Virus record (IMG/VR): IMGVR_UViG_3300035703_000020
Span: 64,001-128,000 of that record
Reading direction: 5' to 3' (one strand)
DNA length: 64,000 nt
Source of the DNA: a virus
In this document: positions 1 to 64,000 of the stretch, in pieces
How positions within the stretch are numbered: position 1 is the stretch's first letter
Layout: each line of letters starts with the position of its first letter
The notes under the pieces: generated by a model
What the model saw: only the letters and a program-made list of their open reading frames with translations
What the model was told of the DNA's origin: nothing
The model's database searches: none
Position numbers and translations under genes: made by a program

Positions 1-1
1 G

Positions 2-49
2 GACATCAGCTACACCGAGGCGCTGAAGCAGGTCCTCTACACGGCCTGA
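2..49 (+). CDS. 3' end of probable prohead protease/scaffold protein (truncated by window)
   Basis: Frame 2 reads DISYTEALKQVLYTA*. An SYxEAL-type terminus just upstream of head genes is typical of Mu gpI-like scaffold C-termini. Confidence 0.4.
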   Translation, partial: DISYTEALKQVLYTA

Positions 50-53
50 CCAG

Positions 54-773
54 ATGGAGCTCCTGACATTCGTTGGTCAGGCGGCCAGGCGCAAGGGCGA
101 CTACGTTGATCGCGCCGAGGGCCTGGCCGAGTCCGCTGGATCGCTCGAGAAGCTCGAGGAGGAGATGAACGGGAGGGCCGACGCGCTCTCCCGCAAGCTC
201 GCCCTCGGCAAGATCACGCTCTCGGAGTTCCAGAGGGCCGCCGCGGAGGACACGCTCGTCAGCTCGCTCGCCGCCGTGCAGCTCGGCTACGGGCGCAAGT
301 CCGGGCTCACCGACTCGGCCTACGCCGAGACGATGGGCGCCATGCAGTACCTGTGGCGGTTCTTCGAGGACATTAAAAGGGCGCTCGCGGAGGGTAAAAT
401 CGAGTACGGCTCGGTCGGGCAAGACTTTGCTGACGCCGAGGAGACAGAGGACAGCATCCTCGACGAGATACCCGAGTCCGCGCTATCGCCCAAGCCAGGC
501 GCCTCCATCCCGGCAACGTGGGGAGGGGTCAGGGAGCGCGTGAAACGCTACCTGGTCACGCCGGCCTACCGCTGGCACAACGCCGGCCGCATGGCCCGCC
601 GGCAGGAGCTGGGCGCCAAGGAGATGCGCCGTGTGGCCCGCCGCGACAAGCGGACGTGCCGCGACTGCCTCGACTACGACGCCTCGGGGTGGCAGCCCAT
701 AGGAAGCCTGCCCGTCCCCGGCACCCGCTGCAGATGCCACGACCGCTGCAGGTGCGTCCTAGAGTTCCGCTAG
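54..773 (+). CDS. MuF-like head morphogenesis / minor capsid protein
   Basis: C-terminal DKRTCRDC...PGTRCRCHDRCRC Cys/His pattern of Mu F-type proteins; lies in the head module. Confidence 0.65.
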   Translation: MELLTFVGQAARRKGDYVDRAEGLAESAGSLEKLEEEMNGRADALSRKLALGKITLSEFQRAAAEDTLVSSLAAVQLGYGRKSGLTDSAYAETMGAMQYLWRFFEDIKRALAEGKIEYGSVGQDFADAEETEDSILDEIPESALSPKPGASIPATWGGVRERVKRYLVTPAYRWHNAGRMARRQELGAKEMRRVARRDKRTCRDCLDYDASGWQPIGSLPVPGTRCRCHDRCRCVLEFR

Positions 774-774
774 C

Positions 775-781
775 GGGTAAA
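775..781 (+). promoter_or_regulatory. GGGTAA(A) putative late-promoter motif upstream of decoration/capsid genes
   Basis: Intergenic copy of a motif that recurs upstream of many gene starts (see findings). Confidence 0.5.
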
Positions 782-838
782 TCGTAACAAAGAGAACCCC
801 TCACGGGGCCAGATTGAAACCCATTCGCCAAGTATAAA

Positions 839-1279
839 ATGGCTTCTCCCGTCTACGGCAAGCAGTACATCCGCTTTGCCGAAACCTTCCAGGTCGCCCA
901 GGGCACCGTCGTCAACGAGTTCCGCGTGGTCGGCCTGACCGGCGCCCCCGGCGCTCACCCTCCCCTGCTCGTCGAGCAGTCCGGCGGCGGTGAGGCCGTC
1001 GGCGTGGCCCAGTACACCCTGAACGACAACGTGCCCCCGACCGGCTTCGCAACCGACGAGGTGCGCATGCTGACCGTGGCCACCAGCGGCCTGCTGCTGG
1101 TCGCCGGCGACGGCACCAACGTGGCCGGCGACATCGGCCAGCCCCTCGAGGTGGACGCCGACGGCCAGGCTACCCTGACCGGCTCCGGCAGCGGCGTGCT
1201 GATGAACGGCACCACCCCCATCGTTCGCGACGTGATCGCGATCGGCGGCGAGGCCTTCGTGCTCGCAAGCTTCAACTGA
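839..1279 (+). CDS. Capsid decoration/cement protein (DUF2190-like)
   Basis: 146 aa, Gly/Val-rich (GVAQY...V...GLLLV...G+PLEVDADG), immediately upstream of the major capsid gene. Confidence 0.6.
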   Translation: MASPVYGKQYIRFAETFQVAQGTVVNEFRVVGLTGAPGAHPPLLVEQSGGGEAVGVAQYTLNDNVPPTGFATDEVRMLTVATSGLLLVAGDGTNVAGDIGQPLEVDADGQATLTGSGSGVLMNGTTPIVRDVIAIGGEAFVLASFN

Positions 1280-1298
1280 TCATAGCTGATCCTGTCCT

Positions 1299-1335
1299 GG
1301 CCTTGGCTTCGGTCGCACCGTGTAAGCCCAAGGCC
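1299..1335 (+). promoter_or_regulatory. Stem-loop in the 5' leader of the major capsid gene
   Basis: GGCCTTGG-CTT...AAG-C-CCAAGGCC outer stem enclosing an inner CGGT-CGC-ACCG hairpin. Confidence 0.45.
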
Positions 1336-1370
1336 GTCTCTAACCTTCTGCAGAAGGAGACTTAAAGTCA

Positions 1371-2426
1371 ATGATGAATCTTCGTGACACCTACGGTGGT
1401 GTCGACCCTATTCTGACTACGCTGGCGCAGGGCTTCATGCTGCCCGAGACCAGCATCGCCAACTTCATCGCTCCCGTGGTGGACACCCCCACCCGGGCCG
1501 GTAAGATCCTGCGCTTCGGCAAGGAAGCCTTCGCGATCCAGGACTACCGCCGCGCCTACGGCACCAACATCCCCGCCGTCCAGAGCCGCTTCGACACCGA
1601 CGCGTACGCCCTGGAGCAGGAAGTGATCGCTTGGGAACTGCCCGAGGAAGTGATCGAGAACGCTGGTGAGGGCCCTGCTCAGGTCGACCTGCGCGCCATC
1701 GAGACGCGCAACGCCATGAGCCGCCTCATGAACAGCTACGAGGTGACCGTGGCCAGCGCCGTGGCTACCACCGGCAACTACGAGCCCGGCGTGATCGCTC
1801 CCGGCGGCACCCTGGGCCTCGGCTACGCCGACTGGACCACCTACGCCGCTGACGCGACCGCGATCGGCATCAACAATGGCGGCAACCCCTGGGGCACCGG
1901 CGTCAACAACCCGATTGTCGACGTCCTGAACTGGAAGCGCGCCGTCTCCAACCAGATCGGCATCCGCCCCAACAGCGCTGTGATCGGCACCGCTGTGTTC
2001 GACAGCCTGCTGACCAACGCCGCGATCCTGGACCGCATCCAGTTCACCACGGCTGACAGCATCGACGTCGACGTGCTGGCCCGCTACTTCGGCCTCGAGC
2101 GCGGCATCCGCGTCGCCGAGGGTCGTCGCCTGGCCGATGACGGCACGCTGACCCCCGTGTTCCCCGAGAACGCCGTCCTGCTGTTCTACAGCCCGCTGGC
2201 CGCGTCCGAGTCCGTGATGCCCGCCGGCGGTGCCAACGCCGCCACCCCCGCCTTCGCGTACACGTACCAGCTGACCGGCACCCCAGCCGTCCGCCCCGAG
2301 TACTACATCCGCGAGCGTCGCGTGGTGCGCGCTGAGATCACTGTCGAGCGCGCGGTGAACATCACCGGCCTCGGTGCAACTGGTGCCTTCGGTTCTGGCT
2401 TCTACATCGACGACGTGTTCGCCTGA
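1371..2426 (+). CDS. Major capsid protein
   Basis: 351 aa; VDPILTTLAQG, IAPVV, FGKEAF, G.RPN..VIG and P.FAYTY motifs typical of the lambda E-like/Mu-like capsid family; strong codon bias; AAGGAG RBS. Confidence 0.85.
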   Translation: MMNLRDTYGGVDPILTTLAQGFMLPETSIANFIAPVVDTPTRAGKILRFGKEAFAIQDYRRAYGTNIPAVQSRFDTDAYALEQEVIAWELPEEVIENAGEGPAQVDLRAIETRNAMSRLMNSYEVTVASAVATTGNYEPGVIAPGGTLGLGYADWTTYAADATAIGINNGGNPWGTGVNNPIVDVLNWKRAVSNQIGIRPNSAVIGTAVFDSLLTNAAILDRIQFTTADSIDVDVLARYFGLERGIRVAEGRRLADDGTLTPVFPENAVLLFYSPLAASESVMPAGGANAATPAFAYTYQLTGTPAVRPEYYIRERRVVRAEITVERAVNITGLGATGAFGSGFYIDDVFA

Positions 2427-2461
2427 TCCTTCTTTACTCTCACCCCTAAAGGAGGATCCCG

Positions 2462-2884
2462 ATGCCCATTCTAGTACCCATTCCGAAGTCCGCCTTTATC
2501 GTCACCATCTCCGGGATGGAGACGATCTGGACGACCTTCTCCGGGATCTCGGATACCGCTGAGAGCGGTCAGTACGCCAACGCAACCGGCAATCGGATCT
2601 ACAAAGTTGTCGGGCCGCGGTCCGTCGACGATGTGACCCTCTCGGCCCCATACGATCCCGCCCTCGCGTCTGCCATCGAGCAGATCTGGCTCAACTACAA
2701 CTGTGAGTTCCTCACGATCACGGTCCAGCCCACGACCTGTAACGGCACCTCCAACAACGGTTCCGCCTACACGCTCAACGGCGTCCAGCTCCAGCAGCTG
2801 ACCGTGGCCGAGATGGACCGCGAGTCAGGCGACGTGGGCACCATCGAACTGGTGTTCACCGTCAACTCCTGGACCCGCGCCTGA
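2462..2884 (+). CDS. Tail tube protein (contractile-tail type, putative)
   Basis: 140 aa beta-rich protein (TFSG...DVTL...DRESGDV.TIELVF); AGGAGG RBS; co-transcribed with the capsid gene and followed by a terminator. Confidence 0.6.
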   Translation: MPILVPIPKSAFIVTISGMETIWTTFSGISDTAESGQYANATGNRIYKVVGPRSVDDVTLSAPYDPALASAIEQIWLNYNCEFLTITVQPTTCNGTSNNGSAYTLNGVQLQQLTVAEMDRESGDVGTIELVFTVNSWTRA

Positions 2885-2907
2885 TCGACCGAGATCAACG
2901 CCCAGAC

Positions 2908-2932
2908 GGCCCCGCTCCGGCGGGGCCTTTTT
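2908..2932 (+). terminator. Rho-independent terminator
   Basis: GGCCCCGC-TCCG-GCGGGGCC followed by TTTTT. Confidence 0.85.
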
Positions 2933-2940
2933 AGTTTCCG

Positions 2941-2947
2941 GGGTAAG
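2941..2947 (+). promoter_or_regulatory. GGGTAAG putative late-promoter motif
   Basis: Directly after the terminator and ~30 nt before ATG 2976. Confidence 0.55.
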
Positions 2948-2975
2948 ACACCCCGAGAACACCTACACGCTAGGC

Positions 2976-3407
2976 ATGGCCAAAACCCTTTTCGGGCCTG
3001 GTGTCATCGTCACCTCCCAGTGGCTGAACGGCGCGCGCGACATCAAGTTCGACGGAGCCGACCTCGACTGGCACTACCCGCCGCTCAACGCGAGCGACAT
3101 CCAGCGCGGCGGCGAGGGCGGCCTGGACAACGTCTACGTCACGCTCAACACCGACCAGACGTACGGCTCGACCCCCGTCGTCGGCCCGAAGAGCTTCATG
3201 GGGCCGGTCGCGTTCGGCGATCAGGCCAACACGAACCCCAACTACGCGCCGCTCTCCTGGAACACGAACGCCAAGTTCAACCAGGGCGGCACGGAGCAGA
3301 ATTTCACGACCAAGTTCTCTCAGCTGACGGACGCCGACGTCGTCACGAAGGCCGTCCTGACCGAGCGCATCGCCAACTTCCCGATCATCGACGAAGGCTC
3401 CTTCTGA
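2976..3407 (+). CDS. Structural protein (baseplate/fibre-associated), hypothetical
   Basis: N-terminal F.PG.IVTS.WLN motif seen in fibre N-termini; ends IIDEGSF. Confidence 0.55.
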   Translation: MAKTLFGPGVIVTSQWLNGARDIKFDGADLDWHYPPLNASDIQRGGEGGLDNVYVTLNTDQTYGSTPVVGPKSFMGPVAFGDQANTNPNYAPLSWNTNAKFNQGGTEQNFTTKFSQLTDADVVTKAVLTERIANFPIIDEGSF

Positions 3408-3408
3408 C

Positions 3409-6400
3409 ATGCCGCAGTACGCACCGCTCCCCAACATCGAGCTCGACCCACGCAACGAGACCGAGCTCGTGGCGGCCGCGGCGCAGAGGGTCTTCGAGGC
3501 GTCCGGCTCCACGATCAACGACTTCTCGGCCGGGTCGCCGATAGCGGCCCTGCTCGAGGGCCAGGCTTTCGCGCAGGCCGAGTTCCTGCAGTTCGCCAAC
3601 CAGTTCCCAGAGTCCGTCCTCGTCGAGTGGATCGGCCCGTTCCTCGGCGCGCAAAGGCGCGCGGGCGCGGGCGCCACCGTATCGCTGGAGTTCTCCATCG
3701 TCCCCCGCGACAGCGAGTTCGTCGTCTTCCCGGGCTTCGAGGTGTCGACCGACTCGAACCTGACGGGCGGCCAGTCGATCACCTTCATCACGACCGAGCA
3801 GGTCACCATCCCGGCCGGCGAGAGCACCGGCCGCGGCACCGCCCTGTCCCTGCTCAAGGGCGCCGCGATGAATGTCGCCGCGAACACGATCACCAGGGTG
3901 CTCACGAGCCTTGACGGCGTCGAGTCCGTCGTCAACCCCGAGCCCGCCTACGGCGGGGAGGACCCGGAGCTCCTGGACGAGGTCAAGCAGCGTTTCTTCA
4001 CGCTGATCCGCCGCCGCAACCCCGTCTCCGCCGAGGACTGGCAGAGCTTCTTCGAGGACGCGCTGGGCGCTGGCGCCGCCGTCAACGTGCTCCCGCGCCG
4101 CTCGGAGAAGGAGGTCTACCGCTACGAGGCGGACTACGTCACCTCCAACCCCTCGGTCTCGTTCTTCGCGCTCAACCCCGACGGGACCCCGCTCACACTC
4201 GCGCAGCGCAACGGGCTGCAGAACCTGATCAAATTCAGCCTCCCGATCGAGTTCACCGGCAACGTGTACTCGATGGAGGTCGACGACGTTGACGTGAACA
4301 TCACGATCGCGTACGACCCAGCCAAGAATTACGCCACCGACCTGCGCAACTTCAGCCGCACGGTGCGGGACAGCCTGTTCGGGATCATGACGCCGAACGC
4401 GGTGTTCCCCATCAGCTACGCCCCGTCGGTGTCGGACGTCGAGGGCGCCCTGACCAACTCCTTCCCGGCCGTGTTCGGCTCGGGCAACCAGTTCGTCGAC
4501 CCGGACGTCGAGGCGATCTACGCCTACTACACGCCGCGGAACATGTCCTCGGCGACCTTCACCCGCGTCGTCCCCAAGCCGTTCGTCACGGACTACTCGC
4601 TGAACCAGAACGACCTGGTGGTGGACGCGACCGGCGTCGAGCAGAGGTTCTATCCTGTTGCTACGGGCTTCAACCCCGTCACGGGCTCCAAGGTCTACCA
4701 TAACAACCTCGGGGACCTGTCGCTGGTCATCATCCAGGACCTGACCGCGTCGACCTACAGCACGGGCGACGTGATCTCCATCGGCATCGAGGGCGACGCC
4801 ACGCTGCACGTGGTGCTCGCGCCGTTCACCTACAACGCCAGGAAGACTATCCCCCAGCTCGTCTCCGAGGGCCTGCTCAGCGAGGCCAAGGAGTTCACCG
4901 AGTTCCTGGTCAACAACGAGTACGTGGCGACCGACTCGCAGGGGCGGTACAACCCGCAGCTCATAGAGTTCGAGCGCGGCGACACCGACTTCGAGACGTT
5001 CGAGCCGCGCAACCCGGCCGGCGTCCCGCCGTCCAGACGCGCGGGGTGGCCCGTGTGGGTCGTGGCGCGCAACTTCACGCGCGTGACCAACACGACCAAC
5101 CTCTCGACCGCCCAGGCCGAGGGCTTCGTGTCAACCTTCCCCGAGGAGGTCCTGCTGCTCGAGCCTGGCGTCGAGTACGTCGCCGGGGCGTACGTGTCGA
5201 CCCCCTCGCCCGAGGAGGCGCTGCTGCGATCCATCCTCGCCGAGGTGTGCTATACCGACGTCCTGCGCGGCGCCGCCAAGGTGTACGCCAAGGTGCTCAA
5301 CACCTTCACCTTCACGCTGGGCGCGGACCAGACCTACAAGGAGGAGATCGACGGCCTCGTCGCGGCGGGCATCATCGAGATCATCGACGTCGTCGACTTC
5401 GTGGACTGCGCCGGCAGGTCCTCGTTCAAGGACCGCCCGTTCCGCTACTCGGCCAGGTTCCGCACAGGCGAGTACCTCCGCTACCGCCCCGAGGGCGGGT
5501 TCGACGCGAAGCAGCTCGAGGAGTGCTTCCGCGAGTCCGCGACCTGCCCCAACCTCTCGTCCGGCTGCAAGCGGCTGATCGAGCAGAACCTCCCGCTCCC
5601 GTCGTACTACTACGTCCTCAAGGACTTCACGCCGAACACGGTGAGCATCAAGGACCTGGTCGACCAGGGCCTGATCATCGAGGTCCCGTCCACCTACTTC
5701 TTCACCAAGTACGCGGTCACCGTGTCGACGGCGACGGAGCTGGTCACGGCCGAGATGATCACCAACCTGATGATCTCACAGGGGCTGATCGACAGCACCT
5801 CCGACCTGTCCGTCGGCGATAACGTGACGCTCAAGGACATCTCCGGGCGCGACGTCAGGATCTACTTCTGGGACGGCGAGAGCTGGAGCATGGACGTCGG
5901 CGGGATCCCGACCTACCGCGACATCTTCCGCTTCGCGCCGCGCGACGCGGCCAGCTTCCGCAGTGGGAGCGTCGTCCGCCAGTACGAGGCGACACAGCAC
6001 GTCACCCCGATCCTCGACCTGGAGACCTACTACGACAACGGGGTCTTCGTCGCGTCCGAGCGCACCGAGAACGTCAAGTACACCGACCCGCTCTACCACT
6101 ACGAGGACGTTGTCGCCGACGTCACGGACAAGCAGGCCCGGTTCTACAGGGCGATCAGGTCGTTCACGCCGCCAGCCACCGTCACGACGTGGGTCGGCCC
6201 GGATCAGCCCAACACCGAGCGGGTGGAGGAGGTCTTCGGCAACCTACTCAAGTTCGTCGTGCAGGCCGAGGGCCAGGACGACATCTACTCCAGGCTCGGC
6301 CCGCAGGTGTCCACCACGAAGCTGGGCGTGGCCAACATCAAGCTGCGCTCGCAGGCCAACAAGAACCCGGAGAACAACTTTGTGTGGGAGTCGACTGACG

Positions 6401-6492
6401 CCGCGCTGACGCCGCCGCAGCTGTCGTTCTTCACCGGCACTCAGTTCCAGTACAAACCAGTCGACTACGGCAGCGGCACGCTCGCCCTATGA
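3409..6492 (+). CDS. Baseplate J-like wedge protein with long C-terminal extension
   Basis: N-terminal ~400 aa with DFSAGS...LLE, G..RR, V.NPE.A.GG.D.E and VSAEDW motifs of the baseplate J family. Confidence 0.8.
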   Translation: MPQYAPLPNIELDPRNETELVAAAAQRVFEASGSTINDFSAGSPIAALLEGQAFAQAEFLQFANQFPESVLVEWIGPFLGAQRRAGAGATVSLEFSIVPRDSEFVVFPGFEVSTDSNLTGGQSITFITTEQVTIPAGESTGRGTALSLLKGAAMNVAANTITRVLTSLDGVESVVNPEPAYGGEDPELLDEVKQRFFTLIRRRNPVSAEDWQSFFEDALGAGAAVNVLPRRSEKEVYRYEADYVTSNPSVSFFALNPDGTPLTLAQRNGLQNLIKFSLPIEFTGNVYSMEVDDVDVNITIAYDPAKNYATDLRNFSRTVRDSLFGIMTPNAVFPISYAPSVSDVEGALTNSFPAVFGSGNQFVDPDVEAIYAYYTPRNMSSATFTRVVPKPFVTDYSLNQNDLVVDATGVEQRFYPVATGFNPVTGSKVYHNNLGDLSLVIIQDLTASTYSTGDVISIGIEGDATLHVVLAPFTYNARKTIPQLVSEGLLSEAKEFTEFLVNNEYVATDSQGRYNPQLIEFERGDTDFETFEPRNPAGVPPSRRAGWPVWVVARNFTRVTNTTNLSTAQAEGFVSTFPEEVLLLEPGVEYVAGAYVSTPSPEEALLRSILAEVCYTDVLRGAAKVYAKVLNTFTFTLGADQTYKEEIDGLVAAGIIEIIDVVDFVDCAGRSSFKDRPFRYSARFRTGEYLRYRPEGGFDAKQLEECFRESATCPNLSSGCKRLIEQNLPLPSYYYVLKDFTPNTVSIKDLVDQGLIIEVPSTYFFTKYAVTVSTATELVTAEMITNLMISQGLIDSTSDLSVGDNVTLKDISGRDVRIYFWDGESWSMDVGGIPTYRDIFRFAPRDAASFRSGSVVRQYEATQHVTPILDLETYYDNGVFVASERTENVKYTDPLYHYEDVVADVTDKQARFYRAIRSFTPPATVTTWVGPDQPNTERVEEVFGNLLKFVVQAEGQDDIYSRLGPQVSTTKLGVANIKLRSQANKNPENNFVWESTDAALTPPQLSFFTGTQFQYKPVDYGSGTLAL

Positions 6493-8159
6493 CCGAAGCA
6501 CTCCCACAGTCGCAGATAGGGCCGCTGGCAACGACCCTCTACGCCGAGACGCAGCCCGTTGTAAAATTCCTCAACCCCGACGCAGCGAGGGTCATCGGCT
6601 TCTCGCCCGTCCCCACAGTCTGGGGGAGGGCGACCGGACGCCCCATATACGACCGCCTGCCGTCCGCGAGCGAGGCCTACGTCACAGACTACGAGGCCGG
6701 GAACAGGGTCAAGATCTTCATTGGCGACCAGAACGTCGCCACCGGCTCGGGCACGCTCCAGGTCGGAGCTTGGCAGCCCGATCCAGGCATCCTGGTCGTC
6801 CAGAGCGGCACCCTCGTGTGGAGGAACGGCCCGGTCGACGTCGAAGCCCTCGCGATCAAGCTCTCGGCCCTCAACGAGGGCGGCGGGCTGCAGGACGGCG
6901 AGTACCAGGTCGGCTACATCATGCGGTACGAGGCGGACACGTCCGCCAAGTACAAGGAGTACAAGGTCGAGGACTACTCCCTGGCCGCCAGCGCGACCGT
7001 GTACGGCGCGACGGCCGCCGCCGAGCAGTACCCGGTGGAGGTGGCGTTTACCGACGAGCTCGACACGAGCTGGAGGCCCTCGGACAGCGGGTACGTCGGC
7101 GGTTACGACGACGGCCAGGCGCTCATCCTCGACTTCACGCAGCCCGTCAAGGCCGAGAGGTTCACGCTGACCGCCTCGGCGGTCGAGTACGCCACCGCGA
7201 AGTGCTCGGCCTACTGGTCCGACGACGGCATCATCTGGCACCTCGACGACAGGGTGTGGGAGCCCAAGGGCGGCCGGTGGGACATCACCGTGTCCACGCA
7301 GGAGCGCCATAGGTATTGGCGCCTGTACTTCTGGTCCGGCGTCGTCGACGTGCAGCAGTTCGCGTACACCGGGACCGCGCTGTACGCCGACCAGCGCCGC
7401 ACCGGCGCGGTGTCGGTCGCGGAGCCGTACCTGGACGAGCTCTACGAGCAGGTCGACGGCGCGCACATCATGCTGGCCGCGATCGAGGTCCGCGGCAACG
7501 AGGTCGTGCGCGTCGAGGACTACCGCCTCTCGCAGATCACCTACCAGCAGTTTCAGCCGGTGGCGTCCTGGATCACGTCGTTCCAGGACGAGTCGCTGCG
7601 CAGGTACTTCACCGACGTGGAGAAGTACGCGGAGCGGTGGATGGCCCCTCCCACGGCGGCGTACGGGATCTACGACGAGCTGCTGTACGACAACACGTTC
7701 GAGATCGGGTCAGACCTCGACTATCCGAGGTTGGAGCTGCCGTCGGTGGTCCGCCTCGAGGCCGGGTACTACTTCACGTACGACGACATAGACATCCGGA
7801 TAGACGGGGAGCAGAACTACTACCAGAACCCGGTCCTGCTCGACATCCCGACGCCGGAGATAACGACGGAGACCGGCATCCCGATCGCCACGACCGACAA
7901 CCGGGCCCTCGCGATCGACCGGCCAAGGTCGACGATGATGTACTCGTTCAAGGGTAAGAGTGATTCGCTCGGCCTTGCGACCAACCCCGGCGATCTCCAG
8001 ATCCAGGGCGATGAGGTCACCGTGTACGAATCGTCAAGCGCGATCGCACCGTACCACGTGACCAACGTCGCGGCCCCAGAGGACGACAGCGACCTGTCCA
8101 CGAAAGCGTACGTGGACGCCGCACTCATCGTGAATATGGACAATGGCGCATACGACTGA
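6489..8159 (+). CDS. Baseplate/tail structural protein with discoidin (F5/8 type C)-like domain
   Basis: SW...LILDF...WSDDG..W...RYWRL pattern; C-terminal D..TK.YVD fibre motif and DNGAY end. Confidence 0.5.
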   Translation: MTEALPQSQIGPLATTLYAETQPVVKFLNPDAARVIGFSPVPTVWGRATGRPIYDRLPSASEAYVTDYEAGNRVKIFIGDQNVATGSGTLQVGAWQPDPGILVVQSGTLVWRNGPVDVEALAIKLSALNEGGGLQDGEYQVGYIMRYEADTSAKYKEYKVEDYSLAASATVYGATAAAEQYPVEVAFTDELDTSWRPSDSGYVGGYDDGQALILDFTQPVKAERFTLTASAVEYATAKCSAYWSDDGIIWHLDDRVWEPKGGRWDITVSTQERHRYWRLYFWSGVVDVQQFAYTGTALYADQRRTGAVSVAEPYLDELYEQVDGAHIMLAAIEVRGNEVVRVEDYRLSQITYQQFQPVASWITSFQDESLRRYFTDVEKYAERWMAPPTAAYGIYDELLYDNTFEIGSDLDYPRLELPSVVRLEAGYYFTYDDIDIRIDGEQNYYQNPVLLDIPTPEITTETGIPIATTDNRALAIDRPRSTMMYSFKGKSDSLGLATNPGDLQIQGDEVTVYESSSAIAPYHVTNVAAPEDDSDLSTKAYVDAALIVNMDNGAYD

Positions 8160-8349
8160 GGTAGTTTCCGCGGACGTCCAGGTGACTGGCGTCCTCGACA
8201 TGCGCACGAACCGCATCACCGGGCTCGATCTGGACCTCGACTTCTACCCGCAGCTCCCAGAGGACGGCGCGAGCAAGAAGTACGTCGACTTCACGCGCAA
8301 CGCGATCATAGAGGCTCTGCCAGCACTCGTCAACAACGGGACGTTCTGA
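8143..8349 (+). CDS. Small structural protein (fibre-like motif)
   Basis: LDM..NRITGL...DGASKKYVD motif; ends NNGTF. Confidence 0.5.
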   Translation: MAHTTEVVSADVQVTGVLDMRTNRITGLDLDLDFYPQLPEDGASKKYVDFTRNAIIEALPALVNNGTF

Positions 8350-8353
8350 AGAG

Positions 8354-11300
8354 ATGCCTCGCCAGATATTTGATGTAGAGCAATACGAACTCCGCGGGAC
8401 GCTCCCGCAGACCTACACCGAGGGCCAGAAGACGGTTCTCAACAGGGTCGTCTCGCGCGTAAACGGCCAGCTCGACTGGACCGCCCAGCTGCTCGGCTTC
8501 AACGGCCCGCGCTACTGGGGCAACGCGTCCACCGACGCCGAGGGCAACTACGAGTTCATCGGCCTGCCGCAGACGGTCGCGGAGAAGCGCGCGCTGCAGG
8601 TCGGCGCGTTTGGCGTCTACAGTAAGGACAAGCCGTACGAGTCCTGGCCGGCGCCGTTCAACCGCAAGGCCGTCGGCGCGTCGGCCGACCTGACCTTCTC
8701 GGCGGAGGACCGCGACGGGCAGGTAGCCGTCTGGCCGTTCGCCCAGGACCGCAATTTCACCTTCGAGAAGTCCCCCTACCTGGTGGTGGGCGGGGCCTAC
8801 ACGTTCGACCAGCTCGTCGACGTCTCGGTCTTCAACGCCGACCCCGACACGGTCGAGGTCATCCAGGATCTCGACCAACGCGTGACGCGCGTCCGCGTCC
8901 TGAGCGACGACGTCCAGTTCATCTCGGTGTTCCTGACCGAGTCGCCCGACGCCAAGCCCTTCACCTTCACCACGCGAAAGTGGGAGGACCCGTCCGACTG
9001 GGACGACGACCAGGTCCGGGAGCAATTCCTAGGCGCCTGGGGCAGCAAGGGCAACCAGCTGTCGATGCACTTCGCGTTCGACGCCCTCGACCTGCACGGC
9101 TTCAACGAGGTCGAGGCGCTCTCGCTCGACAAGATCACCGGGGCGCTCAAGATCGAGCGGCTGCTCGGGCTGATCGGACTCAAGCCAGGGCCGATGGCCG
9201 CCCTGGTCTCCGCCCCGTACGCGTTCGAGGTCGAGGGCTGCGAGGTGACGGGGCCCTTCAGCCCGTCCGTCGACTTCGAGTCCACGTCGGTCACGATCAC
9301 CACCAATGACTTCTTCGACATCGTCACGGAGGACGGCCGCGTCATAGCCACCGACGAGGGGTCGTGCGGCGTCCAGGATTACATCTTCATGCTCACCGAC
9401 GGCAACGACGGCGAGGGCGGGCTGGTAGACTTCGACAACGGCTTCTTCCCCGACGAGGGGAACGTGGGCTGCTTCACCGATAACGGGACGCTCGAGCTGC
9501 CGGGGTCGGCCACCGGCGAGATGAACAACGGGGAGTACGAGCTGATCGGCGACTTCCCGACAGAGGCCAACGGGATATACGACCAGAACCCACTCTCGAT
9601 CTGCCAGACAGACCCCGACACAACCCCGACAGGTACCCTGTCCAACGGCGAGTACCCGGGCGACTACTACCCCAACCCCGGCGGCTCGGTCGATAACGAC
9701 GGCACCTACGACATCAGCATCGAGCAGCTGATGACGGAGGACCTGAGGCTCATCTCCGCCAACAACGAGTCCTTCGACTACAGCGGCTGCTACAGGGAGC
9801 CCGACGAGACCTACGGGGTCTGCGAGACCTGCGACTACACCCTCACGCTGCGCCAGACGTACGACACGACCCCGAACGAGATCGCGACGGACCCCGGCCC
9901 CGAGGCCAGCATCCCGATCGGACTCAACGGGTTCATGCGCGACGAGCCGATCTCCTGCGGGCTGGACAACGGCACGTTCGAGGACGCGGTCCTGACGAAC
10001 TTCTACCTCGACCGCGCGCGGACGGTCCTCTGGGAGGACATCGTGCCGGTGAACTCCTTCACCGTCGAGACAAGGGCGCAGGGCACGTTCACCATCACCG
10101 AGGTCGGGGGCCTGTTCGAGTTCCTGGCGCGCGACCGCTTCGTGGCTATCCCACCGCCCTCAAACGCTACGAACGGCGGGGTCGTCGACGACGGCTCCTA
10201 CGGGGATCTCAACCCGAACGCGCTGACGCGCTTCGACCTCAACCTGCCGGACCAGGACATCTTCGGGGGCATCCTCGACCTGGGCGACCTGTCGCCCGCG
10301 GTCGGCACCACCGCGTGGGACTGGGGCGTCGTCTACACGGTGCCGTTCAACGGCGTGGTCGACCAGCAGCAGGCGGACTACGCCATCTACGACGGCATCT
10401 ACGACCAGGACCCGGCGCTCAACTGCCCCGAGCCGCAGGCGCCCGAGATCAACATTAACTACTTCGACCTGGTCACCGACGTGCTCGGCGAGCCGGGCCC
10501 CATCCTCGTGTCCGACTCCGGGGTGGACAACGAGATCGTGCTCACCGCGTCCGGGGACGAGGAGGACGGGTACGACGGGATGACCATCGCCTTCGACGGC
10601 CTGGAGCTCGCCGAGCTCGCCTTCGACTACGAGGCGAAGACGCCGTTCGCGATGACGGAGTTCCCGTCCATCGAATGGGTGGTCGACCTGCAGTTGAACA
10701 ACGGGACCTTCTACCCCGTATCCGACCAGGGGGCGTGGATGGGCACCGACGACGGAGACTTCGACGAGCGCATGGAGTTCGTGCAGCTCGGCTCCATCGC
10801 GTCCGAGTTCGACTCAGAGCTCGACGCCATAGGCCTGAACTTCCGCGGCGGCCTCCTGACCTTCGACGACGGCGAGTTCGACCAGCTCGTCGAGCCCAAC
10901 TGCGACTTCGAGGGCGGCAGCCCGTGCGCGCTCGTCGACGGAGGGGTCCTCATCGAGGGCGTCGACTACAATGAGCCCGACACGAACTGCTTCGAGGAGT
11001 GCGGCAAGATCGACAGCGGCCTGTACCAGTTCTACGGCTTCATCCCGCCGGCCTTCCCGGTCATCGACGGCCAGGGGTCGCGGGTCATCCCGGACTCCTG
11101 CGTCCTGTACGACAACTCGACCTACGACCGCGTCCCGCGCCCTGACGTGGCCGGGGGCGGTTACTACTCGTGCACCACGTACGACAACTCCGTCTACCCG
11201 TTCACCGGGATCTACGACTGCAACCTCGAGGAGTGGGGCGAGTTCGGGCTCAGCCCGAGCGGCGTCTACGCGGACCAGGGCGAGTACACCGACGCGTTCC

Positions 11301-13411
11301 CCGAGAGCTGCGCGCCGTGCGGCTCGGACGAGGAGGGTTTCGACTGCTACGTCAACAACGGCACGATGGAGGACGTGATCCCGTCCTTCACGGCCGACGA
11401 GGGCTTCTACGACAACGCGTTCGAGATCTGCACGCCGTGCACCGCCGAGCCTGAGCCCGTGGTGCCGTGCTACGTGCCGCCCGTCCGCGTGCGGCTGGAC
11501 AAGGTCGTCTATGCCAGCCCCCTCTGGAAGTTCAATCCCTCGGTGATGAATTCCACCACGCCCCTGAGGGTGTGGAAGAACCACGTGCTGGAGGTGGTGG
11601 ACGACGCGTCGGACGAGATCTCGAACGAGAACGTCTCAGAATTCCTGGAGTCCAAGGCGTACCACAACGCGCTCGTTGCCGACCACAACACAGGGCCGGA
11701 GCGGGAGAACTCCTACCGGTACTTCGTGCGCCTCCCGGCCGAGTACTCGAGGAACAGCCGCCAGTGGAACAAGGCGACGAACATCGTCGGCTCGTACGGC
11801 TACTTCTCCTCGGTCTACCCGCTCGCGGACACCGCGGTCAGGCCCTACGACCTGCGCCCGTACCTGTACGACGACGTCTACTGCCAGTGCGCCGCGGACC
11901 TGCCAGACTACGCGATCTTCTACCAGGAGGACTACCTGGTCTCGACGATCAAGGAGGCCCGCATCAACGCCCAGGCCGGCTTCGCCGACTCGCGCATAGA
12001 GTTCGAGGACGCGGCCGAGGTCTTCCCGTTCCAGGCAGGGCTCATCACTGAGTACGACGCGTACGACGAGCGCGAGATAGTTAACGGCGACGGCGAGTGG
12101 GCGGGTACCTACTTCAAGTGGCAGCGGCGTGGCCCGCTGACCGGCTACCTGATCACGGACGTCCTCGACAGCCGCATCCGCGCGGTGGAGTACTCCGAGC
12201 AGCCGGAGGGCGACTACTCGTTCATCAAGGCGCCGAACACGGAGTTCCCGGACGACGTCGACGTGGCGAACTTCGCCAACTACGTGGTCGGCTACGCGTA
12301 CTTCACCGCCGACCTGTCGGCGGCGGACGAGCCCGTGTTCGACCCGGCCGTCAAGTACAGCTGGCGCGAGTGCAACATCCCCAAGTGCGACGACGCGACG
12401 CCGGTGTTTGCCACGGACATCACCAATCTGGAGATCCTCACGGAGGGCGGCTTCAGTATCGGCATCGGCGGCCCGCCGGTCTACGTCGAGGGCGCGGTGG
12501 AGTCTCGCACGGCGTACCTGCTGAACAGGTGCGAGAAGTTCGAGGCCCCGGAGGTCAACATCCAGCAGATCATCGAGCAGCCGTTCTCAGGCGGCAGGCC
12601 GGGTCAGCAGGGGCCCGCCCCGCGGCCCACTGCTCCCCCGTCTGTGTCCATCGACGCCCTGCCCAACGGAGAGCTAAGCGGCCCGGCGCTTTTGACCGGC
12701 TCCGTCTCCGACGCCGGCTCCGTCGACCTCTGGATAGGGACCGACGTGCAGGCGGCCATCTCCGGCTCCTCGTGGTCGTACCAGATGACCAACGAGGACT
12801 TCAACGCCATGCTCGCCCTCGCGCAGGGCAACCCGGCCGAGTTCACCATCCAGGCGACCGCGACGTCGGCCACCGACGCCCGCAGCGCTAAGGCGCGCTA
12901 CAAGGTGGTCGTCAAGCAGCCGGCGGCGCAGGCCGACTTCTTCGTCATCACCTACGGCTTCACCAACGGCAGCGACCTCGACACGCGCACCGGCTTCGTC
13001 GACCCGGTGATCCCTGGATACGTGGGCTGGGGGCAGGGTACCAACCTTGCCCAGCTGACCTGGGGCGGAGACAACACGGGCACGGGCGTGGAGAGCGTCC
13101 TGTTCGACCGCGACACCTTCGAGGCCCAGAACCCCGGCCGCACGACGGTCTCGCTCGACCTCAGGGCGATGTGGTACGGCCCCGTCGGCACCGACCCCGT
13201 GACGATCACCGTGACATCGTACAAGGGCGGCCAGATGGTCAAGAGCGGCCTCACGTGGACCAACCCGACCGCGGAGGCGACCTACACGAACTTCACGTCG
13301 ACCGCGAAGGTCATCAACCTGTTCTCGCGCCAGGGCAGCAACATCGGCCAGCGGGTGGCTATAATCGATCTGGACTACGTGGCCGGCACGGTAAATTACA
13401 GGGACTCGTGA
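8354..13411 (+). CDS. Very large acidic structural protein with ~20 DxGx[FY] repeats
   Basis: 1685 aa, Asp/Glu/Cys-rich central region, Pro-rich linker and Ig-like C-terminal domains; lies between baseplate genes. Confidence 0.6.
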   Translation: MPRQIFDVEQYELRGTLPQTYTEGQKTVLNRVVSRVNGQLDWTAQLLGFNGPRYWGNASTDAEGNYEFIGLPQTVAEKRALQVGAFGVYSKDKPYESWPAPFNRKAVGASADLTFSAEDRDGQVAVWPFAQDRNFTFEKSPYLVVGGAYTFDQLVDVSVFNADPDTVEVIQDLDQRVTRVRVLSDDVQFISVFLTESPDAKPFTFTTRKWEDPSDWDDDQVREQFLGAWGSKGNQLSMHFAFDALDLHGFNEVEALSLDKITGALKIERLLGLIGLKPGPMAALVSAPYAFEVEGCEVTGPFSPSVDFESTSVTITTNDFFDIVTEDGRVIATDEGSCGVQDYIFMLTDGNDGEGGLVDFDNGFFPDEGNVGCFTDNGTLELPGSATGEMNNGEYELIGDFPTEANGIYDQNPLSICQTDPDTTPTGTLSNGEYPGDYYPNPGGSVDNDGTYDISIEQLMTEDLRLISANNESFDYSGCYREPDETYGVCETCDYTLTLRQTYDTTPNEIATDPGPEASIPIGLNGFMRDEPISCGLDNGTFEDAVLTNFYLDRARTVLWEDIVPVNSFTVETRAQGTFTITEVGGLFEFLARDRFVAIPPPSNATNGGVVDDGSYGDLNPNALTRFDLNLPDQDIFGGILDLGDLSPAVGTTAWDWGVVYTVPFNGVVDQQQADYAIYDGIYDQDPALNCPEPQAPEININYFDLVTDVLGEPGPILVSDSGVDNEIVLTASGDEEDGYDGMTIAFDGLELAELAFDYEAKTPFAMTEFPSIEWVVDLQLNNGTFYPVSDQGAWMGTDDGDFDERMEFVQLGSIASEFDSELDAIGLNFRGGLLTFDDGEFDQLVEPNCDFEGGSPCALVDGGVLIEGVDYNEPDTNCFEECGKIDSGLYQFYGFIPPAFPVIDGQGSRVIPDSCVLYDNSTYDRVPRPDVAGGGYYSCTTYDNSVYPFTGIYDCNLEEWGEFGLSPSGVYADQGEYTDAFPESCAPCGSDEEGFDCYVNNGTMEDVIPSFTADEGFYDNAFEICTPCTAEPEPVVPCYVPPVRVRLDKVVYASPLWKFNPSVMNSTTPLRVWKNHVLEVVDDASDEISNENVSEFLESKAYHNALVADHNTGPERENSYRYFVRLPAEYSRNSRQWNKATNIVGSYGYFSSVYPLADTAVRPYDLRPYLYDDVYCQCAADLPDYAIFYQEDYLVSTIKEARINAQAGFADSRIEFEDAAEVFPFQAGLITEYDAYDEREIVNGDGEWAGTYFKWQRRGPLTGYLITDVLDSRIRAVEYSEQPEGDYSFIKAPNTEFPDDVDVANFANYVVGYAYFTADLSAADEPVFDPAVKYSWRECNIPKCDDATPVFATDITNLEILTEGGFSIGIGGPPVYVEGAVESRTAYLLNRCEKFEAPEVNIQQIIEQPFSGGRPGQQGPAPRPTAPPSVSIDALPNGELSGPALLTGSVSDAGSVDLWIGTDVQAAISGSSWSYQMTNEDFNAMLALAQGNPAEFTIQATATSATDARSAKARYKVVVKQPAAQADFFVITYGFTNGSDLDTRTGFVDPVIPGYVGWGQGTNLAQLTWGGDNTGTGVESVLFDRDTFEAQNPGRTTVSLDLRAMWYGPVGTDPVTITVTSYKGGQMVKSGLTWTNPTAEATYTNFTSTAKVINLFSRQGSNIGQRVAIIDLDYVAGTVNYRDS

Positions 13412-13412
13412 T

Positions 13413-14054
13413 ATGAAGGGCGGGCGCAATCTGGAACTCCTCGGCAGGCTGCTCAACAACTACAACCAGGCCGCCCAGTACGCCCGCGATAACGCGGGCA
13501 AGCTGCAGGAGACCGTCGGCCGCGTGGTCGACGTCGATGACCCGAAGGAGGAGGGGCGCATCAGGGTCGTGATCAACGAGGTCGACCCGAAGGTGCTCGA
13601 GGCGCAGGGCTTCCCGCAGGGCGACGCGAAGGAGACGGAGAGCGACTGGATCGAGCCGAACCCCGCGTTCAAGGGCAAGCAGCCCAAGTCGCTCGTCGGC
13701 CTGAAGGTGAAGATCCAACCCAAGCAGGGCGACCCGAACCAGATGGTGTTCGGCGACGTCGTGTACGACAAGGCCGACGACCCAAAGGCCAAGATGCCGG
13801 ACTCGTCGAACATGACGAGGCTCCCGGTGTACAAGGCGGGCGAGCTACCGCCGGCGACCAAGGAGAACGTGGGCTGCGTGATCGTCGAGAGTGGCGGGCC
13901 GCAGGGCTACGACTGGCTCATGGTGTGCCTCAACCGCGGCGGTTACAAGTGGGTCAGGCACATCGATAGGCTGCACATCCACCAGAGCCAGGAGCCTGAC
14001 AGCCACGGGGACAGCGAGGGCAAGGTCAACGACGACGTCGAGGCGACGACCTGA
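13413..14054 (+). CDS. Baseplate spike (gpV/gp5 OB-fold-like)
   Basis: GRVVDVDDP...GRIRV OB-fold signature and C-terminal LHIH metal-binding tip motif. Confidence 0.7.
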   Translation: MKGGRNLELLGRLLNNYNQAAQYARDNAGKLQETVGRVVDVDDPKEEGRIRVVINEVDPKVLEAQGFPQGDAKETESDWIEPNPAFKGKQPKSLVGLKVKIQPKQGDPNQMVFGDVVYDKADDPKAKMPDSSNMTRLPVYKAGELPPATKENVGCVIVESGGPQGYDWLMVCLNRGGYKWVRHIDRLHIHQSQEPDSHGDSEGKVNDDVEATT

Positions 14055-14097
14055 CCCCGTCGGGTAAATCCAAGGGGACAGACCGTCCGACCGTGAC

Positions 14098-15090
14098 GTG
14101 CGCAATAAGTACGCGGTAGACCCGGACGACACCACCTCGGCGGCCCGGGTCAAGTGGTGGGAGACCCTCCCGCTCAATGACGCCGAGCCATACGCCACCG
14201 CCGCCTGGGCCTACACCCAGACCGTGGTCGAGGTGGAAGAGGACTCCGACGAGCCGGGCCCGCTCGGCGACCAGGACGACCTCGACGTTGAAGGAACCCC
14301 GTGGTGGGAGACCATCGGCGGGGAGGGGCCGAAGCCCTACGCGGCGGCGGCGTGGACTTACATCTACGACTCGGACCTCGTCATCGAGCTGGTCGCGGTC
14401 TCCACCACGGAGCTGACCAGGATCGACGCGGGCTACGTCGACGACCCCGAATTCCGCGGGGACTACGACGCCGGGACGTTCGGCAACCCCGCCGACATCT
14501 ACATCGACGGGGTCTTCTACACATCGACGGGGTACGCGATAGAGGTGAAGCGCACATTCGCCGAGATCAAGGTATACGACTCGCTGGCGTCGTCCCCGGG
14601 GCCGCTGCCACTGATCGCCGAGCCCATCGGCAACCTCGTGACCGAGCCCAACGGCGGCGGGGACATCGTTCTCCTCGACCCGTCCACGCTCGGCGACACG
14701 GACCTCGGGACGGACCCGAACGTAGTCCAGCTGGAGACCGACATCCCGCCGCTGGAGTCCCAGGAGGTGCTGGTCAACGGCGGCGGATTCGACGGCTTCG
14801 CCATCGAGTTCCAGCGCCCCTCAACCAGTCAGGACGACATCCCGCCGGGCCAGCTGCTCGGCCAGATCAACTACGAGATATTCGGCTCCGTGGCCACGGT
14901 GACCTCCTGGGAGCACTACAACTGGGAGGACGACACGCCCATCCGCAAGGCCGTCGAGGCGATGCTGAACGGGCTGCCGGAGTCGGTGATCGAGGTCCGG
15001 GTGCTCGACGACCCGACGGCGTTCTGGCAGTCGCTGGGCTTCAACAGGGCCTACAAGGGCGACCCGTACATCCACTACTTCCCGGGCTGA
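14098..15090 (+). CDS. Acidic hypothetical structural protein
   Basis: Duplicated WWET...PYA.AAW.Y motif; DxGx[FY] motifs; C-terminal AFWQSLGF. Confidence 0.5.
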   Translation: MRNKYAVDPDDTTSAARVKWWETLPLNDAEPYATAAWAYTQTVVEVEEDSDEPGPLGDQDDLDVEGTPWWETIGGEGPKPYAAAAWTYIYDSDLVIELVAVSTTELTRIDAGYVDDPEFRGDYDAGTFGNPADIYIDGVFYTSTGYAIEVKRTFAEIKVYDSLASSPGPLPLIAEPIGNLVTEPNGGGDIVLLDPSTLGDTDLGTDPNVVQLETDIPPLESQEVLVNGGGFDGFAIEFQRPSTSQDDIPPGQLLGQINYEIFGSVATVTSWEHYNWEDDTPIRKAVEAMLNGLPESVIEVRVLDDPTAFWQSLGFNRAYKGDPYIHYFPG

Positions 15091-15093
15091 CGA

Positions 15094-16137
15094 ATGGCCG
15101 CTCCGCAACTCTCAGAAGCTATCGTCAGGGACCAGACCAAGGTGCGTCTGGTGTTCGACCAGGCGCTTGACAGCACCGTAGCCGTGCCGGCGACGTGCTT
15201 CCAGATCAACTACGGCAAGACCCCGATCGCCGACCGGAGGTACGTCGACACCAACGAGCTCGAGCTCGTGCTCTCGCGCAATCTCACGCCGGGCGACAAG
15301 GTCTTCCTCAACTACACGCCGCCCGACGACGTCAACCTCGCGCTCAGGGCACCGGTGAAGCAGGGCGCCAGCGTGGCCACCATCAGGCGCAACGTCGTCA
15401 GGGCCCTGTTCAAGTTCCCCTGCCGCAACTTCCTCAAGATCAACGAGAAGTCCGCCGGGTGGGACGCCGACTCGAACCTCGGGGCATACGCCGACGGCAA
15501 GCCATACTCCAGGCGCGACCGCCCGGCCAACCCGCGCTCGGCAGGCGTGGACGACTTTGTCCTGGCCTTCGGCCTGAAGGAGGCGATCCAGATCACCAAC
15601 ATCGACGACGCCGACGCGACCCAGCCGAACGAGGTGCGGCTGATGATGGCGATCCAGGACGCGAACGCGCTGATCGACTCCTACATCAACCAGTCGACGA
15701 AGGCCGGCAAGCTGCTCGTCAGCTCCAACCGCCGTCGGACGTCGCTGATCATCGCCAGGTACTACCTGGACTCCGTGCGCCGCCGCGAGGACGTCCTCAA
15801 GGACTACGAGCGCTGCATCAAGGAGCTCGAGGCCGCGACCACCTACAATATGGCGGTCAGGCCCGACGCCGAGATGGCGATCAACTCCAAGGCCGGGCTC
15901 CTGCGCTCCTGGCGCATCCCCCAGTACTACAACGGCGTCAGCGGCAAGGGCCTGAGTGGCTGGTGGACCGACTCCGCCGCCGACATGACGCGCGACTGGC
16001 GCTACAACCGGATCAACGCGGAGGTCAACAACCGCGAGAACAACTGGCGCGCCGAGCCAACGAACGAGGGCCGCACGCCGGAGCAGCCCGCGGACGACTC
16101 CGCGACGATCGTGTCCGGCAACTCACAGACATCCTGA
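15094..16137 (+). CDS. SwmB-like Ig domain fused to Mu gp36/DUF1320-like head-tail connector
   Basis: N-terminus AP.L..A.V....V.L.FD.AL...F.IN...L.L...L..GD.V.L.Y.PP; C-terminus AIQDANALIDSYI...IARYYL...DYE..IKEL. Confidence 0.6.
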   Translation: MAAPQLSEAIVRDQTKVRLVFDQALDSTVAVPATCFQINYGKTPIADRRYVDTNELELVLSRNLTPGDKVFLNYTPPDDVNLALRAPVKQGASVATIRRNVVRALFKFPCRNFLKINEKSAGWDADSNLGAYADGKPYSRRDRPANPRSAGVDDFVLAFGLKEAIQITNIDDADATQPNEVRLMMAIQDANALIDSYINQSTKAGKLLVSSNRRRTSLIIARYYLDSVRRREDVLKDYERCIKELEAATTYNMAVRPDAEMAINSKAGLLRSWRIPQYYNGVSGKGLSGWWTDSAADMTRDWRYNRINAEVNNRENNWRAEPTNEGRTPEQPADDSATIVSGNSQTS

Positions 16138-16143
16138 CGCAAG

Positions 16144-16560
16144 ATGGCCCTCAACTTCCCGTCCAGCCCGGTCAACGGGCAGATCTACACCGTCGGCGAC
16201 CAGTCGTGGCAGTACAGCGCCGCGACGACCAGCTGGAACGTCGTATCGCAGGCCGAGGCCCTAGGCCCGGTCTACATCGGCTCCCTCCCGCCCACGTCGC
16301 CCGTCGAGGGCGGCCTGTGGTGGAATTCCAACAGCGGCCAGCTGTACATCCGGTACGTCGACGACGACGGCGGCCAGTGGGTCAGCGCGACCGTCAACCC
16401 GCCGGTCACCAACCTGGACTCAGACGCGGTGGTCGACGCGCTGGTGGGGGAGCTCACGCAGTACGCTGATCAGGCGGCGGCGGTCGCCGGCGGCGTGCCG
16501 CTCGGCGGCCTGTACCGCGTCGCCGGGTCCGGCGTCGGCTGCATCCGAGTCGTTGTCTGA
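16144..16560 (+). CDS. Small fibre-associated protein
   Basis: MALNFP..P..GQ.YT N-terminus and G.LWWNS.SG.LYI.Y.D...QW module typical of cyanophage fibre proteins. Confidence 0.6.
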   Translation: MALNFPSSPVNGQIYTVGDQSWQYSAATTSWNVVSQAEALGPVYIGSLPPTSPVEGGLWWNSNSGQLYIRYVDDDGGQWVSATVNPPVTNLDSDAVVDALVGELTQYADQAAAVAGGVPLGGLYRVAGSGVGCIRVVV

Positions 16561-16575
16561 TCCTGGAGGTAGGGG

Positions 16576-17250
16576 ATGACCCTCGCGGCTGTTCAAAATC
16601 TTCGCTCCTTCACGCAGGACGAGCACCCCACGGACCTGGAGCCGGGCCAGATCGCCTTCAATCTGGCTCAGGGCAACATCAACCTCAGCGAGGGCGACGC
16701 CAACATCTACATGTACGTCGGCAACCAGTCCGACATCAGGATGGACGAGGACGGCACGGTCCTCGTCGGCGGCGGCACCGCGGGCAAGGGCTGGATCAGG
16801 TACAGTCTCCGCGGGACTAGGGTCACGGGCGACTCCATCTACGGCGATCTGGACATCATCGGCGCTAGCGTAAAAATACGGAAGAGCGGCCCCGACTACG
16901 CCGAGCTCGTCATCCCAAAAGTAGCCGACACACCGTCCTCGAGCTCCGAGGTCGGGTCGATCCGTTGGAATTCCAACTTCGGAAAGCTACAAGCGTGGGA
17001 CGGCGCCAAGTGGGACAACACCTCGAAGGTGTTCGTGGACACCGTAGCGCCGGCAAACCCCTCGAACGGCGACCTGTGGCTCAGCCCGTCGCCGATAGCC
17101 ACCCTCTACGTCTACGTCGTCCCGACATCGGGCCCCGCGGCGTGGGTGGTTACGTCCAGCGCGGCGTCGGTCACTGCCCTGCAGCCCGGCAACGGCGTGA
17201 CGGCCAACGCCTCCAACGAGATTGACATCATCGACCAAGGACCCTTCTAA
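16576..17250 (+). CDS. Fibre-associated protein
   Basis: QNLRS...P..LEPGQIAFN N-terminal module; GSIRWNS/GDLW modules; ends DQGPF. Confidence 0.6.
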   Translation: MTLAAVQNLRSFTQDEHPTDLEPGQIAFNLAQGNINLSEGDANIYMYVGNQSDIRMDEDGTVLVGGGTAGKGWIRYSLRGTRVTGDSIYGDLDIIGASVKIRKSGPDYAELVIPKVADTPSSSSEVGSIRWNSNFGKLQAWDGAKWDNTSKVFVDTVAPANPSNGDLWLSPSPIATLYVYVVPTSGPAAWVVTSSAASVTALQPGNGVTANASNEIDIIDQGPF

Positions 17251-17255
17251 AAGCC

Positions 17256-19430
17256 ATGGCAGTTAAGATTCAACATCTACGCTCCGACGTAGCAAGCAAG
17301 AGGCCTACAGGCGCGGGTCTGTTGGCCGGTGAGATCGCGCTCAACATCGACAGCGGTACCCCGGGTGCCTTCTTCAAGGACGAGCTCGGTGGTATCATTA
17401 AAGTCGGCCCCGCTGAGGTGGGCAGCTCCGCCCCCAACGCCTCTCCGGCGTCTGGCGGGTCGAGCGGCAATACCACCGGTGAGTTTTGGTACGACACGTC
17501 TAACACCGGGGGCAACAGCCAGGCGGCGCTGAAGGTCTACAACGGCTCGGCCTTCGCCTACATCGGCAAGGTGACCATCGGCAGCACGAACATCGAGCTC
17601 GGCGCCGCCGCGACCACGACGATCACCGGTTTGACGTCGCTGACCTCAGCCACGCTCGACGCGACAACCAGCGTCGATCTGGAGAACCAGGCGGACCTGC
17701 GATTCTTCGAGGCCACGGCCAACGGCTCGAACTACGTCGGCTTCCAGGCGCCATCGGCCATCACGACGAACGTCCTGTGGACGCTCCCCGGCGCCGATGG
17801 TACGGCCAACCAGGTCCTGACCACGGACGGCGCGGGCGCCCTGAGCTGGACCGAGGCCCGCACCAATGACATCACGCAGGGCAACACCAGTGTCACCGTC
17901 ACCGACACTGGTGTCGACGGCACGGTGACCTTCGTGACCGAGGGCTCCACCCGCTGGACGATGAGCTCCGCGGGCCACCTCCTGCCAGGCGCCGACTCCA
18001 CCTACAACATCGGCGCGAGCGGCAACGAGGTCAGCAACATCTACGTCGACACGCTGAACGTCGGCGCGATCACCGCCAGCGGCACCCTGACGCTCAACGG
18101 CGACGTCGACCTGGGCAACGCGACCACCGACACCGTGACCTTCACGGCACGGGTCGACTCCAACATCCTGCCCTCCGCCGACAACACCTACACCCTCGGC
18201 ACCGCGGCCAACCGCTGGTCCGAGGTGCGCGCGACCACCCTCTACGGCACGGTCAACGAGGTCACCGTCGTCAAGTCGATCACCGGCGACAGCGGCACGG
18301 CGACCCCGACCGCCCAGACCTTCAAGATCTCCGGCGGCACCGGCCTGACGTCCACCGCCGGTAGTACCACGGTCACGATCGACCTGGACAACACCGCGGT
18401 CACGCCGGCCGCCTACGGCTCGGCCTCCCAGGTGGCGACCTTCACCGTCGACGCCCAGGGCAGACTGACCGCGGCCGCGAACACGTCGATCAGCATCACG
18501 GCGTCGCAGGTCTCCGACTTTAACACCGCCGTCCGGACGAACCGCCTCGACCAGATGGCGGCCCCAACCGCCGCGGTCTCGCTGAACAGCCAGAAGATCA
18601 CCAACCTGGCGACCCCGACCCTCGACACCGACGCCGCCAACAAGGGCTACGTCGACAGCGTGGCGCAGGGCATCGACGTCAAGGGCTCCTGCCGCGTGGC
18701 GACCACGGCCGCGCTGCCCACGGTCACCTACGCTAACGGCTCCTCCGGCGTCGGCGCCACCCTGACCGCCTCCGCGGTTGGCGTCCTGACGATCGACGGC
18801 GTGGCGACGGTCCTCGGCGACCGCATCCTGGTGAAGAACCAGGCGTCGCAGCTGCAGAACGGCATCTACACCGTGACGACGGCCGGCGCGGCGGGCACGG
18901 CGTTCGTGCTGACCCGCTCGACCGACATGGACCTGGCGGCCGAGTTCCCCTCGGCGTTCACGTTCATCGAGGAGGGCACCACCAACGCCGACAGCGGCTG
19001 GGTGTGCACCACCAACGCCCCGGTGACGGTCGGCACGTCGAACATCACGTTCGACCAGTTCTCCGGCGCCGGCCAGATCACTGCCGGGAACGGCCTCTCG
19101 AAGACCGGCAACACGCTGGACGTCAATGTCGACTCCCGCGCGTCCGGCACCAAGACGACCGCGATCGTGTCCGACGAGGTCCGGATCGACTCGGCGTGGA
19201 CCGGCCAGACGTCCCTGACGACTCTCGGCACGATCACGACGGGCACCTGGAACGGCACCATTATCGGCCGGGCCTACGGCGGCACCGGCGTGGACAACAC
19301 CTCCATCGCCCAGAACTACGCCTACCTTGGCCCCAACACCGGCGGTGCTGGCACGCCGACCTGGCGCGAGATCCTGACCAGCGACATCGCCCCGGTCACA
19401 GGCGGCAGCTTCGACGCCGGCACCTACTGA
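17256..19430 (+). CDS. Tail fibre protein
   Basis: 724 aa, Thr/Gly/Ala-rich; IQHLRS..KRP..GEIALN head, DAANKGYVD, GDRILVKNQ...NGIY and TVDAQGRLT fibre motifs; ends DAGTY. Confidence 0.8.
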   Translation: MAVKIQHLRSDVASKRPTGAGLLAGEIALNIDSGTPGAFFKDELGGIIKVGPAEVGSSAPNASPASGGSSGNTTGEFWYDTSNTGGNSQAALKVYNGSAFAYIGKVTIGSTNIELGAAATTTITGLTSLTSATLDATTSVDLENQADLRFFEATANGSNYVGFQAPSAITTNVLWTLPGADGTANQVLTTDGAGALSWTEARTNDITQGNTSVTVTDTGVDGTVTFVTEGSTRWTMSSAGHLLPGADSTYNIGASGNEVSNIYVDTLNVGAITASGTLTLNGDVDLGNATTDTVTFTARVDSNILPSADNTYTLGTAANRWSEVRATTLYGTVNEVTVVKSITGDSGTATPTAQTFKISGGTGLTSTAGSTTVTIDLDNTAVTPAAYGSASQVATFTVDAQGRLTAAANTSISITASQVSDFNTAVRTNRLDQMAAPTAAVSLNSQKITNLATPTLDTDAANKGYVDSVAQGIDVKGSCRVATTAALPTVTYANGSSGVGATLTASAVGVLTIDGVATVLGDRILVKNQASQLQNGIYTVTTAGAAGTAFVLTRSTDMDLAAEFPSAFTFIEEGTTNADSGWVCTTNAPVTVGTSNITFDQFSGAGQITAGNGLSKTGNTLDVNVDSRASGTKTTAIVSDEVRIDSAWTGQTSLTTLGTITTGTWNGTIIGRAYGGTGVDNTSIAQNYAYLGPNTGGAGTPTWREILTSDIAPVTGGSFDAGTY

Positions 19431-19450
19431 TAGGCGCCCGCTCACAATCT

Positions 19451-19508
19451 GGGTAAGTCACGGGGGAGCTACATAGCTCCCTCTTTTCGTAAGCCCCTAC
19501 ATAGGGCC
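19451..19508 (+). promoter_or_regulatory. GGGTAAG motif followed by two hairpins with identical CTACATAG apex
   Basis: GGGAGCT-ACAT-AGCTCCC followed by TCTTTT, then CCCT-ACAT-AGGG just before ATG 19513. Confidence 0.45.
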
Positions 19509-19512
19509 GAGC

Positions 19513-20523
19513 ATGGCAATCAATTTCCTGCTGAAGCGGTCAGCGGTCGCGAGCAAGCGCCCGACGCCCGCGCAGCTAGACATAGGCGAGCTCTCGCTGA
19601 ACTACGACCAGGGGACGCCAGGCCTCTTCTTCGAGGACGACGCGGGCGCGGTCCGGAAGATCGGCCCGACGGAGGTCGGCGGCACCGCCCCCAACGTGTC
19701 CCCTGCCGGCCAGTCCGGCAACAGCATCGGCGAGATGTGGCTCGACACGTCCGTCACGATCCCGCTGCTCAAGACGTGGGACGGGTCCGCGTGGAAGGTC
19801 CCGGGCGCGACCACGATCGGATCGACCTCCATCTCCGTCGGCTCGACGTCCACGACGCTCGCGGGCCTGACGTCGGTGACCTCGGCCGACATCAACGCGA
19901 CGACGTCCGTCGACCTCGAGAACCGGGCCGACCTCCGCTTCTTCGAGGCCACGGCCAACGGCGCCAACTACGTGGGCTTCCAGGCGCCGGCGGCGATCGG
20001 GTCGGACGTCCTGTGGACGCTTCCCTCGGCCGACGGGACTACGGGCCAGGTCCTCAGAACCGACGGGGCCGGCGTGCTGAGCTGGGTCAGCCCCGGGGCG
20101 GCGTCGGCCGGCGGCTCGAACACGCAGATTCAATACAACAGCACGGGCACGCTCGCGGGCTCAGCCAACTTCACTTTCGACGGGTCCAATGTCCAGATCG
20201 GGGCCCAAGGCGACCTGAGACTGGCGGACTCCGACTCGTCCCACTACGTGGCCCTGCAGGCGCCGGCGACGGTCGCGGCGAGCATCACCTTCACCCTGCC
20301 GTCCGCCGACGGAACGAGCGGGCAGGTCCTGACGACGAACGGGAGCGGCGCGCTCTCCTTCCAGTCGATCAACCAGAACTACCTTCAGAGCACGAAGGTG
20401 GTGTCGTCCAACACGACCGTGCCCACTGCCGGTTACAACCAGGCGGCGCTCTACGATTTGGAGATCGCCTCCGGGGTCACATTCGAGGTCTCCGCCGGGG
20501 AGACATTCGCGATCATCGACTAA
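19513..20523 (+). CDS. Tail fibre-like protein (paralogue of 17256)
   Basis: Shares the N-terminal module and the DLEN.ADLRFFEATANG.NYVGFQAP block with 17256. Confidence 0.75.
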   Translation: MAINFLLKRSAVASKRPTPAQLDIGELSLNYDQGTPGLFFEDDAGAVRKIGPTEVGGTAPNVSPAGQSGNSIGEMWLDTSVTIPLLKTWDGSAWKVPGATTIGSTSISVGSTSTTLAGLTSVTSADINATTSVDLENRADLRFFEATANGANYVGFQAPAAIGSDVLWTLPSADGTTGQVLRTDGAGVLSWVSPGAASAGGSNTQIQYNSTGTLAGSANFTFDGSNVQIGAQGDLRLADSDSSHYVALQAPATVAASITFTLPSADGTSGQVLTTNGSGALSFQSINQNYLQSTKVVSSNTTVPTAGYNQAALYDLEIASGVTFEVSAGETFAIID

Positions 20524-20529
20524 TTAACC

Positions 20530-20922
20530 ATGCCATACGGAACACTCAAGGCGGACACGATCGAGAGCACCGCCGGCCTAACGCTCACCCAGAGCGGCAC
20601 GAACAAGGTGCTGACCCTGGGAGGCAACCTCACGACCTCCGGCGCCTTCGCGACGACGCTCACCGTCACCGGCACGACCAACGTGACCCTGCCGACGAGC
20701 GGCACGCTGCTGTCGGACACTTCGATCATCACCGGGGCGCAGGGCGGCACCGGCGTCAACAACTCAGGTAAAACCATCACACTGGACGGCAATCTGACAA
20801 CGTCCGGCGCCTTCGCGTGCACTCTCACGCTGACTGGCTCTACCAACGTGACACTCCCGACCAGCGGCACCCTCGGCACGAAGGGCCTCACGGCGGCCTT
20901 CGGCATCATCTTCGGCTTCTGA
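20530..20922 (+). CDS. Small fibre-like protein with internal repeat
   Basis: Two copies of TL.GNLTTSGAFA.TLT.TG.TNVTLPTSGTL. Confidence 0.6.
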   Translation: MPYGTLKADTIESTAGLTLTQSGTNKVLTLGGNLTTSGAFATTLTVTGTTNVTLPTSGTLLSDTSIITGAQGGTGVNNSGKTITLDGNLTTSGAFACTLTLTGSTNVTLPTSGTLGTKGLTAAFGIIFGF

Positions 20923-20933
20923 TCTGACGCGCT

Positions 20934-21572
20934 ATGCCAACACAGGTACAGTTCAGGCGGGGGACCACCGCCGAGAACCTGGCGTTCGCCGGGGCTCCCG
21001 GCGAGATCACCGTCGACACGAGCATCAACACCGTCCGCGTGCACAACGGGGCCACGGCCGGCGGGTTCGAGCTGGCCTCGTGCGTGGCGGCGCAGACACT
21101 CACCAACAAGGTGCTGCAGAGCCCGCTGATGCAGACCCCGTCCGTCACGGGCGACGGGATGAACTTCCAGGGGTCGACCAGCGGCGTCATGCGGTTGAAG
21201 GCGCAGGCGATCACCGCGACCGGCACCATCTTCCTCCCGAGCTCCGGCGGCACCCTGCTGACGACGGGCGGGATCGGGAGTATCACGGGCTCGATGATCG
21301 CGAACGACACGATCACGGACGCCAACATCAGCGTGTCGGCCGCCATCTCCAGCTCGAAGCTCAGCTTCGACGCGGACGTCCTGCCCGACGCCGACAACAC
21401 GATCAACCTCGGGTCCCCGTCGCTCCGCTTCGCCAACATCTACACCGGCGACCTGCACCTGCGCAACGACCGCGGCGACTGGACCGTGGTGGAGGAGGAG
21501 CACGCCCTGACGCTCCGGAACAACAAGACGGGCAAGCGATACGAGTTCGTCCTGAAGGAGATCGAAGACTGA
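20934..21572 (+). CDS. Fibre protein with Mtd-N-like N-terminus
   Basis: QVQFRRGTTAE..AFAGA.GEITVDT..RVHNG.T.GG; C-terminal ANIYTGDLHL module. Confidence 0.7.
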   Translation: MPTQVQFRRGTTAENLAFAGAPGEITVDTSINTVRVHNGATAGGFELASCVAAQTLTNKVLQSPLMQTPSVTGDGMNFQGSTSGVMRLKAQAITATGTIFLPSSGGTLLTTGGIGSITGSMIANDTITDANISVSAAISSSKLSFDADVLPDADNTINLGSPSLRFANIYTGDLHLRNDRGDWTVVEEEHALTLRNNKTGKRYEFVLKEIED

Positions 21573-21576
21573 CGCC

Positions 21577-23493
21577 ATGGCAAACCGCTTCCCGCTCACG
21601 CTAGACCCAATCGCGCAGCAGATCCGGGAGATCTCTGTAGGCGACAGCTTCGACCTCACGGGCAACACGGTCTCGTCCGACCTCATCCCGCTGATCCCCA
21701 ACACGTACAGCATAGGCGGCGTCGGGTTCCAGTGGCTCGACGTGCACGCCCAGAACATCTACGGCGCGCTGCAGACCGGGTCGCAGCCGTCGATCTTCGA
21801 GGTCGGCACGATCAGCGCCGGGCAGTGGCAGGCCAGCCCGGTCTCGACGCAGTACGGGGGCACCGGCGGGGCCCTGTCCCCGGTCGCCGGCGCGGTCCTG
21901 TACTCGCAGGCGGGCCAATTCAACGTGACGGCCGTCGGGGCCAGCGGGCAGGTGCTGAGATCCAACGGCGGCGCTGCCCCAAGCTGGACGAGCTCGCTCG
22001 ACCTGACCGACCTGAACATCTCATCGTCCCTGCACCTGCTTGACCAGAAGGCGATCCGGTTCTACGAGGGCGGCGGCGGGCCGAACTACGTCGAGATGCG
22101 GGCGCCCCTGACGATCGGCTCGGACTACGTGCTGACGCTCCCGGCCGACGACGGCAATCCCGGCGAGGTCATGGCGACCGACGGCTCCGGCAACCTGTCC
22201 TGGACGAGCCCGGTCGGCACCTTCATCTCGGCCGGCGACTCCGGCGTCTACGTGACGGACCCGGGCGTCGGCGGCCAGATCGCGTTCAAGACCGACAACC
22301 TCACCCGCTGGGAGCTCAACACTGCTGGGCACCTCATCCCGAGCACCGACAGCACCTACGACCTCGGCCTAAACGGCCAGCGCGTCGCGAACGTCTACGC
22401 AGACAGCTACCACGGCGAGATCGCGACCAACAACCAGCCGAACATCACCGGGCTCGGGACCGTCTCCAGCGGCACGTGGAGCGCGACGGTCATCGACCCG
22501 CTGTACGGCGGGACCGGCGTGTCCAACCCGTCCGGGCGCACGATCACGCTCGGTGGATCGATCACGACCGCCAACTCGTTCCAGACGTCGGGCAACTTCC
22601 CCATCACCCTGACGGCCACCGGCAACACGAGCATCACGCTGCCCACGAGCGGCACGCTGGTGTCGTCGTCGGTCACGACGCTCAGCAGCCTGACCACCGT
22701 CGGCAGCCTGCTCAGCCTGACGTGCCAGGGGACGACCAACCTGCAGGCCGGCGTGACCCTGGGCAGCAATGCCACCGACACGCTCACGATCAACAGCCGC
22801 CTGGCCTCGGACATCATCCCGAGCACGGACAACGCCAGGGACCTCGGCGGCGCCGGCTACCGCTTCGCGGAGGTTTGGGCTAGCCTGGCCTACCTCAACG
22901 AGGTCCGCCTCCCGACCGAGGGCCCGGTCAAGTTCTACGAGGCGGCGGTCAACGGCACCGACTATGTGGGCTTCCAGGCCCCGACGAGCATCACTGGGAC
23001 CGTCATCTGGAAGCTGCCGCCCGCGGACGGCGGCGCCAACCAGGTGCTGAAGACGGACGGCGCTGGCAACCTCTCCTGGGCAGCGGGCAGCGCGGTCGCG
23101 GCGGGCGGCTCCACCACGCAGGTCCAGTACAACTCGGGCGGATCGCTGACCGGCTCCGCGAACATGACGTTCGACGGGTCGACGCTGACCGTGCTTGGGC
23201 TGACTGTCAACAACGCCGCCAGCTTCAACGGTTCCACGACCACGTTCGGCAACGCCACGAGCGACGCCGTCGTCTTCAACGCGCGGGTCAACTCCGACCT
23301 CCTCCCCAGCACGGACAACACGCGCAACCTCGGCAGCGCGTCCAACCGCTGGGCGAACATCTACACCGGCGACCTCCACCTCAAGAACGAGAGGGGAGAC
23401 TGGACGATCATCGAGGAGGAGGACGCGCTGACCATCCGCAATAACAAGACGGGCAGGGTCTACGACATCATGATGACGCCGAGGGGGTCCTGA
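21577..23493 (+). CDS. Tail fibre-like protein
   Basis: Repeated LIP..D.T..LG...RW and LP..DG..GQVL.TDG.GNLSW modules; C-terminal ANIYTGDLHL module. Confidence 0.75.
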   Translation: MANRFPLTLDPIAQQIREISVGDSFDLTGNTVSSDLIPLIPNTYSIGGVGFQWLDVHAQNIYGALQTGSQPSIFEVGTISAGQWQASPVSTQYGGTGGALSPVAGAVLYSQAGQFNVTAVGASGQVLRSNGGAAPSWTSSLDLTDLNISSSLHLLDQKAIRFYEGGGGPNYVEMRAPLTIGSDYVLTLPADDGNPGEVMATDGSGNLSWTSPVGTFISAGDSGVYVTDPGVGGQIAFKTDNLTRWELNTAGHLIPSTDSTYDLGLNGQRVANVYADSYHGEIATNNQPNITGLGTVSSGTWSATVIDPLYGGTGVSNPSGRTITLGGSITTANSFQTSGNFPITLTATGNTSITLPTSGTLVSSSVTTLSSLTTVGSLLSLTCQGTTNLQAGVTLGSNATDTLTINSRLASDIIPSTDNARDLGGAGYRFAEVWASLAYLNEVRLPTEGPVKFYEAAVNGTDYVGFQAPTSITGTVIWKLPPADGGANQVLKTDGAGNLSWAAGSAVAAGGSTTQVQYNSGGSLTGSANMTFDGSTLTVLGLTVNNAASFNGSTTTFGNATSDAVVFNARVNSDLLPSTDNTRNLGSASNRWANIYTGDLHLKNERGDWTIIEEEDALTIRNNKTGRVYDIMMTPRGS

Positions 23494-24674
23494 TGGAGCT
23501 CCGGTCGATCACGAAGATCGAGCAGTTCATGACCAACGCGCTGCTGTCCTCGCCGCTCGTCCCGCTCGGGGTGAACGTGGTGAGGCTGGCGGACGTGTCC
23601 GACGAGGAGGGCATCTTCCAGATGGTCAACTCGATGGTCGTGCGCTACACCGACTCGAGCGTGAACATCGTCAGCCGCGCACCACTCTCGATGGAGCGCA
23701 CGCTGAACTTCGAGGTGAACATCGCCTGCCAGAGCTACCTCAGCAACTCCGGGCACGATTTCGCCGTGCAGCTGCTGGCCGCGGCCCACGAGACGCTGAT
23801 CAACCAGGTGCCGTGCGACACCGGCCTGGAGGTGATCGAGCCGCTGGTGATGTCGAGCGAGCGCTTCACCGGGCTCACGGACTCCACGCACTACACCTAC
23901 ACGCAGACCTGGTCGCTGGTGGTGCAGGACTACTACCGCGGCATCGCCCTCGACCCGTGCGTCGCCCGCGGCAACTGCAGCAAGCTGTGGCCGGCGTACC
24001 TCAACCAGAGGCTCCTCCCCGGCGAGTTCGTCGCGAGCGGCAGGATCACCGCCCCGGTGCTGCCGCCGCCGAACGACTCGATCGACTACGACTGCGAGTA
24101 CGCCGGCGTCGTGGTGAACGAGGCGGGCGACTGGGTCTACAAGTGGGACCCCACCAAGGTGTTCATGTCCGCCGGCGAGATCGCGAACTGCGAGGTCATC
24201 TACACCGGCCAGACGGACGAGTCGGGCAAGTTCTACATCTATAACATCAAGTGCGGCGGCGAGTTCGTCAGGTTCTTCTTCGCCTGCGACACCGGCAAGA
24301 GGCTGCTGCAGGTGAGCGAGACCCTGTTCAGGTCGCCGAACCAGCTCGTCGGGCTGCCGCGGGTCTCGGATCCAGGAGAGAGGATCGTGCCCAACACGCT
24401 GCTGCCCCGCAACGGGTACGGCTTCGTGGCGCCGGCCAAGGCGTTCATCTACAAGGACCCGACCGACCCCGACGCCATCGCCATCCTCGTGCAGAACGGC
24501 GACCTGTTCCCGACCGAGGAGGGCACGGTGCTGGCGGTCGACGACGCCTCGTACTACCGCATCGGCGGCACCCCGATTGGCAAGGCCTGGATCGACACGC
24601 GCGACTTCAGCCTGCTCGAGCCGAACCAATACCTGCCCCGGGTGGACGCGTCCGGGCCGGAGATCGAGGAGTAG
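23493..24674 (+). CDS. Hypothetical virion protein (possible tail-completion/neck)
   Basis: 393 aa ORF coupled to the fibre operon; good codon usage; no diagnostic motif. Confidence 0.45.
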   Translation: MELRSITKIEQFMTNALLSSPLVPLGVNVVRLADVSDEEGIFQMVNSMVVRYTDSSVNIVSRAPLSMERTLNFEVNIACQSYLSNSGHDFAVQLLAAAHETLINQVPCDTGLEVIEPLVMSSERFTGLTDSTHYTYTQTWSLVVQDYYRGIALDPCVARGNCSKLWPAYLNQRLLPGEFVASGRITAPVLPPPNDSIDYDCEYAGVVVNEAGDWVYKWDPTKVFMSAGEIANCEVIYTGQTDESGKFYIYNIKCGGEFVRFFFACDTGKRLLQVSETLFRSPNQLVGLPRVSDPGERIVPNTLLPRNGYGFVAPAKAFIYKDPTDPDAIAILVQNGDLFPTEEGTVLAVDDASYYRIGGTPIGKAWIDTRDFSLLEPNQYLPRVDASGPEIEE

Positions 24675-24688
24675 GGTAAGAGCCGCTG

Positions 24689-24904
24689 ATGGGAACAGCC
24701 GCGCGGGTGGACCTCTCCGACCTGAGCAACGAAGTGGACGCATCGCGCTACAGGCGCATGAGGCGGACCTACATCAACATGCTGGCCTCGGAGGTCCCCG
24801 AGTCCTTCCTCCTCCGCTTCGACAGCGAGGAGACGGCGCTCGAGGAGCTGCTAGACGCCATCTACGGCACAATGGAGGCGGACGACGATGAACAACGGGC
24901 GTGA
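24689..24904 (+). CDS. Hypothetical protein
   Basis: Starts 10 nt after a GGGTAA motif; overlaps the next gene. Confidence 0.55.
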   Translation: MGTAARVDLSDLSNEVDASRYRRMRRTYINMLASEVPESFLLRFDSEETALEELLDAIYGTMEADDDEQRA

Positions 24905-25073
24905 CATCCTCTGGAAGGAGTACTACGCCGCGGTCAAGGCCGGCAACGCCGACCGCGCCAAGCTGATTCTGAAGAAGCTGCACTCGGGCCCCTCCGGGAC
25001 GTCCGGGTCGGTGTACATGCCCAACGGCGCGCAGGCGCCGGGTGGGTGCAAGCGATGCAGGAGGACGATCTGA
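24888..25073 (+). CDS. Hypothetical protein with C-terminal CxxC
   Basis: GGAGG RBS; TGATG coupling to the next gene. Confidence 0.55.
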   Translation: MNNGRDILWKEYYAAVKAGNADRAKLILKKLHSGPSGTSGSVYMPNGAQAPGGCKRCRRTI

Positions 25074-25366
25074 TGGCCGACAGGAACGAGCGGATCATCG
25101 AGCAGAAGAGCAAGCTCGCCGAGAAGGTGCTGAAGGTGGCCGAGCAGGCGCTCGGCGACATCGAGGCGACCATGGGCGAGGCGCCCGTGCGCGACCTGAT
25201 CAGCATCTTCAACTCCTCGATCAAGGTCCACCGCGACCTCATGAGCGACATCGTCGCCATCCAGGAGAGCGAGACGAAGGCCGAGAAGGAGCTGGCCAAG
25301 GACAAGGAGTACACCTCCAAGGTCGACGACCTGCTCAAGAAGCTGGGGCAGGGCAAGCAGGAATGA
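25073..25366 (+). CDS. Putative terminase small subunit
   Basis: 97 aa helical protein (true start MADRNE at TGATG overlap) directly upstream of, and overlapping, terL. Confidence 0.45.
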   Translation: MADRNERIIEQKSKLAEKVLKVAEQALGDIEATMGEAPVRDLISIFNSSIKVHRDLMSDIVAIQESETKAEKELAKDKEYTSKVDDLLKKLGQGKQE

Positions 25367-27051
25367 GGCCCATCATCACGCACGCGTCGCAGCTGGAGGA
25401 GCACTCGAGCTGGCGCGTGTACAAGCGCGGGCTCCGCGAGCTGGAGCTCATGGAGGCGCCGAAGAGCGTGCTGCAGGACTACAGGTTCCGCGCGGCGCGC
25501 TCTTGCTTTCTGGCGTTCGCGGACGTCATGCTCGACGGCAAGCTGCAGGTCGCCGACTTCCACGAGATCATCGGCTCCGCGTTCGAGGACGTCGCCCAGC
25601 TGCGCTACCAGAGGCTGATCGTCAGCTGCGCGCCGCGCTCGGGCAAGTCAATGCTCGCCCAGCTGTTCGTCGCATGGCTCCTCGGCCACGACGAGCAGAC
25701 GCAGCACATCATCGCGTCGTACGGCCAGCTCCTCTCGAACAAGTTCAACCGCGGGGTCAACGGCTACCTCCGCCACAAGCACTTCCAGCGCATCTTCCCC
25801 GAGTGGAGCGGCTTCCACCCGGACTCCAAGTACGACATGCGCGGCGGCGGGTTCATCCTCGCGACGTCCGTCGGCGGGGTGCTCACAGGCTTCACGGCCG
25901 GGACGCCGCACGAGGACAGCCCCGGCGTCGGCGCGATGGTCATCGACGACCCGCTGAAGGGCTCGGACTCCCGCGCCGCGTTCGAGGAGTTAGAGGACTG
26001 GTGGGGCGAGCAGGCGTCCACCCGGCGCACGAACCGCTGGGCCCAGCTCGTCATCGGCACCCGCTTCGGCGAGAAGGACCTCCACGGCCTCCTGATGGAC
26101 GGCGACGGCCTCTGGGACCCCGACGACAACCCGAAGGGCTGGCGGTGGGTGAACATCGAGGCGCTCTGCGAGAACGAGGCGACCGACATCCTCGGCCGGA
26201 AGAACGGCGAGTCGCACTGGCCCGGTAACGGCACCTTCACCGTCGACATGCTCCTCTCGCAGAAGAGGATCATGGGCTCGGACAAGTTCTCCGCGCTCTA
26301 CCAGGGCAGGCCGACGGCGCAGGAGGGCTCGATCGTCAAGGCGGGCTGGATCAGCGTGAAAAGGCCCGAGGACTGCCCGGAGTTCGACATCACCTACCTG
26401 TCGCTCGACACGGCGTTCTCCGAGAAGCAGAGCGCGGACGAAAGCGTGATCGCGGTGATGGGCTACTCGCGCAAGCACAAGGACGACGTCTACGTCCGCG
26501 AGATCATCAGCGGGCGGTGGGGCTTCCCAGACCTGCTCGCCATGCTCGAGCAGACGCGGAAATACTATGGGGCGAAGTTCCTCACGATCGAGCAGGCGGC
26601 GTCCGGCCAGTCGCTGATCCAGATGCTCGAGCGGGAGAGCAAGATACACATCCACGGATTCAAGCCGCTGCGGTCCAAGACGATCCGCCTGCAGACGGTG
26701 TCCCCGCTGTGGGAGGCCGGGCGCGTGCACTTCGTCGAGGGCGCCTGGACGGACGACTTCATTAAGGAGCTCACGGCCTTCCCCTTCGTGCCGCACGACG
26801 ACCGGACTGACGCGGTCGTTTACGGGTTGACGTACTACATGTTCCACCTCGACGGTGGAACGCACGGCGACACGCTCCAGGCGATTGTCGGCGCCAAGGG
26901 CAAGTCACCAGGCCGCGGGCAGCTCACGGGCGAGTTCACGGAGCTGCGGAGCGGCAGGAAGCGCGAGCTGCTGACGCACGGCGAGAGGGCACTGTACTTC
27001 GGCAAAGGCGGCAAGCGGTCGGGGCTCTCGTACGACATAGGCATGGACTGA
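25363..27051 (+). CDS. terL: Terminase large subunit
   Basis: True start MRPIIT (ATGA overlap); Walker A APRSGKS, Walker B VIDDP, IGTR motif, nuclease LDTAF...HDDRTDA. Confidence 0.92.
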   Translation: MRPIITHASQLEEHSSWRVYKRGLRELELMEAPKSVLQDYRFRAARSCFLAFADVMLDGKLQVADFHEIIGSAFEDVAQLRYQRLIVSCAPRSGKSMLAQLFVAWLLGHDEQTQHIIASYGQLLSNKFNRGVNGYLRHKHFQRIFPEWSGFHPDSKYDMRGGGFILATSVGGVLTGFTAGTPHEDSPGVGAMVIDDPLKGSDSRAAFEELEDWWGEQASTRRTNRWAQLVIGTRFGEKDLHGLLMDGDGLWDPDDNPKGWRWVNIEALCENEATDILGRKNGESHWPGNGTFTVDMLLSQKRIMGSDKFSALYQGRPTAQEGSIVKAGWISVKRPEDCPEFDITYLSLDTAFSEKQSADESVIAVMGYSRKHKDDVYVREIISGRWGFPDLLAMLEQTRKYYGAKFLTIEQAASGQSLIQMLERESKIHIHGFKPLRSKTIRLQTVSPLWEAGRVHFVEGAWTDDFIKELTAFPFVPHDDRTDAVVYGLTYYMFHLDGGTHGDTLQAIVGAKGKSPGRGQLTGEFTELRSGRKRELLTHGERALYFGKGGKRSGLSYDIGMD

Positions 27052-27144
27052 TCCCCCTTCACATGCTTAGCCGACGAGCGGGGCATCTTATTCAATAAGT
27101 AAAAGAAGACATGGGTAATATAATGACGTTCGCGTCTTACACTC

Positions 27145-27441
27145 GTGCCGAATAATAGATTCCAGAAGAAACGCACCTTCATGAAGACTCAGCCAATGGA
27201 CGACCGATTCATAGAGGAGCGCATCCCCGTAGAGGCCAAACCACCGCGTAATTACCTTCGTGATCGCGGCAAGCGACTCACTAATCGAGCCACCGGACGC
27301 CGCATAACCGTGCAGGGCGGTGTCGGTTGGAAAGAGATCTGCGAAGAGATCCTCCGCGATGGTACGCATCCGAAATCACTCGCCCAGGTTGCGGCTGGAA
27401 AATGGAAAACTGCCAATGGGTGGGAGGTCGAGGTATTGTGA
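27145..27441 (+). CDS. Hypothetical basic protein (possible endonuclease-associated DNA-binding module)
   Basis: Within the low-GC patch; C-terminal L.QVA.GK.KT.NGW resembles NUMOD1-type modules; start uncertain. Confidence 0.45.
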   Translation: MPNNRFQKKRTFMKTQPMDDRFIEERIPVEAKPPRNYLRDRGKRLTNRATGRRITVQGGVGWKEICEEILRDGTHPKSLAQVAAGKWKTANGWEVEVL

Positions 27442-27875
27442 AACACAAGCACAGAATCACGCCAGGCTACGAAGGTGGTGAGTACGTAGAGGGGAATGTA
27501 GTCGAGCTGACACCGACGCAGCACGCAATGTGGCATTTCGCCGAATGGCAACGCAAAGGCAATTGGCAAGATAGATTAGCGTGGCAGTGCTTGACCGCGC
27601 AATGCACGAGGGGGGAAGCTGTAAGAAAAGCTCAATCAGAAGGCGGTAAACTGGGAGGCAGATCAAGACCATCGGCTGAAGCTAGAGAGAAAATGAGCGC
27701 GTGGCAACGTGGTGAAAGGAGCCCGAGTTACGGAAAATGTAAGAGCGAGGAAACGCGGAGGAAAATTTCGGCAAGTAGCAAGGGAAAGAAACTGAGCGAG
27801 GAAACACGCCGCAAAATAAGCGAGGCCAGTAAAGGTAGAACACCATGGAATAAGGGCTTGCGTCTGCGGGGGTAA
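27438..27875 (+). CDS. HNH homing endonuclease with NUMOD3 repeats
   Basis: GTG start (GTGA overlap); HKHRI.PG..GG.Y...NV..L...HA..H HNH core plus SEETRRKIS repeats and PWNKG. Confidence 0.8.
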   Translation: MKHKHRITPGYEGGEYVEGNVVELTPTQHAMWHFAEWQRKGNWQDRLAWQCLTAQCTRGEAVRKAQSEGGKLGGRSRPSAEAREKMSAWQRGERSPSYGKCKSEETRRKISASSKGKKLSEETRRKISEASKGRTPWNKGLRLRG

Positions 27876-27905
27876 GCTCGGGACATACCTTGGCAAGAAT
27901 ATGCC

Positions 27906-28706
27906 ATGGCAAAAATTAAAGGGGGTGAGCCGCATGATCACCTAGAGTTCGCATTGGTCGAATCTCAAACCTTTGTCACCGATACAATGCCAGCTTGCAA
28001 AGAGCGTCGCAAGGAACGCAGGGCTAACGTGGCCCGCGCCGAGCTCGACACCCACCGCAACATGGACCTCATGCCGTTCATCCCGAGGACGGACAGGCAG
28101 GAGGAGCTCTGGACATGCCTCAACAAGAACACCGTCACGATCGCCGTCGGCCCGGCCGGCGTCGGTAAGACCCTCGTGGCCCTGCACTGGGGCCTCAGCT
28201 CGATCAGGGTCAACCAGATCGACAAGATCTACTACCTGCGCTCCGACGTCGGGGTCATGCACCAGCGGGGCCGCGGCGCGCTGCCGGGCACGATGGAGGA
28301 GAAGATGGCGCCGCTCGTCGGCCCGGTCTTCGACAACCTCAACGTGATCATGCGGTCGCACGGCGCCGCCGAGTACCTCGTCAACAAGAAGGTCGTCGAG
28401 CCGATCCTGCTCGAGGACGTCCGCGGCCGCTCGCTGTCGAACTGCCTGATCGTCTTTGACGAGGCGCAGAACGCCACGCCCGACCAGTGCAAGACCGTGC
28501 TGAGTCGCGTCGGCGAGAACGCCAAGGTGGTCCTCACGGGCGACACCAGGCAGATCGACCTCGACGTGTTCCAGACCAACTGCGGGCTGATCGACGCCTA
28601 CCAGCGCCTCGCGGGGCTCGACCAGGTCGGCAGGGTCCGGTTCACGGCCGACGACATCGTGCGCAACTCGGTGATCGCACACATCCTCAGAAGGTATGAC
28701 GACTGA
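27906..28706 (+). CDS. phoH: PhoH-family ATPase
   Basis: GPAGVGKT Walker A, LPG, RGRSL, DEAQN, GD..QID and DIVRN motifs. Confidence 0.92.
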   Translation: MAKIKGGEPHDHLEFALVESQTFVTDTMPACKERRKERRANVARAELDTHRNMDLMPFIPRTDRQEELWTCLNKNTVTIAVGPAGVGKTLVALHWGLSSIRVNQIDKIYYLRSDVGVMHQRGRGALPGTMEEKMAPLVGPVFDNLNVIMRSHGAAEYLVNKKVVEPILLEDVRGRSLSNCLIVFDEAQNATPDQCKTVLSRVGENAKVVLTGDTRQIDLDVFQTNCGLIDAYQRLAGLDQVGRVRFTADDIVRNSVIAHILRRYDD

Positions 28707-29472
28707 CGCGGACAGGTACGCATCCTCGTTCGACGGTGGGTCCCGGGAGGTTCTCGGGGCCCTCTTCGACTTCGCGGCGTGCGAGAGGCCGGACGGGTCC
28801 CGCTACGGGATCGCGGCCGGCAGGCGGTGCAGGAAGGGCCGCGAGGTCGACATCGAGGGCGCCGAGTGGGAGTACCTCACGAAGGGCAACTACGGGGCCG
28901 TCGAGATCGACCGAAAGCAGGGGCTGATCCGCAAGACCAACGTGCCGGGCCGGAGCTTCGGCGAGCACGAGGCGGAGCTGCAGAGGATGATGGGCGACGC
29001 GGGCCACAGCCCGAAGCTCCACAGGGCGTCCGACAGCGAGATCGTCATGGACCTGGCGCCCGGGAAGACGATCTGGAAGGACTACAGGCCGTCCGAGGGC
29101 GAGAAGGGCGTGAGGTTCAACGAGGCGCAGGCCTCGGCCGCGGCGAAGGCCGTGCTGTTCCTCCACCGCAAGGGCTTCTACCACGGCGACATGCACAGCC
29201 TGCAGTGGATGGTGGACGGCGACAGGCCCATGCTGATCGACTTCGGCCTGAGCGGTAAAACGGCCTCGGACCCGAGGAAGGCGCTGCAGGACTGGACGAA
29301 GGGCGCGGCGTTCATGAACCTCGACGCCGTCGGCGGGGAGGGCGGCAGGCGCGTCCGGGACTACGTCGGGCGGTACAGGGAGGCGGGGGCGTCCAAGCCC
29401 GCGAAGGACAGGCAGGCCAAGCAGGAGCAGGTCGCCAGGGAGTACCTGGACTGGGTCGGCTCGCTCGGGTAA
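28696..29472 (+). CDS. Protein kinase-like protein with N-terminal DFA-C...CRKG module
   Basis: GNYGAV P-loop, IRK, HGDMH, LIDFG; N-terminal DFAACERPDGSRYG...CRKG. Confidence 0.75.
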   Translation: MTTDADRYASSFDGGSREVLGALFDFAACERPDGSRYGIAAGRRCRKGREVDIEGAEWEYLTKGNYGAVEIDRKQGLIRKTNVPGRSFGEHEAELQRMMGDAGHSPKLHRASDSEIVMDLAPGKTIWKDYRPSEGEKGVRFNEAQASAAAKAVLFLHRKGFYHGDMHSLQWMVDGDRPMLIDFGLSGKTASDPRKALQDWTKGAAFMNLDAVGGEGGRRVRDYVGRYREAGASKPAKDRQAKQEQVAREYLDWVGSLG

Positions 29473-29515
29473 ACCCTACGAGGCGGGCTCCCGTCCCGCG
29501 TTAAAGCAGACTGCC

Positions 29516-30124
29516 ATGAGAAAAGACCGCTTCACCGACGAGGCCCTGCGGAACGCGCGGGCGCTCGCCGAACTGAAATACTCCGAGAACCCCGAGGAGC
29601 AGACGGCCTTCGCGGAGGCCTACGACTTCGCGCGCTGCCAGCGGCCCGACGGCACCTTCTACGGCACCAGCGGCCAGTGCCGCAAGGGCCAGGAGGCCGG
29701 CGCCAACAAGAAGCTCAAGACGGACTTCCGCAAGGAGGTGGCCGCCGGCGCCGCCAAGCGCAAGGTGCGGGACGAAAAGATCACGGCCAGGCAGGGCCGC
29801 GACGCCGAGCTGCGGACGCAGATCCGCGACGCGATCGTCGCGCAGCGCCCGATCAAGGCCGAGCTCGACCGCCGCGAGCGGGCCCTCCGCGAGGTGGAGC
29901 GCCGCGTGAAGAAGGACCCCTCGAAGGAGAACAGGGCCAACATGAGGACGCTCGCCGCCGCCGTGCGGGAGAAGGAGCGCGAGTACAACAAGGCCGAGCG
30001 GGAGATCGAGAAGATGGCGCGCGAGCGGGCGCGCCTCGAGCGGCAGCGGCAGCGCGAGCTGATGACCCCGGCCCAGAGGGCCGAGGAGCGCCGCGTCGGC
30101 AAGATCATCAAGGAGCGCGGCTGA
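29516..30124 (+). CDS. DFARC...CRKG-module protein with basic coiled-coil cargo
   Basis: DFARCQRPDGTFYGTSGQCRKG followed by an R/K/E-rich helix. Confidence 0.7.
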   Translation: MRKDRFTDEALRNARALAELKYSENPEEQTAFAEAYDFARCQRPDGTFYGTSGQCRKGQEAGANKKLKTDFRKEVAAGAAKRKVRDEKITARQGRDAELRTQIRDAIVAQRPIKAELDRRERALREVERRVKKDPSKENRANMRTLAAAVREKEREYNKAEREIEKMARERARLERQRQRELMTPAQRAEERRVGKIIKERG

Positions 30125-30717
30125 TGGCCAGGGTACACAGCAACATCTTCGACAACTTCAGCGAGGAGGCCCTCGAGGCGCTGGACTTCGCCCGTTGCCA
30201 GCGGGCCGACGGCTCCTACTACGGGACCTCGGGCCAGTGCCGCAAGGGCAAGGAGGCGGGCGACAAGACAGCTGAGCAAAAGAAAGTTCCAACGGCGAAG
30301 CCCAGCGGAGTAAGCAACGAGCAGGCGATGAAGCTCCGCGCCTCCCTCACCAAGCAGATCGGCGACGCAGCAAAGTCCCGCGACCTGAACAAGACCAACA
30401 ATCTGATGCAGGCGCTCGCGGCCGTCGAAGGTCAGCTCAAGGCCAGAGGCGTTAATCTCGCCGGAGGCGGGGCGATGGCCGAGGCCAAGGCCGGCGAGCG
30501 CGAGATCGCCCGCGGCGAGAAGTTCATCGGCCGCGCCCGCGTCGCGATGAAGAAGCTCTCCAACGAGCGCAATGTCGCCCAGATGCGCCTGCAGATCGGG
30601 CGCATGAACCAGATCGACGAGGCCATGAAGCGCCTCCGCAAGAAGGCTGAGCAGGTCGGCGGGCGGCTCGACGAGCTGACCGGCACCAAGGGCCAGGGCA
30701 AGTACTACGTCCCCTGA
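30124..30717 (+). CDS. DFARC...CRKG-module protein, basic helical cargo
   Basis: True start MARVHS at the TGATG overlap, inside listed ORF 29677..30717. Confidence 0.7.
   Translation: MARVHSNIFDNFSEEALEALDFARCQRADGSYYGTSGQCRKGKEAGDKTAEQKKVPTAKPSGVSNEQAMKLRASLTKQIGDAAKSRDLNKTNNLMQALAAVEGQLKARGVNLAGGGAMAEAKAGEREIARGEKFIGRARVAMKKLSNERNVAQMRLQIGRMNQIDEAMKRLRKKAEQVGGRLDELTGTKGQGKYYVP
30141..30265 (+). repeat. 125-bp exact direct repeat, copy 1
   Basis: Identical to 30739-30863 (CAACATCTTC...GGCGGGCGACA). Confidence 0.9.
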
Positions 30718-30724
30718 GGCCGGC

Positions 30725-31243
30725 ATGGCGATACACGACAACATCTTCGACAACTTCAGCGAGGAGGCCCTCGAGGCGCTGGACTTCGCCCGTTGCCAGC
30801 GGGCCGACGGCTCCTACTACGGGACCTCGGGCCAGTGCCGCAAGGGCAAGGAGGCGGGCGACAGGCCGGCCGAGGCGCCCAAGGGCGACCGGGCGCCGGT
30901 GCTCAAGGACCGCATCGCCAAGGCTAAGGCGTCAGGTGACAAGAAGAAGCCTGAGATCGACGAGAGCAAGCTCTACAGGCTGAATCAGAAGCAGAACCAG
31001 CTGGCCGAGAGAATCGGGCGCGAGCGGTCCATGCTGGCCCGCATGAGCACGGGCAAGGCGGCTGCCGAGCTCCGCAAGCGGCGCGAGGACCGCATCAAGA
31101 AGCTCTCGCGGTCGCTCAAGCGGCTGGGCGAGCTGCGAACCGAGGCGAACAGGCGGCTCGACAAGGGCGCCAGGAAGTCCGGCAGGCCGAGGCCGCTGAT
31201 GGCCCCCAACTGGGGTACCAGCCCCGGGAGACCCACCAAGTAG
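30725..31243 (+). CDS. DFARC...CRKG-module protein, basic cargo
   Basis: N-terminal ~42 aa identical to the previous gene; unrelated K/R-rich C-terminus. Confidence 0.7.
   Translation: MAIHDNIFDNFSEEALEALDFARCQRADGSYYGTSGQCRKGKEAGDRPAEAPKGDRAPVLKDRIAKAKASGDKKKPEIDESKLYRLNQKQNQLAERIGRERSMLARMSTGKAAAELRKRREDRIKKLSRSLKRLGELRTEANRRLDKGARKSGRPRPLMAPNWGTSPGRPTK
30739..30863 (+). repeat. 125-bp exact direct repeat, copy 2
   Basis: Identical to 30141-30265. Confidence 0.9.
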
Positions 31244-31247
31244 GCCC

Positions 31248-31667
31248 ATGAACAACTTCGGACGCATCAACCCCGAGGCCCTCGAGTGGGCCGAGAACCC
31301 CGAGTGGGCCGAGAAGTACGGCGGCATCGACTTCCGCCCGCCCCAGTCCGTGGCTGACGCGGCGGCGCGCGGGCTCGAGCTGCGCAAGAAGACGGGCCGC
31401 GGCGGCTTCAGCACGAAGCAGGCGGCCGCCGAGGGCGTGGGCTCCGGCGTGCAGCGCGCCGCGTCGCTGAAGAACAGGCAGTCGCTGTCGCCGGCGACCA
31501 TCGGCCGCATGGTGAGCTTCTTCGCCCGCCACTCGGCGTACAAGAAGGACCACACGACGGACCCCCCGTCCAACAGCCTCATCTCGTGGCTGCTCTGGGG
31601 CGGCGACCCGGGCAGGGCCTGGGCCGAGAAGGTCAAGGCGCAGATGGACCGGGCCGATGAGAAGTAG
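31248..31667 (+). CDS. Conserved phage protein (head-associated, putative)
   Basis: PP..VA.AA.RGL...RA..L...LS..TI.RM.SFFARH...W.LWGGD.G..WA, a widespread phage domain. Confidence 0.6.
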   Translation: MNNFGRINPEALEWAENPEWAEKYGGIDFRPPQSVADAAARGLELRKKTGRGGFSTKQAAAEGVGSGVQRAASLKNRQSLSPATIGRMVSFFARHSAYKKDHTTDPPSNSLISWLLWGGDPGRAWAEKVKAQMDRADEK

Positions 31668-33096
31668 GCTACCGCAGCACGGCGGCTGGGACACCGGCCT
31701 CGAGGCGAAGGCCAGGGAGGTCCTCGCGCTCCGCTACTCTGAGTCGAACGGGCACCTGGACTACACGATCTGCCAGCGCGCGGACGACTCCCGGTACGGG
31801 ATCGGCGAGGGCAAGGAGTGCCGCAAGGGGAAGGAGGTCAGTCGCGAGGAGGTGCTCACGATGCTGACGCGCGAGGGGCTCGTGCGCACGGACAAGCAGC
31901 GCGAGAGGCTCAGGCAGCTCGACGACAAGACCCTTGCGAAGGTCGCCGACAGGGCGGTCACCCGCGCCGAGCAGGGCACGCTGAAGATCGCCGGGAAGAT
32001 CCAGGAGAAGCAGGGGCTCGACGAGGGGCAGGCCAAGCGCGCCGCCACGGCCGTCCGCGCGCTGAAGTACGACCCGTCCGGCAGCAAGAAGGAGGGCGGC
32101 GCCAACCTGCAGGACCCGGGCGAGGCCGCGAAGTACGCCGAGTTCTACGCGAACAAGCAGGACCTCAAGTACAAGTCGCCCTTCGACACCGACCCCAAGG
32201 TGGTCAAGGCGACGCTAGCGCAGCTCAAGGAGGAGATGCCGGCGTCCGACTACCAGAAGCTGATGACCGCCCTCGGCGGCAAGGGCAGCCCGACCAAGGA
32301 GCAGCTCGATGCCGCCGGTTGGAAGGGCCGCGGCGAGCGCGCCGAGGCCGTGCTCAAGTCCCTCATGGACAATGACTTCAAGGACGTCATGGGCAAGGAG
32401 CTGTCATGGCGCCAGGGCCTGCAGCTCGACCACAAGCGCGCCGGGTCCACCGGCGGCAGCGACCGCCCGGACAACTGGATCTGGATCTCGACCGCGTCGA
32501 ACCAGGTCAAGGGTGGCATGGAGGCCGCGGCCAAGAAGCGCCAGGGCACCGCGGTCGAGAAGGAGGACTTCATCCGCCGCGGGCTGATCGAGAAGCTCCA
32601 GGCCAACGCCAGGATGACGCCCGACCAGGTCCGCGAGGCCAAGGCCGCCGGGTCGATGGGCGCCTCGGCCAAGGCCGAGAAGGCCGCCGCCATGCGCGAC
32701 AATCTCCCGCTGATGACCCCGCAGCAGCGGGCAGAGCGGATCCGGGACGCCAGCATCGACGACCTGAAGGCCATGCTGAAGGGCTCCGTCAACCCGGACA
32801 AGACCAACCCGGCGACCGGCCGCAAGCCGTCCTACCGCCCCGTCCTCAGCGGCGGCGGCGGCGCGCGGGTCCGCAAGGACTACGGCACCGGCCCGCAGAT
32901 GAAGTCGCTGATGCGGCTGCGCTGGGGCGAGAAGCTCGAGGAGAACGACATCAAGAACATCGGCGCCATGCTCGGGGCGTCGACCGGCAGCACCAAGAGC
33001 GCCAAGGACAAGCTCGAGGAGCTCCTGGGCAACTTCCCGCCGACCAGTGGCCTGACGGCCGCCGAGCGGGTCGCGATCATCAAGGAGGCAGGCTGA
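31657..33096 (+). CDS. CRKG-module protein with internal HNH nuclease domain
   Basis: DYTICQRADDSRYG...CRKG; QLDHKRAG..GG.D.PDNW.W.....NQ.KG. Confidence 0.65.
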   Translation: MRSRLPQHGGWDTGLEAKAREVLALRYSESNGHLDYTICQRADDSRYGIGEGKECRKGKEVSREEVLTMLTREGLVRTDKQRERLRQLDDKTLAKVADRAVTRAEQGTLKIAGKIQEKQGLDEGQAKRAATAVRALKYDPSGSKKEGGANLQDPGEAAKYAEFYANKQDLKYKSPFDTDPKVVKATLAQLKEEMPASDYQKLMTALGGKGSPTKEQLDAAGWKGRGERAEAVLKSLMDNDFKDVMGKELSWRQGLQLDHKRAGSTGGSDRPDNWIWISTASNQVKGGMEAAAKKRQGTAVEKEDFIRRGLIEKLQANARMTPDQVREAKAAGSMGASAKAEKAAAMRDNLPLMTPQQRAERIRDASIDDLKAMLKGSVNPDKTNPATGRKPSYRPVLSGGGGARVRKDYGTGPQMKSLMRLRWGEKLEENDIKNIGAMLGASTGSTKSAKDKLEELLGNFPPTSGLTAAERVAIIKEAG

Positions 33097-33098
33097 CC

Positions 33099-35444
33099 AT
33101 GGCTAAACTGACGCAGCACGGCGCCTTCGACGCCGACAGTGAGAGGAGGGCCCGCGAGGAGCTCCTCACCGAATTCACCGAGGGCCGGTCCTGGGCGGAC
33201 GCTTGCGGCGACTGGTCGGCAGAGGACTTCGGCGAGATCGCGGACGGATTCGACTTCGCGCAGCTCTGCCAGAAGCCGGACGGCAAGATCTACGGGACCC
33301 AGGGCCAGTGCCGCAAGGGCACGCCCATCTCCTACCGCCCGGGCGACCGCCAGGGCGACGTCTACAACAAGGGCCGCGCGGCCGGCATGCGGGTCGAGTC
33401 GATCCTCGACGAGAACAAGCGCCTCCGCCTCGAGAAGGGCCTCAAGATGGTCAAGGGGCCCGAGGCGGTCCAGTCGCTCGTCCGCAGGCTGAACCAGCGG
33501 ATGGGCGTGGCGCAGAAGCCCGACGACCAGAAGAACGTCAAGACACCGGAGCAGGCGGCCAAGGCGGCCAAACCTCCCGAGACCCCGTCGCGCCAGGCGT
33601 CCCAGGCGCTGCGCGACCTAGTCAAGGCCGGCGACCGCCTCGACGCCAGGGCCGCGCAGAGCGCCGCAGACCGCCTTCAGGCGGCGAGGGCGGCGGCCGA
33701 GAAGCCCGCGTGGCAGCGGGAGCGGGACGTGATGAACAGGGGCCCAGCGGACCCCGCGGGGCAAGAAAAGCAGCTGAAGTTCAACCTCAGGGTCGCCCAG
33801 AACAAGGGGACGCAGTCGCAGATAGTCAGGGCGCAGAACGAGCTCCGCGAGTTCCGCAAGCAGCAGCGGATGGTCAAGGAGGCAGCCAGGCCAGGGGCCA
33901 AACCCGCGGCCGCCAAGCCCGCGGCTAACGCGGCGAAGGAGAAGCCCTCGATGCAGGTCAACGCGCGGTTCCTGAAGAAGGAGACGACGCAGAAGCTGCA
34001 GGAGTACCTCGACGGCCGCAAGCTGTACGCCTACCAGCGCAAGGCGATCGAGGAGGAGCTCAAGCGCCGCGAGAAGGCCGGCCAGGCCGACGTGCGCGTC
34101 CGCCGCGAGGCCCCCAAGGCAGCTGCCCCGAAGGCGTCTCTCGGCGACAGGGCGGCGCGCAAGGCCGCCATCGACGACGTCAACCGCCAGATCGAGGCCA
34201 TCCGCCGCCGGCGCAACGAGCCGGCCTACCAGAAGCCCGACCAGAAGAAGTTCCTCGACAGCCTGGAGATCGGGCTGGTCCGCCGCCGCATGGACATCGA
34301 GGCCGGCGTCGCCCTGCCGAAGGCCGGCGCGAAGTCCCTCAACGACACCTCAGCCCTGGCGAAGCGCGCGCTCCAGCCCGGCTCCGCCGGCCGCGAGGCC
34401 CGCCTGAAGCTCGGCGAGAAGGTCAGGCTCGAGCGCGCCAAGGCCGGCATCGGCCCGGAGGTCGCGTCGGCCAAGCCTGCCCGCGTCGACCAGAAGCTGC
34501 TCCAGGCTCCCACCGACAAGCTCCAGGCGATCCTCCGCCGGGGCGACCTCGGCGCCGGTCAGCGCAAGAAGATCGAGGAGGAGCTCGGCGGCCGCGGCGT
34601 GACGCCCGCAAGGCCCGTGAAGATCACCGCCGGCATGACCACCGACGCGGCCGTCAAGGCGGGCTGGAAGCTCGACCGCGCGGTCAGGGACTACGACCCG
34701 ATCGCCGTCTACAGCCAGACAGGCAACCAGCTGCTTGCGAAGGGCGCGTTCGGCGCCGCCTACCGCACCGACGGCCCGCCGCCCGGCGTCATCAAGCAGG
34801 GCAAGATCGGCGAGCACGAGGCGGAGGTCTGGCAGAAGCTGCAGGGCACCGGCCGCGTCCCCGAGTTCCACGGCGCCGTCGTCAGCCCGAACATGCGCGT
34901 CGTCGGCTCCGGCTACGGTGGCCACGTGAAGGAGGGCAGCGGCTACCTGGGCATCGGCGAGGCGAAGGGCGTCCCCGTGGCGAAGTACAGCCCGCGCACG
35001 AACGAGGAGAGGAACAAGGTCCTCGAGGAGTACATCCGCGCCCGCCGCGACATCCACCTAGCCGGCGTCGCCCACAACGACATGCACGGCAACAACGTCT
35101 TCTATGACAAGGCGACCGGCAGGATGCAGCTCATCGACTTCGGCCTGGCGCAGCCGAGCTACAAGGCCGCCCTCATGGAGGCCTTCGGCACCAACCAGGG
35201 CGACTGGCAGTCCGAGCGGTTCATCGGGAACTACTCGGGGCGCGGGGGCGAGGCGCCCGCCTACTACCGCTTCCGGCGGAACCAGGAGCGGGTCAACCGC
35301 GCGCTCGAGGAGCTCGACATCGACACCAACCGCATGCGCGGGATGGGCATCCGGAACAAGCCGGAGCACATCGACCGGGTCCTCAACGGGATGTCCGAGC
35401 AGGCCGCCAAGGCGTACGTAGAGATGCTGTACGAGGGCGTCTAG
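33099..35444 (+). CDS. CRKG-module protein with basic linker and C-terminal protein kinase domain
   Basis: True start MAKLTQHG; DFAQLCQKPDGKIYG..GQCRKG; KGAFGAAY, VIK, HNDMHGNN, LIDFG. Confidence 0.75.
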   Translation: MAKLTQHGAFDADSERRAREELLTEFTEGRSWADACGDWSAEDFGEIADGFDFAQLCQKPDGKIYGTQGQCRKGTPISYRPGDRQGDVYNKGRAAGMRVESILDENKRLRLEKGLKMVKGPEAVQSLVRRLNQRMGVAQKPDDQKNVKTPEQAAKAAKPPETPSRQASQALRDLVKAGDRLDARAAQSAADRLQAARAAAEKPAWQRERDVMNRGPADPAGQEKQLKFNLRVAQNKGTQSQIVRAQNELREFRKQQRMVKEAARPGAKPAAAKPAANAAKEKPSMQVNARFLKKETTQKLQEYLDGRKLYAYQRKAIEEELKRREKAGQADVRVRREAPKAAAPKASLGDRAARKAAIDDVNRQIEAIRRRRNEPAYQKPDQKKFLDSLEIGLVRRRMDIEAGVALPKAGAKSLNDTSALAKRALQPGSAGREARLKLGEKVRLERAKAGIGPEVASAKPARVDQKLLQAPTDKLQAILRRGDLGAGQRKKIEEELGGRGVTPARPVKITAGMTTDAAVKAGWKLDRAVRDYDPIAVYSQTGNQLLAKGAFGAAYRTDGPPPGVIKQGKIGEHEAEVWQKLQGTGRVPEFHGAVVSPNMRVVGSGYGGHVKEGSGYLGIGEAKGVPVAKYSPRTNEERNKVLEEYIRARRDIHLAGVAHNDMHGNNVFYDKATGRMQLIDFGLAQPSYKAALMEAFGTNQGDWQSERFIGNYSGRGGEAPAYYRFRRNQERVNRALEELDIDTNRMRGMGIRNKPEHIDRVLNGMSEQAAKAYVEMLYEGV

Positions 35445-35486
35445 CCCGCATAATACCACGAAGAGCACCGACACCCACACCACACC

Positions 35487-35642
35487 ATGGCCAGCAAGTA
35501 CGTGGAGCTGATGACCAAGCGCAAGGAGGCCCTGTTCAGGGGCGACGAGGCCACGGCCGAGAAGCTCCTGACCCTCGCCGAGAAGCTCGCGGAGCGCGGC
35601 AAGGTCTCCGACGACGAATTCCTCGCGGCAGCGTACCTATGA
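35487..35642 (+). CDS. Small hypothetical protein (51 aa, not in ORF track)
   Basis: MASKYVELMTKRKEALF...AAAYL*; ATGA overlap with the next gene. Confidence 0.55.
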   Translation: MASKYVELMTKRKEALFRGDEATAEKLLTLAEKLAERGKVSDDEFLAAAYL

Positions 35643-36250
35643 GCGGCCGAGCACCAGAGCAGCAGGTAGTCGACTACCTCGAGGCGGCCGGCTACAGGCC
35701 CGACTCCATCATCCGCTACCTCGAGGCGCAGGTCGCCCGCGAGTGGGCGTCCGCCGACTTCGCCGAGTGCGGACCGGGCGAGAAGATGACGTTCGGCGTC
35801 TGCCGCAAGATCGGTGAAGCCCCCGCGGCCCAGCCCGCGCAGCAGGGCGCCACGCCGGCGCAGCCCCGGGCTCAACAGCCAGGGCAGAGGGCGGCGGGCC
35901 AGCAGCCCAAGCCGAAGGAGGCGCAGAAGTCCGGCATGGAGGAGAAGCTCGAGAAGGCCGCGAAGGCTCAGGGCTCCGACGCCACCAACAACCGCAAGGT
36001 GGTGATCGACGGCAAGGCGTACGGCTGGGCGATCCAGAACGGCAAGCCGATCATGGTCGAGTGGGGCGCCGTCGCCGGCATCAAGAAGGTCGGGCCAAAG
36101 CAGGCCAAGCCCAAGCGCGGCGGCCGCCGCGGTGGCGCTGGCGGCGACAACGCGGGCCGCATCGCGGGACTGAAGAAGGCGCTCGAGAAGCAGGTCAACG
36201 AGGCCGGGCGCCAGGCCATCCTGAAGCAGATCCAGGAGCTGGGCGGGTAA
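35639..36250 (+). CDS. Protein with degenerate DFAEC...CRK module and basic cargo
   Basis: DFAECGPGEKMTFGVCRKIG followed by a Q/P/A linker and K/G-rich domain. Confidence 0.6.
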   Translation: MSGRAPEQQVVDYLEAAGYRPDSIIRYLEAQVAREWASADFAECGPGEKMTFGVCRKIGEAPAAQPAQQGATPAQPRAQQPGQRAAGQQPKPKEAQKSGMEEKLEKAAKAQGSDATNNRKVVIDGKAYGWAIQNGKPIMVEWGAVAGIKKVGPKQAKPKRGGRRGGAGGDNAGRIAGLKKALEKQVNEAGRQAILKQIQELGG

Positions 36251-36280
36251 GACACGCGGGTACCAACCCACGGAAACAAC

Positions 36281-37012
36281 ATGTCCGGATTCGGGAGCTT
36301 CTCGCAGGAGGCCTACGAGCAGCTGCGGCAAGCATACTCTGACCAGCTCCAGCGCGCAGACGAGATCGAGGAGGCCGGCGTCCAGATCGGCCAGGACAAG
36401 CTCGGCGTCGAGACCGCGCCCGTCCGCAGCGACTGGCTCGACAAGACCGGCCTCTGGAAGTACCCCGACGGCCGCGGCGAGCGCCAGGACGTCGAGCAGC
36501 GGCAGCAGGACCTCCTGGCCGCCCTCCGCGACGAGGACGGTAACCTCCCCGACAACGATGACGACGAGCAGGACCTCGACGCGATGTCCGACGAGGAGAT
36601 CGACGCCCTGATCAGCCAGGTCCTCGACGAGATCGACGGAGACGACGACGAGGAGGAGGAGGAGCCCGGCGGCGACGACCTCGTCTCCAGGATCCTCGAG
36701 GCCATCGGCGACGGCGGGCTGAGCGACGAGGAGATCGACGCCGCGATCGACCAGATCCTGGGCGAGGGCGACGCCGCCGAGGATGACGACGACGAGGGGG
36801 AGGAGAGCGACGAGCCGTCCGCCGACGAGATCGCGTCCAGGATCGCCGAGCTCAGGGCCGAGCTGGCCGCACTGTCCGAGGGCGGCGGGGACGAAGAAGA
36901 GGACGAGGACTACGAGCCCGAAGAAACTCAGGGCGACGAGGAGGAAACCGAACCCGACAACGACACCGACATCGAAGACGAGGAGGTGACCTCCGATGAT
37001 GAACCTAACTGA
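36281..37012 (+). CDS. Highly acidic protein (scaffold/core-like)
   Basis: D/E runs and SDEEIDA.I repeats; N-terminal GSFSQEAY...AYSD. Confidence 0.6.
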   Translation: MSGFGSFSQEAYEQLRQAYSDQLQRADEIEEAGVQIGQDKLGVETAPVRSDWLDKTGLWKYPDGRGERQDVEQRQQDLLAALRDEDGNLPDNDDDEQDLDAMSDEEIDALISQVLDEIDGDDDEEEEEPGGDDLVSRILEAIGDGGLSDEEIDAAIDQILGEGDAAEDDDDEGEESDEPSADEIASRIAELRAELAALSEGGGDEEEDEDYEPEETQGDEEETEPDNDTDIEDEEVTSDDEPN

Positions 37013-37481
37013 TACGCTCGTGGGGCAGGTCATCCCCGTCGACGCGCTCGAGGCCAACAAGAAGCGCCGCGAGCGGGTCGAAGCCCTGATCCCCAAGGAC
37101 CGCGACAACTACATCGTCGGCGACGACGTGATGCGCGAGATCATGGGCCGCAAGCGCGCCCGCATGGAGATGGCCCGCCAGAACCGGGTCAACTACCAGG
37201 AGGAGGCCTACGGCATCAACCACCGCGAGTGGTCCGGCGACATGCGCAAGGCGCTGTCCGAGGGCAAGATGAAGGGCGGCTTCGCCGGCCCCGACACGTC
37301 CTTCCCGATCGCGTCCCCAGGCGACGTGGCGGCGGCGTGGTCGTCCGTCGGCCGCGCCAAGGACCCCGACGCCACGATGCGGAAGATCATCAAGATCGCG
37401 AAGGACAACGGCTGGGAGCAGGGCCTGCCTAAGTCCGTCCGGGACCGCTTGAAGGCGGGCAAGTCCGGGCTCCCCGAGTAA
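36996..37481 (+). CDS. Conserved phage protein (DUF6582-like C-terminus)
   Basis: FAGPD.SFPI....DV.AAW...GRA motif. Confidence 0.5.
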   Translation: MMNLTDTLVGQVIPVDALEANKKRRERVEALIPKDRDNYIVGDDVMREIMGRKRARMEMARQNRVNYQEEAYGINHREWSGDMRKALSEGKMKGGFAGPDTSFPIASPGDVAAAWSSVGRAKDPDATMRKIIKIAKDNGWEQGLPKSVRDRLKAGKSGLPE

Positions 37482-37497
37482 CACACTGGAGGCAGCC

Positions 37498-37962
37498 ATG
37501 CCAACTTTCCTCGAACCACTCTACCCGGCCCTCGCCGGCATCCTGATCGGCGTCGCCACGATGGGCGCCAAGAAGGTGCTGGAGAAGGTCAACGCGCGCA
37601 AGTACGCGCCGCTCCTGGCCAAGGTCTACGACGTCGTCGACCCGCTGTTGGACAAGTACTACACAGGCTGGGACGGCAGCACGATCGACACCGTGCTGGA
37701 GCTCGCCTTCTACTCCGTCGGCGACGGCCAGCTGAGCAAGGAGGAGGCCCAGGCCGCCGTCCAGATGGCCAAGGAGAAGTTCCTGCCGGACGTCGCCAAG
37801 TCCAAGAAGCTCGACCCCAATACGCCTGAGGGCCGCAAGTCCCTCGAGATCGCCGAGATGGTGCTCAAGATGGAGGAGGGCGTGGACAAGGACAAGCTAG
37901 TCGACCTAGCCAAAGCATCGGTACCCCTCGAGCCCGCACAGCGGCTGCTCGGGCTGTTCTGA
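37498..37962 (+). CDS. Hypothetical protein with N-terminal hydrophobic segment
   Basis: GGAGG RBS; LAGILIGVATMG segment. Confidence 0.55.
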   Translation: MPTFLEPLYPALAGILIGVATMGAKKVLEKVNARKYAPLLAKVYDVVDPLLDKYYTGWDGSTIDTVLELAFYSVGDGQLSKEEAQAAVQMAKEKFLPDVAKSKKLDPNTPEGRKSLEIAEMVLKMEEGVDKDKLVDLAKASVPLEPAQRLLGLF

Positions 37963-37982
37963 TCTTGGAGACTTAGGCCACA

Positions 37983-38312
37983 GTGGAAGCGCTCGTTCTG
38001 CAGTTGATCGGCTCCGTCGTGCTCCCGTCCGTCATAGCGGTGGGCGGCGCGATCGGCTGGTTCAACATGGTGTCGTCCAAGCACATGGACGACAAGTTCA
38101 AGACGATCTCAGGCCAGATCACCTCCAACGACACTAAGATCGAGCGCGTCGAGCGGGACCTCCTCGAGATGCAGATGAAGCTCCCCAAGGAGTTCGTCAT
38201 GCGCGAGGAGTTCATCGCCCGGATGAGCGACGGCGCCAAGAAGATGGACTACCTCGTGGAGCAGGTCGACGCCATCAAGAACATGCTGATGTTCGGGAGG
38301 GAGAAGCAGTGA
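37983..38312 (+). CDS. Membrane protein, one TM helix plus coiled coil (holin-like, putative)
   Basis: N-terminal hydrophobic helix followed by a heptad-rich region. Confidence 0.45.
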   Translation: MEALVLQLIGSVVLPSVIAVGGAIGWFNMVSSKHMDDKFKTISGQITSNDTKIERVERDLLEMQMKLPKEFVMREEFIARMSDGAKKMDYLVEQVDAIKNMLMFGREKQ

Positions 38313-38473
38313 TGCGCGACATCTGCGCGAGGAGCAAGTCCTCGGGCAAGACGTGGGAGCAGCGCCGCGACTCCCTCAGGAAGAACCTCTCGGCGCAGGG
38401 CTTCGCGCCCGACTCAGTTGAAAAGGTTCTCTCGATGCTCTTCGAGAGGTGCATTAAAAAATTGCCCCAGTAG
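38312..38473 (+). CDS. Small hypothetical protein (53 aa, not in ORF track)
   Basis: TGATG coupling; MRDICARSKSSG...KKLPQ*. Confidence 0.45.
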   Translation: MRDICARSKSSGKTWEQRRDSLRKNLSAQGFAPDSVEKVLSMLFERCIKKLPQ

Positions 38474-38479
38474 CACACC

Positions 38480-39094
38480 ATGCCAGTCAAGAAGGGAAAG
38501 GGCTGCGTCGCCGACGTCATGCGTGAGTGGAAGGCAGGCCAGCTCCACTCCGGCGAGGACGGCAAGGTCGTCAAGGACCAGAAGCAGGCGGTCGCCATCG
38601 CCCTGTCGATGTGCGGCGGCAGCCGCGAGAAGGCCAAGTCGTACGAGGAGTACGCCAACAGCCTGGTCGACGAGGTGAAGGACACCTACGCCGAGAAGTG
38701 CGGCTGCAAGCACAAGAAGGGCACGAAGGAGTACGGTGAGTGCAACTGCGGCTGCAAGGGCTGCAAGCGCCGCGCGATGGCCATCGGCTACCCCACCCCG
38801 ACCTTCGGCGAGGAGGAGACGATCGGCATGATCCGCACCCGCCTCAAGGTCATGCACGGCCGCCTGTCCGACATCGAGCGGGCGATCGAGATGGCGATGA
38901 TGCGGGGTAGCGAGATCGAGATGGAGCCCTGGATGATCGACAAGATCACCCTGGCCGCAGACTACCTCTCGGCGGTCGCCGATAACGCCGTGTACGGCGA
39001 CGGCATCGAGGTCGAGATGGAGAACGAGGGCGAGGAGGAGGAGGGCGGTTACGCGCAGTTCCGCCGCTTCGGGTACGCCGAGGGAAAGGGCTGA
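38480..39094 (+). CDS. Multi-module phage protein (DUF6496-like N-terminus, Cys cluster, W..KIT.A.DY module)
   Basis: VMREWKAG.LHSG..GKVV....QAVAIALS; ends at a G GGA AAG GGC TGA slippery site. Confidence 0.6.
   Translation: MPVKKGKGCVADVMREWKAGQLHSGEDGKVVKDQKQAVAIALSMCGGSREKAKSYEEYANSLVDEVKDTYAEKCGCKHKKGTKEYGECNCGCKGCKRRAMAIGYPTPTFGEEETIGMIRTRLKVMHGRLSDIERAIEMAMMRGSEIEMEPWMIDKITLAADYLSAVADNAVYGDGIEVEMENEGEEEEGGYAQFRRFGYAEGKG
39082..39088 (+). other. Putative -1 programmed ribosomal frameshift site G GGA AAG
   Basis: Correctly phased X XXY YYZ heptamer one codon before the stop; the -1 frame is open to 39546. Confidence 0.6.
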
Positions 39095-39546
39095 AGCCGG
39101 ACTACGCCAAGGGTCTCACGAAGCGGGAGCAAGCCATCGCAAAGCGCGAGGCCGAGGAGACCCAGGAGAAGGCGAAGTCCGGCAAGGGCGCCAAGAGCGT
39201 GTACGAGGACTGGAAGTCCGACAAGGCGTACCGCAACAGGAAGAAGGGCGAGATGCCCAAGTCGAAGGCCACGGAGGCCTACGAGCGGATGTACGGCAAG
39301 AAGGACGCCGAGGACATGGCCGAGGGCGGCTCCGGCAAGGCCCTGGCCGCGAAGGCGAAGGAGTCCGGGATCCCACTCGGCGTGCTCCGGCAGGTGTACG
39401 AGCGCGGCATGGCCGCGTGGCGCGGCGGCCACAGGCCGGGCGTGTCGCCGCAGCAGTGGGCGATGGGCCGCGTGAACTCTTTCATCACCGGCTCCGGCGG
39501 GGCCAGGAAGGCCGACGCGGACCTATGGAAGAAGGCCGGCAAGTAG
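39091..39546 (+). CDS. DUF5824-like domain, probably translated as a -1 frameshift extension of 38480
   Basis: LKPDYAKGLT...LRQVYERGMAAWRGGHRPG.S.QQWAMGRVNSF; no ATG/GTG start before 39199. Confidence 0.6.
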   Translation: MKPDYAKGLTKREQAIAKREAEETQEKAKSGKGAKSVYEDWKSDKAYRNRKKGEMPKSKATEAYERMYGKKDAEDMAEGGSGKALAAKAKESGIPLGVLRQVYERGMAAWRGGHRPGVSPQQWAMGRVNSFITGSGGARKADADLWKKAGK

Positions 39547-39601
39547 ACGCACTGGCCACCGCCGGGGTAAAAGATAGAGCAACCACACGCCGGCGGTTGC
39601 C

Positions 39602-39766
39602 ATGCCAAAGTCGTTCCAGGAGGCCTTCAACGAGTGGAAGGCCGATGACCGGTACAAGATCGGGGACGACATAGGCTGGGAGTTCGCCGACGCGAAAGAG
39701 GCCGGTCCTACGCCGGCCGACAGTTCCTCAACGACACAGCAAGATGGCCCAGCGCATCCAGCATAA
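39602..39766 (+). CDS. Small hypothetical protein (54 aa, not in ORF track)
   Basis: ATG ~30 nt after the GGGTAA motif at 39565; MPKSFQEAFNEWKADD... Confidence 0.4.
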   Translation: MPKSFQEAFNEWKADDRYKIGDDIGWEFADAKEAGPTPADSSSTTQQDGPAHPA

Positions 39767-42700
39767 GCGCTCCTCGATCCTCGGGAAGCGCCCGGCCGAG
39801 CAGTATTTGGAACCCGGGGAGCTGGCGCTCAACACCAACGCCAGCGACCCGGGCGTCTTCTTTGAGACCAACAACGGCGAGATCGCCAAGGCCGGCCCGA
39901 CGTCGATAGGCCCGCAGCCCCCGGTGAGCGAGGTCGGCTACGGCCCGGGCGAGTCGTGGTACGACAGCGGCAACGGCACACTCAACCTGTGGGTGCCGGC
40001 GCTGGAACAGTGGGTCCCCGTGTCGTCCCCGTTCTTCGGCGGCTCCATCACGGCCATCTTCGTCGGCTCGGAGTTCCCCCAGGCCACCGACGACCTCTCG
40101 AACGACGGCTACGCGCGCCCGTTCGTGTCGCTGAACCGCGCGATGATAGAGGTGGCCAGGCGCTCGATCCTGCGCGGCCGCCCGGACGACGCGTTCAACG
40201 CCAGGTTCTCGGTGTTCCTGCTGCCGGGCAACAACGTCGCCTATAACGAGCCGGGTCTGACCTTCTCCGAGTTCGAGGCACAGACCGAGGTCTTCGTCGA
40301 GGACCAGGCGCTCACGCAGAAGCAGCTGGCCCAGTTCAACTCGCCCACCGGCGGCGTGATCGTCCCGAGGGGCACCACGATCTTCGGCCTCGACCTGCGG
40401 AAGACGATCATCAACCCGACCTACTACCCGGTCTGGACGCGCGACGCGTACGAGAACGAGCCCGAGACGCTAGCCGCCCGCTCCGCCGTCCTGCGCTGGA
40501 CCGGCAACTCGTACTTCACGTCGTTCACCTTCCGGGACAAGGTCTCGGAGTGCTCGGTCACCGAGATCACCGGCCAGAGCTTCGAGGTCGCCGTGCTGCG
40601 CACCCTGCGGCCGCACGGCTTCCGCTCGCTCGTGACCACGCTGGAGGACGAGGACCAGATCCTCGACGGCGACAAGGCCGAGCTGGTCTACCCCGACGGC
40701 ATCTCCCGCTTCTACAACGGCGTCCCCACGGTGCCGCAGGAGGAGTACTACGCCGAGCCGATCGACGCCTACCGGTTCAGGCTGCGAAAGGTGCAGAGCG
40801 GTCTCGCCGTGCTCCGCAGCGAGCTGCCGGAGGCGCCCGTGGCCGGCACGTCGCCGAGCCTGTTCCTGAACTTCCGCGTAAGGCTCGGCACCGCCCACCG
40901 CCTCACCGCCATCGAGTACGCGGAGGACCTGGACCTCAACTCCCTCTACGACAAGGTGCAGCGCGCCTTCTCGACCCTCTCGTTCTCCGGCACGGCGTCC
41001 AACGCCGAGATCTCCGGGGGCGAGACCATCATCGTCGCCAGCACGCCAGAGACCCCCAACGTAGAGACCAACAGCGTCGACAACGCGTCCCCGTACGTCT
41101 TCAACGTCTCGCTGCGGTCGCAGTGGGGGATGTCGGGCATGTGCGTCGACGGCGGCGAGATCGGCGGCTTCAAGTCGGCCCTCAGCTGCAATTACACGGC
41201 GGTGTCCGTCAACAACGACCCCGACGTGTACGAGGTCTACGACGACCAGCAGTGGAAGTCACTCCGCGAGGCCTACGCCGAGTCCGTCGGGTTCCCGGTC
41301 TCCGAGACCACGCGCGAGCAGGCGATGAACTACCTCGTGCGGACCGTCAAGACCGACGACATCCGGTTCTTCCTCAGGCAGGCGTATGACATCCCGGGCC
41401 AGGACGGCAAGTCCTCGGGCCAGGTCAGCGAGCTGTCGGACACCCGGCACTACGCGACACTGGCGACGAACGGGGCCTTCGTGCAGATCGTGTCGTCGTT
41501 CGCCATCGGGCTGGCCGTGAACTACTGGACAAAGGCCGGCGGCGAGATCGCCGTGACCAACGCCAACTCCAACTTCGGCGGCGTCGCCCTCCGCGCCGAG
41601 GGCTTCTCCGGCATCGGGACCACCGGCGGCGCGCTCGACCCCGACCGCGGCTTCACCGTGCAGGGCGTGCGGCGCCCGTCGGTCGTGACGCAGAAGATGG
41701 TCGAGGACAGCGTGGTCAAGCGCGCCGTCAACTCGCGCATCGCCTCGACCACGAGCACCACCATCACCCTGGCCGAGCCCTTCTACGGGCTGACCATCGC
41801 CCCGTTCACGCTGCGCAACGGGACCTTCATCTACGTCCAGGACTCGCGCGATGGCACGGAGTACAGGGCCCAGCTGGCCACGACCGGGGCCGTCGTCAGC
41901 GAGGACGGGCTGACGATCTCCGTGGTCGACACGACCAGCCAGATCCACACCGCCATCGTCGGCGGGCTCAACCCGGACTTCCTGACGCTGCCCTACATCA
42001 AGCGCTTCAAGGACCCGCGCGCGCCGATCGACCGGCAGTACAGCCTCTGGGTGCAGAACACATCGCAGTTCCACCGCCCGCCGCAGCAGCAGTTCGTCCT
42101 CCGCTTCGCCGAGAAGCCCCAGACGGGCGTGGCCAACCTGGTCCGCCCCAACATGCAGCTCGACCCGGGCGAGAAGGGCGGCTGGGCGCACCTGTTCCAG
42201 ATCACCGACGCCAGGACCAAGCGCGAGGGCGATAACCCGAACGGGATCGAGCCCCTGATCACGCCGATCGTCGGCACCGAGAGCTACTACGTGACGATCG
42301 CGCTCGTCGACGGCTTCCGCCCGTACGTGACCGTCTCCGACAATGGCTTCACCGACGACGCGACCATCGACCACGCGTCCGGCCAATACTGCACCTACAA
42401 CGACCGCCTCTTCTACCCGCAGGACAACGACCTCGCGCCCGCCGCGCTGAAGCTCGACCCCACGAACGACCGCTCCGTGTGGACGCGCTCGAAGAACTTC
42501 GAGCTGTGCTCGCCCGTCGACGAGGCGTGGTACGGCGCTGACTCGCTCAGCACGGCGACGGAGGACGTCTACGTGGCGGCCTACCCCGAGAACGCCACCT
42601 ACCCCCGCGGCCTGCAGTACGAGATCCAGGACATGTCGGCCGACCTCGTCGTCGACGAGGACGACGGCACCCCGACCCTCGGGATCGTGACGGGCGGCGT

Positions 42701-43193
42701 CGCCGACGTGGACAAGTACGACCCGTGGTGGTCGCCCTCGAAGCTCTCGATGGCACGCCTGCTGCAGCTGCTCGGCTTCACGTTCGCGGACATCGGCTCG
42801 ATGCTGGTCCCGCAGTTGTGGTCCTCGAGGAACCTCCCGGTCACCTCCATGCCCGACGTCACCGGCGGCGGCTACGCGATCACCACCGGCACGTGGCCCG
42901 TCGAGTTCAACCGGCCGTCGACCATCCGCTGCGGCAACCACACGTGGGAGTGGTGCGGCTACATCAACTACACCAAGGGCCTCCCGCAGTACCAGACCAC
43001 CCAGCTGTCCGTGCGCGAGCGCTTCGACTTCATGCAGACGGCCCTCTGGGGCGGCCAGGTGTACTCCACGGGCACGAACGAGAAGGGCGAGTACGTCTTC
43101 TCGGGTAAGACAGTGGCTGCCGGGACAGGCGACATCCTGCTGAACACCAACGTACCGCTGGTGCCAGCCGCGCCCCCAGCCCCAATCAGCTAG
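39744..43193 (+). CDS. Large tail fibre/tailspike-like protein
   Basis: Shared IQHKRS..KRP..GELALN head; G..VPRGT..G.DLRKT.I.P.Y and NSNSNFG-type beta-helix motifs seen in cyanophage fibre proteins. Confidence 0.7.
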   Translation: MAQRIQHKRSSILGKRPAEQYLEPGELALNTNASDPGVFFETNNGEIAKAGPTSIGPQPPVSEVGYGPGESWYDSGNGTLNLWVPALEQWVPVSSPFFGGSITAIFVGSEFPQATDDLSNDGYARPFVSLNRAMIEVARRSILRGRPDDAFNARFSVFLLPGNNVAYNEPGLTFSEFEAQTEVFVEDQALTQKQLAQFNSPTGGVIVPRGTTIFGLDLRKTIINPTYYPVWTRDAYENEPETLAARSAVLRWTGNSYFTSFTFRDKVSECSVTEITGQSFEVAVLRTLRPHGFRSLVTTLEDEDQILDGDKAELVYPDGISRFYNGVPTVPQEEYYAEPIDAYRFRLRKVQSGLAVLRSELPEAPVAGTSPSLFLNFRVRLGTAHRLTAIEYAEDLDLNSLYDKVQRAFSTLSFSGTASNAEISGGETIIVASTPETPNVETNSVDNASPYVFNVSLRSQWGMSGMCVDGGEIGGFKSALSCNYTAVSVNNDPDVYEVYDDQQWKSLREAYAESVGFPVSETTREQAMNYLVRTVKTDDIRFFLRQAYDIPGQDGKSSGQVSELSDTRHYATLATNGAFVQIVSSFAIGLAVNYWTKAGGEIAVTNANSNFGGVALRAEGFSGIGTTGGALDPDRGFTVQGVRRPSVVTQKMVEDSVVKRAVNSRIASTTSTTITLAEPFYGLTIAPFTLRNGTFIYVQDSRDGTEYRAQLATTGAVVSEDGLTISVVDTTSQIHTAIVGGLNPDFLTLPYIKRFKDPRAPIDRQYSLWVQNTSQFHRPPQQQFVLRFAEKPQTGVANLVRPNMQLDPGEKGGWAHLFQITDARTKREGDNPNGIEPLITPIVGTESYYVTIALVDGFRPYVTVSDNGFTDDATIDHASGQYCTYNDRLFYPQDNDLAPAALKLDPTNDRSVWTRSKNFELCSPVDEAWYGADSLSTATEDVYVAAYPENATYPRGLQYEIQDMSADLVVDEDDGTPTLGIVTGGVADVDKYDPWWSPSKLSMARLLQLLGFTFADIGSMLVPQLWSSRNLPVTSMPDVTGGGYAITTGTWPVEFNRPSTIRCGNHTWEWCGYINYTKGLPQYQTTQLSVRERFDFMQTALWGGQVYSTGTNEKGEYVFSGKTVAAGTGDILLNTNVPLVPAAPPAPIS

Positions 43194-43240
43194 TATATCC
43201 CTAAGCGAAACTTCACTTTGGCCTGTAAAGGTGTCATGCA

Positions 43241-44917
43241 GTGACTACTAACATCCAGCTCCTGCGGTCTTCGGTCGCCCAGAAAAGACCGAACCCCGCC
43301 TCGCTGCTTGATGGTCAGCCCGCGGTCAACATCAACGTTGACGAGCCCGGGCTGTTCTTCAAAGCGACGGACGGCACACTCTTCAAGGTAGGCCCGGCCG
43401 CCATCACTTCGAGCGGCTCCCCACCGAACGCATCCGCTGTCGGCCCCGTCGGCAACGTGAAGGGCGAGCTCTGGCTCGACGGCCGCGCGGCGTACTCCAA
43501 CGCCGTGATGAAGATCTACAACGGCACCCAGTGGGTACCGGCGAGCGGCTTTCAGGTCAACGACACCACCGGCAACTTTACGCTGTCGAAGGCCCTGACC
43601 GTCTCGACGCTGATCGCGAACGGCTCAGGCGCCAGCAGCTACATCCGGGTGCCGCAGGGCCCGAATACGGACGAGTCGCTGATCCCGGCTGTCGCCGGCA
43701 TGATCCGCTTCGACACGACGCTCGACGTGTTCCGCGGCTACGATGGCACCACCTGGTCCGACCTCGGCACCGGTAACATCGCCGGCAACCTGACCGTCGG
43801 CGGCAACGGTACGATCGCGGGCAACCTGACGGTCGACGGCAGCGTCACCCTCGGCAACGACTGCACGAGCGACATCGTCACGGTGAACGCCACGGCGAAC
43901 TTCGCCTGCAATGTGACTGTCGGCAACGCCGCGACCGACACCCTGACCGTCGCCTCGATCAGCGACTTTCAGAACGCTCTGCGGCTGTCCAACCAGAACG
44001 ACCTGCGCTTCCACAGCGGCTCCGTCGGCTCCTCGAACTACGTCGGCTTCCAGGCGCCGGGCTCCATCGCGTCCAACGTGCTCTGGACCCTCCCGGCCCA
44101 GGACGGCACCCTCGGGCAGGCCCTGATCACCAACGGCTCCGGCGTGCTGAGCTGGGGCGCCGCCGGTGGCGGCGGTGCGCAGGTGACCGTGAGCGACAGC
44201 GCGCCCACCTCCCCGGCCCCGCAGGAGGGCGACCTCTGGTTCAACTCCGCGTCCGGCCGCCTGTACGTCTTCTACGAGGACGGCACCAGCGACCAGTGGA
44301 TCGACGCCGCGCCCAACAGCTCCGGCGCCGCGGCCATCCGGACCCTGGACGACATCTCGGCCTCGTTCGACGGCGTCACGTCGACGTTCAACCTCACGAT
44401 CGGCGGCTTCGCGTTCACCCCGGTGAACCCCCAGCAGCTGATCGTCCACAAGGCTGGCGTCTACCAGGACCCCTCCACGGCGTACACCGTGGTCGGCTCG
44501 ACGATCGTGTTCGCGGCGGGCAACATCCCGACCTTCGGCCAAACGTTCTCCGGCGTGGTCCTCGGCGCGGCGGTGACCCAGAACACCGTCGCCGACTTGT
44601 CGATCAACACGCTGAAGCTGGCCAACCTGGCCGTGACGGACGCCAAGATCGCCAACAACTCGATCACTGGCGCCAAGCTCGCGCCTGGCTCCGTCCAGGT
44701 CTCCAAGCTGAGCATCGACGGCAACCTCCTGCCCAACTCGGACAACGCGTTCAACCTGGGCTCGCCGACGTTCCGCTGGGCTAACATCTACACGGGTGAC
44801 CTTCACCTCCAGAACGAGCGCGGCTCGTGGACTGTGATCGAGGAGGAGGAGTTCCTGACCCTCAGGAACAACAAATCGGGTAAAACCTTCAAAATCGTTA
44901 TGGAGGCGATCGACTGA
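43241..44917 (+). CDS. Tail fibre-like protein
   Basis: Shared N-terminal module, G.IRFDT, NYVGFQAP, GDLWFNS, LDDIS..FDG and ANIYTGDLHL modules. Confidence 0.75.
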   Translation: MTTNIQLLRSSVAQKRPNPASLLDGQPAVNINVDEPGLFFKATDGTLFKVGPAAITSSGSPPNASAVGPVGNVKGELWLDGRAAYSNAVMKIYNGTQWVPASGFQVNDTTGNFTLSKALTVSTLIANGSGASSYIRVPQGPNTDESLIPAVAGMIRFDTTLDVFRGYDGTTWSDLGTGNIAGNLTVGGNGTIAGNLTVDGSVTLGNDCTSDIVTVNATANFACNVTVGNAATDTLTVASISDFQNALRLSNQNDLRFHSGSVGSSNYVGFQAPGSIASNVLWTLPAQDGTLGQALITNGSGVLSWGAAGGGGAQVTVSDSAPTSPAPQEGDLWFNSASGRLYVFYEDGTSDQWIDAAPNSSGAAAIRTLDDISASFDGVTSTFNLTIGGFAFTPVNPQQLIVHKAGVYQDPSTAYTVVGSTIVFAAGNIPTFGQTFSGVVLGAAVTQNTVADLSINTLKLANLAVTDAKIANNSITGAKLAPGSVQVSKLSIDGNLLPNSDNAFNLGSPTFRWANIYTGDLHLQNERGSWTVIEEEEFLTLRNNKSGKTFKIVMEAID

Positions 44918-45312
44918 TGGCGATCAACTTCCCCGCGGCGACCGTTGTGGGACAGACGTACACAGACCCCGCCTCGGGTAACACGTACGTGGTCGTCGCA
45001 GTCGGTCCACCGGCCCAGTGGGTCGGGTCGGGCAGCACCAACAACCTGGACGGAACCTACTTCCGCGTCGACGCATCTAACGGCCCTCTGGGCAACACGG
45101 TCTCGGTGGACGGCAACATCCTCCCCAACACCGACAACGTCCGCAACCTCGGCTCTGTCACGCAGCGCTTCGCGAACATCTACACGGGTGACCTCCACCT
45201 GAAGAATGAGCGCGGGGACTGGACGATGATCGAGGAGGATGAGTTCCTCACTCTGCGGAGCAACAAGACCGGCAAAGTGTTCAAGCTCCTCATGGAAGAG
45301 GTCCAAGACTAA
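44917..45312 (+). CDS. Small fibre-associated protein
   Basis: MAINFP...GQTYT plus ANIYTGDLHL module. Confidence 0.65.
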   Translation: MAINFPAATVVGQTYTDPASGNTYVVVAVGPPAQWVGSGSTNNLDGTYFRVDASNGPLGNTVSVDGNILPNTDNVRNLGSVTQRFANIYTGDLHLKNERGDWTMIEEDEFLTLRSNKTGKVFKLLMEEVQD

Positions 45313-45641
45313 TGGCGATCATCAGCACTACATCCCTCATCTCGTCCGTCAACGGTCAGAACCGTCTGGTGGTCGACAACGCCGGCAACGTGGAGATCCT
45401 GGGTAACTCGTCCCAGGCCGGTACCCTCAAGATCTTCGAGGATAGCGACAACGGCACCAACTACGTTGCCCTGCGCGCCCCCAGCTCCGTCGCCTCCAAC
45501 GTCACCTTCACCCTGCCGAACGCGGACGGCTCCGCGGGCCAGGCGATCGTGACCGACGGCGCCGGCAACCTGAGCTTCTCCAGCAGCCCCATCTCGACGA
45601 CAGGTAAGTCGATCGCGATGACCCTGATCTTCGCTATCTGA
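45312..45641 (+). CDS. Small fibre-associated protein
   Basis: NYVALRAP...TLP.ADG.AGQ...TDG.GNLSF module; TGKSIAM..IF end. Confidence 0.65.
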   Translation: MAIISTTSLISSVNGQNRLVVDNAGNVEILGNSSQAGTLKIFEDSDNGTNYVALRAPSSVASNVTFTLPNADGSAGQAIVTDGAGNLSFSSSPISTTGKSIAMTLIFAI

Positions 45642-45675
45642 TCAACCCCCTTCATTCCGATTAGAGGACCGAACA

Positions 45676-46068
45676 GTGCCTATCAACATCGTTAACGTTG
45701 CCACCATCAACGGCAAGACCGTCGGCGCAGCCCTGACCGCCGCCGCCCCCACCCCAGCCCAGGCGGTTCTGACCAACCCCGGAGCTCCGGCAGCTGAGAA
45801 GCTGTTCAAGGTCAACTCCGTCTACGTGGCCAACGTCGACGGCACCACCGCGGTGGACGTGACCTGCTTCTTCTACGACGCCAGCGCCACCCCAGCCGCG
45901 ACGAGCTACAAGGTCGCCAACACGATCTCCGTGCCCGCCGACGCCACCCTGGTGCTCGTCGACAAGACCGCGCCCCTCTACCTCGAGCAGGGCGACCGCC
46001 TCGACTTCATCACCTCCGACGCCACCAGCGGCCTCGAGGTCGTGATCAGCTACGAGGAGATCAGCTGA
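45676..46068 (+). CDS. Small virion protein
   Basis: K.NS.YVANVDG...ISVPADATLV..DK...YLE.GD...ISYEEIS, a common cyanophage structural family. Confidence 0.65.
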   Translation: MPINIVNVATINGKTVGAALTAAAPTPAQAVLTNPGAPAAEKLFKVNSVYVANVDGTTAVDVTCFFYDASATPAATSYKVANTISVPADATLVLVDKTAPLYLEQGDRLDFITSDATSGLEVVISYEEIS

Positions 46069-46103
46069 GCAAGCTGACGCAAAGCAAACAAGCAGTCTAA
46101 TCA

Positions 46104-46613
46104 ATGGCGGACCTGTATTCCCTGCAGGGCCGCGAGCCGGAGCCGCTACCCGAGAAGGTGCGGCTCCTCGACTCCGGCCTGACCGTCCGTGTCGTCGACG
46201 ACATGGACCCCGAGATTCTGAAGCAGTGCGGCTACACCGGCCCGCACGCTCCCCTGACGGACTTCGACCAGAACACGCACAAGTGCGTGTGGTCCCCCGA
46301 GGATACCGCGTACGTGGTGATCGAGAAGAGCTCGATCGAGCTACGCAACGCCGTAAACAGCGCGTGGGCCCAGCTCCGGGTCGACCGCAACTCCCTGCTC
46401 GCCGACAGCGACAAGCGGATCATGCAGTGGCTCGAGAAGGGCCAGCCCGCGCCCGAAGCCTGGCAGAAGTACAGGCAGGCGCTGAGGGACCTGCCGGCAA
46501 ACACCGAGGACCCCTTCCGCGTCATGTGGCCGATGGAGCCTCTGCCCGAGCCGCAGTCGGGCGGCGAGGAGAAGCCGAAACCTAGGACCTCCCGCCGCCG
46601 CAAGACCACCTGA
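46104..46613 (+). CDS. Tail fibre assembly chaperone
   Basis: W..LR..RN.LL..SD...W..YRQALRDLP......WP..P motif. Confidence 0.8.
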   Translation: MADLYSLQGREPEPLPEKVRLLDSGLTVRVVDDMDPEILKQCGYTGPHAPLTDFDQNTHKCVWSPEDTAYVVIEKSSIELRNAVNSAWAQLRVDRNSLLADSDKRIMQWLEKGQPAPEAWQKYRQALRDLPANTEDPFRVMWPMEPLPEPQSGGEEKPKPRTSRRRKTT

Positions 46614-46629
46614 CCTGGGATAGCCCGAA

Positions 46630-47025
46630 ATGTCTTTCACCGTTCAGCACATCCGCTCGGCGGACTACGGCAGGCGCCCGACGCCCGACTCGCTCGCGGC
46701 CGGTCAGCTGGCGGTCAACTACAACTCCCAGTCCGTCGGCCTGTTCTTCAAGACAGACACCGGCGGCCTGGTCAAGGTGGGCCCCACATTCGTCGGGAAC
46801 GACCCGCCCCCGCTGAGCAACTACCTCGAGCGGTCAGTGGGCGAAATGTGGCTCGACACGTCCACCAACCCCACGCCACTCCTCAAGGTGTGGCTCGCGT
46901 CCGGCTGGGCCACGGTCAGCACGCAGGTGACGCAGACGAGCGTCTTCATCCCGCCCACCTCCCCGACCGGTCTGCCGTCCGGCGCCGTGTGGAATAACAA
47001 CGGCATCCTGACGATCGTCCCCTGA
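46630..47025 (+). CDS. Minimal fibre-head-module protein
   Basis: VQHIRS...RRP....GQLAVN...GLFF....KVGP...GEMWLD. Confidence 0.65.
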   Translation: MSFTVQHIRSADYGRRPTPDSLAAGQLAVNYNSQSVGLFFKTDTGGLVKVGPTFVGNDPPPLSNYLERSVGEMWLDTSTNPTPLLKVWLASGWATVSTQVTQTSVFIPPTSPTGLPSGAVWNNNGILTIVP

Positions 47026-47036
47026 GCGCGGTGTAG

Positions 47037-48764
47037 ATGTCGACGCAGATACAGTTCCTCCGCACCGACCAGTCGCAGCTGCGGCCGGATCCCAACGTCC
47101 TCGCCAACGGGATGCCGCTGCTCAACTTCAACGAGCAGGAGCCCGGGCTGTTCTTCAAGGCGAGGGACGGCTCGCTGTTCAAGGTGGGCCCCACGGCCGT
47201 GGGTGGCCTGGCCCCCAATTCCGGCGCAAACGGCTACGCCGGCAACACGGTCGGCGAGATGTGGCTCGACACGAGCGGCGCCGTCGCTGAGCTCAAGGTG
47301 TACGACGGCGCCGACTGGGTGATCCCGGGCGCCGGGGACACTCGCGTGTCCAGCGTCGGGCTCTCGATGCCACCGTCGATCTTCGACGTCGAGGGGACCC
47401 CGATCACGACCGCGGGCACCTTCGACGTCAACCTGCAGCCCCAGGCGCGCAATCGCTTCCTGGGCGGCCCGACCGAGGGCTCGGCCCAGATCCCCACCTT
47501 CCGCGCGCTCGCCGGCGACGACATCCCCGGCCTCGACGCGACCAAGGTCGTCTCCGGCCTGTTCAACCAGGCCCGTATCCCCAGCCTCGACGCAACGAAG
47601 ATCACGAGCGGGGTGTTCAACAGCGCCCGGATCCCGGGCATCGACGCGACCAAGATAATCTCCGGCGTCCTCCCGTACTCCTTCGGCGGCACCGGCGTCG
47701 GCGCCTACCCCGGCCCCGGCGAGCTGCTCATCGGCGGCATGTCGACGGGCTGGAACAAGACGACCCTGACCGCCGGCCCGGCGATCGGCATCACCAACGG
47801 GGCGGGGAACATCACCCTGCGCGTGTCCCCTCCCGGGGCGGGCGGCGAGGTGATGTTCAACAACCAGGGGTCGCTTGGGGCCGACTCGAGCTTCTCGTAC
47901 GACGGCGTCTCCAACACTCTGCAGCTCGACGGCCAGCTCTGGCTCCGCTCTGGCACCGGGCTCCGGCTGCGCGAGAGCGGCGGCACGCCGACCCCGGCCC
48001 TGTTCGAGTCGGGCAACGGCAACGCCATCACCCTCCGCGCCCCCACGTCGGGCATCGCCGCCCCCTACACGCTGGTCCTCCCGCCGAGCATCCCGGGGAC
48101 CTCGGCCGAGAACATCCTCAAGGTCAGCGGGTCCGGGACCCTCAGCTTCACGGACTCCGTGACGCTCAACAACCTGGACGTCAGGGACACCCTGGCGGTG
48201 CAGAACTCCTCCACCGGGTTCGAGACGCGCGTGCGCGCCGGGTCCGGCCTGGCCTCCAACCTCGACCTTACGCTCCCGACGTCGTACGGCGCGTCTGGCG
48301 GCTACCTGAAGACGGACCCATCCGGCGTCCTGTCGGTCTCCGAGAACGTCTCCGCGCCCATCGTCGAGCCAGGCCAGCTGCGCATGATCTCGTCGAGCCC
48401 GAGCCGCACGTTCATCTCCGACGTGGCGTCGCTGGCCGTCAGCTCCAACGGGACCTACAACCTGATCGAGATAACTGCAAACGGCTCGCCGGCGTCGGTG
48501 AGCTTCACCGTGTTCGTCCACGACGAGAGCGCCGCGATCGGCACCGGCACGCTGACGGTCTCGTACAACGCGCACTACAACGGGTCCGCGGCGGTCCTCA
48601 GCGCGGCCGGCAACAAGGTCGACAGCTGGACCGGCACCGAGCCCACGTTCGCCGCGACCTATTCCGGTGGCGTCCTCATGGTGCAGACGACGACCGCGAG
48701 CGGCAGCAACCAGCTGCGCTTCATGGTCGACTACACCTACGTCATCAACGTCAGCCCGACCTAG
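47037..48764 (+). CDS. Tail fibre-like protein
   Basis: Shared N-terminal module; three IP.LDATKI.SG repeats; LP...G...L...G.LS modules. Confidence 0.7.
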   Translation: MSTQIQFLRTDQSQLRPDPNVLANGMPLLNFNEQEPGLFFKARDGSLFKVGPTAVGGLAPNSGANGYAGNTVGEMWLDTSGAVAELKVYDGADWVIPGAGDTRVSSVGLSMPPSIFDVEGTPITTAGTFDVNLQPQARNRFLGGPTEGSAQIPTFRALAGDDIPGLDATKVVSGLFNQARIPSLDATKITSGVFNSARIPGIDATKIISGVLPYSFGGTGVGAYPGPGELLIGGMSTGWNKTTLTAGPAIGITNGAGNITLRVSPPGAGGEVMFNNQGSLGADSSFSYDGVSNTLQLDGQLWLRSGTGLRLRESGGTPTPALFESGNGNAITLRAPTSGIAAPYTLVLPPSIPGTSAENILKVSGSGTLSFTDSVTLNNLDVRDTLAVQNSSTGFETRVRAGSGLASNLDLTLPTSYGASGGYLKTDPSGVLSVSENVSAPIVEPGQLRMISSSPSRTFISDVASLAVSSNGTYNLIEITANGSPASVSFTVFVHDESAAIGTGTLTVSYNAHYNGSAAVLSAAGNKVDSWTGTEPTFAATYSGGVLMVQTTTASGSNQLRFMVDYTYVINVSPT

Positions 48765-49510
48765 AAGTCCAGGTCGACCTCCTCCTCGCTCGTCTTCTCG
48801 AACGAGCCCAACACCCCGACGGGCGTCTCGTATCCCGAGGCGCCCTTCGATCTATTCGCCGCCGCGCAGACGGCGATCAGCCTGGCGTTGTCCTCGTGGA
48901 ACATCGGCCAGGCGTCGTTGTACTTGGGCTCCTTGAAGCGCTTGAGGTTCGGCGGCCCGACCAGCGCGAGGTCGCAGTACGTCAGCCCTAGCGACTCGAC
49001 CCACTCGTCGGCCAGCTGCACGAACGGCTTCCCGAGGTGGTCGATGTCGACGCGCATTCCAGGCCTCAGCTGCTTCCCGGTCACGTAGCACTCGACCGGG
49101 TACTGCAGAGTCTTGCGGTAGGAGCGGAGCTGGCAGTCGACGAGCTGGCGCATGGCCGCGCGGACGGCCGTGACGTGCTTACGCTCCGTGTTCGGGGCCC
49201 TCTTGGTGACGCGGGGCGGGTACAGCTGGTCGACGAGCTGATTCTTCGGGATCGGGTACTCCTTCCCGTCCTTGCGCTTCATCACGGCCATCTTGACCTT
49301 GCGCGGGCCGCAGGGCCACATCTTCACCCTCAGCTCCACGTCCGGCTCGTTCGCGACGGTCGAGAACCTGTCGGCCAGCCGCGCGGCGGTGATGATGAAG
49401 TTCCGGGGCTCGCCGATGAGCTTCGACCCGGCGCGGTGGGCCTCGATGATCCGAGACAGCTTGTCCGAGAACTCGCCCTTGTTGAGGCCGAAGGTCTCCT
49501 TTCCGATCAT
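48761..49510 (-). CDS. Putative HNH-like nuclease
   Basis: C..TG...DIDH...F...VC...N..KG pattern; only well-supported minus-strand gene; ends EEEVDLDF. Confidence 0.55.
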   Translation of the reverse strand: MIGKETFGLNKGEFSDKLSRIIEAHRAGSKLIGEPRNFIITAARLADRFSTVANEPDVELRVKMWPCGPRKVKMAVMKRKDGKEYPIPKNQLVDQLYPPRVTKRAPNTERKHVTAVRAAMRQLVDCQLRSYRKTLQYPVECYVTGKQLRPGMRVDIDHLGKPFVQLADEWVESLGLTYCDLALVGPPNLKRFKEPKYNDAWPMFHEDNARLIAVCAAANRSKGASGYETPVGVLGSFEKTSEEEVDLDF

Positions 49511-49574
49511 GGTCCTTTACCGCGGCCGGCCGCGGCGCATAATGTGGGCGTATAACGCAGGAAGCGATGGGTCC

Positions 49575-50138
49575 GTGAGCCACTTCTCCCCCGTCCCGCC
49601 GGGAGAGAGGAAGTACGCCCCGAACTACAGGAAGGAGCTGCAGCCGCTCGAGGCCCAGCTTGTCAGGGTCAGCGGCCGGGTCAAAGAGTTCAGGGACCAC
49701 CCCGAGCGCTCGGACCTCCGATCGCTGCTCCTGGTGAACCTGATCATAACCCCCGTCCCGAGGGGCAGATCGATCAAGCTCTCGCACCTGTGGGTGCTCG
49801 AGAAGCACGTCAGACGCACCGGGATCGAGCCCAAGCAGGGCCGCAGGGTGACATTCGTCGGGTCGGTCTACGCGTACTTCAGACTCGGCGGGAAATCAAA
49901 GCAGCGCGGGCTTCTGGGCTCGCACGACTTCTCAATCCTCCCGATGCACAGGGACCAGATCGAGACGTTCAAACCAGGCATAAAACAACGCTATGAAATT
50001 GAAGACGAAAGAGCCCTCGACGGCGGAGATGGCGGAGGCGAAGGCCGAGGCGACCGCGTGGGCGAAGCAGCGGCTGTCGGACCCGCGGACGGTCATCGTC
50101 GACGTCGAGACGACCGGCATCCTATCCCGAGACCCTGA
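49575..50138 (+). CDS. Hypothetical protein (start uncertain)
   Basis: 3' part of listed ORF 49272..50138; GTG downstream of TATAAC; overlaps the next gene. Confidence 0.4.
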   Translation: MSHFSPVPPGERKYAPNYRKELQPLEAQLVRVSGRVKEFRDHPERSDLRSLLLVNLIITPVPRGRSIKLSHLWVLEKHVRRTGIEPKQGRRVTFVGSVYAYFRLGGKSKQRGLLGSHDFSILPMHRDQIETFKPGIKQRYEIEDERALDGGDGGGEGRGDRVGEAAAVGPADGHRRRRDDRHPIPRP

Positions 50139-50622
50139 TACCGAGATCTGCCAGCTCTCGATGATCAACACGGCCGGGCGCCCGCTGCTCTCGATGCTGA
50201 TCCAGCCCAACCGGCCGATCCCGCTCGAGGCGACCAGGATCCATGGGATCGAGCAGCGCGACGTCGCCCACTGCCCGCCCTTCCAGGTGGTCGGCGACCT
50301 CGTCGCCGGGCTGATGCAGGGGCGCCACGTGGTGGCGTACAACGCCGCCTTCGACGTGCACCTGATCACCCACATGCTCGCGAAGTACGGCATCGAGGTC
50401 CCGGACTTCGACACGTCGTGCTGCATGGAGGAGTACGCCCGCTGGTGCGGCCAATGGGACTCCCGCAAGGACGACTGGAAGTGGCAGAAGCTGCCAAAGT
50501 TGGCCTACGGCAATGCACACGACTCGCTCACGGACTGTATGTCGACCCTGCTGCTGATGCGGAAGATGGTCGGGGACTTCTCTGACGAGCCGTCGGCCGA
50601 CGATCTCGACCTGGACTTTTGA
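49993..50622 (+). CDS. DEDDh 3'-5' exonuclease (DnaQ-like)
   Basis: VDVETTG, IHGI, AYNAAFD and HDSLTD motifs. Confidence 0.88.
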   Translation: MKLKTKEPSTAEMAEAKAEATAWAKQRLSDPRTVIVDVETTGILSRDPDTEICQLSMINTAGRPLLSMLIQPNRPIPLEATRIHGIEQRDVAHCPPFQVVGDLVAGLMQGRHVVAYNAAFDVHLITHMLAKYGIEVPDFDTSCCMEEYARWCGQWDSRKDDWKWQKLPKLAYGNAHDSLTDCMSTLLLMRKMVGDFSDEPSADDLDLDF

Positions 50623-50631
50623 GGTGCACCA

Positions 50632-50799
50632 ATGCTGAGACTCCTGGAACTGCTCATCCGTGGCCACATCCACGACTGGGAGACCATTGACCAGCGCAGA
50701 TTCAACTGGTCCAACGACTTCGGGGAGCAGGGGACCTGCACCCGCTTCTACCTCCGCTGTAAGAAATGCGGCTGGATCCGCAAGATCGACTGCAGATGA
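50632..50799 (+). CDS. Small Zn-ribbon-like protein (55 aa, not in ORF track)
   Basis: GAGGTG RBS; H.H.W...CKKCG. Confidence 0.5.
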   Translation: MLRLLELLIRGHIHDWETIDQRRFNWSNDFGEQGTCTRFYLRCKKCGWIRKIDCR

Positions 50800-51020
50800 G
50801 GCACTTCGCGAGCTGGTACTACACCGCCCGCGCGGGCACTATACTATACGGCTGGGCGTGCCTCAGGCTGGCCGTCCGCTACTGGAGGTTCCTCGTGTTC
50901 GGCTCGGACAAGTACGGGCCCCGCGAGGTGGAGGGCGCCAGGATACAGTTCTTCGAGTCGCTCGACCCCAAGTCGATCTCCGACGACTTCATACGCAACA
51001 ACCACCTGAGACTGCAATGA
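50796..51020 (+). CDS. Small hypothetical protein
   Basis: ATGA overlaps at both ends. Confidence 0.45.
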   Translation: MRHFASWYYTARAGTILYGWACLRLAVRYWRFLVFGSDKYGPREVEGARIQFFESLDPKSISDDFIRNNHLRLQ

Positions 51021-52567
51021 CGTCCAAGCTCAACAGGATAGCGATAGTCGGCGGCGGGTCCGCTGGCTGGATGTCCGCGGCGACGATGGTCAGGGCGCTG
51101 CCGGACGCCGAGGTCGTCATCATCGAGAGCCCGGACCACCCGGTCGTCGGGGTCGGCGAGAGCACGCTGGGATCGATTAGGGACTGGACGAATTGGCTCG
51201 GGCTGGACGAGGACGAGCTCATCCGCGGCACCGACGCGTCGATCAAGCTCAGCATCCGGTTCACCAACTTCGAGACCGAGAGCTCCGGGTCGTTCCATTA
51301 CCCGTTCGGGCAGGTCGTCCTCCCCGAGAACCACGACAATGGCACGTCCGACTGGTACCTCCGCAAGGCCATGGACCCGTCGCTGCCGGTCCAGGACTAC
51401 GCCAGGACCTACTTCCCGAACATGGCGCTCGTGGAGGCCAACCGGGTCTCCCGCGACGCGCGTGCACTCGACGGGTTCCTCTACAGGAGGGACACCGCCT
51501 TCCACTTCGACGCGATCAAGTTCGGCCAGTGGCTCAAGACCGGCTACTGCCTGCCGCGCGGGGTCGAGCTCATCCAGGACTCCGTCGAGCACGTCAGCAC
51601 CTCTGACGGCGCGGTGACGTCCCTCCGCCTGAGCCGCGGCGGCGAGGTCTCGGCCGACCTGTACATCGACTGCACGGGGTGGAAAGGGCTGCTCATAGGC
51701 GAGGCACTCGGCGTCGGCATGCGGCCGTTGAGGGACCTGCCCAACAACAGGGCCATCGCCACGCGCGTGCCCTACGTCGACAAGCGCTCGCAGCTGGTGC
51801 CGTACACGGACTGCACCGGGCTCAAGAACGGGTGGGTGTGGAACATCCCGCTGTGGTCGCGCATGGGCATCGGCTACGTGTACAGCGACGCGCACACGTC
51901 CCACGACGGCGCGCTCTCGGAGCTCGAGGGCTACCTGGCCGGGCTCGGCGTCAGGGATTTCGACAGCCTGGAGTTCCGGCCGATCGAGATCGGCACGGGG
52001 CTGCGGCACGAGATCTGGAGCTCCAACGTGGTCGCCATAGGCCTGTCGGCGGGGTTCATCGAGCCCCTCGAGAGCAACGGGCTCTTCACCGTGCACCAGT
52101 TCCTGCTCAAGCTGGCGACGCTCGTCCAGCGCGGGGACGTCAACCAGTGGGACCGCGACTGCTTCAACTGGGCGGCGAGGCGCCAGTTCGAGTCGTTCGA
52201 GGAGTTCGTCGCGCTCCACTACGCCCTCAGCCGCCGGGACGACTCGGAGTACTGGCGCGACGTGACCGAGATGAGCCGCGCGTCCAACCTGGCGGCGAGC
52301 GTCGGCGACTACATGTTCTACGCCGACCAGCGGCTGGTCTCCAAGCGCTTCGACCCCGTGGCCGGCATGCAGTGCATCGCGACCGGGATGAACCGCTTCC
52401 CCCTCAGCGAGATCGAGCTGCTGCCCATCTTCGAGATGCACGGCGTGGATCCACGCCACAACGCCGCCGCCTACGATAGGGCGGCGGCTGTGCAGAGGGC
52501 TCGGTGGGACTCCGCCGCCGCATCCCTCCCCACGCTGCACGAATTCCTGGAGAGAATCCACAGATGA
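51017..52567 (+). CDS. Flavin-dependent (tryptophan) halogenase-like protein
   Basis: True start MTSKLN; GGGSAG FAD motif, GVGEST, catalytic-position K in ASIKLSIRF, WVWNIP, FIEPLESNG. Confidence 0.9.
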   Translation: MTSKLNRIAIVGGGSAGWMSAATMVRALPDAEVVIIESPDHPVVGVGESTLGSIRDWTNWLGLDEDELIRGTDASIKLSIRFTNFETESSGSFHYPFGQVVLPENHDNGTSDWYLRKAMDPSLPVQDYARTYFPNMALVEANRVSRDARALDGFLYRRDTAFHFDAIKFGQWLKTGYCLPRGVELIQDSVEHVSTSDGAVTSLRLSRGGEVSADLYIDCTGWKGLLIGEALGVGMRPLRDLPNNRAIATRVPYVDKRSQLVPYTDCTGLKNGWVWNIPLWSRMGIGYVYSDAHTSHDGALSELEGYLAGLGVRDFDSLEFRPIEIGTGLRHEIWSSNVVAIGLSAGFIEPLESNGLFTVHQFLLKLATLVQRGDVNQWDRDCFNWAARRQFESFEEFVALHYALSRRDDSEYWRDVTEMSRASNLAASVGDYMFYADQRLVSKRFDPVAGMQCIATGMNRFPLSEIELLPIFEMHGVDPRHNAAAYDRAAAVQRARWDSAAASLPTLHEFLERIHR

Positions 52568-52770
52568 GCTACGCCGACCGTAGAGACAGGGCGATCGGGA
52601 TCCTGATGGAGGCCATCCGCGCCATCCCGCAGGACGCGATCGTCTCGGCCGTGCTGCACGGCTGCAACAGCGAACTTCACGAGGTGGCCGAGGAGACGTA
52701 TGAGTGGCTCGCCACGCTGCGACGCTTCCCTGTGTACCCCAAAAGAGAGGGCGGCAATGGGGATGTTTGA
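52564..52770 (+). CDS. Small hypothetical protein
   Basis: ATGA overlap; MSYADRRDRAIG... Confidence 0.5.
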   Translation: MSYADRRDRAIGILMEAIRAIPQDAIVSAVLHGCNSELHEVAEETYEWLATLRRFPVYPKREGGNGDV

Positions 52771-53158
52771 CTGGGTGCGTTGCGGGTGTCTTCACACACA
52801 CGACCCGCGTGTGGACACACACACGACGTACCAGACCAAGGACCTCGACTGCTGCCTCGACGACTACTGGGTCGACCCGGCCGGGCAGATCTGGCGGGTC
52901 GACTACTCTGGCACGCACGACTACGTTGAGGAGCCGCCAGAGGAGGTGGAAAAAGCCAGGCTGGAGAAGCGCTGGCTACCGCCATTCACCCCAGTGCCGA
53001 ACGGCAACCGAGGGAGGGTGAGGCCGCTCGACCTCACGCGCACCATCCGCCTCCACCCAGCACAGTGGAAGCACCACAAGCCCGACCACAGCGACTGGCC
53101 GGAGTACGAGCTAACGTTCAGAGACGGAAAAGTCATCCTCATCCAATGCTTAAAGTAA
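52757..53158 (+). CDS. Conserved phage hypothetical protein
   Basis: MGMFD...QTKDL.C....Y...G...F.DG motif, common in phages. Confidence 0.6.
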   Translation: MGMFDWVRCGCLHTHDPRVDTHTTYQTKDLDCCLDDYWVDPAGQIWRVDYSGTHDYVEEPPEEVEKARLEKRWLPPFTPVPNGNRGRVRPLDLTRTIRLHPAQWKHHKPDHSDWPEYELTFRDGKVILIQCLK

Positions 53159-53880
53159 CCGAAGACGCAATCACCAATGACGCCCACTGGGTCATCTCAG
53201 GATCGTCCAAAGCCCGACTGGTCAACGCGACTCCACACCTTGATGAGACTGTGGGCTACGTGGCACGTGTATCGAGCAAGGCTCAGGAGAATCCATCCGT
53301 CGAGCGGCTGCTCGGGTACTGCGCCAAGCACGGGCACTGGAGCGTCTTCGAGCAGGGGTCGATCACGGTAGAGGTCGTCACGCCGCTAGCTATCGCGATC
53401 CAGGCTCTGCGGCACCGGAGCTTCTGCTTCCAGCAGTTCAGCGGCCGGTACCAGGACCACTCCGAGATGGCGGGCATGACGCTCGGCCTGCCGGCGCTGT
53501 CCGGCATGTTCTACATGCCCGAGGTGGCGCGCCTGCAGGACCCCAAGAACAGGCAGAACAGCGTCGCGACCGACGACGAGGGGCTCACGGCTGAGATGCG
53601 CGCCGACATGACGATGGCCTACGAGGTCGCGATCGCCTGCTACGCGTCGCTCATCGAGAAGGGCATCGCGAAGGAGATCGCCAGGTTCGTGCTCCCGGAG
53701 GGCGTGTACACGCGGCTCTACGTCACCGGCAGCCCGCGCTCGTTCATCCACTACTGCGGCGTCCGCGACGACGAGGGCGTGGCGCAGCTCGAGCACGTCG
53801 AGCTGGCGCGCGCGGTCCGAGCGGTGTTCTCGCAGGCGTGCCCGGTCATCGCCAGATCTATCTGGGGAGGGGCCGTCTAA
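53146..53880 (+). CDS. thyX: Flavin-dependent thymidylate synthase
   Basis: H.SVFE, RHRSFCFQQFSGRY ThyX motif, E.AR.VLP, AQ.EH. Confidence 0.92.
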   Translation: MLKVTEDAITNDAHWVISGSSKARLVNATPHLDETVGYVARVSSKAQENPSVERLLGYCAKHGHWSVFEQGSITVEVVTPLAIAIQALRHRSFCFQQFSGRYQDHSEMAGMTLGLPALSGMFYMPEVARLQDPKNRQNSVATDDEGLTAEMRADMTMAYEVAIACYASLIEKGIAKEIARFVLPEGVYTRLYVTGSPRSFIHYCGVRDDEGVAQLEHVELARAVRAVFSQACPVIARSIWGGAV

Positions 53881-53904
53881 GATAGGTTGGTATAGGCAAA
53901 CACA

Positions 53905-54861
53905 ATGGCGCTGCGAGAGGAGTCCTTCGAGCTCGATCTCGAGCCTGCGCCCCTGGTCGTCTTCGACTTCATGGTCGCGGCCTGGGGCGTGTTCGGCTAC
54001 CTACAATCGATCGAGCACCTCTACACGCCGGAGATGCTGCAGAAGATCACCAAGGCCCTGTGGGCGATCAAGGCGAACCGCGGGCCGGACATGCTACCGC
54101 GGCACGGCTACAACATCGTGGTCGTCTCGGACAAGAGGTACGAGGCCTACGGCACGTACTGGCGCGGCGTGGAGATACGCAAGGACGAGCGGATGGAGGT
54201 GGTCTGGGAGGAGTACTGCGAGGCCAAGGGCCTCGACCAGGCCGGCACCGCGACCGGCTACAAGGGCAACCGCCGCGAGAAGGACGACAACTTCTACCAG
54301 GTCGTGGAGACCGGCTGGGAGTACTGCCAGCGGTACTTCCCGTGCTTCAAGGAGGAGGGGCTCGAGGCCGACGACTGGGCCGGCGCCATCTTCCGCGTGT
54401 CGAGGGACACGAAGGGCGTGTGCCGCGACCGCCAGGTCCTGCTGAGCACGATCGACCGCGACTGGTCGATGCTCGTCGACGAGTCGCACCGCGTCTACTG
54501 GGCCAACACGCGCATCCCGGGGCCGAAGGAGCGCATCCAGGAGCGGCTGGCGGGCGAGGATCAGGTGCTGCTTCACACGGAGATGAAGTTAGGAGTAAAA
54601 ATAAAGCACCCGCGCTTCCTGGCGCACGCCAAGCAGGAGCAGGGCGATCTCGGCGACAACCTCCCGCCGGGCTCCCCGCTCGAGTACTTCGACCTCTGCG
54701 AGCCCCACCCCAAGTACCGGGTGGAGGAACTGGAGGACTACCCTCGTCTCGTCGAGGCGCTGAACGACCCGGCGCCGAACGTGATCCACGAGCACATGGA
54801 CAAGGCGCTGGCGGCCTTCAGGAAGATCGGGCTCGAACCGCCTCCGTACTCCTTCTGCTAG
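53905..54861 (+). CDS. 5'-3' exonuclease / RNase H (PIN/FEN fold)
   Basis: YWR, YKGNR, EADD, DRD and GD.GDN.P motifs. Confidence 0.8.
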   Translation: MALREESFELDLEPAPLVVFDFMVAAWGVFGYLQSIEHLYTPEMLQKITKALWAIKANRGPDMLPRHGYNIVVVSDKRYEAYGTYWRGVEIRKDERMEVVWEEYCEAKGLDQAGTATGYKGNRREKDDNFYQVVETGWEYCQRYFPCFKEEGLEADDWAGAIFRVSRDTKGVCRDRQVLLSTIDRDWSMLVDESHRVYWANTRIPGPKERIQERLAGEDQVLLHTEMKLGVKIKHPRFLAHAKQEQGDLGDNLPPGSPLEYFDLCEPHPKYRVEELEDYPRLVEALNDPAPNVIHEHMDKALAAFRKIGLEPPPYSFC

Positions 54862-54862
54862 C

Positions 54863-56170
54863 ATGCCGAACTTCCTGGCCGGACTGACGAGCGGGCAATC
54901 CCAGAGCGCCCTGAACGCGGCCGGGTCGTCCTTCGGCGTCGGCAACGTGGGGTCGCTCGCCTACTCCGGCTCGGCGGCCGTCGCCGCCCTGCAGAACACG
55001 AACGGGCAGGCGCTGCAGCAGGCGGGCTTCAACGCCGCGATCAGCCTGACCAGCGGCGCGTCGCTCGGCACCGTCGCGTCCAACGCCCTCTCGAGCCTGA
55101 CCGGCGTGAGCTTCGGGCCCCTGAGCGGGCTCCTGGGCGGTGGCGGCGGGCTCAGCGGCGTCAAGCCCGTGGCCCTCCACACCGAGTTCGCGGCAGGGCC
55201 CGCGGAGATGGGCCGCACCTACGGTGAGCAGGACCTGGTCTTCTACCTGCTGAGGGCAGACCAGGGGGCCGCGTCCGCCACCACCAAGATCGAGGACCAG
55301 ACGGCCGCCGCGGGCGGCGGGCAGCTGGGGACGCTCGGGACGCTGGCCTCCGTCGCGACAGTCGCCGGGGCGATCACGGGCAACGCCGTCGTGCAGAACG
55401 TGGCGACGGGCCTGGCGTTCGCGAAGGCGGCAACGGGCCTGTTCAACAAGGGGCCCGCGGCCGCGATTTCAGCCCTGGCGGGCGGCGGCGGCTCCGGCAA
55501 CCTGGCCGCCAAGGACATCCAGAACACGGACCTCCCGGGCACGATGCCCACGGAGTGGTACTTCATCACGCCGCCGCAGGACGTCAACTGGTCCAAGGAC
55601 TCGAAGAGCGGCGCGGTGGAGACCTACGGCACGAACTCGCCGTACGTGACCTACGCCGCGACGGGCCTGAGGAAGCTGTCGCTCGGCAACGCGATGCTCG
55701 AGGGCTTCTCCAACGGCAAGCAGGTCGAGGGCAACGTCACGCAGCTCGAGGCGTCGATGAACATGGTGCTGCAGAGCGGCTACACCGCCCCCTTCTGCTG
55801 GAAGGTGTACTGCGGCCCCACGAAGGAGTACGGGACGTTCATCATCTCCTCCGTGAAGGTGAAGGAGGCGATGAGAGACATGAGCGGTTACGCCACGCGG
55901 GCCTTCGTCGACGTTGACCTGATAGAGGTCCCGTCGTACCAGGTGTCCGGCGGCATCGACCTGGCTGGCGGGAGCATCCTCAGCTCCGGGCTGTCGAGCG
56001 CCGCCAAGGGCGCTAGCGCGGCGTCCTCCAACTCGTCCGCGTCGCAGAACGCGGCGGCCGCGTCCGCCACGCCCAAGCCACCGGCGAGTACGGCTAGCAC
56101 GGCTGCAGCCGCCGCGAAGGCGCCCGCGGCACCGGCCGCGGCCGCGCCCGGCACCAGACTCGCGCAGTGA
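54863..56170 (+). CDS. Tail-related protein (possible tube initiator/P2 gpU-like domain)
   Basis: Gly/Ala-rich N-terminus; G.F.I.SV.V.E..RD..G...RA.VDV.L.E domain; adjacent to the tape measure gene. Confidence 0.45.
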   Translation: MPNFLAGLTSGQSQSALNAAGSSFGVGNVGSLAYSGSAAVAALQNTNGQALQQAGFNAAISLTSGASLGTVASNALSSLTGVSFGPLSGLLGGGGGLSGVKPVALHTEFAAGPAEMGRTYGEQDLVFYLLRADQGAASATTKIEDQTAAAGGGQLGTLGTLASVATVAGAITGNAVVQNVATGLAFAKAATGLFNKGPAAAISALAGGGGSGNLAAKDIQNTDLPGTMPTEWYFITPPQDVNWSKDSKSGAVETYGTNSPYVTYAATGLRKLSLGNAMLEGFSNGKQVEGNVTQLEASMNMVLQSGYTAPFCWKVYCGPTKEYGTFIISSVKVKEAMRDMSGYATRAFVDVDLIEVPSYQVSGGIDLAGGSILSSGLSSAAKGASAASSNSSASQNAAAASATPKPPASTASTAAAAAKAPAAPAAAAPGTRLAQ

Positions 56171-56184
56171 GGAACTAGACTGAC

Positions 56185-59100
56185 ATGGCAGACAAGGAAA
56201 TCAGGCTAGTTGGGTCGTTTAAGGACGACATCACGCCGAAGCTGGCGAAGCTGTCGAAGGAGATCGACGCCGTCACAAAGAGCTTCACCAAGATGCAGGG
56301 GAAGCTCAGGCCGATCGCGCGCGACATGGGCGTCCTCGCCATGGCCTCAGAAAGGCTCGGCGACGGCCTGCGCTCGCAGCGCACCGGGTTCGAGACCAAC
56401 ATCCGGGCGATGCAGCAGTACCGCTCGGAGATGGGCAAGGTCGCCCGCGCCCAGCGCGCGATCCGGCCGACGACGCTCTCGGCCCCTCGCGGCGGGGGCG
56501 GCGGCACCCCGCGCGTTCGCGGCGGCGGTGGCGGAGGGACCGGCATAGGCGAGATCGCCATCGGTAGCGCCATCGGCGGCGTGGTGACCAGCGCGATCGT
56601 CGCCGGGTTCCAGACCGGCGTCCAGCTGATGACGAAGCCGTTCGAGATGTTCGGACGCGCGTTCGCCGAGAGGATCGGCGACGAGATGGAGGACATCAAG
56701 TCGGCCGGCGGGATGTTCGCGCTCGACAAGAAGTCGAAGACCCCGTTGTTCACGTCCTTCGAGGACGCGATGAAGATGCAGGAGGGGCTCAACAGGTCCC
56801 TCGCCAAGTCCGCCGCGGCGCTGCCCGGCGCGACGAGCGACTACGTGAAGGCGGCCCGCGGCCTGACCGACACGGTGATGGGCGCGTTCACCAAGAACGA
56901 GGAGGCATTCAAGAAGTTTGCCACCGAGCTCGGTGCGCGCCAGGGCGCGACGTCCGAGGAGGCCATCACCAAGGTGCTCCAGCGGTTCACCGAGCAGACG
57001 GTGCTGCTGGGCCAGGGGCAGAAGGGCGGCATGCCCCTCACGATGCTGATGGAGCAGCTCGTCACGCGCGAGTCGGTCAACATCACGGGCATGGCAGCCC
57101 GCTACGCCCAGCTCAGGAGCAACCCGCTGCTGGCGGGCATGCTCAAGGACGCCGAGGCGGAGATCAACAAGACGACGGCGGGCACCGCCGAGCGCTTCAG
57201 GGCCGTGATGAAGGCCCTCGACGCCGCACTGCCGCAGGAGGTCGTCAACAAGATGCGCAGGTCGGTGAGCGGCCTGATCGAGGCGACCCGCTCGGCGTTC
57301 CTCGACCCCGACACCGGCCTGTTCGGCCTGTCGCGCGAGCTGCAGATGACGGTCCCGGCCGTCAACCAGTTCGGCCAGTACGTCGACGAGAACGGCAAGG
57401 CCGTCCGCGACGCGGCGCTGGCGGCGCGCGAGTCGACGTCGCTGTTCAAGATCCTCAAGGAGACGCTCGCGAACTTCGCGGTGCCCATCCTCGAGCTGCT
57501 CAGCACGCTGCCCCAGATCTTCGACCCGTTCAAGAAGATCGCGGAGCAGTTCAAGGAGCTGCGCGAGACTTCGAACCTGTTCTACCGCAACTTCAACTCC
57601 TACACGAAGTGGTTCGAGAACCAGTCCGCCAACTTCATGAAGCAGGCGGAGAAGATCACCGACCCCAAGGCGGCCGCGGACCTCAAGCGCCGGGCCAACA
57701 TGCTCAAGGAGCAGGCCGGCGGGCGCGGCGCGCTCGCGACCCTCAACAACGCGCTGGCGTCCATCGGGGCGATCGACGACAAGCAGTTCAAGGCCAACGC
57801 CGCCAAGCTCGCCGACACCAGCAAGGCCGGGATCGAGTCCTTCGGGGCCAAGGGCATGGCGGAGATGACCAAGACCCTCCTCGTGCAGTTCGGCAACTCG
57901 AAGTACATCGCCGACCTGGCCGAGACGCTCGGCAAGGCGATGGGCGCGTTCATCGACACCGTGTTCACGATGCTCGACGGCGCGCTGTCAGGCGTTGAGA
58001 GCAAGACCGGCAACAAGATCGTCGAGGCGTTCGGCCGCGGCTTCGCCAGCGTGATCAACAAGCGGCGCGCGGACGAGATCGCTGAGATCATCGACAGGCT
58101 GCTGACCAAGGTCTTTGATATGGCCGCCAACATCCTGATCACGAAGGTGATCCCGGCGATCGGCGTGGCCATCATCAAGTCGATCGAGGCCGCCTGGAAG
58201 GCGGGCCCGCTCGGGAAGTTCCTGGTCATCGTTGGCGTGCTGACGACCTTCCAGCGAGCCGTGGTGGCCGCGACGGCTGCCATGAAAGCCCTGGCACTGC
58301 TGAGGGCGCTCGGCGGCGGTGGCCTCCGGGGTCTGGGCGGCGTTGCCGGCCCGGCGAGGACGGCGGCCGGAAGCAGAGCGATGGCCATCGGGGCCGGGAT
58401 ACGTGGATCGTTCCGCGGGTCGCTCATGGGGCGGGCCGGGACGGCGATGGCCGCGCGGGGCATGCCAGCGATGCCTGGCTTCATGGGCGGCGCGATGCAG
58501 GGCGTCCGCGGGGCGGGGGCCCGGATGACCAAATTCATGCGCAGCCCGGTGGGCGGGGGAATCGGGGCCGGCGCCCTGACCGCCGTGTTCTCCGGGCTCG
58601 AGACCCTCTCGCAGCTTGAGGGCATCGACGCCGAGCGCTCGCAGCTCGAGAAGGAGCGCAAGGAGGCGCTGAAGCAGGGCGACTACCAGCGCGTGGCCGA
58701 GATCGGCAAGGAGCAGTCCGCGCTGGCCGACCTCAAGGGCAAGACCCAGGCCGAGGGCGTTGGCGGCATCGCCGGCTCGCTCGCGGGTGGGGCGCTGGGC
58801 GGCCTGATCGGCGGCCCCATCGGCGCCATGATCGGCGCGCAGGTGGGCAACGCCATCGGCACGAAGTTCGGCCCGGCCATCGGCAACTGGTGGAACAGCA
58901 CCGCGGCGCCCTTCCTGTCCAACCTCGGCGCCACGATCGGCAACTTCTTCACCCAGACCATCCCCGCCTGGTGGAGCGGCACCGCGTGGCCCGGGATCCA
59001 GAACGCCTTCAACCTCCTCAAGGACGGCATCGGGCTGGTCTTCAAGGTGCTGTTCTGGCCGCAGACGATGGCGCTGAACCTGATCCGCGGCCTCGCCCAG

Positions 59101-59901
59101 AACATCTACACCGCGGCGCAGAACATCGTCCCGGGCATAGGGAAGTTCTTCGTCGACCTCCCGGGCAAGATCGGGTCAGCCATCAAGGGCATGTTCGGCT
59201 TCGGCGGCGGGTTCGCCCGCGGCGGCGTCGGCGGGTTCCCCAAGACCTCCGGGTTCGGCATGCGCTGGGGCCGGATGCACTCCGGCAACGACTACGGGAT
59301 GCCGACGGGCACGAAGCTCGGGCTCGGCGGGCCCGGCAAGGTCAAGTACGCCGGCTGGGGTGGCGGCTACGGCAACATGGTCGACATCCAGGGCGCCGAC
59401 GGCGTCCTCTACCGCTTCGCCCACCTGAGCAAGATCAACGCGCCCGTCGGCGCGGTCCTGCCCCCGGGAGCCGTGTTCGGCCTCTCCGGCAACACGGGCA
59501 ACTCTACCGGCCCGCACCTGCACTTCGAGGCGCGCCCCGGCGGGGGCGCCGCGGTCAACCCCGACCGCTACGCTGGCATGATCCGGGCCAACTTCGGCGG
59601 CACCGACCTCGGCGGCATGCTGGCGGCGGCGCAGCTCGAGGCGGGCAAGATGCCGTACGGCGCCAACCTCGCGATCGGCAACTCGGACGAGATCTTCATG
59701 AAGCCCATCCAGATGTCGTCGCTTGTGGAGAGCGCGACGCGGGCGGGCGTCAACGGGGCGGGCAACTTCGACGTGCAGAAGGTCGAGGTCACCGTCGTCG
59801 ACAACACGGGCAACATAGCGCAGGTGGCCGACCAGGTCGCCGAGCAGTTCCTCACGCACATGTACAAGGCGTCCCTCAGCGTGGACGGCCGGGCGGGATA
59901 A
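56185..59901 (+). CDS. Tape measure protein with C-terminal M23 peptidase
   Basis: 1238 aa Ala/Gly-rich helical protein with hydrophobic segments; HSGNDY, GYGN, FAHL, GNTGNSTGPHLHFE. Confidence 0.85.
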   Translation: MADKEIRLVGSFKDDITPKLAKLSKEIDAVTKSFTKMQGKLRPIARDMGVLAMASERLGDGLRSQRTGFETNIRAMQQYRSEMGKVARAQRAIRPTTLSAPRGGGGGTPRVRGGGGGGTGIGEIAIGSAIGGVVTSAIVAGFQTGVQLMTKPFEMFGRAFAERIGDEMEDIKSAGGMFALDKKSKTPLFTSFEDAMKMQEGLNRSLAKSAAALPGATSDYVKAARGLTDTVMGAFTKNEEAFKKFATELGARQGATSEEAITKVLQRFTEQTVLLGQGQKGGMPLTMLMEQLVTRESVNITGMAARYAQLRSNPLLAGMLKDAEAEINKTTAGTAERFRAVMKALDAALPQEVVNKMRRSVSGLIEATRSAFLDPDTGLFGLSRELQMTVPAVNQFGQYVDENGKAVRDAALAARESTSLFKILKETLANFAVPILELLSTLPQIFDPFKKIAEQFKELRETSNLFYRNFNSYTKWFENQSANFMKQAEKITDPKAAADLKRRANMLKEQAGGRGALATLNNALASIGAIDDKQFKANAAKLADTSKAGIESFGAKGMAEMTKTLLVQFGNSKYIADLAETLGKAMGAFIDTVFTMLDGALSGVESKTGNKIVEAFGRGFASVINKRRADEIAEIIDRLLTKVFDMAANILITKVIPAIGVAIIKSIEAAWKAGPLGKFLVIVGVLTTFQRAVVAATAAMKALALLRALGGGGLRGLGGVAGPARTAAGSRAMAIGAGIRGSFRGSLMGRAGTAMAARGMPAMPGFMGGAMQGVRGAGARMTKFMRSPVGGGIGAGALTAVFSGLETLSQLEGIDAERSQLEKERKEALKQGDYQRVAEIGKEQSALADLKGKTQAEGVGGIAGSLAGGALGGLIGGPIGAMIGAQVGNAIGTKFGPAIGNWWNSTAAPFLSNLGATIGNFFTQTIPAWWSGTAWPGIQNAFNLLKDGIGLVFKVLFWPQTMALNLIRGLAQNIYTAAQNIVPGIGKFFVDLPGKIGSAIKGMFGFGGGFARGGVGGFPKTSGFGMRWGRMHSGNDYGMPTGTKLGLGGPGKVKYAGWGGGYGNMVDIQGADGVLYRFAHLSKINAPVGAVLPPGAVFGLSGNTGNSTGPHLHFEARPGGGAAVNPDRYAGMIRANFGGTDLGGMLAAAQLEAGKMPYGANLAIGNSDEIFMKPIQMSSLVESATRAGVNGAGNFDVQKVEVTVVDNTGNIAQVADQVAEQFLTHMYKASLSVDGRAG

Positions 59902-59904
59902 CCT

Positions 59905-61215
59905 ATGGCGGTTCTACCAGGCCTACTCATCCAGCCCCTCGTCTGGGTCAAGTGGGGCGACACGGACCTCACGCAGTACCCCGTCGGCTCCGGCCTGGAG
60001 CCGGTGGTCTACGGCGTCTCGATCACGATCCCGGAGAAGGACAACGTCCCGACGTGCGAGTTCAACTTCGCGCCGACGCCGGCGGGCTTCACCGCGTTCC
60101 AGAAGTGCGTCACCTCGGACAAGGACAAGCCGGTCACCGTCACCATTGGCTACCAGGGCGGGCCGGAGTTCAAGATGAAGTTCTTCTTCACCGGCCTGAC
60201 GTTCTCCACCGGAGTCGACACCAGCGCGAGGGTGTTCCTGACGGTCGCGACCAAGGGCGCCTGGACCGACAACAGGATCTCCTTCACGATGACCGAGAAG
60301 GAGAAGGTCACGCTCGACGCCTTCCCGGACTTCATCAAGAAGAAGATCGGCGACGCCGGCAAGGACATCAACATCGAGTTCGCGGGCCAGCTGAAGGAGG
60401 ACGCGCCTAAGATCGAGGTGCAGCTCAACGTCATCCAGCAGACGCCGATGCAGATCATCGAGGGGATGGCCAGGTCCATGGGCTTCGTCATCAGCAACGG
60501 CGACACCGTCATCGAGGGCGGCCCGCTGGTGCTCAGCTACTCCCCCAACTACGAGCCCGACAAGAAGAAGGACGCGCCGATCGTGCTCGGGAAGCCCGGG
60601 ACGCCGAAGCCCGCCGAGCGCAAGGTCTACATTGTGGGCCCCGGCCTGATGGAGACGTTCCAGAGGGAGATGAAGTTCACGACGAGCATCTCCGGCTTCG
60701 ACATCGGCAAGTCGTTCAAGGAGCCCGGCTCGTTCGACTCCGACTCGGAGAAAATCCTCGACACGAAGACCGAGGCCGGCAAGAAGAAGGTGGAGGGCAC
60801 CAACACGAAGGGCACTACGGGCAACGCCGGAGGCAAGACCCCGGCCCAGCGCGGCGCCAAGAAGTCCGCGGGCGTGGAGAAGGAGGCCCGCTCGAAGAAG
60901 GAGCAGATCGGCAACATCAAAGCGAGCGGCGAGTTCTTCATGGTCCCCTACATGGTCGGGATCAAGCCCAGGGACTTCATCGCCATCCCCTCGCTCGCGC
61001 TGCCGTGCGCCTACGTCGAGGACTGGGCCGTCGAGCAGGTGACGTACACGCAGACGGACGAGGGCGGCGTGCGCGTGGGCGTCGAGTGCACGCGGGAGTT
61101 CATCGGCACAGAGAACATGATGGACAAGGACCCCGTCGACGCCGTCAAGAAGATCGCCGACGCGAACCACGCCGGCGGTACCTCCTTCTGGCACCGGATG
61201 TACTGGGAGGCCTGA
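59905..61215 (+). CDS. Baseplate hub / late-control-D-like protein (putative)
   Basis: Follows the tape measure gene; VTIGY and W.VEQV.Y motifs; size fits the hub family. Confidence 0.5.
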   Translation: MAVLPGLLIQPLVWVKWGDTDLTQYPVGSGLEPVVYGVSITIPEKDNVPTCEFNFAPTPAGFTAFQKCVTSDKDKPVTVTIGYQGGPEFKMKFFFTGLTFSTGVDTSARVFLTVATKGAWTDNRISFTMTEKEKVTLDAFPDFIKKKIGDAGKDINIEFAGQLKEDAPKIEVQLNVIQQTPMQIIEGMARSMGFVISNGDTVIEGGPLVLSYSPNYEPDKKKDAPIVLGKPGTPKPAERKVYIVGPGLMETFQREMKFTTSISGFDIGKSFKEPGSFDSDSEKILDTKTEAGKKKVEGTNTKGTTGNAGGKTPAQRGAKKSAGVEKEARSKKEQIGNIKASGEFFMVPYMVGIKPRDFIAIPSLALPCAYVEDWAVEQVTYTQTDEGGVRVGVECTREFIGTENMMDKDPVDAVKKIADANHAGGTSFWHRMYWEA

Positions 61216-61307
61216 CGGGACTCACCCCTAGGGCGCCCAGCTATGATGGTCTCGAGCGCCACCGGCAACAGGGCCGGACCGAGAGCGCTCTACACGAGAG
61301 ACCAAAC

Positions 61308-62273
61308 GTGAAGAACGTCAAGATCAACATCGCACTGGACGAGCGCAACCGCGCGCGCCTCGAGACCAAGTCGTACGACCGGGCCTACGTGGACGTGCCG
61401 AACCGCGCGCTGCCCGCAGGCCTCAAAGAGGAGCTGAGCGTCATCCACGCCGCGCTGACCGGCGATGAGCTGTCCGACGAGGGCAGCACCTTCACCGTGC
61501 GCGCCGACGCCGCGGGCACCTTCAAGCGCCTCTACAGCCCGACGGTCTTCTCCACCGAGGAGAAGGGCCTGATCATCCGCTGGGGCACCGACGACATCCC
61601 ACTGGCCGTGACCAACGGCAAGATCGGCGCGCCAACCGCCGACAAGAAGGCCAAGTTCGCCTTCAAGGAGGAGCAGGTCGGCAAGTACAACGAGACCGTG
61701 CTGAGCGTCTCGATCGCCAAGGACGGCACCCTCTACACGATGCCCTTCCCCGTGAAGGCGGCTGACTGGGAGGCGGGCGTGAGCCCCGACGTGCTCGACG
61801 TGCTGCTCGAGGAGAACCCCGACGCCATCGCCGACCAGATCGCGGTCGCCGGCGACCCCACCAAGCGCGGGGAGGGCGGCGGGCCCCGGCTGCAGGGCCA
61901 CATCATCAAGGTGGCCGAGCTGCCGATCGGCACCTACACCGTGACCGGCTACCGCTCCCGCGAGACCTCCTACGGCACCGACTACATGATCCAGGCCGTG
62001 GTCGAGGAGCCCTTCGTGGCCACGACCCGCGTCAAGGACGAGGCGACCGAGGAATGGGGCGACGCGGAGGTCGAGGTGAGCGGCTTCGCCATCGTGAAGC
62101 CCAACACCCAGCTCAAGAAGCTGCTGGCCGCCGAGCCCATCATCGACGAGTCCAACCCAGCGACCCTGCAGGTCGTCGACCACGGCGAGTGGAACGGCTA
62201 CAAGACCGCAAAGGTGAGCCTGAAGTGCTCCGCCTTCAAGCAGGACGACGGCTCGTTCGACATCGACTTCTGA
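61308..62273 (+). CDS. Putative single-stranded DNA-binding protein
   Basis: True start GTG (VKNVKI); beta-rich, highly biased codons, acidic/aromatic tail DDGSFDIDF; followed by a terminator and near the helicase. Confidence 0.45.
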   Translation: MKNVKINIALDERNRARLETKSYDRAYVDVPNRALPAGLKEELSVIHAALTGDELSDEGSTFTVRADAAGTFKRLYSPTVFSTEEKGLIIRWGTDDIPLAVTNGKIGAPTADKKAKFAFKEEQVGKYNETVLSVSIAKDGTLYTMPFPVKAADWEAGVSPDVLDVLLEENPDAIADQIAVAGDPTKRGEGGGPRLQGHIIKVAELPIGTYTVTGYRSRETSYGTDYMIQAVVEEPFVATTRVKDEATEEWGDAEVEVSGFAIVKPNTQLKKLLAAEPIIDESNPATLQVVDHGEWNGYKTAKVSLKCSAFKQDDGSFDIDF

Positions 62274-62294
62274 TCGGCCGGATCGGCTAACTCG

Positions 62295-62317
62295 GAGGGG
62301 CCCAGCGCCCCTCTTTT
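62295..62317 (+). terminator. Rho-independent terminator
   Basis: GAGGGGC-CCAGC-GCCCCTC followed by TTTT. Confidence 0.75.
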
Positions 62318-62320
62318 ATT

Positions 62321-62572
62321 ATGGGAACGTTCTGGATAGTCTTCTTCGCCGCGCTGGCGCTGCTGGCCGCGGTGCTGCCCGACGACGCGGCGATCGCGAT
62401 CGACCTCGTAGACGTGTGGCTGCGCGCCGCCCGCGTGTGGCTGGCGTCGAGGCTGATGATGGCCCGCCTGTGGCTGAGGCTCAAGTGGGACGGGTCCCAG
62501 ATCGCGTGGCGCCTGTGGCTCATCCGCCGCAGGGCCGCGCACAATAGAAACAACGAAGCAAAAGGCAACTGA
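62321..62572 (+). CDS. Small membrane protein
   Basis: N-terminal hydrophobic helix; TGATG coupling to the helicase. Confidence 0.5.
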   Translation: MGTFWIVFFAALALLAAVLPDDAAIAIDLVDVWLRAARVWLASRLMMARLWLRLKWDGSQIAWRLWLIRRRAAHNRNNEAKGN

Positions 62573-64000
62573 TGACTGACAGGTTCAGCGGCAAGGCGTT
62601 CACCGACCCGCAGAGCGACAACATCCGGAAGACGGCGAAGGCCCGCAAGTTCTCGACCAAGAAGGACGAGACGGGCGACGAGAAGAAGGCCCCGTCCAAC
62701 CTCTCCGAGCTGTACAACAAGGGCGTGGAGCACCTGCGCACCTTCAACTTCCACATCGAGCTGGCGGAGACGGGCGACCACATCAAGCACCGGATCCTCA
62801 AGCCCGCCGCCCCGACCCAGATCCTGGGGATCAACTACCCGGCGAGCTTCCAGCCGCTGCAGGACATCTCTACGCTGGAGGACTTCCAGCGCATCGAGCG
62901 CGCGTTCGAGTCCGCCGAGACCGAGGTGCGCGACTTCTGGACGCCGCTGTTCCGGCCCAAGGGCGGCGAGACCGACCTCGGCAACTTCGCCGACCGCCTG
63001 CTGGCGATGAAGCGCATCCAGCAGAACATCAACATCCACGAGACTCTCGATTACGGCCACACCTTCGACCCCGACGGCAGCCTCTGCGGCTACGGCTTCG
63101 TGCGCAACCCGCGCGTGTGGGTGCCAGCGAAGGAGTGGTTCGACGAGAAGCTGCGGGCCGTGACGCTGCAGGACGTCTTCACGATCTTCCCCGAGGCGGA
63201 GGTCGAGATGCTGAAGATGATCCTCGGGCGCGTGGGCGTCGGCCGCGCCAACCACCTGCCGCCGAACTTCCCCAAGCCCATCGACCACACGGCCCGCATG
63301 GCCGCGGTCATCGTCGGCAAGGACGCCGGCCTGGGCAAGTCGACCATCTTCAACGGGCTCACGGCCGCGCTGTCCAAGTGCGGCTTCGCGACTCACACCT
63401 TCAAGTCCACGGAGGACCGCTTCGGCCTCAAGGCAGCCGCGCTGGCCAACGTCGCCTACAAGGACGACACGGCCATGAAGTCGCTCAAGCAGTTCCTCGC
63501 GGCGGAGGAGACGAAGATCCTCATCACCAACGGCCTATTCCAGACCGAGGAGAAGTTCCAGAACGCCGAGCAGATCTGGCCGCAGTGCGTGCTGATCGTC
63601 AACTCGAACGACTGGGACGCGCACTTCGCCTACGACCTCGACCCCGGCATCATCGACCGGATCAAGATCCTCTCCACCTACCGCGAGTATGAGGTCCTCA
63701 AGAATCGCAAGGCTCTGGCGGACACTGCTTCTGACGGTACTCCTGACCTGCGCCCTCGCGCTCACATCCCCTTCCTGGCTGACAAGCTTGGCGTCTCTGC
63801 TGACGCTCTTTACCTTTGGTGCCTTCGCCTTGCGACTGATCGCTTCTGGGAGATAATCAACGACACCGAGGACCCGACGGTCAACCGCCTGCAGGTCGAG
63901 GTGCGCTACTGGACCACGCGCCAGCGCATCCGCTTCAAGGCCGACACGTCGCAGGCCCTGGTCAACGCCATGGCGATCTGCGCGGCCATCCGCAACGGCC
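62572..64000 (+). CDS. SF3 (D5-like) helicase / primase-helicase, truncated by window end
   Basis: Open from ATG 62572 to the end (absent from the ORF track because it has no stop); Walker A GKDAGLGKST, Walker B YKDD, motif C LIVNSN. Confidence 0.75.
   Translation, partial: MTDRFSGKAFTDPQSDNIRKTAKARKFSTKKDETGDEKKAPSNLSELYNKGVEHLRTFNFHIELAETGDHIKHRILKPAAPTQILGINYPASFQPLQDISTLEDFQRIERAFESAETEVRDFWTPLFRPKGGETDLGNFADRLLAMKRIQQNINIHETLDYGHTFDPDGSLCGYGFVRNPRVWVPAKEWFDEKLRAVTLQDVFTIFPEAEVEMLKMILGRVGVGRANHLPPNFPKPIDHTARMAAVIVGKDAGLGKSTIFNGLTAALSKCGFATHTFKSTEDRFGLKAAALANVAYKDDTAMKSLKQFLAAEETKILITNGLFQTEEKFQNAEQIWPQCVLIVNSNDWDAHFAYDLDPGIIDRIKILSTYREYEVLKNRKALADTASDGTPDLRPRAHIPFLADKLGVSADALYLWCLRLATDRFWEIINDTEDPTVNRLQVEVRYWTTRQRIRFKADTSQALVNAMAICAAIRNG

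What the first reader, a model, noticed from the sequence alone, without database searches (positions are those of the whole stretch)
28696..36250. Array of polymorphic phage effectors sharing an N-terminal DFAxC...YG...CRKG targeting module
Seen in sequence: seven genes in one block carry the same ~25-aa two-Cys module near their N-terminus. The copies are 28696 DFAACERPDGSRYGIAAGRRCRKG, 29516 DFARCQRPDGTFYGTSGQCRKG, 30124 and 30725 DFARCQRADGSYYGTSGQCRKG, 31657 DYTICQRADDSRYGIGEGKECRKG, 33099 DFAQLCQKPDGKIYGTQGQCRKG, and a degenerate 35639 DFAECGPGEKMTFGVCRK. Most copies are preceded by a short acidic leader (F/W-x-x-E-A-L or ..ARE.L..YSE) and followed by an unrelated cargo: kinase, basic coiled coil (three), HNH nuclease, long basic linker plus kinase, or a K/G-rich domain. 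Established knowledge: T4 internal proteins share a capsid-targeting sequence, and MuF polymorphic toxins use a constant head-targeting N-terminus with variable C-termini. Inference: this is a constant-leader/variable-cargo system that loads enzymes into the capsid for co-injection, for host takeover or anti-defence. I know of no named family for this module.
Basis: partly seen in the sequence, partly recalled or inferred. Interest (0 to 1): 0.92.

Follow-up and report, generated by a model that had tools for sequence, protein, structure and literature searches.

The report
Shared Cys-loop tag on cyanophage effectors
A cyanobacterial virus carries a row of genes whose proteins all begin with the same small, undescribed two-cysteine tag followed by different enzymes or basic tails; this is most likely a set of proteins loaded into the virus head for injection, but that has not been shown.

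Summary
Six genes on the + strand between 28696 and 35444 carry a clean copy of one unit of about 40 aa. The unit is an acidic leader with an aromatic-small-Glu tripeptide, then DF-x-R-C-(13-15 aa)-C-R-K-G. A profile of the unit finds these six in the 150-kb genome (E 1e-14 to 1e-23) and nothing else. The seventh, "degenerate" copy (gene at 35639) is not detected.

The unit is a real, unnamed domain. It matches 950 protein clusters in metagenomes, no Pfam, PHROG or NCBIfam model, and no cellular genome apart from six short contigs of metagenome-assembled genomes (MAGs). Related contigs carry 5-10 copies each. Every contig I checked belongs to the lineage of Synechococcus phage S-CBWM1.

The cargoes vary: kinase-like, ADP-ribosyltransferase, NMNAT-like, HNH-like and coiled-coil domains. 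About 80% of the proteins are basic. Cargoes turn over between phages whose terminases are 92% identical.

Loading into the capsid followed by injection is the best reading (about 0.45). The evidence for it is circumstantial. The unit can also sit inside a protein or occur twice in one protein, so it is more than an N-terminal signal.

Other first readers in this scan noted the same stretch of this genome. I found no note of it on other DNA.

The parts
28696..29472 (+). P0001, 258 aa: leader + Cys-loop module (DF..CRKG at 28768-28839) + small kinase-like cargo
   Evidence: 92% identical ortholog in relative G001
29516..30124 (+). P0002, 202 aa, pI 10.2: long leader + module (29624-29689) + basic coiled-coil cargo
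   Evidence: ortholog in G001 only about 40% identical and tandemly duplicated
30124..30717 (+). P0003, 197 aa, pI 9.9: leader + module (30184-30249) + basic cargo
   Evidence: the G001 ortholog has its cargo duplicated in tandem
30725..31243 (+). P0004, 172 aa, pI 10.4: same leader + module (30782-30847) with a different basic cargo; no ortholog in the nearest relatives
30141..30265 (+). Exact 125-bp direct repeat, copy 1 (copy 2 at 30739-30863); covers leader + module and ends at the module/cargo junction
30739..30863 (+). Exact 125-bp direct repeat, copy 2
31248..31667 (+). P0008, 139 aa, no Cys module but a leader-like N-terminus. All-helical domain that other phages fuse to portal, prohead protease, MuF and many enzymes. 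In relatives it is fused in front of module + HNH-like cargo.
31657..33096 (+). P0005, 479 aa: leader + module (31759-31830) + HNH-like cargo; overlaps the end of P0008 by 11 nt
   Evidence: 40% identical ortholog in G001 with a diverged Cys loop
33099..35444 (+). P0006, 781 aa: long leader + module (33252-33320) + long basic linker + C-terminal kinase-like domain
35639..36250 (+). P0007, 203 aa, pI 9.8: look-alike two-Cys stretch, not recognised by the module profile
38480..39094 (+). DUF6496 protein with a Cys-rich stretch where relatives have DUF6496 + canonical module; possible diverged relative of the module
25042..28706 (+). Upstream context: large terminase, NUMOD3 homing endonuclease, PhoH. 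Same strand, and the PhoH stop overlaps the first module gene.

Best explanation
The block is an array of head-loaded, injected proteins that share one portable unit.

Shown:
- The unit is about 40 aa: an acidic leader with an aromatic-small-Glu tripeptide, then a beta-hairpin loop closed by two invariant Cys (DF-x-R-C ... C-R-K-G).
- The unit sits in front of interchangeable, mostly basic cargoes: small kinases, ADP-ribosyltransferases, NMNAT-like and HNH-like enzymes, and coiled coils.
- It occurs 5-10 times per genome in S-CBWM1-like cyanomyoviruses and essentially only in viruses.
- The arrays gain, lose, duplicate and diverge cargoes between near-identical phages.

Inferred:
- The proteins are made late, together with the terminase and tail-fibre genes.
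- The unit brings them into the procapsid.
- The Mu-I-like prohead protease may cut after the leader's Glu, as the T4 and phiKZ proteases cut their internal proteins. In two-module proteins this would release each piece.
- The basic cargo travels with the DNA and enters the host with it. There the kinases, ADP-ribosyltransferases and nucleases act before phage genes are expressed.
- The role of the Cys loop itself is unknown. It could be a docking surface, a disulfide or a metal site.
For: - Real, conserved domain: 950 clusters at E<=1e-3 and 203 at E<=1e-10.
- Variable cargo: kinases in 12 of 149 representatives, ADP-ribosyltransferases in 4-5, an NMNAT-like fold, DUF6496.
- Virus-only: six hits in 185,579 species genomes, all on short MAG contigs.
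- Arrays of 5-10 copies in every related contig searched. These contigs share a TerL 56-92% identical to the window's.
- Uneven divergence against a relative with 92% identical TerL: 92-96% for P0001 and P0008, 40% for P0002 and P0005, and one gene gained on each side.
- Exact 125-bp module repeat.
- Family members are basic: median pI 9.6 and 80% above 8.5, against a median of 5.7 for the genome's ORFs. T4 internal proteins are likewise 'highly basic' and share only a targeting sequence (PMC8442874; PMC3012670).
- T4 Alt, an ADP-ribosyltransferase, is packed in the head and injected. Kinases, ADP-ribosyltransferases and nucleotidyltransferases are typical of phage polyvalent proteins predicted to be packaged (PMC5512222).
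- The block lies in a tight same-strand string TerL-PhoH-array-tail fibres with no sigma-70-like promoter or + strand terminator.
- P0008 sits inside the array and in relatives is fused directly in front of the module. Its domain is recurrently fused to Portal_Mu, Mu-like protease, XkdF protease and MuF. In isolated phages it heads the scaffold/protease-position gene between portal and capsid genes. Its fold matches viral proteins named prohead protease or portal.
- The aromatic-small-Glu tripeptide is in 76% of upstream windows against 3% of controls, and is enriched in the protease-scaffold protein, 5 seen against 1.3 expected.
Against: - There is no direct evidence that any member is in a virion.
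- The module is not always N-terminal. About 20 of the 150 best hits have two modules, some have it after DUF6496 or after the P0008 domain, and Cys1 lies beyond residue 70 in 28 of 151 cases.
- In the only isolate, S-CBWM1, one copy is on an NMNAT (gp39) among tRNA and phosphatase genes. The other (gp165) is annotated 'hypothetical', not 'virion structural protein', although that label is used elsewhere in the record. The basis of that label is unknown to me.
- In a 256-kb S-CBWM1-like scaffold the copies lie among RNR, sigma-factor, HSP20 and psbA genes.
- No module-bearing protein among the listed hits is fused to a portal, protease or MuF domain.
- The link through P0008 is guilt by association.
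Confidence: 0.45

Rival explanations
1. Intracellular adaptor. The module is a small docking domain that brings many different phage enzymes and basic proteins to one common target inside the infected cell: DNA or the nucleoid, the ribosome, RNA polymerase, or a phage-made hub. It is not a packaging signal, and the proteins act after expression and are never in the virion.
For: - The module occurs inside proteins and twice per protein, as a binding domain would.
- It sits on a metabolic enzyme (NMNAT, S-CBWM1 gp39) among non-structural genes.
- The copies in the S-CBWM1-like scaffold lie among RNR, sigma-factor and psbA genes.
- The loop's polar residues (R, R, D, Y, K) are nearly invariant across phages with 50-71% GC, which suggests one very conserved ligand such as nucleic acid.
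- The cargoes are overwhelmingly basic.
Against: - In the window lineage the array lies between terminase and tail-fibre genes.
- It is tied to the P0008 domain, which elsewhere is fused to portal and prohead protease.
- The leader with its aromatic-small-Glu tripeptide has no obvious role in a plain binding domain.
- No known DNA- or protein-binding fold was matched.
Confidence: 0.3
2. Structural or regulatory cap. The Cys loop is a redox- or metal-dependent element (a disulfide-closed hairpin or a shared metal site) that controls the folding, oligomerisation or activity of the attached protein, for example in response to the light/dark redox state of the cyanobacterial host. It has no trafficking role.
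For: - The two Cys are the only fully invariant residues apart from glycines.
- The diverged ortholog in G001 and the look-alike in P0007 both keep the Cys pair while the loop changes.
- DUF6496 proteins carry Cys-richer versions of the loop.
- AlphaFold gives a hairpin with pLDDT about 82.
- The host is a cyanobacterium: the genome has psbA/psbD-type genes.
Against: - This does not explain why unrelated enzymes and simple coiled coils all need the same cap.
- It does not explain the conserved acidic leader.
- It does not explain the clustering in arrays next to packaging genes.
- Two Cys alone do not make a standard zinc site.
Confidence: 0.15
3. No shared function. The repeats are only the trace of recent duplications of one gene start, spread by recombination.
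For: The exact 125-bp repeat shows ongoing duplication or gene conversion.
Against: The other copies in the window are only 61-84% identical at the DNA level, yet the protein motif is kept. The motif is conserved in 950 clusters across phages of 50-71% GC.
Confidence: 0.02

Closest known systems
T4 internal proteins (IPI, IPII, IPIII, and Alt) with the capsid targeting sequence
   Same: Unrelated, highly basic proteins and an ADP-ribosyltransferase share only a short N-terminal unit that ends in Glu. The genes are diverse and fast-evolving. The proteins are injected with the DNA (PMC3012670, PMC8442874, PMC5512222). Some leaders in this family (M-K-x-T-Y-x-x-F-S-E) resemble the T4 sequence in style.
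   Different: The T4 signal is 10 aa, has no Cys loop and is strictly N-terminal. Here the conserved core is a folded two-Cys hairpin of about 22 aa that can lie inside a protein or be repeated. The head is of the Mu-portal / Mu-I-protease type, not T4 gp21. There is no significant sequence similarity, and packaging is untested.
Phage polyvalent proteins and MuF-fused polymorphic toxins (Iyer et al. 2017, PMC5512222)
   Same: The same repertoire of conflict enzymes (protein kinases, ADP-ribosyltransferases, nucleotidyltransferases, HNH), cassette-like variation, and predicted delivery with the DNA. The neighbour P0008 is a domain found in such multidomain proteins.
   Different: In those systems many domains are strung in one polypeptide, anchored by MuF, portal or protease. 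Here the domains are encoded as separate genes, each with its own small tag, and no MuF, portal or protease domain is fused to a module protein.
Ejection and inner-body proteins of phiKZ-like and SPN3US phages
   Same: Families of paralogous head-internal proteins are processed by the prohead protease after Glu at small-residue motifs. Here an aromatic-small-Glu tripeptide is enriched in front of the module and in the scaffold-protease protein.
   Different: No sequence relation. Cleavage is not shown here. The phage is a 150-kb cyanomyovirus, not a jumbo phage.
Encapsulin cargo-loading peptides
   Same: A short portable tag directs diverse enzymes into an HK97-fold shell.
   Different: Those tags are C-terminal linear peptides in cellular compartments. 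There is no homology, and no binding to the capsid protein was tested here.

Membership tests
T4-type capsid targeting sequence system | A short N-terminal sequence shared by otherwise unrelated proteins | tested here: met
   Alignments A1, A2 and A4. The cargoes are unrelated. However, the unit is not always N-terminal.
T4-type capsid targeting sequence system | Sequence homology to the T4 signal (PMC8442874) | tested here: not met
   Only a loose likeness in some leaders (one search compared). The conserved core here is the Cys loop, which T4 lacks.
T4-type capsid targeting sequence system | Cleavage by a gp21-type (Peptidase_S77) prohead protease after Glu | tested here: inconclusive
   No S77 match in the genome, but the control genomes gave no signal either. 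The protease present is Mu-I-like, at 24.8 bits against a cut-off of 25.2. Cleavage cannot be tested in silico. Enrichment of the Glu motif is only suggestive.
T4-type capsid targeting sequence system | Presence of the proteins in proheads and virions | not testable with these tools
   The original S-CBWM1 paper is not in the library.
MuF polymorphic toxins / polyvalent proteins | MuF (PF04233), portal or protease domain in the same polypeptide as the effector domain | tested here: not met
   None is present in the eight window proteins or in 149 representatives. None appears in the precomputed Pfam list of 120 hits.
MuF polymorphic toxins / polyvalent proteins | Effector repertoire of kinases, ADP-ribosyltransferases, nucleotidyltransferases and nucleases, with cassette-like variation | tested here: met
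Zinc ribbon / zinc knuckle | Four metal ligands (Cys/His) in two knuckles | tested here: not met
   Only two Cys are invariant, and there is no conserved His.
Any curated family (Pfam, PHROGs, NCBIfam, PDB) | A model or solved chain that covers the module | tested here: not met
   In the PDB there is only a chance 11-residue match to a hairpin of FGF21. Foldseek found nothing.

The most novel reading that the evidence does not exclude
The leader plus Cys loop is a new, portable signal for head loading and ejection. It lets a lineage of cyanophages inject a changing set of separately encoded enzymes (kinases, ADP-ribosyltransferases, an NAD-salvage enzyme, nucleases) and DNA-coating proteins. 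This would be a non-covalent, cassette-based counterpart of the polyvalent proteins. The prohead protease would cut multi-module precursors into pieces at the aromatic-small-Glu sites.
Probability: 0.4. Interest if true: 0.85.

Novelty: new variant of a known kind. Interest (0 to 1): 0.7.

Why it matters
If these proteins are packaged, this would be the first defined protein-injection system in cyanophages. It would also give a sequence handle (one HMM) that pulls out about a thousand candidate injected effectors from metagenomes, including kinases, ADP-ribosyltransferases and an NAD-pathway enzyme that may counter host defences or retune photosynthetic hosts at the moment of entry. The tag could serve to load foreign proteins into capsids. 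The idea can be tested now because S-CBWM1 and its host are in culture and it carries two members. Whatever its function, the module is a widespread and strongly conserved viral domain that no database names.

Tried and rejected
- Near-identical DNA in isolated phages: none.
- tblastn of two module proteins against 50,697 phage records: only S-CBWM1.
- Pfam, PHROGs and NCBIfam for the module: nothing.
- PDB by sequence profile: only a chance hairpin match in FGF21.
- Foldseek of the module model against the PDB: no match at E<=0.001.
- ESM Atlas by features and by structure: no useful neighbour.
- Complex prediction of two module copies with zinc: 'no answer', score 0.02 against a mark of 0.42, controls not run. 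This counts neither for nor against self-association.
- Peptidase_S77 search in the genome: no match, but the control did not ring, so it is uninformative.
- The search for related loci with the 42-row alignment on genome contigs failed for lack of a conserved stretch. I replaced it with a DNA pattern scan.
- The original S-CBWM1 paper and any virion proteome were not available.
- Literature search for the motif strings: no paper.
- Stand-alone modules: the short hits (64-101 aa) look like fragments from contig ends, so they give no evidence for a cargo-free form.
- P0008 fold against the PDB by Foldseek and by VIA-align: no convincing match, best Z 4.8.
- I considered a RiPP-like leader/core reading and a CP12-like redox peptide. 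I dropped both because the module is followed by 100-700 aa of cargo and shares no motif with those families. This is reasoning only.
Full report
**What the window is.** The window is bases 64001-128000 of a 149,878-bp virus record with direct terminal repeats.
- The genome carries two photosystem reaction-centre genes.
- Its head genes lie just upstream of and across the window start: Mu-type portal, a 704-aa Mu-I-like protease-scaffold fusion, a short Cys-rich MuF-like protein and an E-family capsid protein.
- The nearest isolate is Synechococcus phage S-CBWM1, with 53% portal identity and 56% TerL identity.
- The window therefore comes from a high-GC cyanomyovirus of the S-CBWM1 lineage.

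**The observation.** The seven ORFs are present as described.
- Six of them carry the motif DF-x-R-C-(13-15 aa)-C-R-K-G within their first 30-60 residues. The genome has no other copy.
- A profile built from 42 modules finds exactly these six in all six reading frames (E 1e-14 to 1e-23). It does not find the seventh, "degenerate" copy in the gene at 35639.
- The leader belongs to the unit. An aromatic-[S/G/A]-Glu tripeptide lies in 76% of the 22-aa windows in front of a module, against 3% of control windows.
- Two neighbouring genes share an exact 125-bp stretch (30141-30265 = 30739-30863). It covers leader and module and stops at the cargo junction.

**It is a real, unnamed domain.**
- A profile of the six modules, run against 1.84 billion representative proteins, gives 950 clusters at E<=1e-3 and 203 at E<=1e-10.
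- Every name attached to these proteins is "hypothetical protein".
- Pfam, PHROGs and NCBIfam have no model for it.
- The PDB holds no relative.
- No paper in the library contains the motif.
- A DNA pattern for the core finds only six places in one genome each of 185,579 prokaryote species. All six are short MAG contigs of mixed taxonomy with 50-71% GC, and most likely mis-binned phage DNA.
- AlphaFold2 with 42 sequences predicts a short helix (the leader) followed by a beta-hairpin, with pLDDT about 82 over the Cys loop.

**Distribution.**
- Five related viral contigs hold 5-10 modules each, mostly in arrays.
- The three closest contigs share the gene order TerL-PhoH-array.
- The two more distant contigs and S-CBWM1 have TerL 56-64% identical to the window's.
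- S-CBWM1 has two canonical copies. One is gp165, two genes upstream of the tail sheath. The other is gp39, an NMNAT among tRNA and phosphatase genes.
- Its DUF6496 protein gp153 carries diverged Cys loops.
- A 256-kb S-CBWM1-like scaffold has eight modules in seven genes, next to RNR, sigma-factor, HSP20 and psbA genes.

**Cargo.**
- Among 149 representatives, Pfam finds protein-kinase-type domains in 12, ADP-ribosyltransferases in 4-5, DUF6496 in 4 and a cytidylyltransferase-like (NMNAT) fold in 1. Most have no family.
- Relatives add an ADP-ribosyltransferase at E 7e-13 and a protein built as module-NMNAT-module-coiled coil.
- In the window, P0001 and P0006 are small Bud32/RIO-like kinases supported by hits below threshold.
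- P0005 has a weak match to the HNH region of IscB.
- P0002, P0003 and P0004 are basic coiled coils.
- The family is strikingly basic. Median pI is 9.6 and 80% of members lie above 8.5. For a crude ORF set of the genome the median is 5.7 and 23% lie above 8.5.

**Turnover.** I compared the window with a relative whose TerL is 92% identical.

| Window protein | Ortholog in the relative |
|---|---|
| P0001 | 92% identical |
| P0008 | 96% identical |
| P0006 | 69% identical |
| P0003 | about 74% identical, with its cargo duplicated in tandem |
| P0002 | 40% identical |
| P0005 | 40% identical, Cys loop diverged but Cys pair kept |
| P0004 | none |

The relative also has an extra module-kinase gene that the window lacks.

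**The module is not strictly N-terminal.**
- Cys1 has a median position of 27, but it lies beyond residue 70 in 28 of 151 cases.
- About 20 of the best 150 hits have two modules, each with its own leader. Examples are module-domain-module-kinase and DUF6496-module-coiled coil-module. These are uninterrupted ORFs on long contigs.
- The unit therefore behaves like a repeated domain, or like the start of each piece of a polyprotein.

**The neighbour P0008.** This 139-aa protein has no Cys loop and sits inside the array in all close relatives.
- Its helical domain (pLDDT 82.5) has at least 900 longer homologs. In these it is fused to 2H phosphoesterases, poly(A)-polymerase-type nucleotidyltransferases, InPase, ADP-ribosyltransferase, and also to Portal_Mu, Mu-like protease, XkdF protease and MuF.
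- In isolated phages it forms the N-terminus of the gene in the scaffold/protease position, between the portal and capsid genes.
- In the BFVD library its fold matches proteins named prohead protease or portal.
- In three relatives the P0008 domain, the Cys module and an HNH-like cargo form one protein of 580-604 aa. The window's overlapping P0008 and P0005 are therefore a split form of that protein.
- This ties the array to a domain with a strong head association, but only by association.

**Most likely mechanism (confidence 0.45).** The proteins are made with the late genes. The block sits in a tight same-strand string from the terminase to the tail fibres, with no promoter-like or terminator-like site on that strand. 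The proteins enter the procapsid through the shared unit. They may be trimmed after the leader's Glu by the Mu-I-like protease; the same tripeptide is over-represented in the protease-scaffold protein, 5 seen against 1.3 expected. They then travel with the DNA into the host.

The known parallels are these:
- T4's internal proteins are highly basic, very diverse and share only a 10-aa targeting sequence that is cut off after Glu (PMC8442874; PMC3012670).
- T4 Alt is an injected ADP-ribosyltransferase.
- The polyvalent proteins carry kinases, ADP-ribosyltransferases and nucleotidyltransferases and are predicted to be packaged (PMC5512222).

Every step after "made with the late genes" is inference.

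**Rivals.**
- An intracellular docking domain for a common target (0.30) fits the internal and double modules, the NMNAT cargo and the non-structural neighbourhoods in S-CBWM1-type genomes.
- A redox or metal cap (0.15) fits the invariant Cys pair, but it does not explain the leader or the arrays.
- A pure duplication artefact is excluded by the conservation at the protein level.

**Novelty.** The domain is new to the databases and to the searchable literature. The logic of a constant tag with variable cargo is known from T4 and from MuF and polyvalent systems, so I class this as a new variant of a known kind. Membership in those families fails on their defining features: there is no homology to the T4 signal and no fused MuF, portal or protease domain.

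**What did not work.** The one complex job (two modules plus zinc) gave no answer. Fold and Atlas searches of the tiny module were empty. The S-CBWM1 virion data could not be read.

Noticed in passing
window 31248-31667 (P0008): Stand-alone copy of an unnamed, all-helical domain of about 115 aa that is 55-67% identical across at least 900 longer phage proteins. In those it is fused, at N-terminal, middle or C-terminal positions and sometimes in tandem, to 2H phosphoesterase, poly(A)-polymerase-type NTase, InPase, ART, Portal_Mu, Mu-like and XkdF proteases, and MuF. There is no Pfam model and no PDB fold match.
   Followed up: partly
window 31248-33096: P0008 and P0005 overlap by 11 nt and together correspond to single fused proteins (580-604 aa) in relatives. 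This is a split or fused gene pair.
   Followed up: partly
window 38480-39094; L007:1081-1704 (S-CBWM1 gp153); L052:3206-3766: DUF6496 proteins of this lineage carry the canonical module, repeated diverged C-x9-10-C loops, or a seven-Cys stretch at the same position. This suggests a wider superfamily of Cys-loop modules.
   Followed up: partly
window 27327-27875: NUMOD3 homing-endonuclease gene in a low-GC patch (59% against 66-68% around it), inserted between TerL and PhoH. It is absent from the relative with 92% identical TerL, where PhoH follows TerL directly.
   Followed up: partly
window 27906-28706: PhoH is only 54% identical to that of the relative whose TerL and first module gene are 92% identical. 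This points to a mosaic replacement.
   Followed up: no
window 36281-37012: Extremely acidic protein (pI 4.1, 38% Asp+Glu) with internal repeats, directly after the array of basic proteins. No family match.
   Followed up: no
L051:6936-9050 (genome 61935-64049, running into window 1-49): 704-aa protease-scaffold fusion with a long Lys/Gly/Asp/Glu-rich low-complexity middle. It is enriched in aromatic-small-Glu tripeptides.
   Followed up: partly
window 50660-52567: 635-aa protein with a strong match to a PHROG annotated as tryptophan halogenase (E 8e-127). This is an unusual auxiliary gene for a cyanophage.
   Followed up: no
genome 142724-145659 (outside the window): Two Photo_RC (psbA/psbD-type) genes, which mark the virus as a cyanophage.
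   Followed up: partly
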